The position numbers and the translations under genes were made by a program. Shown piece by piece: positions 1-64,000 of a stretch of 64,000 nucleotides of DNA (the first letter of the stretch is position 1; the number at the start of each line of letters is the position of its first letter). The DNA lies in contig CAKJXZ020000021.1 in the NCBI GenBank assembly GCA_918234285.1, forward strand, positions 1 through 64,000. Reading direction: 5' to 3'. Source of the DNA: Pseudomonadota bacterium. GTDB taxonomy: Bacteria; Pseudomonadota; Alphaproteobacteria; RF32; CAG-239. Below the pieces are notes generated by a model. The model had not been told where the DNA came from. It saw nothing but the letters and a program-made list of their open reading frames with translations, and ran no database searches.

Positions 1-273
1 ATAGAAGTCAGAAGAAGGCTTCTTATCCATTCTATTCAATAAAGAAGAAACAATCTCGTTCAGAATCTTTATGATATTACTCTTTCCTGAAGCATTGGCT
101 CCATAAAAAGCCGTAACTGGCGTAATCATCTCTTCGCCAATGGCTTTTTCGTTTCTGATATAGTTTGTCGGCATGTTGGTATATTTTGATTCTGCCGTAA
201 AAAATATTTCTTGTTCATCCTTAAATGACAAGATATTTGCAAACTTCAATCTCAGTAGATTAACTTTTGTCAT
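1..273 (-). CDS. AAA/ABC-type ATPase (AAA_21/AbiEii/RloA-like), N-terminal part; runs off the window edge
   Basis: Manual translation MTKVNLLRLKFANILSFKDEQEIFF...TAFYGANASGKSNII shows an NxxSFK motif and Walker A. Not in the ORF track. Confidence 0.8.
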   Translation of the reverse strand, partial: MTKVNLLRLKFANILSFKDEQEIFFTAESKYTNMPTNYIRNEKAIGEEMITPVTAFYGANASGKSNIIKILNEIVSSLLNRMDKKPSSDFY

Positions 274-708
274 TGTCCTCATCTTTCAAATTACTACTCT
301 TTTACTATAATATAGATGATATTCTTCAAAAATCAAGAAAAAATTCATAAAATCTGTAAAAAAAATACAGATTTTACCAAAAAATGCATATTTTTAGCAC
401 GTTTTCTAAAAATCCTTATTGAAATAAAATGAAAAATTTTTAGGCATTCCGAAAAAACTTTGCAGATGTAAGAACTTTTTTAGAAAAATCTAAAAAACTC
501 TATTAATTTAAAAAGTTTTGAGAAAAATCTCAAATGACAGCAAAATCTAAAAATGTTAAAGAAGACACATTTTTTAACATTATCTCTGAAAATCCCGAAA
601 ATACTATAGTTTTGAAAATGGCTAAAATGCTCCAAACAAAAAAATGTTAAACTTTGTGCGGATTGAGAGGATTGTTTAACATTTTGAAGATTTTTTATAA
701 AATTTGCC

Positions 709-1470
709 TTATTCTGTTATTTTCTCTTTCGGATATGTCAACACAAAGGGTTGTTTTCTTTCATCTTCCGGAAGTATCTGATGGTCAAACCAAGACCAGA
801 AAAAGTTTTCTCCGTTTTCAATACCATATCCGTCTTGATTATGGTCAGCCGTATCATACGTATCGGCAAAAATCAGCACATCATCAGCGGTTTCCTTCGT
901 TCCCATGGTATCATAGCCGATAATAACTCGCCAATGCCCGCCCATAAAAACATTTTCCACCATAATCGGGTGCCCTGATTTTAATTGTTCTTGCACAAAA
1001 GCCATAAACGGTTCATAATCCTCAAGCGGTTGCCATTCATCAAGATTTGTCTTAACATTCCAACCAAGATTGCGAAAATAATTTGCAATGCCTTTAACAC
1101 TCGTTCCGGTTTCAAAACTCGCACCCATTTTTTCTATCAATTCTTCTTCGGTAGCACCTTTTTTCCCATAATACTCTAAAACAGTTAAAGCCGCCGCCGG
1201 ACCGCATGAATATTCCGTTGTTTGCTGAAAAGTCGGATAATGACTCAAAACTGTTAAGTTTTCATTTGACTTCATTTCAAAAACATCCGGCATAGCAAAG
1301 TATGGCGAATTGATATGATTTACGTTTACCGCATCTTCCTGTTTTATACCAAAATTATCTTTTTTAGTGTAAATATCACCATTACTATCATCAACCGGAA
1401 ACGCTTGTGCAAAAATTGCACTCAATCCGACTATGCCTAAAAACACTATAAAAACTGCCTTTTTCATCAT
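709..1470 (-). CDS. Secreted papain-like C39-family peptidase
   Basis: Signal peptide MMKKAVFIVFLG; QQTTEYSCGPAA (Cys) and GGHWRVIIGYD (His) motifs. Confidence 0.8.
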   Translation of the reverse strand: MMKKAVFIVFLGIVGLSAIFAQAFPVDDSNGDIYTKKDNFGIKQEDAVNVNHINSPYFAMPDVFEMKSNENLTVLSHYPTFQQTTEYSCGPAAALTVLEYYGKKGATEEELIEKMGASFETGTSVKGIANYFRNLGWNVKTNLDEWQPLEDYEPFMAFVQEQLKSGHPIMVENVFMGGHWRVIIGYDTMGTKETADDVLIFADTYDTADHNQDGYGIENGENFFWSWFDHQILPEDERKQPFVLTYPKEKITE

Positions 1471-1538
1471 TTTCACCTCATTTTGAGGTAATATTAGAGC
1501 AATTTTGGTTAAAAAAGGCATAAATCAGCGCAAAAATT

Positions 1539-1925
1539 TTATAGTTTTGAATTTCGTAATTTGCGAAAAATTGATTTTACTTCTTCTGTCGGGACATATT
1601 TTTTTTCATCATTCCATAAAAATCGGTGGCTAAAGACTTTTCCACGATAAATGTAGACGATGTGGGTGGAGTTATCTCCGTGCGAAATTCGGTAATGAAT
1701 CAGCGGAAAGCCTTTATAAATAAAGCCTTTGTCCCATAGGTCAATTAAATTTCCAAGTGTAATTTTATCAATTTTGTAGGCGTAATACGGGCAAGCAAAG
1801 GCATTGATTACAAATCCCGTAATGATGAAATTTGCGCACGGTCTGGTCTTTAATTTGCTCCGATTGGCAAAAATCCAGTCAAAATGGCGCAAAATCCATA
1901 GTCTGTTTATGCTATATTTTGGCAT
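1539..1925 (-). CDS. Hypothetical protein
   Basis: 128-aa ORF overlapping the stop of the upstream recombinase. Confidence 0.55.
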   Translation of the reverse strand: MPKYSINRLWILRHFDWIFANRSKLKTRPCANFIITGFVINAFACPYYAYKIDKITLGNLIDLWDKGFIYKGFPLIHYRISHGDNSTHIVYIYRGKVFSHRFLWNDEKKYVPTEEVKSIFRKLRNSKL

Positions 1926-2496
1926 TTTCTACAGCATTTACAAGCATTTGCTCGTTATAATTAAAATATTTTTGAGTTGTTGAAATCTGACTATGATTTG
2001 CGAGCCGTTGCACAATACAAATATTCACCCCAGCATTGACCAATTTTGAAACGAACAAATGCCGTCCTAAATGGCTTGCGCCCTTGATTCCGAACTTGCT
2101 ATATATGGAACTGAACAGCCGACTGATGCTTACTCGGTTATAGGGTTTATTTAATTTCTGCGAAGTAAAGAGATACGTTTCAGGTGTCAAACTGTCGCCC
2201 CATTTGTCCTGAAGATATTTGAGGTATTCAGATAATTCTTTTTTCATCTGGCTGTTCATCACATACTGGCAACTATGCTTGCCCTTGTTCTTATCATTGC
2301 TCAAATTGATTATGTCCTTCGGCTTGAGTTCCGAATTGTAGCAGTCTTTAACTTGCAAATAAGCAAAGTTTATACTTCTCATTCCATTAAGGCTGCAAAG
2401 AAACATCATCCGAATTTGCTCGGAATGTTTCATAGAGCGGATATAGGTCAAAATGTCTTTAATCTTCTTATCGTCCACAAATTCGCTGTTAATCAT
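1912..2496 (-). CDS. Tyrosine recombinase, catalytic domain only
   Basis: GMR...K...SHLGRH...LANHSQISTTQKY gives the R-K-H-R-H-Y set. 194 aa, with no N-terminal binding domain. Confidence 0.9.
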   Translation of the reverse strand: MINSEFVDDKKIKDILTYIRSMKHSEQIRMMFLCSLNGMRSINFAYLQVKDCYNSELKPKDIINLSNDKNKGKHSCQYVMNSQMKKELSEYLKYLQDKWGDSLTPETYLFTSQKLNKPYNRVSISRLFSSIYSKFGIKGASHLGRHLFVSKLVNAGVNICIVQRLANHSQISTTQKYFNYNEQMLVNAVENAKI

Positions 2497-2562
2497 AGTC
2501 GGCTCCCTATGAAAGACTGCGAGCGAAAGGAATTAAGTCTCGCAGCCTTTCTTGCTAAAATG

Positions 2563-2739
2563 TTATTTTTCTTTCGGTTTTTCTTCTTTAATCATTGCTT
2601 GATAAAAAACCGTATAACGTGGCTGATGGGTCATCGTGGCTATACCTCCGACCAACTGCCAGCCTTTTTTAATTTTCTCATTGACCGCCTTAATCAGGTC
2701 ATCCAAGAAGGTATCACATACTACATCATACTTTATCAT
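2563..2739 (-). CDS. DUF1737-like small protein
   Basis: LIKAVNEKIKKGWQLVGGI...FYQAMIK; GGAGG ribosome-binding site upstream. Confidence 0.7.
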   Translation of the reverse strand: MIKYDVVCDTFLDDLIKAVNEKIKKGWQLVGGIATMTHQPRYTVFYQAMIKEEKPKEK

Positions 2740-2740
2740 C

Positions 2741-3061
2741 TCAATATTCCTCCGCATACATTATGGTTAGCACCCTATTGGTTACTCTTGGGTTTGATAC
2801 ATCCGGTGAGAGATACAAAAATTCTTGGTCATAATAATCAATCTTCCAGAAAATCCGCCTGCCCTTATAGTCAAAGGCACCGAAATCGTGTTCATTGTAA
2901 GGGTCATTGTTTGCATCAAAAGTATCAAAATTGCGCACTTTGGTTATGATTTCCTTGATGTCTTCGGCAGTATTGCTCCGAATGCCCTGCGTTAAGACCA
3001 GCGTGCCTTGTGATAAGTTCTTGCGAAAGTAATCGTTTCGGTCGGCAACTTTATTATTCAT
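2741..3061 (-). CDS. DUF3768 family protein
   Basis: NDPYNEHDFGAF...FWKIDYYD...RVLTIMYAEEY signature. Confidence 0.85.
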   Translation of the reverse strand: MNNKVADRNDYFRKNLSQGTLVLTQGIRSNTAEDIKEIITKVRNFDTFDANNDPYNEHDFGAFDYKGRRIFWKIDYYDQEFLYLSPDVSNPRVTNRVLTIMYAEEY

Positions 3062-3647
3062 TGTTACCTCCCATATAAGTGCTGAAAATCTTATGGAACT
3101 CGTCTTCGGTTAAGTCCTCAACAGGCTTTAAGAACAGCAGCAGCGTTTCATCATTAAACGCCTGATTTTCTTTGGCCAAATCATAGGCGGTCTTGCCGGC
3201 ATTGTTTTTGATAGATGTGTCGGAGTTCTCCGCCAGATTACGGATAAGGTCTTTATGTATCATCGCTTGCGGATGGCGAACGGCATCCATTAGCGGGGTA
3301 CACCCGTCATTATCCTGCGCATCCGGATTAGCACCGGCGTCAATCAAAAGTTCCAAACAATCATAGTTAGCCCGATGCTGCGCCATAATGTGCATAGGTG
3401 TTTCACCATCTTTGTTTTTGCCGTTGATGTTGGCCCCGTGCTCTAAAAACAACTTAATCACTTCCGGTTCATAGAATGCTCGGCAGGCACGAAGGAACGG
3501 TGTCCACCCCTGATGATTATACGGAAGGTTCGGTTTTGCACCTTTTTTCAAGGCAGCTTCTACGGCCTCAATATCGCAGTTAAAAACGGCTGTTTTAAGT
3601 TCTTCAAGTAATTTGTGAGACGGACTCACTTTGATATCATTTTCCAT
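3054..3647 (-). CDS. Ankyrin repeat protein
   Basis: GWTPFLRA, GETPMHIM, GCTPLMDA and GKTAYDLA repeats. Confidence 0.9.
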   Translation of the reverse strand: MENDIKVSPSHKLLEELKTAVFNCDIEAVEAALKKGAKPNLPYNHQGWTPFLRACRAFYEPEVIKLFLEHGANINGKNKDGETPMHIMAQHRANYDCLELLIDAGANPDAQDNDGCTPLMDAVRHPQAMIHKDLIRNLAENSDTSIKNNAGKTAYDLAKENQAFNDETLLLFLKPVEDLTEDEFHKIFSTYMGGNNE

Positions 3648-3872
3648 TTTAATCTCCTTTTAGTCCGCTTATAAGTGGGACAAGTTGGTTTATAAATTCA
3701 CTTTTTGAGAAATGTCTCGGGAGGCATCCCTCGCTTTCTGTTATGATTTAAACATGCGCCGAATCGCTTGTCAAGTACTTTTTTCACAAAAAATACACAT
3801 AAGTCCATGATTCTGCATGATTTTCTTTTAAATTCAATAGGATGAATCGGAAATTTTTTTTGATTAGGATAT

Positions 3873-4694
3873 TTAATATAATCTTTTTTCCAAGTAATCC
3901 TTACATATTTTTTTAATTCCTGATGTAAATTTAACCGTAATAGTTTCTCCGTCTATGCTTTGGATATGCCCAACTCCAAAATGCTCCGAGAAAACTTCTT
4001 CACCTATGTTAATATCAACTAATTCAGTGCTTAAAGGAAATATTTTTGCTACAAATTTATAATATCTGTTATCAACATAAGGTTTATCCGATGTGCTTAT
4101 AACCAACAGAGCTCTTTTATAATTTAAGCATTCATCCGAAAATGAAAAATAATCTCTGTCAGTTACGTAATACTCTTTATACTCGTTATCATCATATATA
4201 AAATCAATCTTGGTCTTTACTTTTTTATTTTCTTCCGATTTATTAGAACAAATTTTATATATCTTGATATCTTCTGCAACAATCAACATTAATGAACCGG
4301 CAAATTTTTGTGCCTTCTCAATAGAAACATTATCTTCAACGTCTTCTAACAAATTTCCATTATCTACATACGGTAAGTAAGACAGAATATCCTCAATTGA
4401 TGCCTGTCTACCAGAGTAATTTCTTATTTTCCTTAAAACAAAATTTTCCTTTTGGATTTCTAAAGGGAAATAATGACCGGAGACTGTTATTATGTCTAAG
4501 AAATTGATTTTCATCCCCTGATATGATAGGTTTCCTTTAATTATAGAATCACCTTCTTCATCGGACACTAATCGCACAAATTGTTTGTTTTTCAAGTTTA
4601 TTCCGGAAACACAGTCTCCATCTCTGCCCAATTTTGATTTTTTGGCAGAAGCGGTTAAAATAACAAGGTCTAATTCTGTGCTTCCTTCATCCAT
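3873..4694 (-). CDS. Dual OB-fold-containing protein with a C-terminal Tudor/SH3-like tail
   Basis: N-terminal LVILTASAK...CVSGIN...FVRLV, and position downstream of a DUF488 pair. The C-terminal IGEEVFSEHFGVGHIQSIDG...VKFTSGIKKI resembles the UvrD/PcrA C-terminal domain. Confidence 0.65.
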   Translation of the reverse strand: MDEGSTELDLVILTASAKKSKLGRDGDCVSGINLKNKQFVRLVSDEEGDSIIKGNLSYQGMKINFLDIITVSGHYFPLEIQKENFVLRKIRNYSGRQASIEDILSYLPYVDNGNLLEDVEDNVSIEKAQKFAGSLMLIVAEDIKIYKICSNKSEENKKVKTKIDFIYDDNEYKEYYVTDRDYFSFSDECLNYKRALLVISTSDKPYVDNRYYKFVAKIFPLSTELVDINIGEEVFSEHFGVGHIQSIDGETITVKFTSGIKKICKDYLEKRLY

Positions 4695-4716
4695 TATTCA
4701 TTTTCCAAACATTTAA

Positions 4717-5166
4717 TTAAAGATGAATGATTTTTACATCATCATTGAGTGTATTCTTAAGATATTCAGCAAGGAGCCGTCTATGGCAGTGCTCTGGTGT
4801 AGGTTCACTACACAATAAACACAATTTTTTTGTATCCGCAGGAATAAATTTGCTTAAAAATTGTTCAATTTTCCTATCTTTTAATAATTTGAGGTATTTT
4901 TCTTCATACGTTGCCCAAGTAATTTTATTTTTTTTATAGTTATCAAGAATATCTTTCGTAGGGGCAAATTGTATAGAATGGTAATATTTTACGTTTAATA
5001 TTTTATCCAAGAAGAATTTCAAATCACTTGATTTTGTAAAACCGGCTAATTGAGATACATTATTGAGTCTGACATCAATTAAACATTGTATTGATGCTTT
5101 TTCCAGCAACTTAAAAAATTGCTCTGCCGACTTTTGTGTAAATCCAATAGTATAGATTTCTAACAT
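4717..5166 (-). CDS. DUF488 family protein
   Basis: IYTIGFT...LIDVRL...LLCSEPTPEHCHRR. Confidence 0.9.
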   Translation of the reverse strand: MLEIYTIGFTQKSAEQFFKLLEKASIQCLIDVRLNNVSQLAGFTKSSDLKFFLDKILNVKYYHSIQFAPTKDILDNYKKNKITWATYEEKYLKLLKDRKIEQFLSKFIPADTKKLCLLCSEPTPEHCHRRLLAEYLKNTLNDDVKIIHL

Positions 5167-5787
5167 TTAATGTTCTCCCTTATATCCTATTTCTTTATTG
5201 CGTTGCTTGTACGCATCTTTAAGTTGTTCTTCCCGTGTTTGTAAAAAACTTGGTTGATATTTATATTTTTGTAGTAAGCGTTCATCTAAATGTTCTTGTG
5301 TTTCCAATTCTGTATTATGTAGGATATGATAAACACTAAAACCTCTTAAACTCAAGGCTCTTGATATCATAATTGCTCGATGACAATCTATAGGGTCTTT
5401 TTCTGCACACATCAAGACGAAACTATATCCTAAATCAAGGCCTTTCGTAATTTTTACTACACCTTCTTCAAATTCTGGACCATTAGTAAAACGTTCAAAA
5501 TCCACACAACGGACGGATTGTCCATCTACATTGCTAATCATATAATATTTTGGATTTTCTTGTCTCGCTCCAAATTCTTTTGCGTAATTACGATACAATA
5601 TTCCATTTTCCTTTAGAAACGGCTCTAACGTTATACGTGAATAAAACTGATAATGTTCCGAAGATACGGGATAACTGCGAACATCGATTAAGCATTTAAT
5701 CCCGTAATGCTTTAATACTTCAAGTAACTTTTCCTTATCTGGAAAAGCAGTATAACCAATTGTATAAACAGAATATTGCTGTTTCAT
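5167..5787 (-). CDS. DUF488 family protein
   Basis: VYTIGYT...LIDVRS...LMCAEKDPIDCHRA. Confidence 0.9.
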   Translation of the reverse strand: MKQQYSVYTIGYTAFPDKEKLLEVLKHYGIKCLIDVRSYPVSSEHYQFYSRITLEPFLKENGILYRNYAKEFGARQENPKYYMISNVDGQSVRCVDFERFTNGPEFEEGVVKITKGLDLGYSFVLMCAEKDPIDCHRAIMISRALSLRGFSVYHILHNTELETQEHLDERLLQKYKYQPSFLQTREEQLKDAYKQRNKEIGYKGEH

Positions 5788-5883
5788 TTCTTTCTCCTTT
5801 TCAAGGATTATAACTTTTATTTGTTACTGTCAATACAAATGCTTTAGAAATATAAATATCTTTATGAAGCATAAGGAGTAGAA

Positions 5884-6198
5884 ATGAAGGTATTGATTGA
5901 AACACTAAACAACCGCAAAGGTTATAAATTCTTTGAAAATAAGGAAGAAATGGATGCTTATTTGGGCAGACACTGCGGCAAAATCGCCAGTTATGAAATT
6001 TTACAAGAAGATGATGCTGCCTCCACGAATGATATTCTGCAAGGATTGGCCGAAGAATGTGAAGTTCTCCATAACAAACTATTCTATCTCTTTAGACAAC
6101 AAGAAAAGTTAAAAAAAGCAAAGCAATACGAGGCTTTGATATACGCCGCCGGCAGAGTATATGAAGCCTATGGTGCCATCAGAAGATGTATAAAGTAA
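5884..6198 (+). CDS. Hypothetical protein
   Basis: 104-aa ORF with an AAGGAG ribosome-binding site and a downstream hairpin. Confidence 0.7.
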   Translation: MKVLIETLNNRKGYKFFENKEEMDAYLGRHCGKIASYEILQEDDAASTNDILQGLAEECEVLHNKLFYLFRQQEKLKKAKQYEALIYAAGRVYEAYGAIRRCIK

Positions 6199-6224
6199 AA
6201 ACCGCCACATTTCCGTAGCGGCTT
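6198..6224. terminator. Hairpin between convergent genes; near-copy at 12584-12610
   Basis: AAAACCGCCACATTTCCGTAGCGGCTT. Confidence 0.55.
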
Positions 6225-6239
6225 TGTTTTATAATCTAA

Positions 6240-7526
6240 TTAAAATTCCATTTTAATCCTACCTGCAAAGCATAATCGGCAATACCACAGCCAATTTTCT
6301 TCTCTTTCTACATGGTTCCAAACTTTTTTCATAAGTTCATATTTGGCCATAACCCCCATATTCTTAATGTGCTTTTCAGGTATTTCAACCTTTACATCAT
6401 CAAATGAACCATTCTTAACATCATGCGGAATTGTTATAAAACCTTTATCTATCAAGTAATAATCATACCCGAATTTCGGCAAAAAAGTATCAATATCCTT
6501 AATAAAATCTGCAACATCAATTCCCTCGCAATCAGGTTTATGCCAGTCTCGTTCCATTTCTTTTTTGCTAAAAGGCAACAAATAAGCCGGATACATAAAC
6601 TTGTTACTTAGGGTTGTAGAAAAGTTGGTTATCCAATTTCTAAAATAACATTCCCATAAAATCTTTCTAATTTGCTTTTTGCCAGATTTCTTTGAAAAAA
6701 TCCTTATTATATCCTTCAATTGTAGAAAGTTCAAATTGCAATAATAAAAATTAACTTCTCTATATTCTACCATACCGATACTGTGAAAAATACTCTCCAC
6801 CTTTGCATAAAATTTATTCATTATTTCCTCAAGATTTTCAGGTATAGGACCGAGAATATCCGCCATATCCTCATAAGATTTTCTATAATATCTTAGCGCA
6901 TCCCCATCAAAAGCCAATTTTTCTTCGTAAGACGAACATTGCTTTTCAAAATCTTGAATATTTTTTTCATATTTCTTCATTGTTTCATAATCTAATCCTC
7001 TCTTTATCCAATTTTCTACTCTCATATGGTAAGTGTTATTCAGATATCTAACAAAAGCTTCTTCATGAAGTAATTCTTCTGTTCTCTTTGCACCATTTTC
7101 TACCAAAAATCCCGCTATTTCCATTTGTGTAAAGACTAAACAATCATAAATCACTGTGTGATTGTGCTTATTTTTGATATTAACATCTACATGACATTCT
7201 TTCACCAGATAGTAAAGGATATGCATATGACGTTCGCTTGATGCCACGTGCAACAATGAATCACCAGTAACAGGGTCAATAAAATCTGCTGATAATCCTT
7301 TTTGAATAAGCAACTTTAATGTATCGAGTTTTCCGCCAACAACTGCATAGAATGCGGCATTTCTTCCTTTTGAATCTGTTATTCCCGAATCAATGCCGTT
7401 ATTAAGCAGTTGTTCTATTTTATCTTTATCTCCGTTCAATACGGCACGAAAGAATGGCGTTATATCTTTCTTTGCTATTTTATATGGTAGCTGCATAAAA
7501 TCATTGTTATTTCTTGTCTTACTCAT
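6240..7526 (-). CDS. Protein with N-terminal ankyrin repeats and an unknown C-terminal domain
   Basis: TPFFRAV, GRNAAFYAV and GDSLLHVA repeats in the first ~150 aa. Confidence 0.8.
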   Translation of the reverse strand: MSKTRNNNDFMQLPYKIAKKDITPFFRAVLNGDKDKIEQLLNNGIDSGITDSKGRNAAFYAVVGGKLDTLKLLIQKGLSADFIDPVTGDSLLHVASSERHMHILYYLVKECHVDVNIKNKHNHTVIYDCLVFTQMEIAGFLVENGAKRTEELLHEEAFVRYLNNTYHMRVENWIKRGLDYETMKKYEKNIQDFEKQCSSYEEKLAFDGDALRYYRKSYEDMADILGPIPENLEEIMNKFYAKVESIFHSIGMVEYREVNFYYCNLNFLQLKDIIRIFSKKSGKKQIRKILWECYFRNWITNFSTTLSNKFMYPAYLLPFSKKEMERDWHKPDCEGIDVADFIKDIDTFLPKFGYDYYLIDKGFITIPHDVKNGSFDDVKVEIPEKHIKNMGVMAKYELMKKVWNHVEREENWLWYCRLCFAGRIKMEF

Positions 7527-7541
7527 TGTTCGTCCTTTCAG

Positions 7542-8531
7542 TTATATATTATTCAAATAATTGTATGGAAGGTCATCAAAATCGCAATGGCTAAGGTTGC
7601 AATAACATTTCACACGACCGATATAACCTAAATTATTCTTAGCAATAATAATCTCCGCAATATTGCATTGTTTTCTTTCTCGTTCTACCCATTCCATATG
7701 CCTCTTTTGAAAATGTTCTTCAGTTTCCTTTGATGTCCTTTTGGGCTCATTCCAGTATAAATAGTAATTTTCACGATATAGAAATAATATCTTGTCAAAA
7801 TAACCATGTATCTTAAATTCTCTTATATCTTTCAAAAGAGGTCTTTTATCTTTACGTTTCTCTAAATCCCTTGTTAATTGCGACAGAATAAAAATCGGAA
7901 CATTCAAATCTTTTGCCATGATTTTCAATTCTTGCAAAATCTCTTCGTGGGAATAATATTCCCTATCAATTAATTGCAAATAATCTATAACAATGAAACC
8001 AATCGTTGAATAACGGCTAATATCTGTTATTTTTCTTCTTATATCTACCACTGTTTGCAGACAATCATCACAAATATAAATTGGCAACTGACCTATTTCT
8101 CTTCCTATATTAGCTATTGTTTCAAATTCCTCATATGAATTTGTTCCGTATTCGTAGTATGTCAATTGATGTGTCCAGACTTCTGGTATCTTTGCAGCAA
8201 TAAGCCTTTGAAGTATACATATGCGTGGACGGTCTATACTAAACCACAAGACTGATTTATTGATATTGGGATTTTTTTCTTTCTCCTCTAAGAATGATTT
8301 TGCTATTTTGTATGATAAATTGATGGCAAATGATGTTTTTCCCATGGCAGGTCTTGCTCCCAGTAGAATAACTTCACCGCCACGCATTCCGCCCAATCTT
8401 TCATCTAATTCCCTTATTCCGGTAGATAGGCCTAAGGGTTCATCTTCGTGTTGTATTCTGTATTCAAGTTCCTTCAAATAAGAATTTATTATCGAAGAAA
8501 TGTGTTCGTGGCAATTTCTGCTATCAGCCAT
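7542..8531 (-). CDS. DnaB-like helicase C-terminal (RecA-fold) domain protein, probably catalytically impaired
   Basis: GLSTG...GARPAMGKT, VIDYLQLI and LSQLTR..KRP are present. FSIDR replaces FSLEM, AKNNLG replaces AKQRNG, and there is no N-terminal domain. Confidence 0.85.
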   Translation of the reverse strand: MADSRNCHEHISSIINSYLKELEYRIQHEDEPLGLSTGIRELDERLGGMRGGEVILLGARPAMGKTSFAINLSYKIAKSFLEEKEKNPNINKSVLWFSIDRPRICILQRLIAAKIPEVWTHQLTYYEYGTNSYEEFETIANIGREIGQLPIYICDDCLQTVVDIRRKITDISRYSTIGFIVIDYLQLIDREYYSHEEILQELKIMAKDLNVPIFILSQLTRDLEKRKDKRPLLKDIREFKIHGYFDKILFLYRENYYLYWNEPKRTSKETEEHFQKRHMEWVERERKQCNIAEIIIAKNNLGYIGRVKCYCNLSHCDFDDLPYNYLNNI

Positions 8532-9228
8532 TGTCTTTCTCCTCATAAAACCACAATTTCTGGCAATCTTTCAAGTGTTCGGCATATTTCAAAGATGAGG
8601 TGTTGGCACGAACATATATAGCCTTGTCACTCGATGGCTTAATAACCTCAATATCTACCGGTTCTTTGTAACCTCTTTCTGCCGTCAATTTGAAAGTCAT
8701 ATCCGTTGCAATTAAATCTTCCGAAGAGTCTCGCTGCCAGCATATCACCGGAATATCAAGAATATGCGCCACATCTTTCAACATCAATGTTGCCCCATCT
8801 TCATCAAGACCATATCTTAACTTGTATATCGGCGTGACAACAGCCAACAGTTTTTTATCCTTTAGGTGTTGAAATTTTTTTAAGTTTAGCCAAGCAGAAT
8901 AGCTTCTCAGCAACAAATCAACGCCTTGTGTCGGGTCATCTTGCATAGGTAGTCCATGTCGTGTTAAAAGGCTGTCTTTCGAAATTCTGTTGCCAATCAG
9001 CGCATAATCGCCATCAGCAGGACTATTGTCAAAAATAGTGGAAGTAAACAACGGAAAATCAAGAGTGTTCATTATCAACGCAAAACCGTCGTTATTGTCG
9101 GCAATTCCCTGTGTTAAACTGATTATAAATTGCTCTGTTTGTATACATTCTCCTTGCACCGTCGCCAAATCGCCGGCGTTGAGACCGCCTAAATCCGTAT
9201 CAATAAAAGAAAAGCCTGTTTTTATCAT
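8524..9228 (-). CDS. Highly degenerate DnaB-like protein with no Walker A
   Basis: IKTGFSFIDTDLGGLNAGDL and LKDVAHILDIPVICWQ match DnaB segments; GKT is absent. Confidence 0.65.
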   Translation of the reverse strand: MIKTGFSFIDTDLGGLNAGDLATVQGECIQTEQFIISLTQGIADNNDGFALIMNTLDFPLFTSTIFDNSPADGDYALIGNRISKDSLLTRHGLPMQDDPTQGVDLLLRSYSAWLNLKKFQHLKDKKLLAVVTPIYKLRYGLDEDGATLMLKDVAHILDIPVICWQRDSSEDLIATDMTFKLTAERGYKEPVDIEVIKPSSDKAIYVRANTSSLKYAEHLKDCQKLWFYEEKDNG

Positions 9229-9476
9229 TTTAATTCCTCTGCGCTGATTTGTTTAACCTTGTCACCGTGTTCATTGAATAAATCGATTTTTCCTGCCGTG
9301 TCTGACTGAACGTAAACGTAGTCCTTATCGACCTTGACAATCGTTTTACCAACACCCCATGCCGGACAACGTATATTCCTTCCGCTATAAACAATCGCAA
9401 TCATGCCTTCTAAAGTGTGCGGAAATTTATCAATCGGTCGGCTAAACTTTATCATATCCCGAATATATTCTATCAT
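9225..9476 (-). CDS. Small hypothetical protein, paralogue of 9473-9886
   Basis: C-terminal KVDKDYVYVQSDTAGKIDL...KVKQISAEEL. Confidence 0.75.
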   Translation of the reverse strand: MIEYIRDMIKFSRPIDKFPHTLEGMIAIVYSGRNIRCPAWGVGKTIVKVDKDYVYVQSDTAGKIDLFNEHGDKVKQISAEELK

Positions 9477-9886
9477 GCTTCTAGCTCCTCTATGCTGATT
9501 TCTTTAACTTTGACCATATTTTTATCAAGCAAGTCCACTTTGCCCTCTGTATCGGAAAGGACATAGATGTAATCTTTATCCGTTTTTATCACGAGACGAC
9601 CGGTTCTGTTTCCTAAACGTTGTTTAAGCGAGCCGTCTTTCAGACCGTCTAAAATGGTTTTAGTCATATCGGTATTGGGATTTCTTGTAGAAATTGTTTG
9701 CAGTTGCTTAAGCAAGCTCTCTGCGCTTTGCAACTGTTCATTAATGCGGTTGAAGATATCTTTATCTTGCTCGCTGATGTTTAATGCCGCTACATAGGTT
9801 TTGATTTGCTCTATTATCGGCATAAAGTCATGATAAAAAGCCTTAATCATTGCGGTCATCTGGGTGTGCGTATCATTGTTTGTCAT
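9473..9886 (-). CDS. Hypothetical protein: helical N-terminus plus the shared C-terminal domain
   Basis: C-terminal KTDKDYIYVLSDTEGKVDL...KVKEISIEEL; GGAG ribosome-binding site. Confidence 0.75.
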   Translation of the reverse strand: MTNNDTHTQMTAMIKAFYHDFMPIIEQIKTYVAALNISEQDKDIFNRINEQLQSAESLLKQLQTISTRNPNTDMTKTILDGLKDGSLKQRLGNRTGRLVIKTDKDYIYVLSDTEGKVDLLDKNMVKVKEISIEELEA

Positions 9887-9943
9887 TGTCTTTCTCCGTG
9901 TTTGGGTTATTAAATTCTACAAGGACAATAAAACATAAACACA

Positions 9944-9958
9944 CGCCAGATTCTGACG
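9944..9958. promoter_or_regulatory. DriD/WYL-type operator box 1
   Basis: CGCCA-GATTC-TGACG, 24 nt upstream of a minus-strand TAGAAT -10 element. Confidence 0.7.
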
Positions 9959-9983
9959 TTAATAGAACGAAAGTGCATAAATT

Positions 9984-10014
9984 AAAACAGCCTCTCTTGA
10001 AGAAAGGCTGTTTT
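9984..10014. terminator. Intrinsic terminator
   Basis: AAAACAGCCT...AGGCTGTTTT. Confidence 0.75.
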
Positions 10015-10035
10015 GCTATAAAATGTGGTAATTCC

Positions 10036-10368
10036 TCAGAAAATCTTACTGATTAAGAAGTGCCAACAGGCTACCATTGCTGCAGGTCTATCTTCCATTC
10101 CGTGAATAATATAATCTCTTGCATTTCCTATTTCGCTGCCATTACCCTGACACCAACCATCACGAATGGTACTACCATCCACATTTCCAATAGCATTACC
10201 ATTGCCTACACACCAACCGTCACGAATTACACCATTATCAACATTACCTAAAGCGTTACCATTTCCGATGCACCAACCATCACGAATTACGCCATTGTCA
10301 ATATTTCCGATAGCATTACCATACTCTGAATCTTCGTGAATAACGCCATCTTTATAGTAGTATTCCAT
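10036..10368 (-). CDS. Gly/Asn-rich protein with 20-aa tandem repeats
   Basis: GNAIGNxDxGxIRDGWCxGN repeated three times (60-bp DNA period); GAAAGGA ribosome-binding site. Confidence 0.8.
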   Translation of the reverse strand: MEYYYKDGVIHEDSEYGNAIGNIDNGVIRDGWCIGNGNALGNVDNGVIRDGWCVGNGNAIGNVDGSTIRDGWCQGNGSEIGNARDYIIHGMEDRPAAMVACWHFLISKIF

Positions 10369-10419
10369 ATTGTTTTCCTTTCATTAAATGTTACCCAAAA
10401 ACATCTAAACATTACAATA

Positions 10420-10434
10420 CGTCAAATTATGACG
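10420..10434. promoter_or_regulatory. DriD/WYL-type operator box 2
   Basis: Perfect CGTCA-AATTA-TGACG, 26 nt upstream of a minus-strand TAACAT -10 element. Confidence 0.75.
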
Positions 10435-10437
10435 GAT

Positions 10438-11505
10438 TTATTTTTGATTGTTAACATAAGCTATAAAATTATCTGTAATCTTTCGGATTTCTTTTGCAAA
10501 ACATTCTTTATTTTCATCCCACTTTGCCAATATACCTTTAATATGTATGTGAAGTAGAGTTGCTTCATAATAATTCTCTTGTTTGCCTATTTCATTATAG
10601 TAATCAAGATTACTTGCCGCTTCCTTTGCACACTTATAATATTCCCTATATTCTGCAATATGTTTATTGTGTTCTGTCTCATTCTTCTTATCATACCAAT
10701 TATAATAGCGAAGAGACAAATATGGTCCTTCATTATCCGTATCTATCCGCCAAAATACACTATGATTCTCTCCTTTTAAGATTTTCATCTCTGTCCAAGG
10801 GCGCCCAAAGCTTGAACCTGAATATATCATATACTTTTCTTCTTTATCTTTCTTATCCCATTTATCTTCCGGAAAAATTGTCCTCATTAATTTATATTGT
10901 GCGATATACTCCTTTGATATATTCCAATCACCTTTATCGTTTTTATTATAGAATTTGCCATAAGTATCATACCACTTTATTAAATTATCCAAGTATTCTA
11001 TGTACATATCCAATGTCGCATCAATATTTTTATATTTTTGCAAAATTTTTTGGAAATCTTCTCCGTGAATAGAAGTAAAACCGTCAAATTTGCTATCTTT
11101 GTTATTTTGGCATTTATATTCCACTAATTTATCGTTATCATAGTAAAAACCGGTTTTGAAATAAACGACATTTACTTTACATCCCTTATATTTGTCGTCA
11201 TTTGATATTTTTTCTACATACTTTGCAATTTGTTCATCATGTTCACTCGTGTATGTCTTATCTTCAATGATTATAACCTTTTTCGTATTCGGAAAATGAA
11301 TTAAAATATCGGTTTTATAAAACTGCTGTTGTATCTCGATTTTATTGTCTTCAGGGGACAGCTCTACAAAAGATGACAACAGGTCTTTAGCCAAGCTATA
11401 TAATTTACTATCCTTATTATTATAAAAGCTCAATATCCAACAAATAACCGCATCTTGAGAAAGCTCACTGGTTGCGTACTTAAATATGTTATTTTCAATT
11501 GTCAT
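10438..11505 (-). CDS. PD-(D/E)XK nuclease family protein (PDDEXK_4-like)
   Basis: NIFKYATSELSQDAVICW...TDILI...IIIEDK...EHDEQIAKY. Confidence 0.8.
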   Translation of the reverse strand: MTIENNIFKYATSELSQDAVICWILSFYNNKDSKLYSLAKDLLSSFVELSPEDNKIEIQQQFYKTDILIHFPNTKKVIIIEDKTYTSEHDEQIAKYVEKISNDDKYKGCKVNVVYFKTGFYYDNDKLVEYKCQNNKDSKFDGFTSIHGEDFQKILQKYKNIDATLDMYIEYLDNLIKWYDTYGKFYNKNDKGDWNISKEYIAQYKLMRTIFPEDKWDKKDKEEKYMIYSGSSFGRPWTEMKILKGENHSVFWRIDTDNEGPYLSLRYYNWYDKKNETEHNKHIAEYREYYKCAKEAASNLDYYNEIGKQENYYEATLLHIHIKGILAKWDENKECFAKEIRKITDNFIAYVNNQK

Positions 11506-11577
11506 GTTCGTTCTCCAATTCCTGAATTATTTTTATTCTATACACCATTTATTAAATTTTGCTATATATTCTTAATA

Positions 11578-11592
11578 CGACAGAATATGGCG
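11578..11592. promoter_or_regulatory. DriD/WYL-type operator box 3
   Basis: (ATA)CGACA-GAATA-TGGCG(CA) in the divergent nuclease/WYL intergenic region; resembles the Caulobacter DriD site as I recall it. Confidence 0.75.
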
Positions 11593-11625
11593 CACAATAT
11601 TTGTAAATTTCAACCGAGGCACAAA

Positions 11626-12582
11626 ATGGCTAATTATGAAAAAATGTATGACTTGTTTGATTTGGCTCTTTGGATGCAAGAAACAAGTGAAGGCTTATCT
11701 TTAGAGGATATTGAACAAAAATATAACGTTTCTCGCAGAACTGCCGAGCGTATGCGTAATGCTTTAATGACCTATTTTCCGCAAATGGAAGAAGTTGCTA
11801 CAGGTGAGCGCACAAAACGTTGGCGGATAACGCAACGCAGTTTGAACAGTTTTATTTCGTTTTCCGCTGAAGAATTAGCCGTATTCAAAACTGCTATTGA
11901 TAAGCTAAAACAGAGCAATATGAAAGAAAAAGCTGATACTTTAGCTCATATTGAACTAAAATTACGCAATCTCTTAAAACCGGAGCAAAAGAACAAAATT
12001 GAAGTTGATGCCGATGAATTGATGAAATCCGAAGGGTTAGTCTTGCACCCGGGACCACGAATTGAACTCAATAAAGAGATATTAAATACTTTGCGCCAAG
12101 CCATTTTATCTTGCCATCATATCAAAATGTCTTATCTTACTAAATATACCGGCAAAATTCACGAATATAAACTTGTTCCATATGGTTTCCTGTATGGTCA
12201 AAGAGACCACTATTTGGTTGCAAAGCATAATGACGACTACGATAACGGAAAGGCGCACAATTTCTCATTACAGCAGATTAAGAGTGTTGAAATATTGCCG
12301 GATATCTTTGATAGTTCGAAATTTAATTTGAATGAATATGCGTTAGAATCTTTTGGTGCTTTTCATGAAGAACCATTCGATGTTGAGTGGTTGTTTAGCG
12401 CAGATGTAGCAGATGAGGCCAAAAACTTCATTTTCCACCCCAAGCAGAAAATGATAAAAAATCCCGATGGCACATTGACAGTCAAATTCAAAGCCGGTGG
12501 CCGACGGGAAATGGATTGGCACCTTTACACTTGGGGCAACCAAGTTAAAGTTATTAAACCGAAAGATTGGGATAAACACTAA
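11626..12582 (+). CDS. driD: HTH-WYL-WCX transcriptional regulator, DriD-like
   Basis: SEGLSLEDI...VSRRTAERMR..L...FPQME, GPR, PYGFLYG..YLVA, ESFG.FH and FKAGGRREMDWHLYTWG closely follow Caulobacter DriD as I recall it. Confidence 0.85.
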   Translation: MANYEKMYDLFDLALWMQETSEGLSLEDIEQKYNVSRRTAERMRNALMTYFPQMEEVATGERTKRWRITQRSLNSFISFSAEELAVFKTAIDKLKQSNMKEKADTLAHIELKLRNLLKPEQKNKIEVDADELMKSEGLVLHPGPRIELNKEILNTLRQAILSCHHIKMSYLTKYTGKIHEYKLVPYGFLYGQRDHYLVAKHNDDYDNGKAHNFSLQQIKSVEILPDIFDSSKFNLNEYALESFGAFHEEPFDVEWLFSADVADEAKNFIFHPKQKMIKNPDGTLTVKFKAGGRREMDWHLYTWGNQVKVIKPKDWDKH

Positions 12583-12636
12583 GAAAACCGCCACGTTTCC
12601 GCAGCGGATTAACAGGAAAGTTGTGTGAGATTTATT

Positions 12637-13254
12637 TTAATTGGTTGTCTTTTCTGTGTTCTCTTTGGTTGAATTGTCTTCAGTTTCTTTCTGTGCTGGT
12701 GGTCTTAAAATGTATCCGCCATTATCAATCAGAAGGCTTGCTACATCAAATTCCAAATGGTTTAATGCTGCCATCAATGGCGTTTCCATTCTGATATTCG
12801 GGCGATTGACATCAATACTTTTATCAATCAGCATTTGAGCGGCTTTAATTTTGTTTTCTTCTGCCATATTTTCATTTAAGACTAACATATGCAAAGCATT
12901 GTCGCCCAAAATATTGGTTCGGTTAATTTCGGCACCTCTGTCTATCAGATATTCTATACCTTCAAGACCAGCACTGCGCAAGCAGCATTCCAATAAAAAA
13001 CTGCCACGATACATTCCAAATATGGCTTCTACATTGTCATTTGCTTGAGTTTTGATGCAATCTTCCAAACTCTTGGCATCGTCAATTATAAGATGGTATT
13101 CTCCGTTGAACTCACTTTCGTCTGGTTCTTCACCAAAAGTTTCGTATTTAATGCGATTGCTAATTTTCTTCACGCCTTCACAAAACTTTTCAAATTCTGA
13201 AATATGAATGTAATGGGTGTAACTATTATCTTCTTGATTAAACTTTTCAATCAT
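12637..13254 (-). CDS. Ankyrin repeat protein
   Basis: GAEINRTNILGDNALHML and DVNRPNIRMETPLMAAL. Confidence 0.85.
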   Translation of the reverse strand: MIEKFNQEDNSYTHYIHISEFEKFCEGVKKISNRIKYETFGEEPDESEFNGEYHLIIDDAKSLEDCIKTQANDNVEAIFGMYRGSFLLECCLRSAGLEGIEYLIDRGAEINRTNILGDNALHMLVLNENMAEENKIKAAQMLIDKSIDVNRPNIRMETPLMAALNHLEFDVASLLIDNGGYILRPPAQKETEDNSTKENTEKTTN

Positions 13255-13402
13255 TTCAACTCCTATTGTTTCTAACGTTAATTGTGTGAGTTTCCCTCAC
13301 AGAAATATTTATCGGTAGCAATTTGCTGATTTTGGTTTGAACAAAAATCTGTTGCGAAATATTTCTTTTGTGTTTATAAAGTTTAATGTCAAAGGATTTA
13401 AT

Positions 13403-13762
13403 ATGATAAACTTATTGAGTGTTTTTGTTGGTGGCGGTATCGGCTCGGTTTTACGTTGGCTGTGCAGCACGGTTATTTCTTCACATTGGGGAACATTTAT
13501 TGTTAATGTTGTCGGTGCTTTTTGTATCGGTATGGCCTATACCTATTTTCAAAAACACACAGGATTGTCAATTACGGCCAAAACATTTATTATGACTGGT
13601 CTGCTTGGTGGATTTACCACCTTTTCCACCTACTTATTGAATTTCATCACTTTAACCAATCAAAACAATTATTTAGAGGGCTTCCTTTATTTAATCGGTT
13701 CGGTTATTATCGGTTCAATTTTCCTCGTTTTAGGCATGAAACTGGTAGAATTTATTCAGTAG
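13403..13762 (+). CDS. crcB: Fluoride efflux channel CrcB/Fluc
   Basis: GGGIGSVLR, GTFIVNVVG and TGLLGGFTTFST. Confidence 0.92.
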   Translation: MINLLSVFVGGGIGSVLRWLCSTVISSHWGTFIVNVVGAFCIGMAYTYFQKHTGLSITAKTFIMTGLLGGFTTFSTYLLNFITLTNQNNYLEGFLYLIGSVIIGSIFLVLGMKLVEFIQ

Positions 13763-13806
13763 TTTATATTCCTATCTTTATAATACCGCTGCCGCATTAA
13801 ACTTCC

Positions 13807-14334
13807 TTATTTCATCACCTTTTCAAAACGAAACATTTCATCCAAACGTTGTTCTTCGGGTATTTCATCGCATATATGATGTTCATTATAAAATTCAACA
13901 ATCTTAAATCCGCAGCGATTTACATAAAAATGTATGTTCCGCTTTTCAAAATACGGGGTAACGGTTTCCCATACTTTGATTTCAGGATGCAGTTTCTCAA
14001 TAGCGCACCAAGCGGCATATCCGACACCTTTACTGTGTGCATTAGGAATAACAAACAATAGTTGTAAATCTCCTCGCAAGGTTTCTTTATCAACTTCAAT
14101 AACCACGCCACCAACCTTCTTATCACCATCCATAATCCGATAAGTTTCAGCATTTGGGGCATCAATAGACTTTTCAATTGTTTCACGAGATATAATCTGC
14201 CCATCTTCTTCAAAGTGGTCATCACGCAAACCAAATTCTTCAGTTGCTCCATACAAGAACGCCTGCTGGTTATCGGTTATAAACTGCTCATGGTCACTTG
14301 CTTCCAGTGGAACTAATTTGATATCTTTTGGCAT
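13807..14334 (-). CDS. GNAT acetyltransferase
   Basis: LFVIPNAHSKGVG...TPYFEKRNIHFYVNRCGF. Confidence 0.85.
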   Translation of the reverse strand: MPKDIKLVPLEASDHEQFITDNQQAFLYGATEEFGLRDDHFEEDGQIISRETIEKSIDAPNAETYRIMDGDKKVGGVVIEVDKETLRGDLQLLFVIPNAHSKGVGYAAWCAIEKLHPEIKVWETVTPYFEKRNIHFYVNRCGFKIVEFYNEHHICDEIPEEQRLDEMFRFEKVMK

Positions 14335-14856
14335 TTTATCCTCTGTATGTTTTATTTACGTTCTCATATTAACAATGTAATTTACAGAGTCAATCGCTTT
14401 GTTAGATTTGTTCAACAGGTCTTTCGGGAGATAAATATATGTGTAGCAGATTTCTGCTCGTATTGTTTCTACAATAAATTTCATTTTAACTTGGCAGCAT
14501 ATCCCCGTATGCTGCTTTTTGTTATCGCCGCCCCACGAAAAGCACCACACCCACCGAATTTCCGTTTTCCCTTTGATTTTGTTATCCTTTAATCTGACCT
14601 TCGGATTTTAGGCGAGTCATTTGTTGTCAATATTATTTTCTTTAGTAATTACCGATTTAAATTTTGCTTTAAATTACCCGAATCAGTTATCCTGAATTCA
14701 TCAGGAAATTGACTTGATTTAATTTGGCTTTCTATTTTAATTCCGAAGGAAAATGGCTCTATTATAAAATATATCCTCTTTATATTTTAATTATATTATA
14801 GGAGCAAAAAATCACCATGTAAGCCTTATTTCATCAGGGGTTTGAAAATTCAAAGG

Positions 14857-14986
14857 CGGATATAGATGCCGCCAAAAACGGATATAGATGCCAGAATTTC
14901 GGATATAAGTGCCGCCCAAAACGGATATACGTGCCTCAAATGCCCCAAATAGCGGATATAGATGCCAAAGGACGGATATATGTGCC
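14857..14986 (+). repeat. Iteron array (six CGGATATAnnTGCC copies); putative replication origin
   Basis: Copies start at 14857, 14879, 14900, 14922, 14953 and 14973. An AT-rich tract lies at ~14760-14812 and a Rep-like gene follows. Confidence 0.8.
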
Positions 14987-15040
14987 AAAGTCACATTTTT
15001 CCTGATAAATATCTATGAAATGAATTTATAAGGAAATAAA

Positions 15041-15559
15041 ATGAGTAGAAGTCAAAGTGAATTGTCATTAACCCAGCGTGAAATCTTGCAATTAGTTATC
15101 TATCGCACCAAAAATCCCAAAAGTCCTACGTTCTTCGGTAACAATGAATATATTGGTAAATGTGTTAATGTTAAACCTGATACCGTTAGAAAAGCACTTA
15201 AAGAGTTAAAAGACTTTGGATATATTATGGAAGCCAAAGATGATAAAGGTCGCCGCCATTTAGCCTATACAGGTAAAGAATTTCCACCGATTATTGAAGA
15301 TATGCGTAATATGGATAAAAGGATGCTGAAACAAGAAAAAGATAATTATCTCCGTGATTTGAATTACTGTAAGCACGAACTTGAAATGGCTCAAATCCGT
15401 ATAGATACGCTGGAAAGAGATAACTCTGCGCTGAATGATAAACTGTTTTACGCTGAATTACGGGTTAAAGAGTTAGAAAACATCTTTTTCGCTCAAGGTG
15501 TTACCAAAGAGCAGATTGATATAATGATTAAACAGGTGCAAACAATGCAAGCGGCTTAA
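15041..15559 (+). CDS. Winged-helix plus coiled-coil protein, putative replication initiator
   Basis: FFGNNEYIGKCVNVKPDTVRKALKELKDFGYI winged-helix motif; adjacent to the iterons. Confidence 0.65.
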   Translation: MSRSQSELSLTQREILQLVIYRTKNPKSPTFFGNNEYIGKCVNVKPDTVRKALKELKDFGYIMEAKDDKGRRHLAYTGKEFPPIIEDMRNMDKRMLKQEKDNYLRDLNYCKHELEMAQIRIDTLERDNSALNDKLFYAELRVKELENIFFAQGVTKEQIDIMIKQVQTMQAA

Positions 15560-16413
15560 TGATACCCAATTTCCTTTACATCGTCTTCAAAATCATCTGA
15601 AAAATCAAATTCATCATCGTCTTCATCGGTAGTGATTTCCGCTTCTTCTTGTATTGTCGGACAAAAGAATTCAAGATAACCGCCATCTGCAATTCGCCAA
15701 CACAAAGCATATTCGCCGTATTTTAGCACTGTGCCAAATAAATTTAACTCAATAGCATCTGTCTCACATCCGAAGTTTATCGCTATCATTTGCCGCAATT
15801 CATACCTATCGTAGGATGTCAGGTAAATTATCTCGTGAATATTGTGGTCAAACTTTATATTCTTTGGTGTTTTTGGTTTATAGCAGACAAAGAAGCCTTT
15901 ATATTCGCACCAACATCCGACAAATTGGTCATTTATAAAGACATCTTCTGTTTGCGTAAATTTGATAGTTTTGGAATCAATTTTCATATGTTCGGCAAGA
16001 GTTAGCCTTAACTGTTGAACTGAAAAGCCAACCAATACAACCTTTTCGGCAGGAGTTAGCAGCGTTGCGTCATACTCTGCTTTCTTGTCTTCGTCTTTCA
16101 GTAAATCGTAAGCCTTCTTAACGTTTCTAAATTGTGCATTTGCATTTTTACTGGCATTATGGTCGGGATGGTATTTTTTGACCGTAGCCTTATAGGCTTT
16201 CTTAACTTCTTCTACTGATGTTCTTGGAGCGATTTCTAACACATCATAAGCCGTTTTCTTGTTTGCTTTCTTCTGTCTTTCAGCCCAAGCGGCATCAAAC
16301 ATCTTATCGCCTTCTTTGCTCAATAACTGATAGGCATCAAGTTCCTTCTTCTTTTTGGGAGCCAGAAGTCCAACAGCAACCATTGTTCCGAAAAGCCAAA
16401 GAAGTCCGCTCAT
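15556..16413 (-). CDS. Membrane-anchored J-domain (DnaJ-like) protein
   Basis: N-terminal hydrophobic helix; AYDVLEI...KKAYK...KYHPD...YD. Confidence 0.85.
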   Translation of the reverse strand: MSGLLWLFGTMVAVGLLAPKKKKELDAYQLLSKEGDKMFDAAWAERQKKANKKTAYDVLEIAPRTSVEEVKKAYKATVKKYHPDHNASKNANAQFRNVKKAYDLLKDEDKKAEYDATLLTPAEKVVLVGFSVQQLRLTLAEHMKIDSKTIKFTQTEDVFINDQFVGCWCEYKGFFVCYKPKTPKNIKFDHNIHEIIYLTSYDRYELRQMIAINFGCETDAIELNLFGTVLKYGEYALCWRIADGGYLEFFCPTIQEEAEITTDEDDDEFDFSDDFEDDVKEIGYH

Positions 16414-16436
16414 TAGGTTATACCTCGCTTATTGTG

Positions 16437-16604
16437 TTAAAAGTCATCAATATCATCGCCAGAAGCACCGTTGAAATACATATCTTCAAACTCTTTATCA
16501 GCCTTGCTTTGGTGATGATGTGTTGCTTTCTTCGGCTTTTGGTTATCATTCCCGATAATCAACCAAATCACAACTCCGATGATAATTAAAACTAATATGG
16601 CCAT
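16437..16604 (-). CDS. 55-aa single-pass membrane protein
   Basis: Manual translation MAILVLIIIGVVIWLIIGNDNQKPKK...DDIDDF; fills the gap in the operon; not in the ORF track. Confidence 0.6.
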   Translation of the reverse strand: MAILVLIIIGVVIWLIIGNDNQKPKKATHHHQSKADKEFEDMYFNGASGDDIDDF

Positions 16605-16608
16605 ATTA

Positions 16609-17007
16609 TTAGTCAACTTTCATATATTTGTTAAAAATATTTTCAACATGTTCAGGTAAGTTATTAAAACATCTATCGTCCTCTTCTAATTCTGTTCCCA
16701 CTAAATCAGACAATACCTTAACCATATCTTCTCCAAATAGCCATAATGCTTCTGATGTTAATGGGAATAAATCTTCTGCTTCTAAATATGGATTCAACCC
16801 TGCTTTTTTCTTTTCGGGCATAGAAAAGTAAATATTTTTTAATTTATTATAAAATTCAAACCGTTTATCAAACAAATCTTGTTTTCTTTGTTTTTCACTT
16901 GTTCTCCATTGCATAAACGCGATAATTGCGACACATAGTGCAAGCCAAAAGTTATTTTCGCCCCAATCACCTATTTTCTTAAATAACTCACACACATTTT
17001 CCCACAT
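16609..17007 (-). CDS. Hypothetical membrane protein translationally coupled to brxL
   Basis: Start overlaps the brxL stop (TAATG); one predicted transmembrane helix. Confidence 0.7.
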   Translation of the reverse strand: MWENVCELFKKIGDWGENNFWLALCVAIIAFMQWRTSEKQRKQDLFDKRFEFYNKLKNIYFSMPEKKKAGLNPYLEAEDLFPLTSEALWLFGEDMVKVLSDLVGTELEEDDRCFNNLPEHVENIFNKYMKVD

Positions 17008-19103
17008 TATTCTTCAACCTCCTGTTTAATATACGTTACTTCAAACTGTTTGCATGGACGATATTTTTGCAGGCGTGTTGTAAAGGCAAAGAAGTCTTTA
17101 CGTTCGCAGTTTTGGTAGATTTCCAAACCTCTATCCAAAGATATCTTCCAACCGGTATCCGTTACAATGCTGCGAGCATGAATTGTGGAATCAAACTTAT
17201 ATGAAAACTTAATGCCCAGGGCATAACAAGATGACTCTATCTGCTTAAAATTGTTCTCTTGCATTTCTATAGTGTTTTCATCAGTAGTCGTTATCAATTC
17301 CACATAAACTTCATCTGCTACGGCCTTATTTTGTTCAATAAGTTCCAAAAACTCCATCAAATTCAATGTTTGGAATACATTCCGAATATATGGGTCTGTT
17401 ATTGTTATATGTTTTGCCCCCTTAATATACGGAGCAAACAGTTTTTCGTAGGTAACACCAAGTTGTCCTTCAGCAAAAGTCAGATGTTGTTCCTTCAATT
17501 CTTCTTTCTTTTCAGCCGGCTGTTGCAAAAGTTCTTTAATATCGTTATCAATGTTGCTTGTTGTTTCAACTGTATCATTATCTGTACTTTCTTCCACTTC
17601 AGGTTTATCAAATTCTGCGGTTGTTACCGTACCGTGATACATATCTTTATATTGAATTTCCTCTAATGTGGTAACTTTTACTTTTTCTCCGCCGCTTTTG
17701 ATATAAGAGAAATCAGTTGCAGGGAATGTGCTATCAATACGCAAAAGTTGGTCTTTAACACGCTTTCTTCCTTCCATAGCAAACTTTAACAACTCTTCTT
17801 TTTCTTCATATGTGGCTACTTTATTCGGATAAATTATCTTCATTAGTCCGGAGAATGTCTTGTTAATGCCATCTCTATCACGTGTTGAGATATCTGATGA
17901 CAATTCCATAGTTTCTTTATATTCATTGGAATAGTCATAATTACGTAGATATTTCAGAACTTCGGCATAATAATCTACTACAAAGCCATAACCTGTTGTA
18001 AATAATTCGTTCCGAATAACATCAATTTCCCAGCCAGGAATATAAAAATGTATTCTATCCAAAAATGCCGAATCCAAATACTTGTCTGGTAATTCTTCAA
18101 ATAAGTTGGAATGTGTCAGCATAAATGGAACGTTATGTTTTGTATTGCCGATAAAGGTCATAGAGGCTTCTGCGCCTAATGTTTCTACACCGCGAGAGAA
18201 GGATTTGTTGGCCATATAACCTTTCATAATGTCAACCAAAGCCTTATCTACCTTCTTTTGTTGTCCTGCAAATTCATCAAAGGCAACATTATCCCAATAA
18301 CCTACAAGCCCGATACTATGCTTTTTAGAGTTATTAACGAATAATTTTGCTACTGTTACCTCTCCACCTGAAATCAATGTTCCGTGAGGCGAAAACTCGG
18401 TATAGATATGTGATTTACCTGTTCCTTTCGGCCCTAATTCAATCAAATTATAGTTTCGCTCACAGAATGGTATAAGACGCACTAATTGCAATAATTTGTT
18501 TCGGCGGCTTAACATCTCCGGATTAAATCCGATACTTTGCAAAATCAAATCAATCCATTCATCTGTCGTGAATTTGCTACGTTTTTCTTTGAAATCGTCA
18601 AAATTAAACTGGGATAATTGGATGGGCTTAATTGATGACAATACCCACGGACATTCATTTGTATCTTCACTGAAATGATATTCCAAATCGGCCAAACACC
18701 AAACACCGGAAACCAATAAGCGTGGATGTTTTTTACTTACGGTTTCCGCATCTACCAAGACTCTACTGATGCCCAGATTTGAAAATGTCAGACGGTAACA
18801 GTCATTTTTCTCATCCAATTCCGCAAAAATCTTATCAATAACCTTATAGCGGCCTTTTTCCTTGATATATGACTTAATGAGTTCGGCTTCGTTTCTATGA
18901 ACATAATGTTTGGCTAAAATCTCTTTTACCGATTCAATTCCTGCATTGATTGTCGCTTCATCATTGGTAGCGCAATACTGTCCGAGCAAGTATTCTAATA
19001 CGTATGATGGCACAATAGCGTTGCCTTTGACCTCTTTAACCAAATCTTTTCTAACAACGCATCCAGGAAATACATCGTTTATTTTTGTATCCAAACTATT
19101 CAT
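17007..19103 (-). CDS. brxL: BREX BrxL, ATPase form with a C-terminal MIT_C/PLD-like domain
   Basis: VPSYVLEYLLGQYC, ELGPKGTGKSH, FDEF and DSAFLDRIHFYIPGW; C-terminal DPYIR...IHARSIVTDTGWKISLDRGL. Confidence 0.9.
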   Translation of the reverse strand: MNSLDTKINDVFPGCVVRKDLVKEVKGNAIVPSYVLEYLLGQYCATNDEATINAGIESVKEILAKHYVHRNEAELIKSYIKEKGRYKVIDKIFAELDEKNDCYRLTFSNLGISRVLVDAETVSKKHPRLLVSGVWCLADLEYHFSEDTNECPWVLSSIKPIQLSQFNFDDFKEKRSKFTTDEWIDLILQSIGFNPEMLSRRNKLLQLVRLIPFCERNYNLIELGPKGTGKSHIYTEFSPHGTLISGGEVTVAKLFVNNSKKHSIGLVGYWDNVAFDEFAGQQKKVDKALVDIMKGYMANKSFSRGVETLGAEASMTFIGNTKHNVPFMLTHSNLFEELPDKYLDSAFLDRIHFYIPGWEIDVIRNELFTTGYGFVVDYYAEVLKYLRNYDYSNEYKETMELSSDISTRDRDGINKTFSGLMKIIYPNKVATYEEKEELLKFAMEGRKRVKDQLLRIDSTFPATDFSYIKSGGEKVKVTTLEEIQYKDMYHGTVTTAEFDKPEVEESTDNDTVETTSNIDNDIKELLQQPAEKKEELKEQHLTFAEGQLGVTYEKLFAPYIKGAKHITITDPYIRNVFQTLNLMEFLELIEQNKAVADEVYVELITTTDENTIEMQENNFKQIESSCYALGIKFSYKFDSTIHARSIVTDTGWKISLDRGLEIYQNCERKDFFAFTTRLQKYRPCKQFEVTYIKQEVEE

Positions 19104-19118
19104 ATCTCAAAACCTTTC

Positions 19119-21593
19119 CTAAAAATCCATAGTAAATGTTTTTCTAACTGTATAAACCAAAGACTTATATTCTTTGGCATAGGTTGTATCTTCTTCCGGT
19201 TCGCTTAACTTCAAATAAACCGTTTGATTATTTTCATTATCAACATTTTTGTTCAGAAGTAACGTTACCTGCTGTTCTCTATCTCTTGTTTCTGTACTTA
19301 CGCTGTCAAATATAAGTTCTTTTTGCTCTGAAATCAGTTCTCCGGCTTTGTTATACAGCCCGATAAGCAAAACTCTCTTTTGCACCTTATCGTTCACAAT
19401 GTCTTTCTGATACAATGTTACGACCAACTGATTGGAAGAAATAATGTCTGTAGAGCGCATCATTTCTACTTCCACCTTACTGATATCGCTTTGGCGTTTT
19501 TTATTGATAGTAACAATAGGAACGATAATTTCTTGCAAACTTGCACCACCGTGAACAAATTTGCGCGCAGCACCTTGAAGTCTTAAACGGTTGATTGATT
19601 TTGGGAATTGAAATTCCAAATCACCGCGTAAACCAAGATTTTGTGCACTAAACTTCATAAATGAATTATCTTCCTTCAGGTTTCTGCCGACAACAAATCT
19701 TCTGTCTTTCTTAATAACGTCGCCAGACGGTTCTACGCCCAAATACTCATCTTCATCCAAATCTTTATTTTGGTAGATAAAGCCGTGGTCAGAAGTAATT
19801 ATAATGTTATAAATGTCAGCACTTGCCAATCTTTTCGTTATTTTTATTAACTCTTCAATCGTATCATCTGCGGCCTCAAATGCCTGTTCTTCCGAACTTA
19901 AACTATGGCCGATTTCATCTATTTTGTTATGAAATACATATACTATGCTGATGTTCTTAAAGACTTCACGCAGTCTCTCAATACCGCTATTTAAGATATC
20001 TGTATCCTTTAATGCCAGGGCTCCGGTTGCTTTTTGCTGCAAAATCTTATTTCTGTTATCCAAACCGGATGTAGATACGTCATCTGCATTCACAGTCAAA
20101 TCTTTTTCTATGATTTCAAGTGCATTATGAGGCAATAAAGATGCCATACCGAGTTGCGTATAACTCGGAAGTCCCGTAATTGCTTTATTTAACTTGGCAT
20201 CAAAACGGTCTATCTGACGAATACGTGCTGCCAATTCTTCACCTATTTCGTAGCGAAGTGCATCCGAAACAATGATACATTGCTTGGTTTTGCTGCTTTC
20301 TACATATTTGTGATAAAAATCGCGCTGACGGTCTATGCAGTCAAATTCCCATACTGTTTTCTTATCTATTTGCTGCTGCCAACTGTCATTCATATTCAGC
20401 AAATACTTGTTAGAATACAGATTCTCTATGTTTTCAACCAACTTTTCAAAACCGCTGACTTGTCCGGAAACTTTCAAATGATATATAAACTTCCGGTAAT
20501 ATTGGTCAATCTTATACCAAGTGTTTGTATAGTTTTCTATACCGGTGCTGATAGAGTTGACTACAAAATGCTCTTCTTTCTCTACCATTTCCACAAATGC
20601 GGCAGCATACCAAAGTGCCTGATACAAATTCTCATACTTTTTATACCATTTCATCGTGCGGCGTTGAGTTATGATATCAAACATATCTTTCGGATTGATG
20701 GTTCTTTTGCATAAATTTTCTATCAATGCGGCAATGATACGTTTATCAATGGCCTCAAAATAATCTACTGCCACCAAAGACTTGTAGTCTTTCTGATATA
20801 CTTTGTCTTCAATCTTTAAGATATCCGCCACTTCGTTGGAAATCTTTTCAAAATCAGCAGCATAGCGAACATCATTTTTCCATTGGTTTAAAAAGATTTT
20901 AGCCCCTGTGCCAGAATTTGCAGCACCATCTATATCGTTTGCAAAACTGCGTTCAAAGGTATTGATGATAAAATCTTTCACGTTCGGCGCAGATGAACTG
21001 TAACCATAGGATTCCTGCATTCTGTCATATAAGAAACCATCAAGTTTGCTTTTGCTAATAGCGTTCATCATTTCATTTTTGCCGATTGCATATTCATGCA
21101 GCAGGCTTTCTACCACCGAATTGATGTCACCTTCGGCTTTGCTTATTACAAAAAGCATTTTCATTCTGATTTGCTTATGTGTCTCGCTTTTACCGATAAG
21201 TGCTTTAAGTTTTTCTTTGCGTTCTTTACTCTTAAAGAAAAACTCATGTTCTTTGGTGATTTCGGAAAACTCCGAGCCCAAACCCAGTTCGGAAAGGGTT
21301 AAAGCCCATTGTTCGGCGTGAAATTCAGCATTTGCGAGCAAAACATCTAATAGCCAGTTTTGCGCATCCTCCGGCTTTTCCGCAGGTTTATAGAGCAAAA
21401 ACTTTTGGTTTGGTTCTTCTTTCAAAATCTGGTATTTCAGCGCAAACTCATTCTCGCCAATCGTCAACTTTTTCACGCCATCTAATTCCAAATTGGCAAA
21501 ATCTTCCGTGAATTGCTTGTCTTTATCATACCAAAACACAATCCGAGAGTTTTCAAACTTATTCAAAAGAGTTCTTTTGATTTGCTCACACAT
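19119..21593 (-). CDS. pglZ: BREX-1 PglZ phosphatase
   Basis: RIVFWYD, IVSDALRYE, LPSYTQLGMASLLP, TSDHGF and FVHGGASLQE. Confidence 0.95.
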   Translation of the reverse strand: MCEQIKRTLLNKFENSRIVFWYDKDKQFTEDFANLELDGVKKLTIGENEFALKYQILKEEPNQKFLLYKPAEKPEDAQNWLLDVLLANAEFHAEQWALTLSELGLGSEFSEITKEHEFFFKSKERKEKLKALIGKSETHKQIRMKMLFVISKAEGDINSVVESLLHEYAIGKNEMMNAISKSKLDGFLYDRMQESYGYSSSAPNVKDFIINTFERSFANDIDGAANSGTGAKIFLNQWKNDVRYAADFEKISNEVADILKIEDKVYQKDYKSLVAVDYFEAIDKRIIAALIENLCKRTINPKDMFDIITQRRTMKWYKKYENLYQALWYAAAFVEMVEKEEHFVVNSISTGIENYTNTWYKIDQYYRKFIYHLKVSGQVSGFEKLVENIENLYSNKYLLNMNDSWQQQIDKKTVWEFDCIDRQRDFYHKYVESSKTKQCIIVSDALRYEIGEELAARIRQIDRFDAKLNKAITGLPSYTQLGMASLLPHNALEIIEKDLTVNADDVSTSGLDNRNKILQQKATGALALKDTDILNSGIERLREVFKNISIVYVFHNKIDEIGHSLSSEEQAFEAADDTIEELIKITKRLASADIYNIIITSDHGFIYQNKDLDEDEYLGVEPSGDVIKKDRRFVVGRNLKEDNSFMKFSAQNLGLRGDLEFQFPKSINRLRLQGAARKFVHGGASLQEIIVPIVTINKKRQSDISKVEVEMMRSTDIISSNQLVVTLYQKDIVNDKVQKRVLLIGLYNKAGELISEQKELIFDSVSTETRDREQQVTLLLNKNVDNENNQTVYLKLSEPEEDTTYAKEYKSLVYTVRKTFTMDF

Positions 21594-21594
21594 C

Positions 21595-24500
21595 TTATGC
21601 TTTCTCCTTTAATCCTATATTCCGGAGTGCTTTACCGAACTTCAAATAGTTCACTTTTACGCCATCATCCAAATCAATTTCTTTTCTTTCGGTTGCCAAC
21701 GGGAATAAAATATTGCGCTCATAATCATCGGCTTCGTTCAAATCTGCCTGTAATGCAATTTTATCTATTGTAGCATTGAAATCATTGTTTTCCAGTGATG
21801 TTAGCGCATCTATGTTGCCCTGAAGTTTGTTCTTATATTCACGCAAATATTCGTTTAAGACCAGATTTACGGTATCTTTGTTGTAGCGGTGCAAATAGAT
21901 AAGTGCATTAAAAGCGTTCTTTTCTGAAGAGAACATCCAGTAAATCGGACGTTTCTGATACATTTGTACGTGGTCTTTATAAAAGTCCTTAATAAAGTAT
22001 TCACGCAGCACTTGTTCCGGTGATTTGTTGGCTTTTGTGTTTAATACGCTGGCGATATAGGCCATATTCTCGGCGTAATATTTTTCTCCAAAGGCAACTT
22101 TGATAAATTTATTGAAACGTTCTACAATATCATCAGTGAAATAATGTTCTGAAAGCACCGGAATAATGCCATCTTCATCGGCTTCAAAGGTTTGATAGTT
22201 ATTAGCATCAAAGTCCCCACCGGCATAAATGAGACCTTTAGCATCCAAACTATAACGTCCGAACATACAACCGACAGCGTATGATATCAATGATTTGACT
22301 TCGCGTTCTTCGTCGGCCTTGGCAACCGTAATATCTTTATCGTCTACTTCCGGCGTCATTTCATCTTGAAGGCCATAGATTTCTATGAATAAGCGATTTA
22401 GTTCTTCCTCATTGGCTTTCAGTTGATTAAACTGCTGTTCCTTGTAGGCTTTCCACTTTGCGAAACATTCGGAAATCTTATCACCTTCTGTGATTGGTTC
22501 AATTTTGCTGATGTTTTCATAATCAACCAATCCTTTATTGCGATTAGAAAAACGAATAAGCGGATGCTGTTCAAAATCCCACGAAGTTTCAAAACTATCC
22601 CAATCATCTTTAGATATAGCAATGTTTTGTTCTACAAGTGTGTCAATAGTATGCTTTATACCATTGGATGGTTTAATGAAAGGAATGTTACATATATCCG
22701 ATGTGAGAAGGTTTATCGTAGGATTATACATAGGATATAAAAATTGAGATATGTTAGAATTTAATAATGCTAAAATTACATATAAATCGTTAGCATTTTG
22801 GGGATAAACCGTTGGTGTAGCAGTTCCACAAACGGATTTATCTATGACGCGAAAACTTTTTTGTTGATTACTTCCAATCTGTGACCATCCTATACCTCTG
22901 CAGAAATAAAAATTTTCATCTCCTCGTCTTACTGATTTGTTTGTATATTGTGGAGACCATAGTTTATTTAATTTGATTACATACCAGTAATTTCCGTAAT
23001 ATTTTCTTTGTTCCCCACCTTTTTGAAAAATGTGATATTCTGAATACTTCTTATGTTCTTTTTCTATGAAAGATATTTTTTCAAAATTTACTTCTTGCCA
23101 AAACCTTATAAAGAAGTCATCTTCCCCAGTAACAACACCTGACTTTGGTATAACATCATTTTTTAATAATGGATTTTCAAATACTTTCTTCCAATTATTC
23201 CCAAACCAATATGCTATTGGAGTTCCAGGAACCAAATTAAAATCTAATTTATTCGTTTCATAATAAAAACCACAATCTTTATTCAAAACTGCTTCTCTGG
23301 TTTTAATCGGTTGATTTTTAGCCCCTGGAAAATCAGATAACCGAATGTAACATCCAGCCATATCTGCTATATTTCGTTTAGCAAGCGTAAATGTGCAAAT
23401 TGGCACGGTTGCGCCATCAAATCCAGAATATTCAAGTTGAACTAATGAGGTTATATCCGTATCATTGATAATTTTGCTTCTTAAATTTTCATAACTTGAA
23501 ATAAACATCCAAACAAATGGTGTCATAAAACCGATGTAGCCATTATTTACGGTTTTTGATTGACAGTAAACAATAAATGCTGAAAACAAATCATATTTTG
23601 CATCTGAATATTCATTTTGAATAAACTCCAAAAGTGTTTTTTCCATATATGTTCCTCCAATATATGGAGGATTGGTTATTACGCATTCATAGTTTTGTTG
23701 CATTATTTTAAGTTGTTTAATTAAAAATGGTAATCTGCCTTTGATAGCAGGCGTATTCATTGTCGTTTGTCTTTGGTTTTTGAAGTAATTTAAGCGTTCT
23801 TCCCAAAAGGCAATATCTATTTCATCTAATTTGCATAATGAACCGATTATGCGAGCATTATTAAAATTCTCACATAGCGTATAGATTTGCTGTTTGGCGT
23901 ATTCTCTATCACTTACTCCTTGCAATAAATCTTCTAATACATCTGCTGTAATCCATTTGGTATCTTTTACCGAGCAAATATTAACATTGTTCAGTTTGTT
24001 AAAGATGTTACGGTCATATTGACGGGCTTTCATCATAACTGCAAACTGCGCTAATTGTGCGGCACGGTCACAAATATCCAAACCATAAAGATTGTGAGTT
24101 AAAATCATCTCCGGTATTTCATTATCCGGATAGCCTTGCTCTTTATACACTTCATACAATAATTCAAAAGCATATACGAGAATGTGTCCGGAACCGCACG
24201 CAGGGTCAAAAACCTTTATTTCTTGCGGCTTTATTCCTTTGAATATGTGGTTTTCAAGTTCTTTTTTGGCTTCAGCACTAACATTTCTCGGCTCTAAATA
24301 AAACTCCATTTTATCTTTTAATGCGGATGTCGGATTTGCTTCCATCCATAATTTACCTAAAGAATTCTGCGTCATATAGCGCACAATCCAATCAGGCGTA
24401 AATAATTGCGTTGCATAAGGTATTTCAAAGCCTTTATAGCGTTTCTTTGCCTTAATAACCCTGTCTTTTTCCTCTTGGTTGAAGTATTGATACAACCAGC

Positions 24501-25092
24501 CGATAACTTCCACATCTTGACAAGTTTCGGCATCAAGAGTTTCTACTGCTTGTGTCAGCACCGAACTGTTGGAAAGTAAGTCATCCGGCATCAAAAGTTC
24601 AGTATAGTCCTTAATCCGCTCAAACATAAACGGCATCAATTTATTATAGGCATTACAATATGCCACTAAAAGCAGTTTATATACTTCTTCTTGCGGTTTA
24701 GGGCTACTGATAGCACCGTTCAACAGAGCGGAAATGCGTTGTTCTACATCTGCCGGCACAACCTGTTTATCCACATATCCGGCTTTGGCTTCTGAAAGCA
24801 CTTCCGGTTGGGTTTGTCCCTCTGCCGGCGAAACTACTCCAATTTTGGTATAATGGTTCACATCCATAAAACGTAGAGCAATAAAGCGGTTAAACCATGT
24901 ATAGGCTACTTTTTCAATAGTTTGTTCTTTGCCGATTTCTGCTATCAAACCTTCCAAGGCTCTTATCGCTTGCGGATTATTACGACGTTCAAAACTGTTG
25001 GCTTCTAATACCAAATCTAATTTGGCGGCCACAATGCCCATCAGCGATTTACGCGCTTCAATAGCAAATTTCTTTAATTTTGAAGTATCCAT
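21595..25092 (-). CDS. pglX: BREX-1 adenine methyltransferase PglX
   Basis: AYTWFNRFIALRFM, TQLFTPDWIV, DPACGSGH, NPPY and IDLDDGVKVNY. Confidence 0.95.
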   Translation of the reverse strand: MDTSKLKKFAIEARKSLMGIVAAKLDLVLEANSFERRNNPQAIRALEGLIAEIGKEQTIEKVAYTWFNRFIALRFMDVNHYTKIGVVSPAEGQTQPEVLSEAKAGYVDKQVVPADVEQRISALLNGAISSPKPQEEVYKLLLVAYCNAYNKLMPFMFERIKDYTELLMPDDLLSNSSVLTQAVETLDAETCQDVEVIGWLYQYFNQEEKDRVIKAKKRYKGFEIPYATQLFTPDWIVRYMTQNSLGKLWMEANPTSALKDKMEFYLEPRNVSAEAKKELENHIFKGIKPQEIKVFDPACGSGHILVYAFELLYEVYKEQGYPDNEIPEMILTHNLYGLDICDRAAQLAQFAVMMKARQYDRNIFNKLNNVNICSVKDTKWITADVLEDLLQGVSDREYAKQQIYTLCENFNNARIIGSLCKLDEIDIAFWEERLNYFKNQRQTTMNTPAIKGRLPFLIKQLKIMQQNYECVITNPPYIGGTYMEKTLLEFIQNEYSDAKYDLFSAFIVYCQSKTVNNGYIGFMTPFVWMFISSYENLRSKIINDTDITSLVQLEYSGFDGATVPICTFTLAKRNIADMAGCYIRLSDFPGAKNQPIKTREAVLNKDCGFYYETNKLDFNLVPGTPIAYWFGNNWKKVFENPLLKNDVIPKSGVVTGEDDFFIRFWQEVNFEKISFIEKEHKKYSEYHIFQKGGEQRKYYGNYWYVIKLNKLWSPQYTNKSVRRGDENFYFCRGIGWSQIGSNQQKSFRVIDKSVCGTATPTVYPQNANDLYVILALLNSNISQFLYPMYNPTINLLTSDICNIPFIKPSNGIKHTIDTLVEQNIAISKDDWDSFETSWDFEQHPLIRFSNRNKGLVDYENISKIEPITEGDKISECFAKWKAYKEQQFNQLKANEEELNRLFIEIYGLQDEMTPEVDDKDITVAKADEEREVKSLISYAVGCMFGRYSLDAKGLIYAGGDFDANNYQTFEADEDGIIPVLSEHYFTDDIVERFNKFIKVAFGEKYYAENMAYIASVLNTKANKSPEQVLREYFIKDFYKDHVQMYQKRPIYWMFSSEKNAFNALIYLHRYNKDTVNLVLNEYLREYKNKLQGNIDALTSLENNDFNATIDKIALQADLNEADDYERNILFPLATERKEIDLDDGVKVNYLKFGKALRNIGLKEKA

Positions 25093-25101
25093 AGTCTGTC
25101 C

Positions 25102-28100
25102 TTAAATCTTAATCTTTTTGCCGTCTTTGATTTCACCAAGCATTGCTTGTTTCAAATTGGCCAAATATTCATCAACATCTTGAGCATTTGCCAAAAGTGT
25201 TTTGCTGCTCTTTACGGCAATGCTTCCGGCAGGAATGATGATTTCCTGCGGTGTATCCGGCGTTTGCGGTTTGACTGCTGCTGTAATGCGACTAATAATG
25301 TTCAGATGCGTATTGTTCTTGAAGTTATCTGTTGCATAACATAACAGTGGAATAATCTTCTGTTGCTTGACGTTTCCGGCAAAATCATCATATTCCTTAC
25401 TGAATCTTTGTTGCGCAGGCGCATCCAATTTGCTCCATTCTTCCATATTCTGTGCTTCTGTCCGCAATTTTGCCACTTCTTCAAGGGCTGCATTACGTTC
25501 CTGCTCCAAAGATGCCGCAATTTGCTTCTGTAAATTTGCAATATTCTCGCGCAAGTCTTGAATTGTCGTGCCTTTATAGCAATTCAAATCATTTAAAATG
25601 TTGCTGATTTGCGTGGCATCGGCACCGATATGTTCCAGATTGGTGTGTTCATCCGACAAAAACTGTCTGGCTTCATCATAATAACCACGCATTGCACCAT
25701 TCATAAAGTTTGTTATCGGGACAATCAGATTATCATTATCGTTCAACAAACCCTCGCTAATGCCTGTAAACTCGTTGAAATACCAGTTGTATGGTTTATC
25801 TACACATTTGGCCAGTTTGTCTTTGATTTGGCTCAAAACCGCCACAAACGGATAATTGTTCTTTTGATACAAAAGTTCAGTTACTCTTGCTAATTTGTCC
25901 TTAATTTTATCATTAACCTTAAGCGCAATCGTTTTAGCATCATTATCGGCAATCGGTTCATTGCAGAATGTGTCATAAAACTCTTTCAACTGCCGAATTT
26001 GGCTCGGTGAGAAACTTGTTGTCGGTTGCAAAATTAAATTATCTTGCTTGGAAGTATTCTTAATGGCCTTAATAACATCATTATCTTCCAAAATGTTGGA
26101 ATTTTCTTTGATTTCAATCTTACGACGAACGTATAACTTGGCAATATGGCACAAAACTGCGGCATAAGACCAACCATACGGAATTTTCTGGAATGTATCC
26201 AAAACGCTCTTAACTGTTGCTTTGTATGTACCGCTGCGGACGATGTGATTATATACCTCTTGCTCTGCTTCGGTTAAATTAGCCGGCATTAAAACATTAC
26301 CGTCGCGGATAATGTTATCAATTTCTTGCTCTTTATAAGTTACACCTGCCAGCATTTTGATATTGGTGTATGTTTTATCTACCAATTCCATAAATGCTTT
26401 AACTATACATCCGGCAGCATCGGAACCGCTCATTTCTACTTCTGAACCATTGACGTAGAAACGCGACTTACCGACCAAAACGGCAACGCGCTCCTGCAAA
26501 CGGTTCTTGCGCTCGTTGTTTTGAATTTGCTTTTCTTGAATAATGCGCCGTGCATCATCGGAAATACCGGCTCCCATCGTTTGATTGATATACTTTAAGG
26601 TCTTCTTATAAAGGCCTAAATCATCAATTAAACGCTTATCTTCCGGCAACAAAATAAACAATTCTGTTGTTTTTTCTATGGATTTCATCGCCACATTGCC
26701 GGCGTTTATTTCATCGTCTAACGGGCTGATAACATTTATAGACAGTTCATATTCGCGAGAATATGCCTTACCATCTAATTTGCGCGTAAAGTTATAATCT
26801 GTTCCATTGGTGTGGTGTATTTTGTTTTGACGCAAAATACTATCATAGATTAAAGTTTGCAATTCATCCGGAATGTCTGTTACCGCAATATCGGTTTTCT
26901 TGATTTCTTCTTCAATGTCTTTTTCTTTATCGGTTAAGTATTCATAGACATCATTGGTGCGCTGAATATAAGTCTGGTCTTCCAAAATATTCAGGGCTTC
27001 TTCTATTTGTTTATTGTATTCAACTTGATTTTCATTGAAGTTGCTGTGCATCAAAACTGCGATATTTCTTTGTGTAGCCTTGAAGGATTTAATGTATTTC
27101 ACAAGGAACAAGGCTTTTAAGATTTTAACGGCCAACTTGTTTTCCAAGTTTCTTTCGGCTATGGCAATAGAAGATTGGATGCTGGCAAGTGAACTCCTAA
27201 TTCCTTCATACATCATATCAAATGTAGCAATTTCGCCAACTTGCTTGTTTTCGCTTACATTTATTGCAACTTGCTGAAATACGCTCAAAATAGAACGTGC
27301 GCCGACAGAGGTATATCCGCCTTGAAATGCACCGTGACGTGACAATTCCTGCATTGCATTTTGAAATAATGTGAACTGATACGGAATAAATGGGTAACAA
27401 TCAATGAAATGTTCTTCATCTCTAAAGTTTTTAAGAACCTGACCTTCAGTAAAATCAAATAATGTCTTAAAATTGTTGACTTCATTATGATATAAGTCAC
27501 TCAATACTTTCTTCGCATCATCTTGCTTTTCAAGCAAACGCTTTTGAATAACTTCTTCAACATCTTGGCTATCCAAGTGCAATCTTGTTCTGAAACGGCC
27601 TTGAATCTTTGAAAAGTCATCACGGGATAAGGTTGTTCCCATATCTTCAAGGAAAGTTGCCACACTGGCTTGTGAAGTAACAATAACTGCTGCACGACCT
27701 TTACATAATGTGCCTAATTTCTCGGTTATGGCTTGTAATTCAAGCATATATTGCACATTGTTGCCAATGTATTGGCCAACTTCATCTGCCAAAAAGTTAA
27801 TTCTGAAATTAGAACCTTGTTTATCTATATAGGCCTTAACTAATTCCGCAAAACTATCAATGGAAGTTGCATTAACTTGTTTTGTTTTGCTTAAAACATC
27901 TTGATATTCGGCATTTTTTCCGTGAACTTTATTATAGGCCTTATCTATATCAGGTCTGTATCTTTGGCGAACACGGCCATCTTCCCAATCAATTTTCGCT
28001 ATATTCTTAAATTCGGCCTTAAATGTATCAAACAATCCTTCTTCGTCTAATTCTCTTTCAAATTGTGCAATATCACGCGATTTACCATAATATCCGCAGG

Positions 28101-28554
28101 CTTCGTTAAATACATTCATAAAGATTTCCAGAACGGTATCTTTTTTATTGTCTATATTGGCCTTCTTGGCAATATCAAACAAAATGCTTTTCGCTGGTGT
28201 CTTCAGATTTTTAAGACGACCTATAAGAAAAGCATTCTCCGGAGAACATTTTTCTATAAAAGCATCAACAACCGTGCGACCTCCAAGGTCTTTATTTTCT
28301 AACAACAAAGCCACCATTTTCAAAAGGTGTGATTTACCGGAACCAAAGAAACCGGAAATCCATACGCCATTTCCGTCAGAATATTTTTCAGAATATGCTT
28401 CCAGCAATTCTTCTAATTTCTTCTCAATGCTTTGAGTTAAAACATATTCATCAACTTCCTGATTGAGTTTTGCTAACTCAATATCATCTGCCTTTACAAC
28501 GCCTTCAATATGGCGATTTATGTTTTTTCTGAAAAGAGATGTTAAAATATTCAT
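25102..28554 (-). CDS. brxC: BREX P-loop ATPase BrxC
   Basis: GVWISGFFGSGKSHLLK, DEVGQY, FSKIQGRF and YPFIPYQF. Confidence 0.95.
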   Translation of the reverse strand: MNILTSLFRKNINRHIEGVVKADDIELAKLNQEVDEYVLTQSIEKKLEELLEAYSEKYSDGNGVWISGFFGSGKSHLLKMVALLLENKDLGGRTVVDAFIEKCSPENAFLIGRLKNLKTPAKSILFDIAKKANIDNKKDTVLEIFMNVFNEACGYYGKSRDIAQFERELDEEGLFDTFKAEFKNIAKIDWEDGRVRQRYRPDIDKAYNKVHGKNAEYQDVLSKTKQVNATSIDSFAELVKAYIDKQGSNFRINFLADEVGQYIGNNVQYMLELQAITEKLGTLCKGRAAVIVTSQASVATFLEDMGTTLSRDDFSKIQGRFRTRLHLDSQDVEEVIQKRLLEKQDDAKKVLSDLYHNEVNNFKTLFDFTEGQVLKNFRDEEHFIDCYPFIPYQFTLFQNAMQELSRHGAFQGGYTSVGARSILSVFQQVAINVSENKQVGEIATFDMMYEGIRSSLASIQSSIAIAERNLENKLAVKILKALFLVKYIKSFKATQRNIAVLMHSNFNENQVEYNKQIEEALNILEDQTYIQRTNDVYEYLTDKEKDIEEEIKKTDIAVTDIPDELQTLIYDSILRQNKIHHTNGTDYNFTRKLDGKAYSREYELSINVISPLDDEINAGNVAMKSIEKTTELFILLPEDKRLIDDLGLYKKTLKYINQTMGAGISDDARRIIQEKQIQNNERKNRLQERVAVLVGKSRFYVNGSEVEMSGSDAAGCIVKAFMELVDKTYTNIKMLAGVTYKEQEIDNIIRDGNVLMPANLTEAEQEVYNHIVRSGTYKATVKSVLDTFQKIPYGWSYAAVLCHIAKLYVRRKIEIKENSNILEDNDVIKAIKNTSKQDNLILQPTTSFSPSQIRQLKEFYDTFCNEPIADNDAKTIALKVNDKIKDKLARVTELLYQKNNYPFVAVLSQIKDKLAKCVDKPYNWYFNEFTGISEGLLNDNDNLIVPITNFMNGAMRGYYDEARQFLSDEHTNLEHIGADATQISNILNDLNCYKGTTIQDLRENIANLQKQIAASLEQERNAALEEVAKLRTEAQNMEEWSKLDAPAQQRFSKEYDDFAGNVKQQKIIPLLCYATDNFKNNTHLNIISRITAAVKPQTPDTPQEIIIPAGSIAVKSSKTLLANAQDVDEYLANLKQAMLGEIKDGKKIKI

Positions 28555-28556
28555 CG

Positions 28557-29150
28557 TTATAATCCTCTTATTTGAAAAATGTTGGCTGCTCGGTAATCGT
28601 TTCCTTCATCTATGCGCCCGAACAAATTAAATGCGGCGTATGGTGAACCCTTTGATACACTTACCCCAGGGAAAAATACGATTACCGGTTTTTGGATGTA
28701 TGTGTGGAGATTGTTCAAAATTGTATGTGTGCGTAAGAAAGGAAAGATGTTGCCACATCCATTTAAAAACAAAACATCATAATTTCCTTCATTTTGCGCC
28801 ATTTTATCGGCAATAGCCGGAATAACCTTATCTTCTATCCCTAATATTCCTTTTAGTTCTTCCAGTAATTCTTCTTTATTTCTGTCTGGCGACATTACCC
28901 ATTCCCAATCGCCTTGGTCTTTTTGTAAAATTTCTATAATCAAGTCATATAAATCCACGGAAAGAACCTTAATTCCCATATTTCCAAGAGTTTTGATAAG
29001 ATTATTTTCCATTCTCAAAAACTCATTTTCTTCACTGATATCATAGTCTGCAATAAAGATAGGAAGGTCATTACACAAAACTTTACCCGATAAAAAATCA
29101 GGATTTGATATGATTTTTTTAAGATGATTATATTTCTCTTCAATACCCAT
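28557..29150 (-). CDS. brxB: BREX BrxB (DUF1788)
   Basis: FPFLRTHTILNNL...FFPG...YRA; position in the operon. Confidence 0.9.
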   Translation of the reverse strand: MGIEEKYNHLKKIISNPDFLSGKVLCNDLPIFIADYDISEENEFLRMENNLIKTLGNMGIKVLSVDLYDLIIEILQKDQGDWEWVMSPDRNKEELLEELKGILGIEDKVIPAIADKMAQNEGNYDVLFLNGCGNIFPFLRTHTILNNLHTYIQKPVIVFFPGVSVSKGSPYAAFNLFGRIDEGNDYRAANIFQIRGL

Positions 29151-29158
29151 AATTTCTC

Positions 29159-29746
29159 CTAATTTGTAAATATCGCAAGATATTGCGGTGCAAGGTTATT
29201 GATGATTTGTAGGACTCTTTGTGTCGGAATTACGGCCTGAATGAAGTTTTGATTGTTTAGCATACCGACTTCCCGTAACATTTTGAAAAGAACCTGTTTT
29301 AACTTGTATCGGCTTCCGTCCGTTATTTTTTCCAATGAAGGATGTTCAAGCATCTTTTTGTTGTAAAATGCGTCAAAATCATAGTTTTCCAGTTCAAACT
29401 GGCCGATAAAATATTTCTCTTTGATGACTTCTCTGACAAAATCAAATATAAACTTATGCTTCTGACATATTGCAAACCATAAGATTTGTTGCGTTTCGTT
29501 TGGAAAGCCGGAAACTATAAGTTGTAGGGCGTCTTCATTCAGATATGAAAATCTGGCCTTTAGTTCCTGAATAATCCGCTTTGTGGCAACCATTGTTCTA
29601 TATTGAAACATATTATCATTTTGGATATTTTGAGATGCAATTTTCCAATCTTTTGTTTGAAAATACTCATTCGCAAGTATTCTGGACTCATTTTCTAAAA
29701 GCCCTCCAGATGTAAAAGACATATTATAATCGGTCTTTACTTGCAT
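29159..29746 (-). CDS. brxA: BREX BrxA (DUF1819)
   Basis: YNMSFTSGGLL...KLKQVLFKMLREVG; first gene of the operon. Confidence 0.9.
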   Translation of the reverse strand: MQVKTDYNMSFTSGGLLENESRILANEYFQTKDWKIASQNIQNDNMFQYRTMVATKRIIQELKARFSYLNEDALQLIVSGFPNETQQILWFAICQKHKFIFDFVREVIKEKYFIGQFELENYDFDAFYNKKMLEHPSLEKITDGSRYKLKQVLFKMLREVGMLNNQNFIQAVIPTQRVLQIINNLAPQYLAIFTN

Positions 29747-29765
29747 AAATTACCTCAAAGCGTGC

Positions 29766-29925
29766 TAAATCACCATTTAATTGTATCACTTTTTGCATCA
29801 TAAACCCAAAATGCTGAATTGCAACCAAAATCTTTCTGTAATACAACAAAATAAAGTAATTCTGCCACTTTTTGACATATCTACTGGAAATATCTAAAAA
29901 AATGGGTGGGCTAAATGGTGATTTA
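29766..29925. promoter_or_regulatory. Segment bounded by a 14-bp inverted repeat with divergent promoter-like elements; candidate invertible promoter
   Basis: TAAATCACCATTTA (29766-29779) and TAAATGGTGATTTA (29912-29925). Minus strand: TTGCAA-N16-TATGAT and TGaTACAAT. Plus strand: TTGACA-N17-TAAAAA. Confidence 0.6.
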
Positions 29926-29992
29926 ATTGCACTACTCTTTAATCTGATATTTTTTATTCAATCTGATAATAAATAACCAAAAAGGATTGAAT

Positions 29993-30592
29993 ATGATATA
30001 TGGATATGTTCGTGTGAGCACACAGGCTCAAACTGTTGAAAATCAAAAATTTGTGATAGAAAACTATGCGTCAGCCAACGGATTAAAGATTGATAAATGG
30101 GTAGAAGAAACGATTTCTTCCCGTGTAGAACTAAAAAATCGTAAATTAGGTAAACTTATTAAGAAATTAAAAGCGCAAGATATCTTAATTACTACCGAAC
30201 TTTCAAGGGTCGGACGTAATATGTTAGAAGTTATGGGGATTCTTCAAAATTGCTTGGAAAAGGATTGTCAGGTTTGGTGCCTGAAGGAAAAGTATAAACT
30301 CGGTGCAGACATCCAATCAAAAGTGTTGGCGTTTGCTTTTTCGCTCGCAAGTGAGATAGAAAGGCAGTTAATCAGCCAGAGAACAAAGGAAAGTCTTGCT
30401 CGTATTAAGGCTGATGGCAAACATTTAGGTCGTCCGTTTGGTCGCAAAAGTGCATTCCACGACCTGAAAAAGAATAAGGATAAAATACTTTTGCTGGCCG
30501 AGCAGAATGTTCCAAAGGCTCAAATTGCACGAATGTTTAGAGTTGATAGAAGCACAATCAGACGTTTTATACAGCAAAATGCTGCTGCATAA
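29993..30592 (+). CDS. Serine recombinase, Mpi-like DNA invertase family
   Basis: YGYVRVST...ELSRVGRN...DIQSKVLAFAFSLASEIERQLISQRTKE...LGRP; C-terminal HTH. Confidence 0.9.
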   Translation: MIYGYVRVSTQAQTVENQKFVIENYASANGLKIDKWVEETISSRVELKNRKLGKLIKKLKAQDILITTELSRVGRNMLEVMGILQNCLEKDCQVWCLKEKYKLGADIQSKVLAFAFSLASEIERQLISQRTKESLARIKADGKHLGRPFGRKSAFHDLKKNKDKILLLAEQNVPKAQIARMFRVDRSTIRRFIQQNAAA

Positions 30593-30595
30593 TAA

Positions 30596-31099
30596 TTAGT
30601 CTTGTTTTTCCGCCAGTTCAATCACTTTAACGCCTTTACCTTTGGCGGCTTTACAGAACTCATAGGCTTTGCCTTCACGTTTGTTATAGGCTATTATAAA
30701 GTTTGTATTCTCTATGATATAGCGGTTCCGATATACGATACACAGCCTTTTGTAGCCAAGTTCACATTTTGGCGGTAAAATAAAGTCATCAAAACCACGG
30801 CGTATAGTCCAATTTTCCCGATAAATGCCACCCATTTCGTGCAGGTCTGTCATCTGCGAAATTACCAAATAAATGCGAATTTGCGGATATTCCTTCTGAA
30901 CATCTAAAACAACATCGTAAGCATCAATTTCATAGCCGCCTTTCTCGCCGACCAGAAAAGTATCAACATCTTCATTTTCTATCAAGTTGATTACTTCTTC
31001 CCTTATGCGTGCTTTAAGGTTAGGCGGCGTGCGATGCCCCAAGTTAATATCCAGAAATTTATCGTAGTTATTGCCTAAAAACGCACAGGTCTTACCCAT
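30596..31099 (-). CDS. SLOG superfamily (YspA/DUF1273-like) protein
   Basis: KTCAFLG...GHR...FLVGEKGGYE...RNRYIIENTNFIIAY...GVKVIEL. Confidence 0.7.
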   Translation of the reverse strand: MGKTCAFLGNNYDKFLDINLGHRTPPNLKARIREEVINLIENEDVDTFLVGEKGGYEIDAYDVVLDVQKEYPQIRIYLVISQMTDLHEMGGIYRENWTIRRGFDDFILPPKCELGYKRLCIVYRNRYIIENTNFIIAYNKREGKAYEFCKAAKGKGVKVIELAEKQD

Positions 31100-31381
31100 C
31101 TTCAACTTCCTACAAATTATTTTGGAATCATCTGAACACAAATGAACGATTGTGTTCATTTGGCTTTGGCACCGATGAAGTCCGATTATTTTACGTCTGT
31201 AAACCCGTTGAAACTCCTTATGTTTCTTATGTTACATCAATAATATAACCATAAATCGGTGCAAAACAATTCCGGTGAAAATACGCAAAAAAGTGATTGA
31301 TTTTATCGTTGGTTAAAAAAGCACAGTTTTTTGAAGGTAAATCTTTGATTTCTCCTGATAAATATTCAAAAAGGAGAAAAT

Positions 31382-31981
31382 ATGATTATCGCTTATATTC
31401 GCTGCAGCACCCAAAAACAGCAAACTTCGCACCAAAGGCACGAAATTCAAGAATACACCGATAAAAACGGGCTTGTGATTGACCGTTGGGTGGAGGAAAC
31501 CATATCGTCCCGAAAGTCGCTCAAAAAGCGTAAACTCGGGGCGTTGCTTGAGGAACTGGATGAAAACTGTGTACTGATTGCCACCGAGATTTCACGGCTT
31601 GGGCGCTCGTTGTTGGAGGTTATGGGGATTTTGGAGACTTGCTTATCCAAGAATTGCCGAGTGATTACGATTAAAGAAAACTACCACCTCGGCAATGATA
31701 TTCAATCGCAGGTGTTGGCATTTGCTTTCGGCTTGTCGGCGCAGATTGAGCGCAATTTGATTTCACAGCGCACAAAATCTTCTTTAGATAATCGGAGGGC
31801 TGCTGGTGTCCGTCTCGGTCGTCCGATAGGTGCTGAGGCGAAAAAGCTCAAGCTGGCCAAGAATGCCAAGAAGATTGAGGAGTTGCTGGCCAAGGGGCTT
31901 AAAAAGGCACAAATTGCACGCATTCTAGGTGTGCAGCGTATGACACTCAATCGTTTTCTAAAACGCTCTGGTTTGGGGTAA
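31382..31981 (+). CDS. Second Mpi-like serine recombinase
   Basis: IAYIRCST...EISRLGRS...DIQSQVLAFAFGLSAQIERNLISQRTK...LGRP. Confidence 0.9.
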   Translation: MIIAYIRCSTQKQQTSHQRHEIQEYTDKNGLVIDRWVEETISSRKSLKKRKLGALLEELDENCVLIATEISRLGRSLLEVMGILETCLSKNCRVITIKENYHLGNDIQSQVLAFAFGLSAQIERNLISQRTKSSLDNRRAAGVRLGRPIGAEAKKLKLAKNAKKIEELLAKGLKKAQIARILGVQRMTLNRFLKRSGLG

Positions 31982-31986
31982 GGTTT

Positions 31987-32502
31987 CTATTCGTCTCTTA
32001 TAGATGTGTCTAGAAATAATCGTTTACTATATTTCCAATATATGCAGTATGCTATTATTGGCGCAATCACAAATGCAAAACCTATTGAAAAGATGAGTAA
32101 TGTGCTATTCCATGAATATTTAATGTTAATATGCATTATAGGAATAAAAATTAGGCACAATACTAACTCTAGGTAGGCAAACCCTAAAAAAGCATTTATT
32201 GACATTTTTAACAAATGAATAAAAATAGTTCTAAAAGAGTATTTTTTCTTTGGAATTTCAGGTACATTTATACTGGTATTATTAGTTGTATTTTCCTTAC
32301 TAATATCAATTGTTTCATCATATTTATTTCTTTTATTCTTATCTAATAAAATCTCATATGCCTGCGATATTTGTTTGAATTTTTCTTCAGTTTGCGGATT
32401 AATATCGGGATGATATTTTTTTGCCAAGCGACGATAAGCCCGTTTTATTTCAGAATTTGAAGCATTATATGAAACCTCAAGTATATCGTAGTAATTACTC
32501 AT
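31987..32502 (-). CDS. J-domain protein with two C-terminal transmembrane helices
   Basis: NYYDILEV...[14 protein letters not shown]...YD. Confidence 0.85.
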
Positions 32503-32696
32503 ATGAAATCAAACCTTTTATTAGATTACCCTACAAAGTAATATCCTATAAATCTAAATATTAAATTAACCTGCTAAAATTCAATTTTTTCTAATCAGCA
32601 CCCTGCACTTTTAACACTTTGTAACACTTGTTAGCCAAATCTTTAACATTTGGGATTACCATTCAAAAAATAGGACAATTATACAAGAGGCGGCTA

Positions 32697-33839
32697 ATGA
32701 CACATTTCGACAGCTATAATCGTTTTTTTGTGGATAGTGAAACCCAAAATTGGGTATTGAACGATGCGACCAATGAATATGCGCCGTTTGATTATGACTT
32801 TGAGGAAGATATTTTACCCCATATCATAAACAGTTTTACGGAAGAACGTGTCCAAGCCAAACGCAAGCTAGAAAACATCAAACTGTTCCGGCATGGTGCC
32901 GGTATTGCTATACTGTTTCGGAATTTCGATTTTACCAAAACAGACGGATTAGATAAGTTGTGCCATATTAACGCTTTTGAATACTTAAGCGGAATGGTGT
33001 TTATAGGGTGTCGAATGGGCGGAACCATTATAGATACGCCGCAACACGGCATTGTTTTCTATGATTGTGTATTTGACGAACGATTTATGATTGATATTCG
33101 AGATAAACAAGAATACGGCGGCTCCGGTATAGAGTTCGATAAATGCGTCTTCAATGATGAAATAAGCTTTCAAGACATAAGTATTGATGCATCTGTGGCT
33201 ATAAATGAATGCCTGTTTAATGACCATAGCGTTTGGAAGATGGAATACTTTGCCAATGATGTCAGAAACAGACCGGGAGGAACTTTATATACTTTGCGGG
33301 TGAAAAACTGCATTTTCAAAGGTGAAGTGAATTTTTACAGAGCCCACATTCCGGAAAGAAGCGTTTTTGATACATTGACGTTTTATAAAGACATAAATTT
33401 TGCCGAAGCAACCTTGGGTGAAAAGATAACGTTCCATAATTTATGTTTTACCCCGTTAATCAGCAAAACTATGAAGAACGGATTTAAGACATTTATTGAT
33501 GCTTTGACGGCTGGCGGCTATAAGAAGGAAGCCAAGTTTTATGAAACGCATTATGGCGATACCGAAGCCAAGAAGGTTGATAAGACCGAGTATGATATTG
33601 CGGTTGAGTCGGGTTGGCTGAACATTAAGCAGGCAGCTTTATTCTTGGGCGTTAAATACAGTTCGCTTCTTGATATGCGTAAAGACGATAAGATTTTAGG
33701 CGTGCAGCGCATTCCGTTTGTCGGTGAAGGTAAGAACAGCCGCTATTATGTTCCGCTTCTGCAAGCCTATAAAAACAAGGATATGAAGAAGGTTGCGGAA
33801 CTTGAAAAAGAGATGCACCAAAAAGAAAATGAAATCTAA
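32697..33839 (+). CDS. Pentapeptide-like repeat protein with a C-terminal excisionase-type HTH
   Basis: Repeated F..C.F motifs; WLNIKQAALFLGVKYSSL...RIPFVGEGKNSRYY. Confidence 0.65.
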   Translation: MTHFDSYNRFFVDSETQNWVLNDATNEYAPFDYDFEEDILPHIINSFTEERVQAKRKLENIKLFRHGAGIAILFRNFDFTKTDGLDKLCHINAFEYLSGMVFIGCRMGGTIIDTPQHGIVFYDCVFDERFMIDIRDKQEYGGSGIEFDKCVFNDEISFQDISIDASVAINECLFNDHSVWKMEYFANDVRNRPGGTLYTLRVKNCIFKGEVNFYRAHIPERSVFDTLTFYKDINFAEATLGEKITFHNLCFTPLISKTMKNGFKTFIDALTAGGYKKEAKFYETHYGDTEAKKVDKTEYDIAVESGWLNIKQAALFLGVKYSSLLDMRKDDKILGVQRIPFVGEGKNSRYYVPLLQAYKNKDMKKVAELEKEMHQKENEI

Positions 33840-33871
33840 AAAAACAAATCAAAATTTTCCGATTCTCATGC

Positions 33872-33907
33872 AAAATGCTGTCATTTTTAACCAAATGACG
33901 GCATTTT
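33872..33907 (+). terminator. Intrinsic terminator
   Basis: AAAATGCTGTCATTT...AAATGACGGCATTTT. Confidence 0.7.
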
Positions 33908-33930
33908 TTAACATCTGCCGAAATAAAAAT

Positions 33931-33970
33931 ACCTAGCTACACCTACACACACCTATCTATACCTATTTAA
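33931..33970 (+). repeat. Four ACCTA direct repeats at exact 10-bp spacing
   Basis: ACCTAGCTAC ACCTACACAC ACCTATCTAT ACCTATTTAA. Confidence 0.7.
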
Positions 33971-34006
33971 AATGACCTTTTAAGAAAATAGCGCAAAAAC
34001 AAACGC

Positions 34007-34036
34007 TTGACTTTGCCTGAGGAATATTTCCATAAT
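34007..34036 (+). promoter_or_regulatory. Sigma70-like promoter
   Basis: TTGACT-N18-CATAAT upstream of a run of small genes. Confidence 0.55.
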
Positions 34037-34091
34037 GTAAATGTAAGGTGAACAACCTATCAATTTAACCATTAACGAAAGGAAGACTAAA

Positions 34092-34199
34092 ATGAGAAAA
34101 ATTTATCACAAAATATGTCTTCAATGGAAATTGTTCCGCTTGAAGCAACAAGTTTCCAAAATGGAGCAACATATTTGGATGGCACGCTTGGCGCACTAA
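34092..34199 (+). CDS. 35-aa basic peptide
   Basis: MRKIYHKICLQWKLFRLKQQVSKMEQHIWMARLAH with a GAAAGGA ribosome-binding site. Confidence 0.55.
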   Translation: MRKIYHKICLQWKLFRLKQQVSKMEQHIWMARLAH

Positions 34200-34331
34200 T
34201 CGCTAACCGTTCCGATTAACCCCTAACAACAACCGATTTAACCATTGGTTTAGCAGATGATATCTGCAATTCCGATAACAGAATTATTGTGCTTTTTTTT
34301 AACATTAACTTTATTTAAGAAAGGAAACAAA

Positions 34332-34742
34332 ATGACAAGTAAAACGTACAGTCAAGTATATATAATCAATCCGATAAACGGAAATGCGATAGATAAAAAT
34401 ATTCTGCGAAACGGACACGAACCATCAAAGGCATATACATTCATTCCTATAATGGAACTAGTTACCGATGGTGAACAAATTATCAGAAGTGAATATAAAT
34501 TTCATGCATATGATGGAACGTTAAACAACTATGATGTCCCAATAGGGTTTGACTTTAGTAACAGAATAAGTATGGCTTTTGATGAATTATCAAAAAAAGC
34601 AATATTTGCGGAATTAGCAGTTTTTTGTGATGTCAATCCCATTCAATTCGTATGCTCTTGCGAATGTCAGAAAGAGGCAATAATAAAAGCATTTTCTGGC
34701 TATGAGGACTTTGACGCAGAAAAATCATTTATTAATCTCTAA
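34332..34742 (+). CDS. Hypothetical protein
   Basis: GAAAGGA ribosome-binding site before MTSKTY. Confidence 0.65.
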   Translation: MTSKTYSQVYIINPINGNAIDKNILRNGHEPSKAYTFIPIMELVTDGEQIIRSEYKFHAYDGTLNNYDVPIGFDFSNRISMAFDELSKKAIFAELAVFCDVNPIQFVCSCECQKEAIIKAFSGYEDFDAEKSFINL

Positions 34743-34766
34743 CTATACTTTGAAAGGAAACTTAAA

Positions 34767-35315
34767 ATGAAAAACGCATTAGCAAAATTTAACGCAGTCA
34801 AGATTGAAACATATCAAGATGAAGGAAAACTCAACTACGATACTTGCAAAAAACGCATTTTGAATCTTTTGGATGAAAATATGCGCAACTTCAAGAAAGA
34901 TAGTTGGAATAAACAAAATCGTATGAACAAGTTGATTGTTGATACCGATAGCCAATCAATCTTTACGCTCCGTCTCGGTGGCAAGAGAATTGCCCGTTAT
35001 GCTCTTTCGTTATTAGATACAAATGAGAAATTGAACTTCTTGTCGGATATCTATACCGAAGTGGTCAATGGCGAATTTGATGAAGAAATCACGCAGTTCT
35101 TGGGTGAAGAAGTTAAAAAAGCCGAAGCACGTAAGAAAGTCAATAGTGCAAAACGCCGTGAAAAGAAACGTCAGCAACGTGAAGCAGCGGCAGCCGAAAA
35201 GAAAGCAGCGGAAATCCGCACTTATAAAGCCGCTAAAGGAATGGTTGATGATGTCGTTCACGAGGTTCTGATGGAACAAGTTACTTCCGAAACACCGAGA
35301 TATATGCAAGTATAA
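34767..35315 (+). CDS. Hypothetical protein with a basic coiled-coil
   Basis: GAAAGGA ribosome-binding site; KRREKKRQQREAAAAEKK. Confidence 0.75.
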   Translation: MKNALAKFNAVKIETYQDEGKLNYDTCKKRILNLLDENMRNFKKDSWNKQNRMNKLIVDTDSQSIFTLRLGGKRIARYALSLLDTNEKLNFLSDIYTEVVNGEFDEEITQFLGEEVKKAEARKKVNSAKRREKKRQQREAAAAEKKAAEIRTYKAAKGMVDDVVHEVLMEQVTSETPRYMQV

Positions 35316-35389
35316 TCTTCGGGCTCACACAACACAAAGGAGGCTCTTTAGCCTCCTTTACTCTAAAACATTTTGAAAGGAATAAAAAA

Positions 35390-35809
35390 ATGGTACATTC
35401 TTTACTAATTGCTCGTGTTAAAGATTTTCCTGATGCTTATTACCTGCAACGTTCTTTGTCATTTCCTTACGATGACGAAAGCATTGGGGAATTCGGTAGA
35501 TGGGTAAAGACTGACATGAACATGCATGAGGAAAATGCAGAATATTATCATTTTGAGTTACCAGATAAAAATGGTGATGTCTGGGATAAAATATCTGCAG
35601 TTTATGATTATTGTATATTAGGCGGCAGATGGGCTGATAAAGAACACCCTTGTGTTGATACATACAAAAACATTCTCAACCGTTATCCGGATGACGATGA
35701 AAGTTACTCTATAATGGTTGATTTCCAGCATGAAAGAATATCTTATCCCAAACAAGAAGGTCTTTGGGATGATGATGACCTTGTGTATGTTATGGATACA
35801 CACCGCTAA
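35390..35809 (+). CDS. Acidic hypothetical protein
   Basis: GAAAGGA ribosome-binding site; DYCILGGRW motif; flanked by near-identical hairpins. Confidence 0.7.
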   Translation: MVHSLLIARVKDFPDAYYLQRSLSFPYDDESIGEFGRWVKTDMNMHEENAEYYHFELPDKNGDVWDKISAVYDYCILGGRWADKEHPCVDTYKNILNRYPDDDESYSIMVDFQHERISYPKQEGLWDDDDLVYVMDTHR

Positions 35810-35870
35810 AAGAAGGAGGCCTTGTGGCCTCCTTTACTTTTTTGCAAAAGTAGACATTCGGTCCCAAAGT

Positions 35871-37100
35871 TTATGAAATTTGTTTTATTCTGTTTTCTAT
35901 CAATGCCTTTATTTGAGCAACAATCTCTGTTTTGATACCGTTTCCGGCAAATTGCTTATCAAGTTCCGGTAATGCCGCTGTTATTTTGGTGCTCATTTCA
36001 TCAATAATCTTTTCCACCATTGTCGGCTTAATTTCCAAATCTTTTGCCATGGCAATAAAATGACTGCGATGAATTAAATTCGGATTGTATTCACCTCCGA
36101 CAGACATTGCCAAATTCGGCGAAAGCACTGTATAAACCTGCGTTGATACCAAATCATACAACGGCGAAAGTTCATATTTGCCGCCACGATGCAGAAAAGA
36201 AAAATTCTTGCCGTGAGCATCGGAATTACCGATAATGAAGTTAAACACTATGGTTTTCAAAAAATTCATTAAAGCATCGGCCTTGCGATTAAAGTCAGCC
36301 GCAGCAATAAACTTATAGCATTGCTTAATGCTCGGCCCGCCTTCCTTTTGGTATTTTTTATCCGGCATACACAACGCTTGGCAAAAATCCTCTTGATGAA
36401 CACGTCTTAAGCCCGAGGCCATTGTGCTATCTGTTTCACGGTCAAAGCGTTTCACCACATATCCGAATTCTCCGGCAAAATTCTTTATAAATGAGTGAGC
36501 TGTCGGCAATCCGATAAGTTTTGCAAGTGACATACAAAAATGCTCATTGTAAATAATGTCCTCAAAATACGGATTTTGCGGCTTGATAATATGCGTTGAA
36601 ATGTAAGAACCTTGCGGAAGGTAATAGTTATCCGAGTTTTCCGGCAGAATAGCCAAAGCAATTTTTTGCTGAGCACCGGCCAGAGATAAACGGATTTCCT
36701 CTCCGACCAACAAAGGTATCTGTGCCTGATTTTTCAACAGTTCCGCTATTTTTTCTTCACTAATCGGCGTTAATACCGACGGCTCGTCTTCTCTTTTTGC
36801 GCCTTGAGGATATAGTTCAACCGCACCGGCACACTCGCCGCCGATTTCCTTTAAGAGCGCAAACGGATTGTTTGAAGACACCTGCTTATAGCGAGCAACC
36901 GCTTCACGAATACCTTCTTCAGGCAACAAATTGTTGAAGAAACTGCGTGTAAGCTTATCGTTAAAAGCTTCTTTTTGTAACGGCAAATTGACCGATAAAG
37001 GTGTATCGGCATCCTCATTATACTTGAAACTCAAGCGAGAATTCTTTTCCGTCAGTGTTCCAATCTTTTTACCATAGAAATATACATCCAATGCCGGCAT
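35871..37100 (-). CDS. hipA: HipA family toxin kinase
   Basis: FFNNLLPE, LSLAGAQQK, HIIKP, RFDR, HQEDFCQAL, IGNSDAHGKNFS and LSPLYD. Confidence 0.95.
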   Translation of the reverse strand: MPALDVYFYGKKIGTLTEKNSRLSFKYNEDADTPLSVNLPLQKEAFNDKLTRSFFNNLLPEEGIREAVARYKQVSSNNPFALLKEIGGECAGAVELYPQGAKREDEPSVLTPISEEKIAELLKNQAQIPLLVGEEIRLSLAGAQQKIALAILPENSDNYYLPQGSYISTHIIKPQNPYFEDIIYNEHFCMSLAKLIGLPTAHSFIKNFAGEFGYVVKRFDRETDSTMASGLRRVHQEDFCQALCMPDKKYQKEGGPSIKQCYKFIAAADFNRKADALMNFLKTIVFNFIIGNSDAHGKNFSFLHRGGKYELSPLYDLVSTQVYTVLSPNLAMSVGGEYNPNLIHRSHFIAMAKDLEIKPTMVEKIIDEMSTKITAALPELDKQFAGNGIKTEIVAQIKALIENRIKQIS

Positions 37101-37104
37101 TTCC

Positions 37105-37311
37105 TTATTCCTTTATCTCTAAATTAATGCCCAAAACATCCAAAACCTTTAGCACTTTACCGATTTGGCAAGTTTCTTTACCTGCTTCAACATCCACGAT
37201 AAAACGTAAGCCGACATTGCACAATCCGGCAAGTTCGGTTTGTGTTAAGTTTTGCTTTTTCCGCTCGGTTTTAATCAGAATGGCAATATCTTTTGTTGTC
37301 TTAATCTTCAT
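37105..37311 (-). CDS. hipB: HipB-like HTH antitoxin
   Basis: RKKQNLTQTELAGLCNVGLRFIVDVEAGK; directly upstream of hipA. Confidence 0.9.
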   Translation of the reverse strand: MKIKTTKDIAILIKTERKKQNLTQTELAGLCNVGLRFIVDVEAGKETCQIGKVLKVLDVLGINLEIKE

Positions 37312-37312
37312 T

Positions 37313-37430
37313 TTTTACCTCTCGGTAAAATTATAACATATTAAAAATTAAAATCAAGTAAATTTTACCGAAAGGGAAAATATTTTTTAATTTTGTTGCA
37401 AATGTGCTCAAATATTACCGATGGGTAAAA
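37313..37430. promoter_or_regulatory. Three putative HipB operators at exact 50-bp spacing
   Basis: TTTTACC-TCTC-GGTAAAA (37313), TTTTACC-GAAA-GGGAAAA (37363) and TATTACC-GATG-GGTAAAA (37413). Confidence 0.75.
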
Positions 37431-37524
37431 TTTGTTGCAAACTCCATGAAATGTGTTAAATTACCTAAAAATTAATTTGACTTTTCGGTACAATTTTGTA
37501 TGCTGTCTTTAAGTTGCAGATGGG

Positions 37525-37547
37525 TGTGACACAATAATGTGACACAA
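37525..37547 (+). repeat. TGTGACACAA direct repeat pair; possible integrase arm sites
   Basis: Copies at 37525 and 37538, about 75 bp from the att core. Confidence 0.45.
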
Positions 37548-37620
37548 AGTGTTGCCATACCTCCGCCCATGAGAAAATATTTTTGAAAATACAGAGGTTT
37601 AAGGGGTTGACAAAAACGCT

Positions 37621-37637
37621 TCCAGCCGCCCCAGCCA
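37621..37637 (+). other. attR core: duplicated 3' end of tRNA-Gln
   Basis: TCCAGC-CGCCCCA-G-CCA is the T-arm 3' strand, acceptor strand, discriminator and CCA. No tRNA 5' half lies upstream. Confidence 0.8.
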
Positions 37638-37645
37638 GACTTAAC

Positions 37646-37670
37646 AGGTCGTCAGAAATGACGGCCTTTT
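37646..37670 (+). terminator. Terminator, probably the original tRNA terminator
   Basis: AGGTCGTCA-GAAA-TGACGGCCT-TTT. Confidence 0.75.
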
Positions 37671-38037
37671 GCTTTGTTTACAAGGCTTTCGGCTAGTCCG
37701 TGTTGTTCGCATCAAAAAACAGCCTTCCCGACAATTTACACGGACCAATTATAATGACTATCCTTATTTTTCAAGCATTTATGAAATTTCAGCTCCCAAA
37801 TGATATAAATCGGGATTTCGGGATAGCAACAACCTCATTTCCTTGAGGGAAAGAAGTTGTTTATTCAAAATGTGATATAAAATCTATATGTTTGCAGTAA
37901 CTATCTTTGAATTGCTCTTTATCAAAATCTCTGTTTTTTAAAACATCGTATGTATTGATTGCGTCATGCTGGAATAACCATACATCAGGACTGCTTATAT
38001 AGAATCTATCTACATTAGATTATAACATTAAGATTAC

Positions 38038-41000
38038 TCAGTTAGATGCCCATTGGTGGAATAAGCCCTTATTCATATAGCGCTCGGTAATCTTTGTTGC
38101 CACGGACCTCGGTAAGTCTAGGAACATAACCTGTGCAACACCCTGTTCCGCTTTAATGACTTTACATTTAGCCGTAACATTAACGCCCTCAAATGCTATC
38201 GAAAGTTCAACACTATCCCCGACTTTCCAATGATTTTCGTTAACAATGGTAGCACCCTCCCTATGCAATCTTAAGATTTTTACGCTCGATTTCAGGTCTT
38301 TATCGCCCGTAACATCATAACCGTAACCCATATTGTTGTTTAAGGCATAATCAACTTCCGGTTCGTTAGAGTTCGCCGGAATCAAATCACTTAAGTCATT
38401 TTCATCCATAAATTCTCTGCCGAATATAAGACCGTTATTGGTTTCGTTGCCCAGGCTGTAGGTGGTCAAATCCCCGTCTCTGAGTATAATCTGGCCGGCC
38501 ATAATCAAGTTACCGAACACGTCTTGTTGATTTAGGCTCAGATTGCCTTTATCTATATGAATTTGAGAACCTTTTGCCAACAATAAATCGCCTTCACGGG
38601 CTGTCATTGAAACATCTCCGTCAACGCTGTGTATTTTGCCGAAAAGAGATATTCCGTCTGAGCCGTATAGATTGGTGTTACCTTTTTTATTGGTGATATT
38701 GCCGTAGATATTCAGCGCTCCGTTTTGAGTGTTGGCAATATCAATCAGTCCGCCGGCCGTTATTGCATCGTATGTTTGATGTTTGGCTATATCAATACCG
38801 TTCTTTGCTTTCACGGTCAATTCACCGTCTTCTGACGGAGTACCGGTCTTAGCGTCAATACCATTGACTATCTTACCGTTTAGGGCAACTTTGCCTTCTG
38901 ATATAATGTCGGTCTTGGCCTTAATAATCTTCTGGGTGGTTAAATTTGCCTCTGAAGTTGCTCCGCCTGCAACGAAATATACGCCGTCAATTGACGTATT
39001 GACAATATCACCAACAATCAAAGGTTTATCGGTTTTGTTATTTATTTCTATAGCCTGAGGACCGGTAGAAACAGTCATTACGCCTTTAACCGTGCCTTTG
39101 TTTGCCACGATTTTGATACCGTTGTCGGCCTTAAGTTCCGGTAAGTTGTATACATATATCTGACCGTTTTTATAAATGGCCTTGATATTTCCTTTTATCA
39201 CGCCGTCGTTTAAGTTAAAACTTAAGCGGTTTCCGCCCAAGTCGAGGAGATTTTTTTCACCGGTTGTCGGATCAACAATCAGATTTTCTTCTTTCAGCAT
39301 ATTATCCGTGATTTTAATGCCTCGCAAAGAATATCCTGTCTGAATATTTGAACCCGATTTAATATCAACTTCATCAGCAGTTATGTTCAGACCGTCGGCG
39401 GCGAAAATTTTACTGCCCGCATTCAGAGTGAATTTTGCATTATTTTCATCATTATGTGTTTCAATATCAATCTGTCCGTTTGTTGCAAACAAATTCAAAT
39501 TGCCCGTATCTATATTGCTGCTTTGAATAGCAATATTACCGCTTTCGTTAAGGATATTCAGCACTCCGGTATTTATGTCTCCGTTAATCGTAATATCCGA
39601 TGCAACGGTCGAATTCGGAATATCAAGCGTATCGGCAAGCGGATGATTATTGTCGTAATAGTTGTTTATGGTTGTTCCGACAAATTTCGTATTGCTTACG
39701 GTAAAGTGAACACCTGTTGTCGGGAGACTGTCAAATGAAGGGCGTTCATTATTCTGCTTCCATATACTTGAACTGCCATAGAAATATTCATTTGCCTTCT
39801 GCCCGCTTATTGCCTGCGGTTTATTAGCAAATTCGGTTTGCTCCTTATCATTAATAATCAAACTGCTGTTTGCGGTTTCCGTGTTGATATTTATGTCGTT
39901 AAATACCAGTGAACGAGTAGAATAATTATCTATTTGCAAACCGGATTTGGCTATATCAAATACCCCGTTACCCGTGATATTTGCATTGGTTAACCCGTGA
40001 ACATTTATCTCGGCACCGTTAGGATTGATACGAATATCATTGAAGACCAGCGAATAATCTTCACCGGAATAACTGTATTCATCAGCCGGTGTTTCCCATA
40101 TGGCATTATATTCGGCCGTAAGTTTTGCTCTTTCGTCTCGCAAATCCTCCAACAGGGCTGTACCATTGGCTTTTATGTATTGAATTGATTTAATTTGGTT
40201 TGCAATATCTTCTATTTTGCTGTTCAAATCAAGCATATTCTTGCAAGATTGAGCCGCACCTTCTCCGGTTGGGTTTAGGGCGGCAAGGTAGGTTATACCG
40301 TCTTTACCGATATATTTTGCAAAGCCGTGTGGCGTAATCGACAGTCTGTTCTTAACATCGCTGTATCCCTTCACAATATTGTTTTTCTGGGCATTTGAGA
40401 AGCCATAATCAGATGCGTTCAAAAACTCCGCCATTGTAAGATTTGGATTATTGTTAAGCGCAGTGGTATAATCCTGCATCAGCGTATTGTATTCAGCCTG
40501 GGTTATTTTGCTGGCATATCCCGGATCTGTATTGGTTTGTCGGACACACCCCATGTCTTTTTGCATTTTCAAATCAAAAGCACTAATTCCGGCATAAATT
40601 CCGCTGTTACCGGTTTTGGACTCAAGCAAAACCGCACCGTTTTCGATAAAAGCAGTAAGCTCATTAAGGGTTGCCTCGGCATCGGCTTTTTGCTGATTAA
40701 GCTTGGCGACCAGAGTATTATAATTTGCTATTGTATTTTCATACTCGTTAATCGTTCCGTTAACATTTTCCAATTCAATATCAATCTCAGACAGTCTTTG
40801 TTCTTTGAATTTTGCGCCGTCAACAAATTTTCCGTCGTTTAAGACATAATCGCTGTCAGAAAAACTCTTAAGCGTTGTTTTATCAATTGTTCCGTCACGA
40901 TTTATCTTCATATATTTTGTGTTGCTTAGCGCGGCGGTGATGTTGCCGTCGTTATTCAGAGAATAATTGCTTTGCAAATCATATTTTGACGATTGACCGC

Positions 41001-44000
41001 TATCTGTTATAACTCCCCAACCGCTTTTGGTTACCCAATAAATTACGGAATTGGTTTCGCCTGTACCGTTTGAATAGTTAATATCAATATCTTTGCCCGA
41101 TGTAATATCAGCATTCGCTTTGTTATCGAGTTTATTATTAATTGTTCTGGTTAATTTGCCGTCTTCTGCGGTAGTCGCAATTGCAGCTCGGCTCACGGCT
41201 TGGGCAAACTGAGTTAACGTGTTTGTCGAACTGTTCATGAAATTAATATCCATCAAATTACCGGCTTGCAGAGTTCCGCTGTTTTCAAGCGTGTTATTAA
41301 CCGTCAAATCAAGATACGATTTTGCCACCGGTTCACCTCCGATATTTACCACATCGGAAACCACGCGTGACACCAAGGTATTCGAGGAATTAAAATCAAT
41401 TTCAAGTTCATTATTTGCCAATATTGTTGATTTGTTGTCGATGGTAATTTTGTTGTTATTGGTTACATTCAAGTTTGATGTTCCTTTGGCAACGGAAACA
41501 AATCCGTCTGCCTCATTTTCTATTTTTTGTTTGAAGTACGAACCTGTAATCGCTTCAAGAACCGCATTGTGTGTTGCTTCCAATGCCGAATTTTGAATAT
41601 TTATCTCACTTGTATTCGTAATGTTATTGGTAACGTTGATAGCTCCGATGGCCACAAAACCTCCCGTATCCCCCGTGTAACTTATATCTTTCAAATCCTT
41701 TGCGGTTACGCTGGAATCTGCCTGCAATTTTAAATCTTTTGCTTTTATGTTTGAATTTTTAATATTTATTTTGGCACTCGACGAATAACTATTATTTGCC
41801 TTGTCGCCCACATACGAAATAAATAATCCGCCGCCGGCATTTGAAGCGTTATCTTCAATAGCGGTTGTGTCCTGAGTAAGTATATTAAAATCAGATTGCG
41901 AATTAATATCAGCGTTTTCAACATTTGTTTCTGTTGAGGTATTAAATGTTGAGGTTGCAGAAGTATCCGAGACATTGATAAATCCGCCCGAACCGTCGGT
42001 AGTTTTTACCTGATAAGTGTTAATGGATCTGTTATTTATGAAAAATCTGTTTTTGCCCTGTTTATCATCTGTTGTTAAATTGATGAGATTTAAGGTTGAT
42101 TTTCCTTTAAGGTTATTGGACATACCTGTATCGGCAATATTAATAAGTCCGCCGGTTCCCGACGTTTTATCAAGTTTGGCATTTCTTATTGTGTCGATAT
42201 TGATATTGATGTTATTATCCTTAACATTGAAGTTACCGCCGATATTGGCAAAGGTGTCCGCTTCCATATCGCTGTCAACTCTTATTCTTGAACCGGCAAC
42301 CAACAAACCGAGATTAAATGCCTTTAAGTCCGCTTCAGTGGTGGCGTTATGCTTTAAGTTAATATGAGACGGAGTAATAATGGTATTATTGCCGCCGACA
42401 TCGAGTGTCATCTTGCTTTTATCGGTTGCTGCGGCCGCAACTGCATACACTCCGGCTACGGTTACCTTTGTGCCGTTGGCATCGGCTTTGGCTTTGGAAT
42501 TTAAGTATTGATCTATATTCAACTTGTTTGAAGTATGGTTTTTAACCTTTAATACGGTAGCCGATGTTGCATTAGTTTTGGCATTGGCAAATGTTCCCGT
42601 ATATATACCTGCAAGTTGAACGGAAACATCGTGCGTTCTGCCGTATGCCGACACATCTTTTTGATTGTTTCCTCTGGCGGTTATAATATTGGTTGTGCCC
42701 GTATTTTTCAAAGTGAGTCCGTCTAAACTGTCAATACCGGATTTGAAATAAGCGTTCATAAATGCACCGGAATCATTATATTCGGCAACGCTTATGGCCT
42801 TAACCGAAACAATGTTTGACCTTGCGGTTACGCTCATATTGTCGTAATCGGTTATGATATCAAGACCGTTTGTCTTGATTGCTCCGTTAACATTTTCAAT
42901 AATCGCTTTAGATATTGTATTGGCGGTTGCATCGTTTTTCATAACCGAAACAAGGCTTGCGCCGGCAATCGGAACCGACAGTTTCAGCGATTGCAAATCC
43001 GTATCAACCGTTGAATGAAGGATTAATTTATCCTTGGCATTAATATTGGTATTGCCGGTGATAAGCGAAACCGTTTTATTGGTATCGTTCGCTTCAACCA
43101 AATCCACATTTACCACACTGCCGATAGCACCTGCAATATGAGTGGTATCAATTGTTGCATGGCTCTTTGATTTTGAATTAACACCTATGCTGTGAGCATT
43201 AACCGTTGCATCTCTAATCTGCGCCAATGTTTCGGAAGAATTCTCGTATATATCCGAACCGCCGGAAACTTGCAAGCCTGACACCTCCGCTCTCATATTC
43301 GTCATTTTAACCTTTGAAGCTGATTCGGCTTTCAGTGCAACATCGCCGTCTGTGCTTTCAACTTTTCCGCCTTTGATTTCCGCAATGGTATTATTGGCTA
43401 TTTGCACATCTCTGACTCCGACGCTGGCCGAACCAAGCGCTCCGACCAAAGTGAAGCTATTTAAATCCAACTCATCGGTCAGAACATCTTTTCCGTTCTG
43501 TTTAGCCAAACCTCTTATGCGGCTTTTAGCGTTGATATTGGTATCAAGTGCGGTCTTAATATTACCGTTGACGCTTGAAATTGCACCGGTTTGCAGATTG
43601 TTGCTTGGTGTCGTCGGTGTTGGTAAGCCTTGCGGAATCATTGAAAAGGCCGTATTCAGATACTTCTTAACATCGCTGACTTGCTCGGCCTTAGAATATG
43701 TATTTGTCTTCTGACCGATTTTTATGACCTGAACATCAATCGGAACCGCCGCCAGTCCTAAGGATAAATCTACCTGCGTGTTATCAAGTGCATTGGTAAG
43801 TTCCGAATTCATATTTACGGAACCGGCGTTAACTTGTCCGGCGGTTGCCGATAAAATCTCTGATTTTACCAGATTATTCGCATTGTATAAATTGATATTC
43901 AGACCTACGGTTCCACCCAAACCGGCAAGACTTCCCATAACAACGCTGTTTCTTGCTGCCGCCGTATCATTTGATTTTACATCTAAATTGCGCTCAACAT

Positions 44001-47000
44001 TCAATGTCTTTGATTTGGTGTCAACATAAGAACGTGTTGTTGAGTTAATATCATTAACCAAGGCGTTTGCCGCCAAACCCGCACCCTGACCGGTAACAAT
44101 CAGACCGAAGTTGATGTTGTTTGTTCGTCTGTCTGAATTTGCTATAACTTCAAGAGAGCCTATCTCTGCGGATTTTGTATTACCAACATATGATGTTACG
44201 GAATTTGTAAAATCATTTTTAATCACATTGACAATGGCGCTGGCTCCCTGTCCGGCAAGAGCGGCGGCAATGGCATTATTGTCGAAGCTGTCGGTTTTAT
44301 CCTTATTGGTATTGATGCTGATAACGTCGGCATTTTCAATTTCAGAGTTCTTTATTCCGGCTTCAAGGGTTGTATCAACATTGTTTAATAAGGCATTGAC
44401 CGTAATACTTGCGCCCTGTGCCGCGGCACTTCCGCCCACAACCCAGTTATTGGCATTAATGACCGAATTGGCATCAATATCTAAGTTTTGCTTTGTATCT
44501 ATCACCGCATTATCAATATAAGATTTGATATTGCCCGTATAGTCATTCTTAATGGCAACCCCAACACCGGCAAAACCTTTGGCCACACCGGCAACACCGG
44601 CCGAAACATCTAAAGAGTCAATTTTGCTTTGTGCCTTCAGTGCAATCGCCGCATCTTTGAGGTTAGCCTTTTTGACAGCGGCTTCAACCGTGGCATCATA
44701 GGTGTTAACAATCGGATTGACATCCAGAACCATATTTGATGCGCCACCGCCCGATACCACAATGTGCGCGGCATTTATGTCCTCATTTGCATTAAGATTG
44801 ATATTTCCGGCATAAATTTCTTTATTTTTTGTTTGGTTATCAATTACGGCAAAAACCTTATCTTCAACATCATTTATGGCAATATTGGCGTTAATAGAGC
44901 CTTTTATGGCGCCCGAACCGGTAATCAATATTTGATGATTATCTTTTTTGTTGGCTGCATCCACCGTAAGATTATTAATTATATCCAGTTCCGAACCATT
45001 GCCGATTAAAGCGCTGGTTGTCGATTTATCTTTGGTATAAAGCACCGACAAACCGGCCGCACCTTTGAGCGAACCGCTGATTGTGCCGGCAATGATATTT
45101 TTGATTGAATAGTCATCAGCCAAAACATATAAGTTATCGGCCTTAATTGCGGAATTGGAAATCTCTGCGGTTACAAAATTTGCAATAACTTTGCCGATAC
45201 CGGCACCGGCCACGGCGATATTTGAGCCGCCGGCAACATCAAAAAACATATTCCAGTTCACAAAATCACTGTCTTGGTCTAAGGCAACACTGTTTTTCAT
45301 TTGCAAACCGTCATACAAACCGTTGGCATCTTTGTGAAGCAATTTTTCTCGGTATTCTTTACTTGTTACATCATCTCTTGAGTATTGATTATTATCATTT
45401 TTGGTACCGCCCAACGAATTAACGGAAGCCGCCGTTGCGGTAACATCACCACGAGCATTAACATTAGCATTGATTATTTTTGCTTCAACGGTTTTAGTCA
45501 GCTTATCAACGTTAACCGAGCCGGCAATGACTGTTGCGGCTTCTTGGCTTGCGGCCGCGCTGACAGTTGCCCCACGCGTGTAAATTGTTGTTTCATCATA
45601 TGCGGCAACATTAAGGCCGTTTATAAAGTTAGTGCTTCTGCCAATTCCGAAGTTACCCGAAACATATGCTTTTACGGCATTATCAACCAAATTAACATTA
45701 ACGTTGGCGGCCGCCATTAAATATGAACCGCCGGTTGAAACGGCCGCGCCGGCCAAAATGTTATTGACCTTTTCGGTTGACGTTGCCGCAACATTTATAT
45801 CTTTTGCCCGCAAAATATCGGTTTGTTGATCGGTTACAGGAACCAAATTGACGCCAACCTTATATGAATCGCCGATTTCTGCCGTTACATCGTTTGCAAA
45901 TAAATTGATAACAACATCTCCGTTAACCCCGGCTCCGCTACCGGTCGTTAAAATATCAATCGTACCCGCGGCATCAAGGTTATTACTGTTTGAATTTGCT
46001 TTAACCGTAATGTCTTTCTTTGCCGTTATGGTTGAGCCCATAATTTTGGCTTTAACCGTGTCATGAACATAGTTGATATCGGCGCTGCCGTCAAAAGCCC
46101 AACCTGTTTCGGCACCGGTAACCAAAGAACCGGCAATTGCAAAATCGTTCATATTGTTATCGGCATCGGCCAAAACACTTAAATTGTTTATATTTTCCAA
46201 GGTTGAATTGGCAATATAGGCGGATATATTATTTTTGATATTATTATAATTTACGGCCGCCCCTGCGCCCACGCCATTTGCATCGTTTCCGGAGAGATAA
46301 GCACCGCCGCCGGCAATATTATAAACATCTACTTTATTTTTGGCCTTTATATCAACATCAACATTTTTGGCATAATCGTCAGTTCCAATGGAGGAATTTT
46401 CAATTGCCGCCACAATTTCCGGTTCTAACGTATTAATATTCAAAGAACCGCCGACCGCAGATTGAAAACCTTGGTTTTCTTCATCACTGTTAACGGAAGC
46501 GCTGGCACCGATTGAAATATTAAGTAGCCAATTCTTGTTATCGGCATTCACAACCAATTGGGAATTACTGTCCGCAAATTCAATATCTGTATCGTTGATT
46601 AGGGATTTTACCGAACCGGATTGATTATTATAGGAAACAGCGGCACCGGCACCGTTTTTGTTTGACTTTGCAACTGCCCCGCCGAGCAGAATATTTTTCG
46701 CCTCCCTCACAGCATTAATTTCTAAGTCTTTTCCGATAGTTAATTCAGAATCATTAACCGAAGCTTCAACTTTTGTATCATCTTGCGTAATATCAACCGC
46801 TCCAGCAACAGAAAGGGAAAACTGGTCTAATATTTTATCTATAATACTATCATCATCGTCATCTTCGTTGTTATTATTTTTTTTCTTTTTCAGTAATTCC
46901 TTAAAATAGTTTTCATCATCGACACTTACGTCACCGTCATCATCTTTAGGCGCCTCTGATATGGAATTATCAACAGATTTATTATCTGCTTTATCTTGGG

Positions 47001-50000
47001 CATTATCTATATTTTGCGGAACATTTCCGGCATCTTGTTGCTTTTGTTTGACTCCTCCCGAAAATGCAGCGGCGCCTTCAATATCAACTTTCTGATTATA
47101 AGTAGTGGCATTAATGGCCAAATTTGTTGCCTCAATATCAGAGTTTTCTATGGTTGCTCTGACATTGCGGTCAATTGAAGTTGTGTTTACACTTGCACCG
47201 ACGGCTATGCCTGAAGAACTTTGTTCGCCGTTTTCAACTTCTTCCTTTTGTTGCGCCAAGGAACCCTGAACAATTATGTTGGTGATTTCATCTTTAGCTT
47301 CTCTCGGATAGGTTATTGCAGGATCAACTTGCTGTTCTTTTTCCTCCGGAGTTAACTCTCTTTGTTGTTTCCACTTTATCTCATCGGTTTTATCATCTCT
47401 TTTGAGGTTCCCACCGGTTGTTCTGATTGTTGCTTTTCCGGCATTTACTTCAATATTATCGGCAACAACCGTATGGTTGTCTTTAATATTTGATATCTTG
47501 GCAATGGTATCTCCGCTGATTTTTTGAATATGAATAGAGCCGTCAACCCCGATTTTTTCCGATTTACCGCCGGTTATAATGATGTTCATATACGACTGCT
47601 CGGTTGCACTGTCAACGTTTATATTGCCATCTTCGGCTTTAACCGTTGAGTTATCAATCATGGCTGTTGCATGATTGGTATAGTTATCAAACACAAAATT
47701 GGCTCCGATACCGGCTTTACCGCCCTCAACAGTCGGCTCATATTCCCAGTCCTGTTGTCCCGGAAGTTTATAGTTGAGTTTTTTTATTAAAATATCAACG
47801 AGTCCGGCGCCGTTATATCCGATAACTGAATTAACCGCATTAACATCAACATCGCCATTTGCTGTTATATCAGAATTGTTTTGAATTGCCGCCATTGTGT
47901 TTGTGTTAACTTCATTATAAACAACTGCCGCCGAAGCCGATGCGGTGCCGCCAACCGAATTTGTTTGGGCAAGGTTATTAAAGAAACCCGCCATTTTAAA
48001 TTTCGGTTTCAGACCGGAATAGCTTGCCATAATATTTTGTTCGGCTAATCCGGATAATTCAAAAACAGGTGCTGTATCATCGGCTTTCGGTGTAGCCGGA
48101 GAAACACTCCATTTTCCATTAGCTTCGGAAGCAAATCTGCCGCCCACAAAAAAGCTGTCCATCCCCATAATCTTGAAAGGAAACCGCATTCCGAAAGTAA
48201 GACTTCCGACATTCATCGGCAATTCAGTGGTCGCGTCAACCGTAACATTTTCTGCCTCTATTTTTGACTCATCAATAAGAGCATTAGTCGTGTTATTTTG
48301 TTCACTTAAGACAAGAGCAACCGAAACACCGAACTTGGCTTCGCCTTGCGTATCCGATGTAGCGGTATTAGTCAGCAAATCAACGGTGTTTGCTCTGACT
48401 GTTACGTCACCGTCCGCCTTAACATCGGAATTTTCAATTGTTGCGGTTGTATTATTATTGGTATTGTTGTGAACAACGGCACCGCCGAGTTCAAGCATTG
48501 CATTGTCGCCTTCTTCGCCAACAACAGGTGTTTTGCCTTTTATTTTGTTGAATATATTAAGTTTGAAGAATTTACCTTGCAATTCCTTTAATTTTTTATT
48601 CATTGCGGCATCAAAGGTTTTCGGTTTTTGCACCATCATATCAAGAACGCTGCCGTCGGGGGCGTTTTCGGTTTTATGCAAACTTTGCGCCAGAACGGTC
48701 GTATCTTCCGCGGTTGTAATTTCGCTGTCTTTTATACGAGCGGTTACGTTATTATTTGAACGATTTAATACAACGCCGGCCGAAGATGCACTGTTGGCGC
48801 CATCATCAGGTTTATTCGGGTCTTTTTCGCCGGCAACTGCTTCCATGGAAATTTCCGCGTAACTGTCGGATAAATTTGTGGCAAACACGCTCAAATTGTC
48901 GGCCTCAACCGTTGATTTTATGATTGATGCTTCGGTATCGGTTTTAACCGTATTGTTTAAGAACATCAAAAAGAAACCTTCTTCCAGCTTTATCGAAAAA
49001 AGGCTGTCCGAGGTGATAACCGTTGAATTTTCGTTTGTGGAAACGGCGGTTACATCAATATCGCCGTTAACAGCGTTCAAAACAGAATCTTTGACGATTG
49101 CTTTTGACACCGTTTCGGTGCCAACCGCGTAAATACCGACCGGCAATATAAAGGCCAGCAATCTGTTATTGGCATCTAAACTTGATGAAGCCTCGGTTGA
49201 TATTTCAATATTTTTAGCAGCATCTCCAACGGCATTAATGGTGGAACCTTCAACATTAACAATCGCCGAACTTTTGGCTCCCTCAAAATGTTTATAAATC
49301 TCAGAACTGAAATATTCTGCAAAATAAGAATCTCCGCTGAATATGTAATCAATTATCGTCGGGGTTAAAAAGTTTGCATTTTCGCTGGTTTCACTTGACG
49401 CTTCAGCATGAATGAAAACGGATAAATCAGGATTTTCCGCATCAGACGCCGTTGCTTTTAAGGCATTTATAATTGAATACCTTACATTTACTTCAGCTTC
49501 GGCTTTACCGGCCACTCCCCAAAGCGAAGTTACGGGAGGAACATCAGAATCCGGCGATAAAACAAGATCTTCCAGAGTGTTGATAATAAATTCAACATCA
49601 TCAACCGGATTGGCGGCATCAAAATTCTTTTTCTGTGTGGCTGTTGCAACCAAAGAAACCGTATCTCCCGTTATATTGGAATTTACAACATTAACGCTGG
49701 CTTTTGTCAAATCCACTTTTTGTTGTCTGTCCACCTCTGAGTTTGCGGAAATATCAATTTCATTGGCACCGATATCGGCCTGATTAATATCCACTTTGGT
49801 TGTTAATTGTTTGTCATTTCCCGAATCAAAGCCATATCTTTTATTGGCTACAATCTTTATCTTTCCGCCTTCAAGACTAAAATTTTCGGCATCTTTTATA
49901 TTATTTTGCACCAAACTGTCAAAAACTTGTTTGGCTTGCTGCTGTGTCATAACCTTTTTTGGGTTCTTCACGCCGGCAACAATTCCGGCTCTGGCACCGT

Positions 50001-50655
50001 ATTCTCCGGCGACTGCAACATCTTTACCGTAAAGTTCCACATCTCCTTTGGCCATAATTTTACCTTTTACGGTAATGACGCCTTCCGAATTTTTCAATAG
50101 CTCATTATATTTTTCGGCTCCGTGTTCATAGTCAGACAGATGATAGGATAAATCGCCGTCATAAGCGTGTTTAAGATCGTTATATTTACCCAGTGTCGGT
50201 GTAGCCATTGTCAGCGAGCCGACGTTCAAAACACCGGATGCTCCAACCACTATTCCGTTAGGAGATACAAAAATTGCGTGACCGTTATAAAAAGCATCGC
50301 TTTTAACCGTATTGACAATACCGTTAATATTAACCTGATTGTCTACCATATTTACAAATTTATTATAGCCCTGATCAAATTTTAAGTTTGCCACATCGCC
50401 GTTATCCAGAGTAAAATCCGTATACTGTCTGAAACCCGTGTTACCGGAAACTTTCGCCGCATCAATATTATAAACCCCGTTATTGCCCGAAACTCCGGTA
50501 ATGTTTGTGGCAAACACCGGGGTAACATTTAAAAACATCATACTGTATGCCGTTATAAACGACACAATCTTGCGAAACAATGACGGCTGTTTAAACACAA
50601 TTTCCTGCGATTTTTTAATATGGATTTTCTTTAAACGTTTAGTGGCTTTAGACAT
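38038..50655 (-). CDS. Giant (4205 aa) LktA/filamentous-haemagglutinin-type exoprotein with a C-terminal PilZ-like domain
   Basis: Extended signal peptide; TPS-like NINGIVN...FVSPNGIVVGASGVLNVGSL; long G/A/V/N-rich beta-helix repeats; PilZ-like C-terminus. Confidence 0.8.
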   Translation of the reverse strand: MSKATKRLKKIHIKKSQEIVFKQPSLFRKIVSFITAYSMMFLNVTPVFATNITGVSGNNGVYNIDAAKVSGNTGFRQYTDFTLDNGDVANLKFDQGYNKFVNMVDNQVNINGIVNTVKSDAFYNGHAIFVSPNGIVVGASGVLNVGSLTMATPTLGKYNDLKHAYDGDLSYHLSDYEHGAEKYNELLKNSEGVITVKGKIMAKGDVELYGKDVAVAGEYGARAGIVAGVKNPKKVMTQQQAKQVFDSLVQNNIKDAENFSLEGGKIKIVANKRYGFDSGNDKQLTTKVDINQADIGANEIDISANSEVDRQQKVDLTKASVNVVNSNITGDTVSLVATATQKKNFDAANPVDDVEFIINTLEDLVLSPDSDVPPVTSLWGVAGKAEAEVNVRYSIINALKATASDAENPDLSVFIHAEASSETSENANFLTPTIIDYIFSGDSYFAEYFSSEIYKHFEGAKSSAIVNVEGSTINAVGDAAKNIEISTEASSSLDANNRLLAFILPVGIYAVGTETVSKAIVKDSVLNAVNGDIDVTAVSTNENSTVITSDSLFSIKLEEGFFLMFLNNTVKTDTEASIIKSTVEADNLSVFATNLSDSYAEISMEAVAGEKDPNKPDDGANSASSAGVVLNRSNNNVTARIKDSEITTAEDTTVLAQSLHKTENAPDGSVLDMMVQKPKTFDAAMNKKLKELQGKFFKLNIFNKIKGKTPVVGEEGDNAMLELGGAVVHNNTNNNTTATIENSDVKADGDVTVRANTVDLLTNTATSDTQGEAKFGVSVALVLSEQNNTTNALIDESKIEAENVTVDATTELPMNVGSLTFGMRFPFKIMGMDSFFVGGRFASEANGKWSVSPATPKADDTAPVFELSGLAEQNIMASYSGLKPKFKMAGFFNNLAQTNSVGGTASASAAVVYNEVNTNTMAAIQNNSDITANGDVDVNAVNSVIGYNGAGLVDILIKKLNYKLPGQQDWEYEPTVEGGKAGIGANFVFDNYTNHATAMIDNSTVKAEDGNINVDSATEQSYMNIIITGGKSEKIGVDGSIHIQKISGDTIAKISNIKDNHTVVADNIEVNAGKATIRTTGGNLKRDDKTDEIKWKQQRELTPEEKEQQVDPAITYPREAKDEITNIIVQGSLAQQKEEVENGEQSSSGIAVGASVNTTSIDRNVRATIENSDIEATNLAINATTYNQKVDIEGAAAFSGGVKQKQQDAGNVPQNIDNAQDKADNKSVDNSISEAPKDDDGDVSVDDENYFKELLKKKKNNNNEDDDDDSIIDKILDQFSLSVAGAVDITQDDTKVEASVNDSELTIGKDLEINAVREAKNILLGGAVAKSNKNGAGAAVSYNNQSGSVKSLINDTDIEFADSNSQLVVNADNKNWLLNISIGASASVNSDEENQGFQSAVGGSLNINTLEPEIVAAIENSSIGTDDYAKNVDVDIKAKNKVDVYNIAGGGAYLSGNDANGVGAGAAVNYNNIKNNISAYIANSTLENINNLSVLADADNNMNDFAIAGSLVTGAETGWAFDGSADINYVHDTVKAKIMGSTITAKKDITVKANSNSNNLDAAGTIDILTTGSGAGVNGDVVINLFANDVTAEIGDSYKVGVNLVPVTDQQTDILRAKDINVAATSTEKVNNILAGAAVSTGGSYLMAAANVNVNLVDNAVKAYVSGNFGIGRSTNFINGLNVAAYDETTIYTRGATVSAAASQEAATVIAGSVNVDKLTKTVEAKIINANVNARGDVTATAASVNSLGGTKNDNNQYSRDDVTSKEYREKLLHKDANGLYDGLQMKNSVALDQDSDFVNWNMFFDVAGGSNIAVAGAGIGKVIANFVTAEISNSAIKADNLYVLADDYSIKNIIAGTISGSLKGAAGLSVLYTKDKSTTSALIGNGSELDIINNLTVDAANKKDNHQILITGSGAIKGSINANIAINDVEDKVFAVIDNQTKNKEIYAGNINLNANEDINAAHIVVSGGGASNMVLDVNPIVNTYDATVEAAVKKANLKDAAIALKAQSKIDSLDVSAGVAGVAKGFAGVGVAIKNDYTGNIKSYIDNAVIDTKQNLDIDANSVINANNWVVGGSAAAQGASITVNALLNNVDTTLEAGIKNSEIENADVISINTNKDKTDSFDNNAIAAALAGQGASAIVNVIKNDFTNSVTSYVGNTKSAEIGSLEVIANSDRRTNNINFGLIVTGQGAGLAANALVNDINSTTRSYVDTKSKTLNVERNLDVKSNDTAAARNSVVMGSLAGLGGTVGLNINLYNANNLVKSEILSATAGQVNAGSVNMNSELTNALDNTQVDLSLGLAAVPIDVQVIKIGQKTNTYSKAEQVSDVKKYLNTAFSMIPQGLPTPTTPSNNLQTGAISSVNGNIKTALDTNINAKSRIRGLAKQNGKDVLTDELDLNSFTLVGALGSASVGVRDVQIANNTIAEIKGGKVESTDGDVALKAESASKVKMTNMRAEVSGLQVSGGSDIYENSSETLAQIRDATVNAHSIGVNSKSKSHATIDTTHIAGAIGSVVNVDLVEANDTNKTVSLITGNTNINAKDKLILHSTVDTDLQSLKLSVPIAGASLVSVMKNDATANTISKAIIENVNGAIKTNGLDIITDYDNMSVTARSNIVSVKAISVAEYNDSGAFMNAYFKSGIDSLDGLTLKNTGTTNIITARGNNQKDVSAYGRTHDVSVQLAGIYTGTFANAKTNATSATVLKVKNHTSNKLNIDQYLNSKAKADANGTKVTVAGVYAVAAAATDKSKMTLDVGGNNTIITPSHINLKHNATTEADLKAFNLGLLVAGSRIRVDSDMEADTFANIGGNFNVKDNNININIDTIRNAKLDKTSGTGGLINIADTGMSNNLKGKSTLNLINLTTDDKQGKNRFFINNRSINTYQVKTTDGSGGFINVSDTSATSTFNTSTETNVENADINSQSDFNILTQDTTAIEDNASNAGGGLFISYVGDKANNSYSSSAKINIKNSNIKAKDLKLQADSSVTAKDLKDISYTGDTGGFVAIGAINVTNNITNTSEINIQNSALEATHNAVLEAITGSYFKQKIENEADGFVSVAKGTSNLNVTNNNKITIDNKSTILANNELEIDFNSSNTLVSRVVSDVVNIGGEPVAKSYLDLTVNNTLENSGTLQAGNLMDINFMNSSTNTLTQFAQAVSRAAIATTAEDGKLTRTINNKLDNKANADITSGKDIDINYSNGTGETNSVIYWVTKSGWGVITDSGQSSKYDLQSNYSLNNDGNITAALSNTKYMKINRDGTIDKTTLKSFSDSDYVLNDGKFVDGAKFKEQRLSEIDIELENVNGTINEYENTIANYNTLVAKLNQQKADAEATLNELTAFIENGAVLLESKTGNSGIYAGISAFDLKMQKDMGCVRQTNTDPGYASKITQAEYNTLMQDYTTALNNNPNLTMAEFLNASDYGFSNAQKNNIVKGYSDVKNRLSITPHGFAKYIGKDGITYLAALNPTGEGAAQSCKNMLDLNSKIEDIANQIKSIQYIKANGTALLEDLRDERAKLTAEYNAIWETPADEYSYSGEDYSLVFNDIRINPNGAEINVHGLTNANITGNGVFDIAKSGLQIDNYSTRSLVFNDININTETANSSLIINDKEQTEFANKPQAISGQKANEYFYGSSSIWKQNNERPSFDSLPTTGVHFTVSNTKFVGTTINNYYDNNHPLADTLDIPNSTVASDITINGDINTGVLNILNESGNIAIQSSNIDTGNLNLFATNGQIDIETHNDENNAKFTLNAGSKIFAADGLNITADEVDIKSGSNIQTGYSLRGIKITDNMLKEENLIVDPTTGEKNLLDLGGNRLSFNLNDGVIKGNIKAIYKNGQIYVYNLPELKADNGIKIVANKGTVKGVMTVSTGPQAIEINNKTDKPLIVGDIVNTSIDGVYFVAGGATSEANLTTQKIIKAKTDIISEGKVALNGKIVNGIDAKTGTPSEDGELTVKAKNGIDIAKHQTYDAITAGGLIDIANTQNGALNIYGNITNKKGNTNLYGSDGISLFGKIHSVDGDVSMTAREGDLLLAKGSQIHIDKGNLSLNQQDVFGNLIMAGQIILRDGDLTTYSLGNETNNGLIFGREFMDENDLSDLIPANSNEPEVDYALNNNMGYGYDVTGDKDLKSSVKILRLHREGATIVNENHWKVGDSVELSIAFEGVNVTAKCKVIKAEQGVAQVMFLDLPRSVATKITERYMNKGLFHQWASN

Positions 50656-50952
50656 GGGCGTAATCCTTAATATGCGCTTGCTGTCTCATAACATTTGCAA
50701 TGTTTGAGCTCAGATGACAATCATTATGTGTTTTTTTACCATTTTTTTCGCCCGAAAGCAATATTTTTTAACAAACTGTTAAGAATTTATAATGAACAGT
50801 TAATTTTATTGAATTTTGTAAAATTTGTTTGTATCATCAACAATTGTCGGATTGTAGCGGATTATCAAGATGAAAAGAAATCGAGAATCAAAGTAAAAAC
50901 GGGAATTTCTTGAAGTTGAACGACTTTGACAAGAAAAAGAAAGAGGTACAGC

Positions 50953-51888
50953 ATGAAAATAATCAAAGACTTTTTTATTAAATACATGGCGCTGATTGTG
51001 CTGGTGATTGCCCTGGTGTCCCTTTTGGTCCCTGAAAGTGCTCTGTGGATTTCGACCTCGTGGATAAACTATCTGCTGATGGCGGTGATGTTCGGCATGG
51101 GCCTGACCTTAAAGCCGGAAAGCTTTGTTTTGGTCTTCAAACGCCCAAAGGATATACTTTGCGGTATTTTTGCCCAGTTTACGATTATGCCGCTACTGGC
51201 TTTTGCTCTGAGCCGTCTGTTCGGGCTTGATGCCGCTCTGACCGCCGGCGTGATTTTGGTCGGAACCTGCCCGGGCGGAACGGCCAGTAACGTGATTACC
51301 TATTTTTCCAAGGGCGACATTGCGCTTTCGGTTTCCATGACCAGCGTAAACACTCTGCTCGCTCCGCTTTTGACACCGCTGGTGACTTATCTGCTGCTGA
51401 GCACAACCGTCAAAGTGAACATGGCAAGTATGCTGTTGGCAATAGTCAATGTGATTTTAATCCCGATTGTGCTGGGTTTTGTTATCAATCGTTTCTTTGC
51501 GACCGCCACGCAAAAAATGATAGATTTGTTGCCGGTGATTTCGGTGGTGGCGATTTGTATGATTGTGGCAACGGTGGTAGCGCATAATGCCGAAAAAATC
51601 TACAGTTGCGGACTTTTGGTTTTGAGCGTTGTCGTATTGCATAATCTTTTGGGCTATTTATGCGGCTTTACGCTCGGCAAGTTGCTCAAAATGGAACCGG
51701 CGAAAGTTAAGGCGTTTTCTGTTGAAATCGGCATGCAGAACTCCGGACTGGCAACAAGTTTGGCCGCCACCTCGTTTCCGACGCTTGCCATGGCCACCGT
51801 GCCGGGAGCGATTTTCTCGGTATGGCATAACATTTCCGGCGCAATTTTGGCCGAAATCTACCGCCATTGGCACGCTGAGGAGAAATAA
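50953..51888 (+). CDS. Bile acid:sodium symporter (SBF/PanS-like)
   Basis: MFGMGLTL, CPGGTASNV, EIGMQNSGLA and FSVWHNISG. Confidence 0.92.
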   Translation: MKIIKDFFIKYMALIVLVIALVSLLVPESALWISTSWINYLLMAVMFGMGLTLKPESFVLVFKRPKDILCGIFAQFTIMPLLAFALSRLFGLDAALTAGVILVGTCPGGTASNVITYFSKGDIALSVSMTSVNTLLAPLLTPLVTYLLLSTTVKVNMASMLLAIVNVILIPIVLGFVINRFFATATQKMIDLLPVISVVAICMIVATVVAHNAEKIYSCGLLVLSVVVLHNLLGYLCGFTLGKLLKMEPAKVKAFSVEIGMQNSGLATSLAATSFPTLAMATVPGAIFSVWHNISGAILAEIYRHWHAEEK

Positions 51889-52329
51889 ATGAAAAAGGCT
51901 CTGTTAATCATCGATGCGCAGAAGGCGGCGGTTGTTAAGCCGGAAATCGTGCAAAACATCGAAAAACTGCAGTATGAATACGATGTGGTCTATGTCTCGA
52001 AGTTCACCAACACCGGCTCGCCGCTGCTAAAGATAATGGATTGGGCGGGTTATGATGACGAAGCGCTGGCTTTTGCGCCGAAAAAAGATGCAATTGTGTT
52101 CACCAAAACCGGCTACACCTCATATTTGCCGGAGATGAAAGCGTTTGATGAAATCCACCTTTGCGGATTTGATACCGAGGCCTGCGTTTATAAAACGGCG
52201 CTGGATTTGGTGGAAGTCGGGGTGCGTCCGGTGGTTTTGCAAGACTATTGCTACAGCTCTGACAAACAAATGCACGCCATCGGCCTCAAAATACTCGAGA
52301 AGAATATCGGCAAGAAGAACATAGTTTGA
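51889..52329 (+). CDS. Isochorismatase-family cysteine hydrolase
   Basis: ALLIIDAQ...K.GY...CGFDTEACVYKTALD. Confidence 0.88.
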   Translation: MKKALLIIDAQKAAVVKPEIVQNIEKLQYEYDVVYVSKFTNTGSPLLKIMDWAGYDDEALAFAPKKDAIVFTKTGYTSYLPEMKAFDEIHLCGFDTEACVYKTALDLVEVGVRPVVLQDYCYSSDKQMHAIGLKILEKNIGKKNIV

Positions 52330-52345
52330 ACTGATTCAGATTAAT

Positions 52346-54247
52346 CTAATCACCAACACCTTTAATAGCTTTATCCATCACTGCCTTAATTATCTTTTTA
52401 TCAGCATCAGAACGTTTACGATTTACCACACCTTTTTCAGGCGATACATTATCTTTTGCAATTTCTCGTAATATTTGCGTTTTGAGGTGTGGAATATCTT
52501 CAATATTTTCAGATTTTGTTTTTTCCTTTAGTTCTTTGAGCTTATTTGTAATTGTCGAGGCAAGCTGTTCTTTTTGTTGCTTTTGTTGATATTTTTCAAA
52601 AACTTCATCGGCACCTATTAACTGCTCCTTCGGTAATTTTGTAAATGCTTCCCAATCCAATCTGCCATAAGAAATAAGACTTTTTATACCTTGATTTTCA
52701 GGAACAATATCATCATAAGCACCACGAGCCAAACAGATATCAGATTGCATAAATGCATCTTTTGGATAAATTTTTAATAATCCGGATTGCAATGCTTCCT
52801 TAAAACGATATACATCATGATTTTCATCACCTTCCGATAAAGTTTTTTCATATTGCTCAACGGCATTTAATAAAACCTGTCTCTGACGCTCTGGTTCACC
52901 TCCGGTATAAATTACACAATTGACATCCAAATCAGAATTATACATTACTGTAACTAAAGGAACATTCAGTTTGCCTTCTTGAATCAGAGTCCCGTCAATA
53001 TCAACCATAACATCTTCGACGTATTTCATATTAGGGTTTTCTTTATATTTTTCACGCCGCACCTTAAGGTCTTCTTGTTTTTCACCGTTTAAATATCCCA
53101 AATATTCAACACATAAAGGATTTTGCGGGTGTTTTTCCAAAACTGTTTTAAAATCGTTCCAAACCTCAGGTTTATCTTTTATACTATTCCAATATCCGAC
53201 AAGCGAACGTTCTGCATGTGCCGAAATACCGCGGTCATTATGTGTCAACATCGCATCTAAAAGGATATTTCCCACTTCTCTGTATTTTGCCTCTTTCATA
53301 TAACCCTTCTCAAAACCGTGGCACATACTGTGAGTGGCATGATTAATTTGTATAACGCTCATACCATTCATCATATCAACCGCTTTGTGAGCATCTTGAA
53401 GCGTAATTTTTTCCGGAGTATATTCAAACTTGATTGTATAATAATTGATATAAGCTAATTTAGCACTGTTGCGGTCATTATTCATCAGCACAATTCCGCA
53501 AGGTGCGTTAATTATCATAAGTTCACTATCGGTTTCTTCATTATAATTTCTGTTTTCTTTTTTGATTGTATTATTATTTTCATCAACATTATCACACTGT
53601 TCGGCAAATTCTTTATGAAACAATCCGTTTGCCAACATATTATTTGTGCATGCAAACAGCAAATCTTCTCTATAAGTATAAAAACCTTCTCCTGCAAAGC
53701 TATCTGCCATATCAAGAAGAATTGTCGCTACTTTTTCGTTTCTGGTTTCAGATAAAAGTTCTTTCAATTTATCTTTATCATTAAATTTCGATAAATCAAC
53801 CATTGGTAAAAGCATTTCGACTTTTTTATCTTCGTCTGCCAAAATTAAACTTTTTTGTAAAGCTGCTTTCCATTCAAGATTATCTTTATCAACATAAGGC
53901 AGAATAAGTTCCGTTGTTTCGGCTGATAATTTTGGAAACACGTTTTGTAAAATCTCTTGATAATCAGCATCAGATTTATCAATATAAGGAAGAAATATTT
54001 TCAAATTCTCCTCATTAATACTCGCCAAATGATTTTGATAAATTTTATCCCTAAAAATTTCTTTAAATTTTATTTTATCTTCATTTGTAGAAATTTCTAT
54101 TTCAGATAATGCCTGTTTGAGTTCTTCCGAATTATCAATATATTTAAGCATAAGCATTTTGTCGTTTGATTTGGGAGATGAAGTTAAAAACTCGAAGTTA
54201 TCTTCATCATCTTCCAGCCAATCAAATAACGCTTCACGATCCACCAT
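52346..54247 (-). CDS. Large acidic protein with a C-terminal HAD-like domain
   Basis: VDIDGTL, IYTGG, YPKD and YDD occur in HAD motif order. Confidence 0.6.
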   Translation of the reverse strand: MVDREALFDWLEDDEDNFEFLTSSPKSNDKMLMLKYIDNSEELKQALSEIEISTNEDKIKFKEIFRDKIYQNHLASINEENLKIFLPYIDKSDADYQEILQNVFPKLSAETTELILPYVDKDNLEWKAALQKSLILADEDKKVEMLLPMVDLSKFNDKDKLKELLSETRNEKVATILLDMADSFAGEGFYTYREDLLFACTNNMLANGLFHKEFAEQCDNVDENNNTIKKENRNYNEETDSELMIINAPCGIVLMNNDRNSAKLAYINYYTIKFEYTPEKITLQDAHKAVDMMNGMSVIQINHATHSMCHGFEKGYMKEAKYREVGNILLDAMLTHNDRGISAHAERSLVGYWNSIKDKPEVWNDFKTVLEKHPQNPLCVEYLGYLNGEKQEDLKVRREKYKENPNMKYVEDVMVDIDGTLIQEGKLNVPLVTVMYNSDLDVNCVIYTGGEPERQRQVLLNAVEQYEKTLSEGDENHDVYRFKEALQSGLLKIYPKDAFMQSDICLARGAYDDIVPENQGIKSLISYGRLDWEAFTKLPKEQLIGADEVFEKYQQKQQKEQLASTITNKLKELKEKTKSENIEDIPHLKTQILREIAKDNVSPEKGVVNRKRSDADKKIIKAVMDKAIKGVGD

Positions 54248-54461
54248 ATTTTTATTCTCCCGTTATTGTTTGCTATATACTATTATTTTTACGGATAAAA
54301 GTCAATATCTATTTTGCAATGTTAAAGGACTTCTACTTTTTAACATTTTCTCAGAAAAGCCCATAAAATATATAGTTCCCAAAACGACAAAATTGATGCA
54401 AATTTCAAAGTGCCACACATTCCTCACATATCGCACAAAGTTTAGGCATTATGCTGAAAAA

Positions 54462-54902
54462 CTATTTTTTCATATACAGCAACGGGAACGGTCTACCCTG
54501 TTCGTCCGTGGCGGTGCGCTTATAGGTATTAAAGCCGAGATGTTCATAAAATCCGACGGCCTGAGGATTTTGCTCATTTACCGTCACTTCATCGATTTGA
54601 TACCTTTCGGCGCCGTATTCCACCATTTTGCGCCCTATTCCCTGCCCGATATACTGCGGGTCCAAAAACAACATTTCCAACCGGTGCTGTTCAACTCCCA
54701 TAAATCCGAGATAATCGCCGTTGTTTTGCGCCACCACGAGATGCTCCACGCCCTTTAGTGCTTGCGGCACATAATCCTCAATTTCAGCAATGTCTTTGTC
54801 GGTTAAAAATGTATGCGTCTTGCTAACCGACCGCCGCCACAAAGCAGTCAGTTTTTCAAGCAAATCCGCGTTGCGGTCCGTAACGTCAACAATTTCCATC
54901 AC
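54462..54902 (-). CDS. GNAT acetyltransferase (YjaB-like)
   Basis: LEMLFLDPQYIGQGIG...VNEQNPQAVGFYEHLGF. Confidence 0.88.
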   Translation of the reverse strand: MMEIVDVTDRNADLLEKLTALWRRSVSKTHTFLTDKDIAEIEDYVPQALKGVEHLVVAQNNGDYLGFMGVEQHRLEMLFLDPQYIGQGIGRKMVEYGAERYQIDEVTVNEQNPQAVGFYEHLGFNTYKRTATDEQGRPFPLLYMKK

Positions 54903-55540
54903 TTACATCTCTTTTGAATTTCGGCTTTGACCTTCTTCAAATCGCCGGAAGTCAATAGCGGTATCAGTTCGTTAATTTCCTCGACACTCTTATCCCACCA
55001 TTTGAATTTCAGCAGCAACTCTATCAATTCGTCATCAAATCTTTTGCGCACCGGTTTTGCCGGGTTTCCGACCACAATCGTATACGGCTCGACATTGCTG
55101 CCGACCACGCTGTTAGCACCGATTATCGCCCCGTCACCGATATGCATGCCGGGCAGAATTGTCACGTTTTGCCCTATCCACACATCATTGCCGACCATTG
55201 TATCGCCCTTGAGGGGTAAATTAATCTGCGCCGGCGGCTCTTGTTTAAAGCCTTCCATAATATAAAACGGAAATGTGGAAACGGCATTCATCTGATGATT
55301 AGCGCCGTTCATCACAAACTCAACCCCTGCCCCGATTTGGCAGAATTTGCCGATAATCAGCTTGTCACCGTTAAAATCATAGTGGTGCGTAACGTGCTTT
55401 TCAAAATCAACATCCGCAAAATAGGTAAAATCTCCGACAATAATGTTCGGATTTTTCAGCGTCGGCTTGATATAGGTTACCGTTTTGATATTCGGCACCG
55501 GAAAAATTGTATTCGGGTTAGATTTCGTTGCCTTTTTCAT
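54899..55540 (-). CDS. Vat/CatB-like hexapeptide-repeat O-acetyltransferase
   Basis: NPNIIVGDFTY, DKLIIGKFCQI, MNGANH, STFPF, GNDVWIG and GNPAK..RKRF. Confidence 0.9.
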   Translation of the reverse strand: MKKATKSNPNTIFPVPNIKTVTYIKPTLKNPNIIVGDFTYFADVDFEKHVTHHYDFNGDKLIIGKFCQIGAGVEFVMNGANHQMNAVSTFPFYIMEGFKQEPPAQINLPLKGDTMVGNDVWIGQNVTILPGMHIGDGAIIGANSVVGSNVEPYTIVVGNPAKPVRKRFDDELIELLLKFKWWDKSVEEINELIPLLTSGDLKKVKAEIQKRCK

Positions 55541-56055
55541 CAGAATTCTCCTACATCCAAGTTGTATTTTTCATCTATCAAATGATACGGCAGGCCATAC
55601 TTTCGACACTGCTGCAAGATGTGCTCGTTATCATTTAGAGCCATTTCTTGCGTAAAATCGCCGTCGTCCAGCCGTTGCTCGATAACGTCGGCATAGCTTT
55701 TGATGTCCGCAAAGTGATTTAGAATATAGTTTCGGCTCATAATCAGGCAGATGTATTTGATTTCCGCCAGATAATCTTCGCTGAAATCCTGCCGCCAGGC
55801 AAACGGAATATAGCAACCCTCAACGATTAAATTTTGCTTGTTTTCGATGGCAGTTTTAATCATCTCTCGCTCAATCGGCCACAGATAATCCGTCAGCTTA
55901 TCATCATCAAGGGCAGTTAAGTCGGTCTGCTTGCTGCGGATTAACCCCATTTTCAGCAAATCCAGCGACAAGAGCGGAAAGTGATACTTTTCCAGCATTT
56001 TTTGTGCCAGCAAAGTTTTTCCCGTATGCGATGCCCCTGTGATTAAAATTATCAT
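55540..56055 (-). CDS. P-loop kinase (adenylate/2-phosphoglycerate kinase-like)
   Basis: ILITGASHTGKT; IVEGCYI. Confidence 0.8.
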   Translation of the reverse strand: MIILITGASHTGKTLLAQKMLEKYHFPLLSLDLLKMGLIRSKQTDLTALDDDKLTDYLWPIEREMIKTAIENKQNLIVEGCYIPFAWRQDFSEDYLAEIKYICLIMSRNYILNHFADIKSYADVIEQRLDDGDFTQEMALNDNEHILQQCRKYGLPYHLIDEKYNLDVGEF

Positions 56056-56720
56056 AAATTTTTCCCTTTTTTGAATTTCATCAATTTGAATTTGATACAA
56101 TCTTTCGGGCACTTACTCACACATTGCATACAGTTGATACAGTTCGGGTGGCGCACAAAATTCGTGCTCTCAACCGGTATGTTCATTGGGCATACTTTAT
56201 CGCATAGGTGACAATGAATGCAATCTTTATCATTTCGGCTTATGCTTACCGGACGAATTATGCTCAGCAAGCCATCAGCCGCTCCTTTCATACAGAAGTA
56301 ATTGCAAAACGGCCGGTCGAAGAACAAACTGATAAGCAAAAACACGGCCAGTGTTATACCGCTGCTTATTGAAAGCATATTATGGATTAAGTTGTCTTGA
56401 AAATAAAATCGGGCATTCAAAAACGAAAAAGTTAAACCGGCAAACATCAAACCAAAAAAGATATACCTTGAACATTGCAGATATTTCTGAATCTTCCAAG
56501 GCATTTTATAGCGCGGTAATCTGCACTTTTTCGCAATTAAGCCGAGCCAATCTTGAATTGCACCGAAAGGACACACCCATCCGCAGAAAAATACACCAAC
56601 CGCCAACACCGTCCAGAAAAGCCAATGTGCCATCGTTTCCGGATGGATTAAGGGCAAAAACAGGCCTGCCATAAAACAGGCCTGTATCACAAATCTAAGC
56701 GGTTGCAGCCATTTTCTCAT
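56052..56720 (-). CDS. Membrane 4Fe-4S binding protein (NapH/MauN-like)
   Basis: FCGWVCPFG, FCNYFC and two CxxCxxCxxxCP motifs. Confidence 0.88.
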   Translation of the reverse strand: MRKWLQPLRFVIQACFMAGLFLPLIHPETMAHWLFWTVLAVGVFFCGWVCPFGAIQDWLGLIAKKCRLPRYKMPWKIQKYLQCSRYIFFGLMFAGLTFSFLNARFYFQDNLIHNMLSISSGITLAVFLLISLFFDRPFCNYFCMKGAADGLLSIIRPVSISRNDKDCIHCHLCDKVCPMNIPVESTNFVRHPNCINCMQCVSKCPKDCIKFKLMKFKKGKNL

Positions 56721-57280
56721 TGTGCCGCTTTTTCCAAACTGTTTTTAGCCCATCTACCGACACCTAAGGTCATACTGCTGTAATTCGACCAACCGTCGAT
56801 AATAACGTTGCATCCTTCGCACAATTTTGCCGTATCGTCAAAAGAATTATCCGCGCCGCCGCCACCATGCGTTACAAACGGAATAACAGTTTTTCCCTTC
56901 AAAGCACCGGAAGCCAAGAATGTGCGCACCGGCGTTGCCATTGTTCCCCACCATACCGGAGAACCGACAAACACAACATCATATTCTCCGATATTTTCCG
57001 GCCACGGCTTAATTGCCGGCAAAGTGCCGTCGGCCAGTTCTTTTTTAGCCAACGCTGTTTGTTCTTTATATTCAGACGGATATGGTGTTACCAATTCAAT
57101 TTGGTATAAATCCGCACCGGTTTCCTCGGCAATAATCTTTGCCGCCTTTTCGGTATTGTGGGTTAAAGTAAAATATGCCACCATCACTTTTTTACCGTTC
57201 ATGTTATTTTCCTCTGCTCTTGCGTTAGAAATTGTTAACGCAGTTAAAATCATTGTAAATATTGATAATGCTTTCTTCAT
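56717..57280 (-). CDS. Exported flavodoxin
   Basis: Signal peptide; AYFTLTHNT, GSPVWWG and FVTHGGGG. Confidence 0.88.
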   Translation of the reverse strand: MKKALSIFTMILTALTISNARAEENNMNGKKVMVAYFTLTHNTEKAAKIIAEETGADLYQIELVTPYPSEYKEQTALAKKELADGTLPAIKPWPENIGEYDVVFVGSPVWWGTMATPVRTFLASGALKGKTVIPFVTHGGGGADNSFDDTAKLCEGCNVIIDGWSNYSSMTLGVGRWAKNSLEKAAQ

Positions 57281-57291
57281 AAATTTCCTCC

Positions 57292-58335
57292 TTATTTCAA
57301 ATTGGTCTTAAAGAATTGTTCCATTTTATCAAACGGAATCACATCCGTTTTGTAATACAAGTCAGTATGATTTGCGCCAGGGATAATCATCAGTTCTTTG
57401 TTATCGCCGGTCAGCTTTTTGAAGGCATCTTCCGAGAAATAACGGCTGTGCGCTTTTTCGCCGTGTATCATCAATACCGGCGATTTAATGGTGTCGCTGT
57501 AGGCCAAAATCGGTTGCGTAATTAAAGATAATGCCGATGTAACATTCCAATGCCCGTTGGAATTGATAGAACGGGGATGGAAACCAAGTTTTGTTTTGTA
57601 ATAATTGAAATAGTCTTGAATAAATTGCGGTTCCTCACCGGTTAATTTATCCGGCAAACCCGGAGCTCCGGCAATCGGTGCACCTTGCGCTTCTTTGGTG
57701 CGTTGATTGTTTAAATCTTCACGCATTTTATACAAATCTTCGGCAGACATACTGTCATTATAGCCATGTGCCGTTACTCTTGTCATATCATACATTGTAG
57801 AAGTAACGGTTGCTTTAATACGGGTATCTTGTGCTGCGGCATTCAAAGCAAATCCGCCCCAACCGCAGATACCGACAATACCGATTTTGTTTTCATCAAC
57901 CTCTGGTAAAGTAATTAAATAGTCAATCGCCGCACTAAAATCATCGGTGTTAATATCAGGGCTTGCAACATTACGAACTTCGCCACCGGATTCACCTGTA
58001 AATGACGGGTCAAACGCCAAGGTGACAAAACCTCTTTCCGCCAAGGTCTGCGCATAAAGTCCGGAAGATTGTTCTTTTACGGCACCAAACGGGCCGGAAA
58101 CAGCAATTGCCTGCATTTTGCCTTCCGGCTTGTCTTTCGGTTCATATAAATCACCGACCAACTCAATACCAAATCTGTTCTTAAAGGTTACCTTTTTCAC
58201 ATCAACCTTATCGGACTTTGCAAAAACCTTATCCCATTGTTCATTGTTACCGTCAGCAGCCCTTGCACCGTCAGGTGCGGCAAATACTAAACCTAAAGCT
58301 GTCATTGATAAAGCGCATAATGTTTTGATTTTCAT
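57292..58335 (-). CDS. Exported alpha/beta hydrolase
   Basis: GPFGAVKEQ, FDPSFTGESGG, GICGWGG and GANHTDLY. Confidence 0.9.
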   Translation of the reverse strand: MKIKTLCALSMTALGLVFAAPDGARAADGNNEQWDKVFAKSDKVDVKKVTFKNRFGIELVGDLYEPKDKPEGKMQAIAVSGPFGAVKEQSSGLYAQTLAERGFVTLAFDPSFTGESGGEVRNVASPDINTDDFSAAIDYLITLPEVDENKIGIVGICGWGGFALNAAAQDTRIKATVTSTMYDMTRVTAHGYNDSMSAEDLYKMREDLNNQRTKEAQGAPIAGAPGLPDKLTGEEPQFIQDYFNYYKTKLGFHPRSINSNGHWNVTSALSLITQPILAYSDTIKSPVLMIHGEKAHSRYFSEDAFKKLTGDNKELMIIPGANHTDLYYKTDVIPFDKMEQFFKTNLK

Positions 58336-58389
58336 AAGTTTTCTCCTTGTTTAAAATAATTATTATACCATTATAATCGTTGGAAATAG

Positions 58390-58503
58390 TCATTTGCGCA
58401 ACTGTTTTTTAGCTTTATTCAGAACATAAATTATATTGGCAAACAGCGTGCTGATTTCTTCGTTGTTAATCGGCTTTTTCGGCGCCGCATGAAATATAAT
58501 CAT
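58390..58503 (-). CDS. 37-aa small ORF or gene remnant
   Basis: AAGGAG ribosome-binding site; MIIFHAAPKKPINNEEISTLFANIIYVLNKAKKQLRK. Confidence 0.35.
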   Translation of the reverse strand: MIIFHAAPKKPINNEEISTLFANIIYVLNKAKKQLRK

Positions 58504-58514
58504 CTTCGTTCTCC

Positions 58515-59048
58515 TTATAACAATGTCTCAAAAAGTATTTTAACTAACCACCCAAACATTACCCATTGAAAAATATTCAATAAAGCCGGAATACCCTCAT
58601 CCACGAAGGAATCCATCAAATTATCAAACCATCTGAACAAACGGCTTATAAGAAAGGCCAATACAGATTTTATTTCTTCAGAAATAATTACACAAATGAA
58701 TAATGTATAACAAATTACTGCCCCTACACCTAAATACACAGCAATTTTAAATGCCATTTTTACTACCCACCATGTTTCTGATGGATATATTCCAATTATA
58801 AAAGCCACTAACAAAACAAGAAGCTCCAAGAGCAGAAAAATGCTGCAACCACGTGCTATTCCTTGGCGAGGTATTGTGATAATGTTTCTGTATATTCTGT
58901 AAGCAATATTATTTTCATATCTGATAATTTTATCCTCATCTTCTTGAGATGTGATATCAAAATCTTGAGAAAATATTCCTTTGGCTATCAATTCTTCAGA
59001 ATGCTTTTTTATTCTTTTATTAAAAGCTTTTATCATATCTTGATACAT
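58515..59048 (-). CDS. Hypothetical membrane protein downstream of the SAM riboswitch
   Basis: AGGAG ribosome-binding site before MYQDMIK; two or three hydrophobic helices. Confidence 0.7.
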   Translation of the reverse strand: MYQDMIKAFNKRIKKHSEELIAKGIFSQDFDITSQEDEDKIIRYENNIAYRIYRNIITIPRQGIARGCSIFLLLELLVLLVAFIIGIYPSETWWVVKMAFKIAVYLGVGAVICYTLFICVIISEEIKSVLAFLISRLFRWFDNLMDSFVDEGIPALLNIFQWVMFGWLVKILFETLL

Positions 59049-59093
59049 AGGCAATCTCCTTAAAGTTAAAATCAACACCAACCTTTAAAGAGA

Positions 59094-59126
59094 GCAAAAA
59101 ATAAACCCATCGGTTACGATAGGTTT
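59094..59126 (-). terminator. Riboswitch expression-platform terminator
   Basis: Minus strand AAACCTATCG-TAAC-CGATGGGTTT-ATTTTTT. Confidence 0.8.
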
Positions 59127-59141
59127 AGAGTATAAAATCCG

Positions 59142-59224
59142 CCTATCGTTCAAGCTTTAGCACCGTGCCTTTCGGTCGGTTGCTGTGTGGTCAAAGGGCT
59201 TGTCCCTCGCACACTCTTTATAGG
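59142..59224 (-). ncRNA. SAM-I riboswitch aptamer, compact form without P4
   Basis: CCTATAAAGAG...GAGGGACAAGCCC..TGA...GCAACC...GGTGCTAAAGCTTG..CGATAGG. P1 is CCTAT/ATAGG and the pseudoknot is CAAGC/GCTTG. Confidence 0.85.
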
Positions 59225-59282
59225 TCATTATCAAGTTATATCAAAGTTTTTCATTTGGCAAGCAAAATCGGATTTATAGTTG

Positions 59283-59417
59283 TCAAATTATGGCATTTGT
59301 TTCAAAATGTTCCAAACAACCGGGGCGATAAACGTTCCAAAATGCCTCGCGCACCATATTTTCAACCGGCCGGTAATCTTCCGGTGTTTCCAAGCGAAAT
59401 GTAATATTTTCTGCCAT
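59283..59417 (-). pseudogene. Truncated GNAT (YhbS-like) N-terminus
   Basis: MAENITFRLETPEDYRPVENMVREAFWNVYRPGCLEHF..., stop after 44 aa. Confidence 0.7.
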
Positions 59418-59873
59418 TTATTTTTTCCTTAACACATAACGCGGACCTTCTTCGCCCATTTTACCGTTTGGCGCAAAGCCGCATTTTTCAAGAACTCTTT
59501 GCGAGGCAATATTGTTCGGATCGGCTTCAGCCTCAATTGCCATAACATCAGGATCCCTAAAAGCCCAATCAACAACTGCTTGTACTGCTTCGGTAGCAAA
59601 ACCTTGATTTTGACAGCACTCTGCTATTCCGTAACCGATTTCCGCCACCCCGTTTTCATTAAGTCCCTTAAAGCATAATTCGCCGACATGAGTGCCGTCT
59701 TCAAGTTCAATCATCCAAATGGCATACCAATTCCACTGTTCCTGGTGGGCAAGACTACCGCTCAGCATTTCGCTGTAAGCCGCTTGCAAGTTCTCATCAC
59801 TTTGCGCGGTGATAAACTCTTCCATTTGCTCTTGAGTTGCCGAATATATTTGCAAACGCTTTGTTTTGATCAT
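59418..59873 (-). CDS. RimJ/RimL-type GNAT acetyltransferase
   Basis: EIGYGI...QNQGFATEA...NIASQRVLEKCGF. Confidence 0.9.
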   Translation of the reverse strand: MIKTKRLQIYSATQEQMEEFITAQSDENLQAAYSEMLSGSLAHQEQWNWYAIWMIELEDGTHVGELCFKGLNENGVAEIGYGIAECCQNQGFATEAVQAVVDWAFRDPDVMAIEAEADPNNIASQRVLEKCGFAPNGKMGEEGPRYVLRKK

Positions 59874-59894
59874 GGTTTCACCTGTTTTATGACC

Positions 59895-60545
59895 TCAGCG
59901 ACTGACAAACGCGACGATTTCTTTTTGCAACAGGCGGAACACATTAGCCACCAAATACCCGTCGGCAATCGCGTGATTTAAGCGCACACTTACCGGCATC
60001 ACCAGTCTGCCGTTTTCTTCCCGATATCTTCCCCAGTTCACAATTGGCGCAAAGAACAAATATCCGTCCGGCAATTCAATATTCAGTGAATCATACGAAA
60101 GCCACGAAATATACGAAGCATCAAACCAATTCGGATGATTTTCCATATCCAGCCCGTATTCGCGCGTTTGCTTTGCCTCCTCCACATCTCGCAGCGCGCC
60201 GGCATAAAATGTATCATAGTCCTCGTAATATTGCGTATAAACCGGCGTGCAAGTTTCCGTATCTTCATGAAATACATATTGCGTGGGGTTGACCACATCA
60301 TAGCAAATAAGCTCGCCTGTCTGCCAAAGATAGCCCATGCGATAATCATCACGCGAATTCATTACCTTAGAAAGGATATACAGAAAATTCAGATAAAACT
60401 TTGAATTCGTCCGTTTTGACCAAGACGCAAGCTCGGTAACATCTATCCGCGCCGTCATAGAAGTGGAGCATTTGCAGTCTTCCGAGAAGTGCCGAAACAC
60501 ACCTTTGCGATAATATGTTTCTTTATCAATAACCTTGTAGTTCAT
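59895..60545 (-). CDS. cat: Type A chloramphenicol acetyltransferase-like protein
   Basis: YYRKGVFRHF...SYISWLSY...PIVNWGRY...MPVSVRLNHAIADGY. Confidence 0.85.
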   Translation of the reverse strand: MNYKVIDKETYYRKGVFRHFSEDCKCSTSMTARIDVTELASWSKRTNSKFYLNFLYILSKVMNSRDDYRMGYLWQTGELICYDVVNPTQYVFHEDTETCTPVYTQYYEDYDTFYAGALRDVEEAKQTREYGLDMENHPNWFDASYISWLSYDSLNIELPDGYLFFAPIVNWGRYREENGRLVMPVSVRLNHAIADGYLVANVFRLLQKEIVAFVSR

Positions 60546-60641
60546 ATTTCACAAAACTCCCGAATTTTATTACGTAAGTAAAGAAAAATATCGCCTTTCT
60601 TTATGGTGTTAAACTTCATACACATTCCGGTTTATACGTCT

Positions 60642-61052
60642 TTATTCTTTGGCAACACTCAGAGAATCTGCTTTATCGCCGACATAAGTAACCACAATTT
60701 CGGCATCTTCGGAACCGGTACTTTCACCATAGTGCCAAATATCAACCAGCTCCACAATCGGGTCACCCGGTTTTAATATGAGTACATCGCCGTTTTCCGA
60801 GCGCACAGTCAGTTCGCCCTTGGTCAAATATCCGATATTCAAAATAGGATGCTTATGCATTGCCAACTTCTCGCCGGCCGGAATGGTGATCCGCAGCATT
60901 GTTACTTGCGGATTGTCAATATGAATGGGTTTAATTGCCTGCTTGTTCCAATGTGAATCCGTTTGAATAACGACTTCGGAATTGGCGGCATAAGCCCCCG
61001 AAGACATCAATACGCAAACAGCTAAAAACAGATATTGGATATATTGTTTCAT
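60642..61052 (-). CDS. Exported cupin-domain protein
   Basis: HKHP...GEL...ELVDIWHYG. Confidence 0.85.
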   Translation of the reverse strand: MKQYIQYLFLAVCVLMSSGAYAANSEVVIQTDSHWNKQAIKPIHIDNPQVTMLRITIPAGEKLAMHKHPILNIGYLTKGELTVRSENGDVLILKPGDPIVELVDIWHYGESTGSEDAEIVVTYVGDKADSLSVAKE

Positions 61053-61076
61053 GATAAATTCTCCTGTTACACATTA

Positions 61077-61529
61077 CTATTTCAAACGCGGCTTTTTCGG
61101 TACCGGTTTTTCGTTAGTTTCCGGCTTAAAAGTCGTATTCTGCTCCCACGTTTGGTTACGTCCGATAAAAGCTATTTTGCCTCTGACAATCAACTTATCG
61201 CCTTCGCGCCACAAATCACAATCATAAACCTTCCCTTTTTTCGGATCTAAAATTTCACCGTTGGTATACTTATTTCCGTCCTTTTCCATATCCCAGATGA
61301 TGTCTAACCCCTTGATTAAAGGCTCATCAGGCAACTTTGCCACCGCCTGCTTATTTTGAAATAACTCTACCACTCTGCCGTAAACTTTGCCCTGATATTC
61401 ATAGATTTGTACCACGCTTTTGGCCGTATTTGTTTCATCGTCAATCGTGGTCCAATAACCCTCGACGCCCTCACCGGCCCAAGCCATGCAAGGCATACCA
61501 AGCATTATCAATAACAGCAACTTTCTCAT
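61077..61529 (-). CDS. DUF2147 family protein
   Basis: GYWTTIDDE...GEILDPKKGKVY...RG..IGRNQTW. Confidence 0.88.
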   Translation of the reverse strand: MRKLLLLIMLGMPCMAWAGEGVEGYWTTIDDETNTAKSVVQIYEYQGKVYGRVVELFQNKQAVAKLPDEPLIKGLDIIWDMEKDGNKYTNGEILDPKKGKVYDCDLWREGDKLIVRGKIAFIGRNQTWEQNTTFKPETNEKPVPKKPRLK

Positions 61530-61684
61530 ATTTTTTCTCCCAGTTATTATCGAACACCGCCAGTATAACAAGCACATCGGCCCTGTCAACAAAATAAGTA
61601 ATAAATTATTTAATATTGTGTTTGACATTTGCCGCAAAAGGTATTACATAAACCGACAGGTTAAAAATTATTAAAATACAGCGT

Positions 61685-62230
61685 ATGGATTATTTAAAGT
61701 GTATTGAAAACGAAAAACTGGAAGAACTCCGCCTTTCTGTCTTAGGTCCCGACACCTATATTGAAAGCGCCGAGTTTTGTGTAAAAGAGCTGAGCAGCGA
61801 AGTGCAGGTCTCCTTTATCAAAAAGTTATTGGAGATAAACGAAACACGCAAACCCGATTGGCTCAGATTTATTCAGCGCTACATACTGTATTATCCGATT
61901 TCCGATGATGCAATCAATGTTCTGCTTGAAAACATACATTCTTCCGTGTCTCTCAACTTGCTCATCAAAATTATCAACTCGCAGGGATATAACGAAGCGC
62001 AGGGTAAGTCACTTTGTATTCTCATGTTACATTGTGATGATTTAGAGACTATTCTGGCCCTATCCCGACTGGTTTGTATGCGAGGATGCGGCTTCTCGAT
62101 GGCAATTTATCAACTGTTGAACAACCTGGATAAACATCTGTTGAAATCAGTTTATATCAATACGGAGTTTTTTGCCGACAATTATCTGCAATCAACCGGA
62201 CAATCTCTGCATTTATTTAAGCTTGATTAG
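61685..62230 (+). CDS. Hypothetical protein
   Basis: 181-aa ORF followed by a terminator-like hairpin at ~62231-62263. Confidence 0.65.
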   Translation: MDYLKCIENEKLEELRLSVLGPDTYIESAEFCVKELSSEVQVSFIKKLLEINETRKPDWLRFIQRYILYYPISDDAINVLLENIHSSVSLNLLIKIINSQGYNEAQGKSLCILMLHCDDLETILALSRLVCMRGCGFSMAIYQLLNNLDKHLLKSVYINTEFFADNYLQSTGQSLHLFKLD

Positions 62231-62279
62231 AAAAAAGTCCTGTTTTTATAACAGGGCTTTTTTTGTTCTGAAATTATCG

Positions 62280-62792
62280 TTATTCCACCGGCTCATCCTC
62301 GCCGTATTTCGGGGCTTCCGCCGCGGCCAGCAGTTCATAAAAATACTCAATATCCGCCTTATTTAAGCCTTCATCACACATAATGCTGTAATAACCGGTT
62401 TCGGCGCCGAAATTCACAACCTTATAACTGTTTTCCTCGCCTCGTACGCTGAATTTTACGCCGTTATCCAACGTAACCGTCTTATCGACCGGATATTGAT
62501 TATAGTCGCCGGAAATATCTATGATGCCGTTTTCATCGGCCTCGCCCTCAAAAGTTTGCGCTTTGCGAACAATAACCCTGCGCCCGTCTTTTAACGGAAA
62601 GCGCAACTCCAACATTCCTTCCATCGCCCGCACCGTATAGTTTTTCACTTGGAGCGGAAAGTCAAATCCGGCCTTTTGCGCACCGCAAGCGATGTCACTT
62701 CCGCACTCAACCCACGGATTTATCATACTCTGCGCCGTATGCGCCACCAAAACAACCGCCGCCAAACAAACCATAAAAACAACTTTTTTCAT
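62280..62792 (-). CDS. Exported hypothetical protein
   Basis: Signal peptide MKKVVFMVCLAAVVLVAHTAQS; NPW...AGF...DISGDY. Confidence 0.75.
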   Translation of the reverse strand: MKKVVFMVCLAAVVLVAHTAQSMINPWVECGSDIACGAQKAGFDFPLQVKNYTVRAMEGMLELRFPLKDGRRVIVRKAQTFEGEADENGIIDISGDYNQYPVDKTVTLDNGVKFSVRGEENSYKVVNFGAETGYYSIMCDEGLNKADIEYFYELLAAAEAPKYGEDEPVE

Positions 62793-62855
62793 AATTTTCT
62801 CCTCACTTTGCTGCCATAATATGCCGATTTCACGCAAAAAGCAACAAAAAGGCAC

Positions 62856-63716
62856 TCATTCACACAAATAGGCATTTAACTGCATTATGCCGCTGATGTT
62901 ATCTCCTATCTGCGGCCTATATCCGCCCAAAAGCTCTTTGTTTGCGTAGAGCATAACCCGCATACCTCTTTCATCTTCCGCGCGTTCGCCCGAATAACGC
63001 AAAACCGCTATTTCCATACAATAATATTTTGTGCCGTGATATTTAAATTCGCTGATTGAGTAAATATCCGACGAAAATTCATAAGCATCGTCGCATTGTA
63101 CTACGCCGATAAAATTCATATGGCTGGCATCTGCCGCCTTCAACAGCGTAAAATCATCTTCCGTTTTATCGGGATTTGCCTGTAAAAACTCTTGCAATGC
63201 AACGTCGTAATCTTTTTCTCCTTCATATATTTTTATGCTTCTTGGCGGTGTTTTTATAATATCCCAACCGATGCCGAAAATCATAAATTTCTGCCCTCCG
63301 TTTTGCTCGCCCACACGTTGCGAAAGTTGCTCCTGTTGCCGAAAATACAGCGGATTAAACATCCACATCGGCGCCGCATCGTTTTTCCGTAATTTGACGT
63401 ATCCTTCTATATTATCTTCATCGCTCCCCAGCATATCACAAAAGACCAGTTCATTTTCCACTCCTTGGCAAAAAGGGAAAATTGATAAGAATAAATTGGC
63501 GTCTTTTTCGTGTTTCATAATACTGTTAAACATAAGCTTTGACCTAAATGGTCTATACTCCCCAAAGCTGTAATCTTTTACCGCAAACGGCACATCCGAT
63601 CTGGCAACAGCATGCGATATTGTATCAGCAAGCGGCTTGGCATAGTCATTACCCCACAGGGCGGACCATATATTGCCGGCATATAAAAACTCAAGCTCGG
63701 ATTTATCTTTTTCCAT
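62856..63716 (-). CDS. Hypothetical protein
   Basis: GAGGAG ribosome-binding site; C-terminal GYRPQIGDNISGIMQL. Confidence 0.75.
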   Translation of the reverse strand: MEKDKSELEFLYAGNIWSALWGNDYAKPLADTISHAVARSDVPFAVKDYSFGEYRPFRSKLMFNSIMKHEKDANLFLSIFPFCQGVENELVFCDMLGSDEDNIEGYVKLRKNDAAPMWMFNPLYFRQQEQLSQRVGEQNGGQKFMIFGIGWDIIKTPPRSIKIYEGEKDYDVALQEFLQANPDKTEDDFTLLKAADASHMNFIGVVQCDDAYEFSSDIYSISEFKYHGTKYYCMEIAVLRYSGERAEDERGMRVMLYANKELLGGYRPQIGDNISGIMQLNAYLCE

Positions 63717-63727
63717 TATATTCCTCC

Positions 63728-64000
63728 TCAAAACACCGGATCACAATAATTAAACGCACATTCCTTTATATTGGATTGGTCCGGCAGAACGCATTTTGCC
63801 ATACATTCCTCATAGTCGCCGTCTACCGAATACGGTGCAAACAGCAAAAATACCAAAAACAACCACAAAAATCCGAGAGGGATAACGGCTATATAATAGG
63901 TATACGCCAGAATTCGCTTATACATCTTATCATACTTTTTATGAGCCGAAATACACAGCCGGCAAATAGCATACAGCATCCAAAACAACAACAGAAAATA
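63728..64000 (-). CDS. Membrane protein, C-terminal part; start lies outside the window
   Basis: Hydrophobic helices followed by a Cys-rich tail. Confidence 0.55.
   Translation of the reverse strand, partial: YFLLLFWMLYAICRLCISAHKKYDKMYKRILAYTYYIAVIPLGFLWLFLVFLLFAPYSVDGDYEECMAKCVLPDQSNIKECAFNYCDPVF

Follow-up and report, generated by a model that had tools for sequence, protein, structure and literature searches.

A probable local regulon of a DriD/DdaA-type WYL activator on a defence island of an uncultured alphaproteobacterium

What does a WYL-domain regulator encoded on a defence island control, and does it switch its targets on or off? The question arises at a locus of an uncultured gut/rumen alphaproteobacterium where composition places the genes on a defence island of low GC content, with DUF488/DuOB genes and a type I BREX system around them. 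The original prediction, made from a 64 kb stretch of sequence (the window), was of a DriD-like regulon in which three operator boxes precede a nuclease, a repeat protein and a degenerate-helicase operon. We find that interpretation partly supported, and a local regulon of a DriD/DdaA-type WYL activator is in our view the probable explanation: the switch is a known kind of regulator and operator, and the proteins it would control match no described system. Two serine recombinases are also encoded in the window, as is a fragment of the integrase family (1912-2496).

The regulator and its three boxes

The WYL gene (11626-12582, plus strand) is the sole copy in the 2.0 Mb genome and encodes a 318-aa wHTH-WYL-WCX protein of the DriD/DdaA clade (Pfam WYL, 8.7e-9; WCX, 3.5e-6). 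Residues 4-313 of 318 align with DriD (PDB 8tp8, E 2.7e-49), so that by sequence the protein is a genuine, full-length homologue of DriD. The recognition helix closely matches that of DriD, and in this alignment its stretch RRTAERMR does so letter for letter; the S/R/T/A/R positions of the helix are invariant in 8 clade members, and two conserved arginines in it have been described for this clade (PMC12392091). The best 120 of 923 WYL homologues are all unnamed or MAG proteins. Features of the DriD/DdaA type found here thus comprise the wHTH-WYL-WCX order in about 320 aa, the recognition helix, and a palindrome at the regulator's own and target promoters.

That palindrome, CGNCA-N5-TGNCG (pattern CGNCANNNNNTGNCG), occurs exactly three times in the window, in consecutive intergenic gaps next to the WYL gene, just as had been claimed; shuffles of the window gave an expectation of 0.47 matches, and three were reached in 1 of 100 shuffles. 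Box 1 (CGCCAGATTCTGACG, 9944-9958, 21.7 bits) lies ahead of par137 (ATG at 9886), which heads a five-gene operon. Box 2 (CGTCAAATTATGACG, 10420-10434), a perfect palindrome, lies ahead of rep110 (ATG at 10368) and at 29.7 bits is the top site of the genome. Box 3 (CGACAGAATATGGCG, 11578-11592, 24.5 bits) stands between nuc355 (ATG at 11505) and the WYL gene (ATG at 11626) and is common to their divergent promoters.

Might the three palindromes be coincidental, or be weak hairpins of the terminator kind? Terminator-like hairpins were flagged at boxes 1 and 2, and a genome scan with the loose pattern, which the original prediction had proposed, revealed no enrichment (67 sites in 2,005,265 bases versus 55 for the reversed control). 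At that density, however, only about 0.055 sites are expected in the 1.65 kb span of the boxes, and a more specific scan singles them out. With a 27-nt matrix trained on 24 sites, of which 21 come from other genomes, on contigs partly among the 80 WYL-homologue loci described below, the boxes take three of the top four places in the 2.0 Mb genome. Specifically, three of the four sites scoring at least 20 bits fall in the locus; the remaining one falls within a prophage structural gene, and the other high-scoring sites that were checked are likewise in genes. No box at recA or the other core repair genes is among the genome's best matrix sites, and the BREX operon contains no high-scoring box in the same scan. 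With its boxes ranking so high genome-wide, the regulon appears to be local.

Comparison with related genomes also argues against chance. Near 80 homologous WYL genes, 877 kb of sequence contain 71 matches to the published consensus CGWCA-N5-TGWCG, or 80.9 per Mb. The genome studied here has 11, or 5.5 per Mb, a roughly 15-fold lower density; 63 of the 71 are intergenic in DNA that is about 86% coding, while the reversed control gave 8 sites, none intergenic. Of 17 loci with a WYL protein of 80% identity or more, 16 have a box 15-110 bp ahead of the WYL gene. At least six MAGs of related alphaproteobacteria from gut and rumen share the three-box layout itself: the WYL gene, a nuclease-like gene, rep110 and the par operon follow one another with a box in each gap (loci L043, L044, L045, L046, L048 and L053). 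This layout is partly kept in L049, so that conservation of boxes and gene order, which the original prediction had named among its tests, is borne out. Orthologues of nuc355 occupy the same slot in relatives, a counterpart of box 2 precedes the rep110 orthologue in 7 loci of relatives, and rep110 and the par137 family are box-proximal in 8 and 13 loci, respectively. Boxes also precede par operons unlinked to a WYL gene (L037, L040). Given boxes that are clustered, all intergenic, among the four best in the genome and kept alongside their target genes in many MAGs, we regard both coincidence and terminator hairpins as exceedingly improbable readings. The extended operator consensus is A-Y-A-CG-W-CA-N5-TG-W-CG-T-R-T.

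Promoter geometry and the direction of control

The position of the boxes bears on whether their regulator activates or represses. Among 119 distinct non-WYL promoters of relatives, which are not independent of one another, a TANNNT hexamer begins 11 nt past the box in 45, while the next most frequent offsets account for 15, 14 and 14. A -10-like hexamer 11 nt after the box puts the box at the -35 position; with this spacing the -35 position corresponds to bases 4-9 of the box (CA and four bases of the loop), and the promoters have no -35 hexamer of their own. At box 3, TAAATT starts 11 nt after the box toward the WYL gene and TATAGC starts 11 nt after it toward nuc355. The window's own candidates, 11-13 nt past the boxes, are imperfect -10 elements: TATAGC, TTAGAT and TATTGT. 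The hexamers previously noted at greater distances do exist (TAGAAT 24 nt past box 1 and TAACAT 26 nt past box 2), but the comparative data favour a putative -10 element 11-13 nt after each box over one at 24-26 nt.

The hairpin predicted at 9984, after rep110, proved strong (9984-10014, minus strand): a 14-bp stem is followed by a U-run (UUUUAAUUU), with a dG of -19.7 kcal/mol and a z of -4.6, and none of 200 shuffles was as good. The operon ends, after ank428, in a 12-bp stem followed by a T-run (6198-6225, minus strand), and a further terminator follows ank205 (12607-12588).

A box over the -35/spacer region of a core promoter is also a place for a repressor. The regulator might then act in the style of BrxR/CapW, occupying the same boxes until ligand binding releases the dimer and the cargo is derepressed. 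The setting beside BREX is compatible with this, as WYL regulators described for such islands repress (PMC9122601, PMC11662680), and several of the arginines with which DriD contacts ssDNA are not conserved. We nevertheless consider repression doubtful. The closest solved relatives of the protein are DriD entries: among 6 PDB sequences at E <= 1 we found only DriD and 'WYL domain-containing protein' entries and no BrxR/CapW chain, and its PADLOC matches are to generic WYL models only. Promoters without a -35 hexamer, like those seen here, are typical of activator dependence. Moreover, DriD and DdaA, which share the operator form, are described as activators (PMC13004042, PMC12392091). Activation thus seems the better reading of the boxes.

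The residues that contact ssDNA in DriD bear on what the activator would respond to. In the alignment, and using the residue list of PMC9186387, the DriD ssDNA-contact residues Y168, Y192 and K202 are kept, whereas R176 is replaced by K, R178 by H, R204 by H, R207 by S and W206 by F; position 204 is R, H or C within the clade. Because contact arginines are replaced, the ligand may differ or bind weakly. The original prediction also supposed an SOS-independent response; the genome encodes a LexA that scores above the family cut-off.

We propose that a homodimer of the wHTH-WYL-WCX protein (11626-12582) recognises the 15-bp palindrome CGNCA-N5-TGNCG, and that the three boxes stand in for the -35 element in three leftward promoters, P-nuc, P-rep and P-par, the first of them common with the divergent WYL promoter. 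A nucleic-acid ligand, by analogy with DriD and DdaA most likely ssDNA arising from DNA damage or from phage replication or degradation, would bind the WYL domain, and the ligand-bound dimer would recruit RNA polymerase. Switched on in this way would be a PD-(D/E)XK nuclease, a small repeat protein and the five-gene operon, which encodes two small beta proteins, one presumably inactive and one active DnaB-C-like RecA-fold protein, and an ankyrin protein.

Genes behind the boxes

All genes behind the three leftward promoters lie on the minus strand, and the earlier effector gene calls agree with our searches. The product of nuc355 (10438-11505) belongs to the PD-(D/E)XK nuclease family (Pfam PDDEXK_4, 24.5 bits against a cut-off of 22.3) and partially matches the PADLOC candidate PDC-S26 (E 4e-8). 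The repeat protein rep110 (10036-10368) has three 22-aa units and a hydrophobic C-terminal helix; it is possibly beta-flower-like, judging from a match to Pfam Bflower_3 that lies under the cut-off (E 9.6e-4).

The five-gene operon begins with a paralogous pair of 137 and 83 aa (55% over 42 aa, E 8e-15). Its longer member, par137 (9473-9886), has a helical N-terminal part and half of the par beta domain, while par83 (9225-9476) is a small all-beta protein whose AF2 model (pLDDT 92, pTM 0.83) is like a two-blade propeller fragment. No clear known fold matched par83 (best Foldseek E 0.49, best VIA Z 4.8), which has just 23 cluster representatives at E <= 0.001 among 1.84 billion. Next come deg234 (8524-9228) and DnaBC334 (7542-8546). 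In its AF2 model (pLDDT 75, pTM 0.80) deg234 has the DnaB C-terminal/RecA-like fold without a Walker A motif, with a Foldseek match to DnaB 2r6e (E 4.3e-9, TMq 0.60); it has no Pfam match, and none of its 74 homologues is named. DnaBC334 is a DnaB C-terminal ATPase domain (Pfam DnaB_C, 1.7e-52) with Walker A and B intact and helicase motif H4 altered. Last in the operon is ank428 (6240-7526), in which N-terminal ankyrin repeats (Pfam Ank_2, 1.1e-27) precede a C-terminal region of about 230 aa; residues 170-428 gave no usable Atlas match.

The original prediction did not recognise these effectors as a described system, and PADLOC-DB 2.0 agrees: no described system was matched, and what it gave were weak or partial matches to candidate models. 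It returned no match for par137, par83, deg234 or rep110, a match to PDC-M72A in the ankyrin region only of ank428, and one between DnaBC334 and mad8 (E 8.7e-4).

DnaB-C-like genes are common in phage replication modules, and those like DnaBC334 occur in 826 phage records at about 32-34% identity (best 34.5%). The operon could accordingly be a replication module of a mobile element, a helicase with a loader-like partner induced by damage for the element's escape, and the integrase-family fragment and serine recombinases of the window would suit such an origin. We think this very unlikely. No primase, initiator or origin-like repeats adjoin the operon, a search of 50,697 phage records gave no match to deg234, and DnaBC334 lacks the DnaB N-terminal domain (its alignment to DnaB 4nmn begins at residue 151 of the latter) as well as having the altered H4 motif. 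Furthermore, in relatives the same boxes would drive nucleases, AAA+ ATPases and GmrSD proteins. Box-proximal there are an IetA-like AAA+ ATPase, GmrSD/HEC-06-like proteins, nucleases and PDC-S02 (E 3.8e-52), as well as DUF2779/Cas4-like, MBL/RMMBL hydrolase, UDG-like/DUF1643 and DEDDh exonuclease genes. The relatives' operon usually includes a DnaQ-like exonuclease, and the window has none.

A regulon of the proposed kind might instead serve DNA-damage repair, tolerance or a checkpoint rather than phage defence, with the nuclease, the RecA-fold proteins and the relatives' DnaQ-like and UDG-like proteins processing damaged DNA or pausing replication, comparable to DriD's control of didA, recA, recJ and bapE. 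All characterised activators of the clade control DNA-damage responses according to the published accounts (PMC9186387, PMC12392091, PMC13010146), and the cargo is made of DNA-metabolism folds. Its distribution, however, is patchy (the WYL gene is present in 26 of 36 genus genomes and deg234 in 11 of 50), and the cargo slot is hypervariable across relatives, holding among others PADLOC candidate systems and GmrSD proteins of the type IV restriction kind. The island composition with BREX next door, the lack of a box at recA and core repair genes among the best matrix sites, and a LexA above the family cut-off that could run the canonical SOS response also weigh against it, and we judge a dedicated repair module unlikely. 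Under the local DriD/DdaA-type regulon that we prefer, the cargo would most likely be a set of inducible effectors that act on DNA, against phages or in response to damage.

Comparison with known systems

The cargo falls in no anti-phage system among the PADLOC-DB 2.0 models. Nor is either helicase-like protein a replicative DnaB: DnaBC334 has the C-terminal ATPase domain with Walker A and B, and deg234 the same fold, but the former is DnaB_C alone, with all NCBIfam replicative-helicase models far below their cut-offs (best score 206.7 bits against 540), and the latter has no Walker A. Candidate defence loci with type XI-like retrons have been described in which an accessory gene next to the retron encodes a stand-alone DnaB_C protein (PMC13712802); unlike those, the locus here has no reverse transcriptase nearby.

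Like BrxR and CapW, the regulator is a WYL protein adjoining variable defence cargo, with BREX 4.4 kb off. Those proteins are repressors, however, and form a group apart from DriD and DdaA in the tree of PMC12392091. The gene here is 4.4 kb beyond brxL and not 5' of brxA, and with this position and no PDB-sequence relationship at E <= 1 we do not assign it to that group.

The closest published operator is that of DdaA, from Acinetobacter and other Moraxellaceae, described as a wHTH-WYL-WCX homodimeric activator (PMC12392091; Ellison et al. 2026, PMC13010146). Its operator is given as CGWCA-N5-TGWCG (Song et al. 2025, PMC12392091); box 2 fits this exactly, and boxes 1 and 3 share the form but each carry one non-W base at a W position. 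According to the same paper, the motif is also bound by DdaA homologues from outside Moraxellaceae, whose probable targets are adjacent genes without a known function, so neither regulator nor motif is new. DdaA is said there to control defence genes (RM, Zorya, CRISPR-Cas) and repair genes from motifs about 50 bp upstream of transcription starts. In contrast, the putative regulon here is local, with three promoters, no repair-gene box among the best sites and LexA present, and by the comparative geometry its boxes would lie nearer, over the -35 position.

The likeness to DriD of Caulobacter crescentus, which the original prediction had named as the model for regulator and site, holds for the full-length protein and in part for the operator. 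Box 3 with its flanks matches the mapped DriD site of the didA promoter (PMC9186387) at 14 of 20 positions by hand count, and that site is described as related to the DdaA motif (PMC12392091). Four of DriD's ssDNA-contact arginines are replaced here, and DriD's regulon is chromosome-wide (didA, recA, recJ, dnaG, bapE), with the cargo here unrelated to it. On the other hand, DriD is the best solved-structure match. In DriD-RNAP cryo-EM structures the DriD site covers the -35 position, with constant spacing to the -10; Caulobacter driD also shares a bidirectional promoter containing a DriD site, from which the divergent operon is activated (PMC13004042). The locus shares with DriD a putative -35 overlap, the bidirectional promoter of the regulator's own gene and a nuclease among the genes behind the boxes, as bapE is among the targets of DriD.

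Operator boxes in the window and in related genomes

A pattern scan of the whole 64-kb window found exactly three matches to the 15-bp palindrome CGNCA-N5-TGNCG, all of them intergenic, where 0.47 would be expected by chance and at least three were seen in 1 of 100 shuffles. Box 1 (9944) lies 58 nt ahead of the ATG of the five-gene minus-strand operon that runs from 9886 to 6240 (par137, par83, deg234, DnaBC334 and ank428), and box 2 (10420) lies 52 nt ahead of the ATG (10368) of the gene for the 110-aa repeat protein rep110. Box 3 (11578) falls between the divergent starts of the gene for the 355-aa nuclease nuc355 (11505) and the WYL gene (11626). Across the 2.0-Mb genome this loose pattern is not enriched, with 67 sites against 55 for the reversed control, so the signal lies in the clustering of the sites and in their flanking bases. 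When the genome was scanned with a 27-nt matrix built from 24 sites, 21 of which came from other genomes, the three boxes took ranks 1, 3 and 4, at 29.7, 24.5 and 21.7 bits. Rank 2 (25.3 bits) is a site at position 4115 of contig C3 of the same genome (G000), within a prophage structural gene (3459-4400); it may be a chance match or a phage-borne site for the WYL regulator. The next-ranked sites that we inspected after these four likewise lie within genes. The original prediction of boxes in three consecutive gaps is thus borne out, and the terminator that it placed at 9984 is real: a 14-bp stem followed by a U-run at 9984-10014, with a dG of -19.7 kcal/mol and a z-score of -4.6. Another terminator stands at the end of the operon (6225-6198).

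The names of homologue records identify the organism as an uncultured alphaproteobacterium of gut and rumen metagenomes. A search of 36 further genomes of the genus turned up WYL homologues in 26. Around such homologues, in 80 loci totaling 877 kb, we counted 71 sites of the published form CGWCA-N5-TGWCG, or 80.9 per Mb versus 5.5 per Mb in this genome, counts that are not independent because the genomes are related. Intergenic positions account for 63 of the 71, even though about 86% of the DNA in these loci is coding by our ORF calls; the reversed-control motif occurs eight times, never in an intergenic position. Of the 78 loci that could be evaluated, 33 have a matrix site 15-110 bp ahead of the WYL start, although some of the contigs used to train the matrix turn up again in the 80 loci, a problem from which the regular-expression counts are free. 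Grouped by identity to the window's WYL protein, such a site is found in 16 of 17 loci with at least 80% identity, in 1 of 11 with 60-80% and in 16 of 50 with less than 60%. Loci of the 60-80% group have the box instead in front of an AAA+ ATPase gene, which heads an operon that includes the WYL gene.

Gene order is conserved as well. The full layout of WYL gene, box, nuclease-like gene, box, rep110, box and par operon recurs in six loci of related genomes (L043, L044, L045, L046, L048 and L053), and in part in L049. In two more (L037 and L040), boxes stand ahead of par operons on a contig other than that of the WYL gene, which fits a factor acting in trans. The scan of the genome and homologous loci that had been proposed as a check therefore confirms the observation, and the comparative data strengthen it considerably.

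The regulator and the geometry of its promoters

The product of the WYL gene (11626-12582, plus strand) is a 318-aa protein with WYL and WCX domains, encoded in a single copy in the genome; its relatives share the start MANYEK. Residues 4-313 align with Caulobacter DriD (PDB 8tp8 and 9pfq; E 2.7e-49), and the recognition-helix stretch RRTAERMR is the same in both proteins. The likeness to DriD that had been predicted thus holds over the full length of the protein, but the operator is closer in form to that of DdaA, a WYL activator that neighbors DriD in the tree of Song et al. 2025 (PMC12392091). The motifs given there are CGWCA-N5-TGWCG for DdaA, which is the form of the boxes here, and CGAC-N7-GTCG for DriD. 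The same authors report that DdaA homologues of other phyla bind the motif, and they describe DdaA before its transfer to Moraxellaceae as a putative regulator of nearby genes with unknown function. By hand count, box 3 and its flanks match the 20-bp DriD site mapped in the didA promoter (PMC9186387) at 14 of 20 positions. The best 120 of 923 WYL homologues included none named DdaA or DriD. The regulator and its operator are a pair of the DriD/DdaA kind, acting as a local regulon.

Single-stranded DNA may still be the ligand of this protein, by analogy with DriD, but the predicted trigger calls for caution. Among the ssDNA-contact residues of DriD given by Gozzi et al. (PMC9186387), the alignment shows Y168, Y192 and K202 retained, and R176 changed to K, R178 to H, R204 to H, R207 to S and W206 to F; position 204 varies within the clade, being R, H or C. 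The genome also encodes a LexA that scores above its family cut-off, which bears on the predicted independence of the response from SOS.

In 45 of 119 distinct non-WYL promoters, which were aligned on the box to examine their geometry, a TANNNT hexamer begins 11 nt past it, while the next commonest offsets account for 15, 14 and 14 promoters. With the -10 element at 11 nt, the 15-bp box covers about -38 to -24, which puts the position of the -35 hexamer inside the box, and no TTGACA-like sequence is found there. This geometry agrees with the reported cryo-EM result for DriD and RNA polymerase (PMC13004042): on promoters that lack a -35 element, the target site overlaps that position and keeps a fixed spacing to the -10. 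The original prediction had placed -10-like hexamers 24 and 26 nt past boxes 1 and 2. Those hexamers exist (TAGAAT at 24 nt from box 1 and TAACAT at 26 nt from box 2), but these offsets occur in only 8 and 7 of the promoters, mostly orthologues of the window's own. The comparative data favor as candidate -10 elements the nearer hexamers: TATTGT at 13 nt from box 1, TTAGAT at 11 nt from box 2, and, at 11 nt from box 3, TAAATT on the WYL side and TATAGC on the nuclease side. In Caulobacter, the bidirectional promoter of driD and a divergent operon holds a DriD site, from which the divergent operon alone is reported to be activated (PMC13004042).

Cargo proteins and the box-linked slot

The protein encoded by nuc355 (10438-11505, minus strand) is a PD-(D/E)XK protein (PDDEXK_4, 24.5 bits against a cut-off of 22.3) with a partial match to the PADLOC candidate PDC-S26. 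The rep110 protein (10036-10368, minus strand) contains three 22-aa repeats and, at its C-terminus, a hydrophobic helix, and it matches the six-fold beta-flower family (fold as in PMC10584680) below the cut-off. The two par proteins that head the operon have a C-terminal beta unit in common. For par137, the protein Atlas gave chance-level leads only (HisKA-labelled clusters at 0.94 with low shared features; TM at most 0.44). The high-confidence model of par83 is a small all-beta protein resembling two propeller blades; a fold search of the PDB returned nothing significant (best Foldseek E 0.49; best VIA Z 4.8, to propeller blades and the Tsi1 immunity protein). We do not claim the modeled par83 as a new fold. 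Its family has 23 cluster representatives among 1.84 billion proteins.

The third gene product, deg234, has no match in Pfam or in the phage collection, and its profile reaches DnaB among PDB sequences only below threshold (E 0.5). The fold match comes instead from its model, which has a DnaB C-terminal/RecA-like fold (Foldseek 2r6e, E 4.3e-9, TMq 0.60); the P-loop position reads QGECIQTEQ. DnaBC334 is a DnaB C-terminal domain with intact Walker A and B motifs and an altered H4 motif, without the N-terminal domain; it scores far under the cut-offs for replicative helicases and is 34% identical to the cell's own DnaB. A complex prediction for DnaBC334 with deg234, run without controls, scored 0.00 and is informative neither way. 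The last protein, ank428, combines ankyrin repeats with a C-terminal half of unknown kind; the protein Atlas gave no usable match for its residues 170-428. A second, distant deg234 paralogue (27% identity, 228 aa) is encoded at C3:157746-158408 of this genome (L042 4726-5412), flanked by genes for an outer-membrane beta-barrel and glycosyltransferases, with no high-scoring box nearby.

In relatives, the usual operon consists of one or two par genes, deg234, a DnaQ-like DEDDh exonuclease of about 175 aa, and then an ankyrin protein or others. The exonuclease is absent from the window; we considered whether it might be hidden there and rejected this, the only match being the housekeeping dnaQ on contig C10. 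All four of deg234, the exonuclease, a DnaB-C-like gene and an ankyrin gene occur together in one locus, L046. Two fusions link these parts: deg234 with RNase_T in P0030, and RNase_T with ankyrin repeats in L118, followed there by a DnaB-C gene. In the region 8524-8546, DnaBC334 begins with MRRKTM, which resembles the MRRRTM and MRRNMM of the DnaQ-like exonucleases that follow deg234 in L046, L034 and L035, while its body is 52% identical to the box-driven DnaB-C gene of L068. On these resemblances, DnaBC334 seems to be a cassette swapped in where the gene junction is conserved.

We clustered the products of genes starting within 220 bp of a box of at least 16 bits, in the 80 loci and the window, and obtained 149 proteins in 44 clusters. 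The largest are WYL itself (27 proteins), an IetA-like double AAA+ ATPase (22; E 1.7e-39), par (13), DnaB-C-like (10), nuc355-like (9), rep110-like (8) and an MBL/RMMBL hydrolase (6). Smaller groups include GmrSD/HEC-06-like pairs, DUF2779/Cas4-like proteins, UDG-like/DUF1643 proteins, the RNase_T-ankyrin fusion, and PDC-S02 (E 3.8e-52), which occupies the slot that nuc355 fills in the window. The commonest box target, in L019, L020, L026 and 19 more loci, is the ATPase, of about 680 aa, heading a WYL-containing operon, which would put the regulator under its own box. In L014, L015, L051 and L055, a second box-driven module encodes a DnaB-C-like ATPase, a protein of 113-127 aa and a UDG-like or DUF1643 protein.

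Island surroundings and interpretation

The GC content of the window's first 30 kb is 31-40%, versus 43% for the genome, and the same segment carries a complete type I BREX operon (17007-29746: brxA, brxB, brxC, pglX, pglZ and brxL, with a PLD-like C-terminus in BrxL). A further cluster (2741-5787) holds two DUF488 genes, a DuOB (dual OB) gene, an ankyrin gene and a DUF3768 gene, and is adjoined by a 194-aa phage-integrase-family fragment (1912-2496) and a C39-like peptidase gene (709-1521). Together with the variable, defense-like slot, these features support an island-borne, defense-oriented reading. A role of the cargo in damage repair or at a checkpoint, instead of in defense, is a serious rival.

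Two serine recombinases follow the BREX operon, one Mpi-like (29987-30592) and one a resolvase (31382-31981); no inverted repeats of at least 25 nt were found in 16500-31500, around the BREX and invertase genes. We also considered the WYL protein as a regulator of BREX and rejected it, since there is no high-scoring box in or before that operon. DnaJ-domain proteins are encoded on either side of the BREX region (15556-16413 and 31987-32502), and a third DnaJ-like gene lies close to the deg234 homologue in L036. Further along the window are a HipA-like kinase gene (35871-37100; HipA_C 8e-55), downstream of three small ORFs without a Pfam match, and a 4205-aa open reading frame (38038-50655) with no Pfam match at E <= 1e-4.

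As had been predicted, the cargo corresponds to no recognized system: word searches of open-access text found none with this combination, and we infer its function from folds, fusions and neighbors only. One speculative and rather unlikely joint reading is that the par, degenerate DnaB-C, DnaB-C and ankyrin operon, in which a DnaQ-like exonuclease stands for DnaB-C in relatives, is a new inducible anti-phage system made of paralogues of replisome parts. A DriD-type activator would arm its transcription on invader-derived ssDNA, and the operon would load onto replicating foreign DNA or poison its forks. The box would then mark a hypervariable cargo slot, and the roughly 40 box-linked clusters would be a catalogue of undiscovered damage- or phage-induced effectors of gut Alphaproteobacteria. 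If the cargo proves defensive, it adds a type of system made of helicase and exonuclease paralogues.

A box this short, specific and conserved offers a "guilt by regulon" handle on proteins that homology alone cannot place, such as the par family, the P-loop-less DnaB-C-like proteins and the beta-flower-like repeat protein. Regulator-operator pairs of this kind are already known, and the cargo is the interesting part. BrxR and CapW, the defense-island WYL regulators described so far, are reported to be repressors (PMC9122601, PMC11662680), and the account of DdaA shows that in Moraxellaceae DNA damage can be coupled to immunity through an activator (PMC12392091). In this locus of uncultured Alphaproteobacteria from gut and rumen, the operator logic of DdaA recurs as a module both compact and portable, in which a single predicted activator gene, with a few boxes, would control an interchangeable set of genes that act on DNA.

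Follow-up and report, generated by a model that had tools for sequence, protein, structure and literature searches.

The locus raises the question of whether the short stretch of DNA between a phage-defence operon and a serine recombinase gene on the opposite strand is a promoter that can be turned around, and with it the whole operon. The window, by which the whole stretch of 64,000 nt analysed is meant, belongs to an uncultured gut alphaproteobacterium, and an earlier note on its sequence had proposed such an invertible promoter for the BREX operon beside an Mpi-like invertase. On the evidence below, inversion of DNA very probably controls the BREX system.

The operon (17007..29746, minus strand; Pfam and PADLOC) is a complete type 1 BREX. 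All six type 1 genes are in one cluster with brxA as the first, and the PADLOC matches are nearly full length: brxA (29159-29746), brxB (28557-29150), brxC (25102-28554), pglX (21595-25092), pglZ (19119-21593), and brxL (17007-19103), all on the minus strand. Each was recognised in both Pfam and PADLOC under its own name, with the exception of pglX, which is Eco57I/N6_Mtase in Pfam and PglX in PADLOC. A fixed leader of 19 nt (29747..29765, minus strand, delimited on the sequence) leads from the left recombination site to the brxA start codon and has a Shine-Dalgarno GAGG (complement of 29753-29756). As these 19 nt have no room for a fixed promoter, the brxA transcript is expected to start within the segment beyond the site. 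A split promoter, with its -35 in the segment and a fixed -10 by the gene, is not supported, as no -10-like hexamer was found in the 19 nt and the site before brxA. For Bacillus cereus BREX, a separate promoter of pglZ-brxL is reported in the available text of PMC9881135, and by analogy pglZ and brxL may have a promoter of their own here too.

The recombinase gene rec1 (29993..30592, plus strand) codes for a 199-aa serine DNA invertase of the Mpi family (Pfam PF00239 and HTH; NF009949). Its ATG is at 29993, while the list of open reading frames starts it from TTG at 29987. The PF00239 resolvase catalytic domain covers residues 4-145 and C-terminal HTH models cover residues 166-197; Y5, R7, S9, R72, and R75 are invariant across 17 homologues. 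Residues 1-197 of the 199 match NCBIfam NF009949 ('master DNA invertase Mpi family') with 275.3 bits, the cut-off of this model being 272, so that the designation Mpi-like given in the earlier note is justified. Among solved structures, Gin invertase and gamma-delta resolvase come closest, with E about 1e-9 (1.3e-9 for Gin). Between the right recombination site and the rec1 start there is a fixed spacer (29926..29992, plus strand; sequence and repeat search) in which AATCTGATA occurs twice (within 29938-29949 and 29957-29968) and which also has a ribosome-binding site AAGGA. A fixed recombinase promoter TGATAA in this spacer was considered and dropped, being present in 6 of 78 homologue loci and in 54 of 1089 control windows, which is no enrichment.

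Downstream of rec1 are a SLOG/YpsA-like gene (30596-31159, minus strand; Pfam) and rec2 (31382-31981, plus strand; Pfam), a second Mpi-like serine recombinase 53% identical to rec1 and, with 268.1 bits, just below the NF009949 cut-off of 272. Two serine recombinases and the BREX genes had been correctly listed before. Upstream of rec2 only a weak repeat was found, TTTGGCACCGAT/ATCGGTGCAAAA, 12 nt long with one mismatch; the paralogous copy on contig C68 does not keep it, and in G027, the related genome described below, it is collinear.

The left recombination site TAAATCACCATTTA (29766-29779) and the right one TAAATGGTGATTTA (29912-29925), neither assigned to a strand, are exact reverse complements, and the perfect 14-bp inverted repeat with an asymmetric core, as it had been noticed earlier, was found again at these positions. 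In the left site, arms TAAAT/ATTTA surround the core CACC. The repeat search of the window recognised the 14-mers as a 100% complementary inverted repeat 132 nt apart and listed the longer stretches around them also as a 31-nt direct repeat (74%). Both sites read GC-[14 nt]-ATTG (left 29764-29783, right 29910-29929), so at each of them the immediate flanks are direct and the 14-mers inverted. The inner segment between them is 132 bp long (29780-29911, no strand). The site pair brackets a short intergenic segment between brxA and rec1, as an inverton requires.

The exact 14-mer is present at these two places only within the 64-kb window; with up to two mismatches allowed there are four occurrences in the window, which is no excess over shuffles (mean 1.76, at least four in 13 of 100). 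The pattern TAAAT-N4-ATTTA occurs 12 times in the 2.0-Mb genome, and this pair, 146 bp apart, is the only one among the 12 with complementary cores. No further copy of a 20-mer of the site with up to three mismatches was found across the 2.0-Mb genome. Since the site is unique in the genome, rec1 appears to be a dedicated local invertase and not a 'master' over many loci.

Beyond the 14-mer the half-sites extend as two kinds, A being (G)GCTAAAT and B CAATTAAAT. In the window, kind A is at the left outer and right inner positions and kind B at the left inner and right outer positions; this state has therefore two sites of mixed kind (A.B), and flipping turns them into one A.A and one B.B site. 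As both kinds were found again in L041, the nearest related cassette, the asymmetry is probably not due to chance.

A second orientation had been expected in relatives, and a DNA search for the locus across 61 genomes (the genome of the window, G000, and 60 relatives) recovered it. One genome of the same genus, G027, carries the same locus with the same gene order around the sites, with the segment matching on the strand opposite to that of the flanks. The stretch 29766-29925 (query 167-326, from repeat edge to repeat edge) has a 100% match on the opposite strand of G027; all 160 bp are identical when flipped (160/160), and the inner 132 nt are the exact reverse complement (132/132). The sites of G027 read GCTAAATCACCATTTAGC and CAATTAAATGGTGATTTAATTG. 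In window orientation the site on the brxA side is CTCAAAGCGTGCTAAAT-CACC-ATTTAGCCCACC and that on the recombinase side is ATACAATTAAAT-GGTG-ATTTAATTGCACC, which are exactly the two products, GCTAAAT-CACC-ATTTAGC and CAATTAAAT-GGTG-ATTTAATTG, predicted for a flip. Identity of G027 to G000 is 586/588 in brxA, 592/594 in brxB, 3379/3456 in brxC, 597/600 in rec1 (protein 100% identical), 546/564 in the SLOG-like gene, and 495/595 in rec2. The brxA leader is identical (19/19), and the spacer before rec1, with 62/67 identical, is below its neighbours on both sides.

Four public metagenome runs were compared over 29300-30400 as Logan contigs. Two of them (X1 and X2), from which this DNA may have come, have one contig form, in the window orientation, in contigs that drop rare variants. 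The other two (X3 from sheep gut and X4 from bovine gut), which come from different studies, each have a contig carrying the segment reversed; the joints between matches on opposite strands are at 29765/29925 and 29766/29926, with 14 letters shared. In G027, X3, and X4 alike, the flipped form has its breakpoints inside the 14-mer. The flanks of X3 differ from the window at 0 of 369 nt on the brxA side and at 2 of 462 nt on the rec1 side, which means that the other orientation is present in a strain almost the same as that of the window. The differences of X4 coincide with those of G027 where they can be compared; the two were therefore counted as one lineage, and they may possibly be one. A 21-mer of the right junction had its sole match among JGI metagenome contigs in L040, inside a long TonB-receptor-like reading frame; as there is no similarity around the match, it was set aside as a chance match. 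Both orientations exist between strains and samples, with breakpoints inside the repeats; these data call for one recent inversion or more.

This result bears on two other explanations. The flipped orientation could be an artefact of assembly, since repeats can mislead assemblers and the L041 contig ends in a hairpin-like inverted copy. The reads, and also the 31-letter words used to index the runs, are however longer than the 14-bp repeat, and three separate assemblies have the flipped form within long collinear flanks, including the X4 contig of 18,927 nt, so that an artefact is hardly credible. The two sites could also be operators, or res subsites of a resolvase, which do not recombine with each other; the direct repeats flanking them (GC...ATTG) and the resolvase fold of the enzyme are in line with this. 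It is contradicted by the precise natural flipped form with breakpoints within the sites, no transposase gene was found among the scanned neighbours, and this explanation is extremely improbable.

Homologous cassettes that join an invertase gene to such a switch are common among these uncultured gut Alphaproteobacteria. Members of the recombinase family, frequently more than one per genome, were recognised at E <= 1e-20 in 44 of 50 genomes of the genus, counting G000. In a scan of species genomes, 564 relatives of the recombinase were found; the best 80 of these 564 are mostly from MAGs titled gut or rumen Alphaproteobacteria, and some are from Bacteroidota at 53-55% identity. In several homologue loci repeat pairs recur at similar offsets from the recombinase start: -226/-81 in L012, -225/-81 in L020, -225/-78 in L027, -214/-70 in L035, and -209/-64 in L016 and L017, where the 14-nt arms have one mismatch and a perfect 11-nt core at -205/-65. 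When a repeat pair was required to have at least 12 nt, at most one mismatch, at least three G/C, a right arm between -140 and -40, and a gap of 85-170, it was present in 23 of the 69 homologue loci that have at least 320 nt upstream. As controls, dinucleotide shuffles had such a pair in 36 of 1380 cases, and other positions within these loci had one in 11 of 312.

Pfam families were searched in 45 of the 61 divergent upstream ORFs, the other 16 being short, at odd distances, or from later loci without a detected repeat. Recognised among the 45 were YadA-type adhesins (seven), glycan enzymes (three), autotransporters, SNF2/ResIII helicases, and HTH-only proteins (two each), and an opacity-like porin, a Type ISP restriction enzyme, a C5 methylase, and Cas9 (one each). 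Seven ORFs belong to other families with one ORF each, and 18 have no Pfam family. A 10-nt repeat is present at -212/-64 in L061, the locus of the Type ISP enzyme; in the Cas9 locus (L042), which is by an Mpi-like gene, no repeat of at least 9 nt was found.

BrxA was found in only four of 283 genomes of the order. One of them, G157 from another genus, has brxA, TAGACGGTGATATA, a segment, TATATCACCGTCTA, and then an Mpi-like gene 62% identical to rec1, a second BREX locus with the same layout. In G141, no recombinase was found upstream of BREX. The G157 cassette is present again in L064, with 87% identity, by an SNF2 helicase gene, the homology starting at the distal repeat, and in G154 the identity is 95% as far as the distal repeat. 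In G216 flank and segment match G157 on opposite strands, so the G157-type cassette is flipped there. The inner segments of L055 and L091 match at 76/104 when flipped and at 52/105 in the same orientation; for L035 and L079 the values are 81/136 and 73/144, which makes it a weak case. From these alignments, two more cassette types besides that of the window occur in both orientations. The first 51 nt of the L041 contig are the exact reverse complement of DNA beyond its switch; because of this inverted start both junction forms lie on one contig, which hints that both orientations are present in that assembly.

A historic rearrangement has to be weighed here, in which the segment flipped once or a few times as strains diverged and now switches at a negligible rate. 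Each assembly or contig has one orientation, and one inversion event between the window strain and X3 suffices for the data. Against it, the segment is 160/160 identical between the states while the nearby rec2 has diverged to 495/595, rec1 is intact with an unchanged protein in G027, and X3 is flipped although its 831 flank nt have only 2 differences from the window. The related cassette on the hairpin-like contig with both junction forms and the three cassette types polymorphic in orientation also speak against it, and a switch at rest is very unlikely. The segment would then still be inverted within a clone.

Promoter-like strings facing brxA and the recombinase had been described before, and all are at the noted places. 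The candidate promoter P_B (29780..29824, minus strand; read from the sequence, layout kept in L041) faces brxA in the window state. It consists of TTGCAA (29824-29819), 16 nt, TATGAT (29802-29797), 8 nt, and then an extended -10 TGATACAAT at 29788-29780 on the minus strand, which touches the left site. The promoter-like P_A (29872..29900, plus strand; sequence and script score) reads TTGACA-17-TAAAAA, its -10 being without the final T, and is directed at the recombinase in the window state and, once flipped, at brxA. P_B and P_A are arranged back to back, as outward sigma-70-like motifs, one per strand. Outside the segment, a consensus promoter scan of 29650-30050 gave no candidate. Promoter-like matches numbered 1, against 2.2 +/- 1.5 in shuffles, and as this is within the range of chance, the motifs alone prove nothing. 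The cassette L041, whose recombinase is 74% identical, keeps the P_B layout as TTGACT-16-TATGAT-8-TGATAAAAT-site beside a B-type half-site, with differing spacers, and has no counterpart of the P_A TTGACA in the alignment. Since P_B is kept there and the P_A -35 is not, P_B was taken as the main promoter, and TTGACA-17-TAAAAA, considered from its position as the canonical promoter of the family, was dropped in that role.

The inversion could be real and act as a rheostat, or mainly as a regulator of the invertase, with similar BREX expression from P_B or P_A and the level of rec1 setting the switching rate. Outward promoter-like elements are indeed present on both strands, the G157/L064-type cassette has candidates on both strands too, and in most assembled cassettes the promoter with the best consensus faces the recombinase. 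The incomplete -10 of P_A and the lack of conservation of its -35 in L041, where P_B is kept, argue against equal promoters, as do the many cassettes with a single strong promoter only, and we regard this explanation as unlikely. In the preferred reading, a promoter exchange that alters BREX, the window would be the BREX-high state and G027, X3, and X4 the BREX-low state with P_B reading into rec1, an assignment from motifs that could be reversed. As both orientations put some promoter-like element before brxA, the effect on brxA may be a change of level and not on/off.

Taken with good confidence, the segment 29780-29911 is a site-specific inversion switch (inverton), inverted by rec1, that exchanges the promoters of brxA and rec1. 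From its adjacency to the switch and co-inheritance with it, rec1 is most likely the enzyme. In the proposed mechanism, rec1 dimers would bind the two 14-bp sites and then pair them. The two states confine the crossover to 14 identical base pairs, and the dyad axis of TAAATC-AC-CATTTA falls on a non-palindromic AC, as a serine recombinase requires, so the crossover was placed there; we infer a 2-bp staggered cut of defined polarity. Both sites would be cut at the central AC/GT dinucleotide (AC at 29772-29773, GT at 29918-29919), and the half-sites would rotate and rejoin with the segment reversed. The inversion would swap which promoter reads into brxA and which into rec1: P_B would be directed toward brxA in the window state and toward rec1 in the flipped one, with brxA left to the weaker-looking TTGACA-17-TAAAAA.

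The cargo of such cassettes includes BREX (twice), a Type ISP restriction enzyme, SNF2 helicases, adhesins, and glycan genes. A further, tentative proposal is that the switch is one copy of a portable module, composed of invertase gene, fixed spacer, and an invertible segment with two promoters, which is homologous exactly as far as the distal repeat and which uncultured gut Alphaproteobacteria set before varied cargo. The A and B sites of the window cassette could make the two directions of switching unequal and couple expression of the invertase to the state; if this holds, it would be a self-timed bet-hedging device for whole defence systems. In the cases of BREX variation known to date pglX is altered or broken, and here the whole operon appears to be behind a flippable promoter. 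If so, the lineage could keep subpopulations with and without BREX, and protection from phages would be balanced against what the defence costs and against reduced uptake of genes. The locus also indicates that gut Alphaproteobacteria employ the Mpi mechanism known from Bacteroides, in the form of a local, movable cassette, before defence genes as well as before genes for surface structures. The natural orientation variants are a handle on the cost and protection of BREX in an uncultured gut lineage.

No report of promoter inversion before BREX was found in a full-text literature search, with most subscription papers outside its scope. The available part of the genome-wide inverton survey PMC11602134 has no mention of BREX, and in that of PMC9881135 invertible promoters are named as future work only. 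An Mpi-type inversion switch is thus newly seen before a complete BREX operon, with its own local invertase. Several known systems resemble it in part. Escherichia coli fimS is a short invertible promoter upstream of an operon and gives population heterogeneity. The same holds for the short invertible promoter/leader of Clostridioides difficile flgB/RecV, as far as the available text on it goes. Both use tyrosine recombinases, however, and control fimbriae or flagella, not phage defence. The Hin/Gin/Cin invertases (Salmonella H segment, phage Mu G segment) have their serine recombinase chemistry in common with rec1, and Hin also flips a promoter; but their sequence similarity is distant, and the segment here is far shorter and has the invertase gene outside it.

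Programmed inversion at type 1 BREX with a nearby recombinase is itself not new. Inversions altering the pglX coding sequence are described for Lacticaseibacillus rhamnosus and Brevibacterium casei in the available part of Milman et al. 2023 (PMC9881135), where Mpi-family genes are also given as enriched beside inversion targets. In those cases, as far as that text goes, coding segments recombine and the protein changes, whereas here the coding sequence is untouched and a 132-bp promoter-bearing segment flips. The closest counterpart of the enzyme is Mpi (Ssr2) of Bacteroides fragilis, a serine recombinase that is small like rec1 and falls into its NCBIfam family, and the capsular-polysaccharide promoters of that species likewise have short inverted repeats around a short promoter segment directly upstream of an operon. 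Deletion of mpi locks the invertible promoters, according to the part of PMC10403206 available. In contrast to B. fragilis, the host here belongs to the uncultured gut Alphaproteobacteria, and its DNA has Shine-Dalgarno sites and motifs of sigma-70 type. Its genome has the site at this locus alone and the enzyme is apparently local, whereas Mpi is the master of many loci, and the target is a BREX operon, with the enzyme gene adjoining the switch and the pair travelling as one module.

At the L041 locus, which carries the related cassette nearest to that of the window (its recombinase is 74% identical to rec1), the contig end has a distinct layout in region 1-230. Nucleotides 1-51 are the exact reverse complement of nucleotides 180-230; read along its length, the contig starts in the flank on the recombinase side, crosses the switch and then re-enters that flank. 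Judged from the assembled sequence, such a hairpin-like layout would be the expected output of an assembler with both orientations of the segment present.

In the window, rec1 is separated from the switch by a fixed spacer (29926-29992) that contains AATCTGATA twice, with the copies 19 nt apart; a single copy is retained in L041. The spacer is identical at 62 of 67 positions to that of G027, a genome of the same genus with the segment reversed, and in this comparison it is less conserved than brxA, the invertible segment or rec1. It may serve as an accessory site.

One cassette, composed of invertase, spacer and invertible segment, adjoins BREX in a genome of another genus (G157, locus L122) and an SNF2 helicase gene at L064. 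When L122 was compared with L064 and with the related cassettes of G154 (L130) and G216 (L132), the similarity stopped at the distal repeat, the one farther from the invertase. According to these alignments, the cassette seems to move as a unit. Other genes were also found beside Mpi-like recombinases. At L042, a Cas9 gene (1-2643, minus strand) is divergent to the Mpi-like gene, about 360 nt apart, and no repeat of at least 9 nt was found in the interval between them. ORFs with a match to the resolvase-type HTH_7 domain adjoin the Mpi-like genes of L043 (1672-2718, minus strand) and L075 (2159-2734, minus strand); no resolvase catalytic domain was matched in either ORF in the domain scan.

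The SLOG/YpsA-like gene and rec2 form a pair in the window (30596-31981), with a second copy on contig C68 of the same genome (17552-18142). The sole repeat 5' of rec2 is 12 nt long, with one mismatch and a gap of about 78 nt, and it is absent from the C68 copy. At L084, an Mpi-like gene likewise faces a SLOG gene. A few kb past the recombinases, the window encodes a HipA-like kinase with HipA_C and Couple_hipA domains (35871-37100, minus strand) and an open reading frame of 4205 aa (38038-50655, minus strand).

In the DNA comparison of the BREX islands of the window's genome and G027, synteny is kept and identity is 94-98%, with the exception of 22648-24484 inside pglX (21595-25092, minus strand), where the sole G027 match is 285 nt long and 81% identical. 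This stretch has the appearance of a specificity region that has been replaced, and the window's strain and that of G027 therefore probably differ in the motif they methylate.
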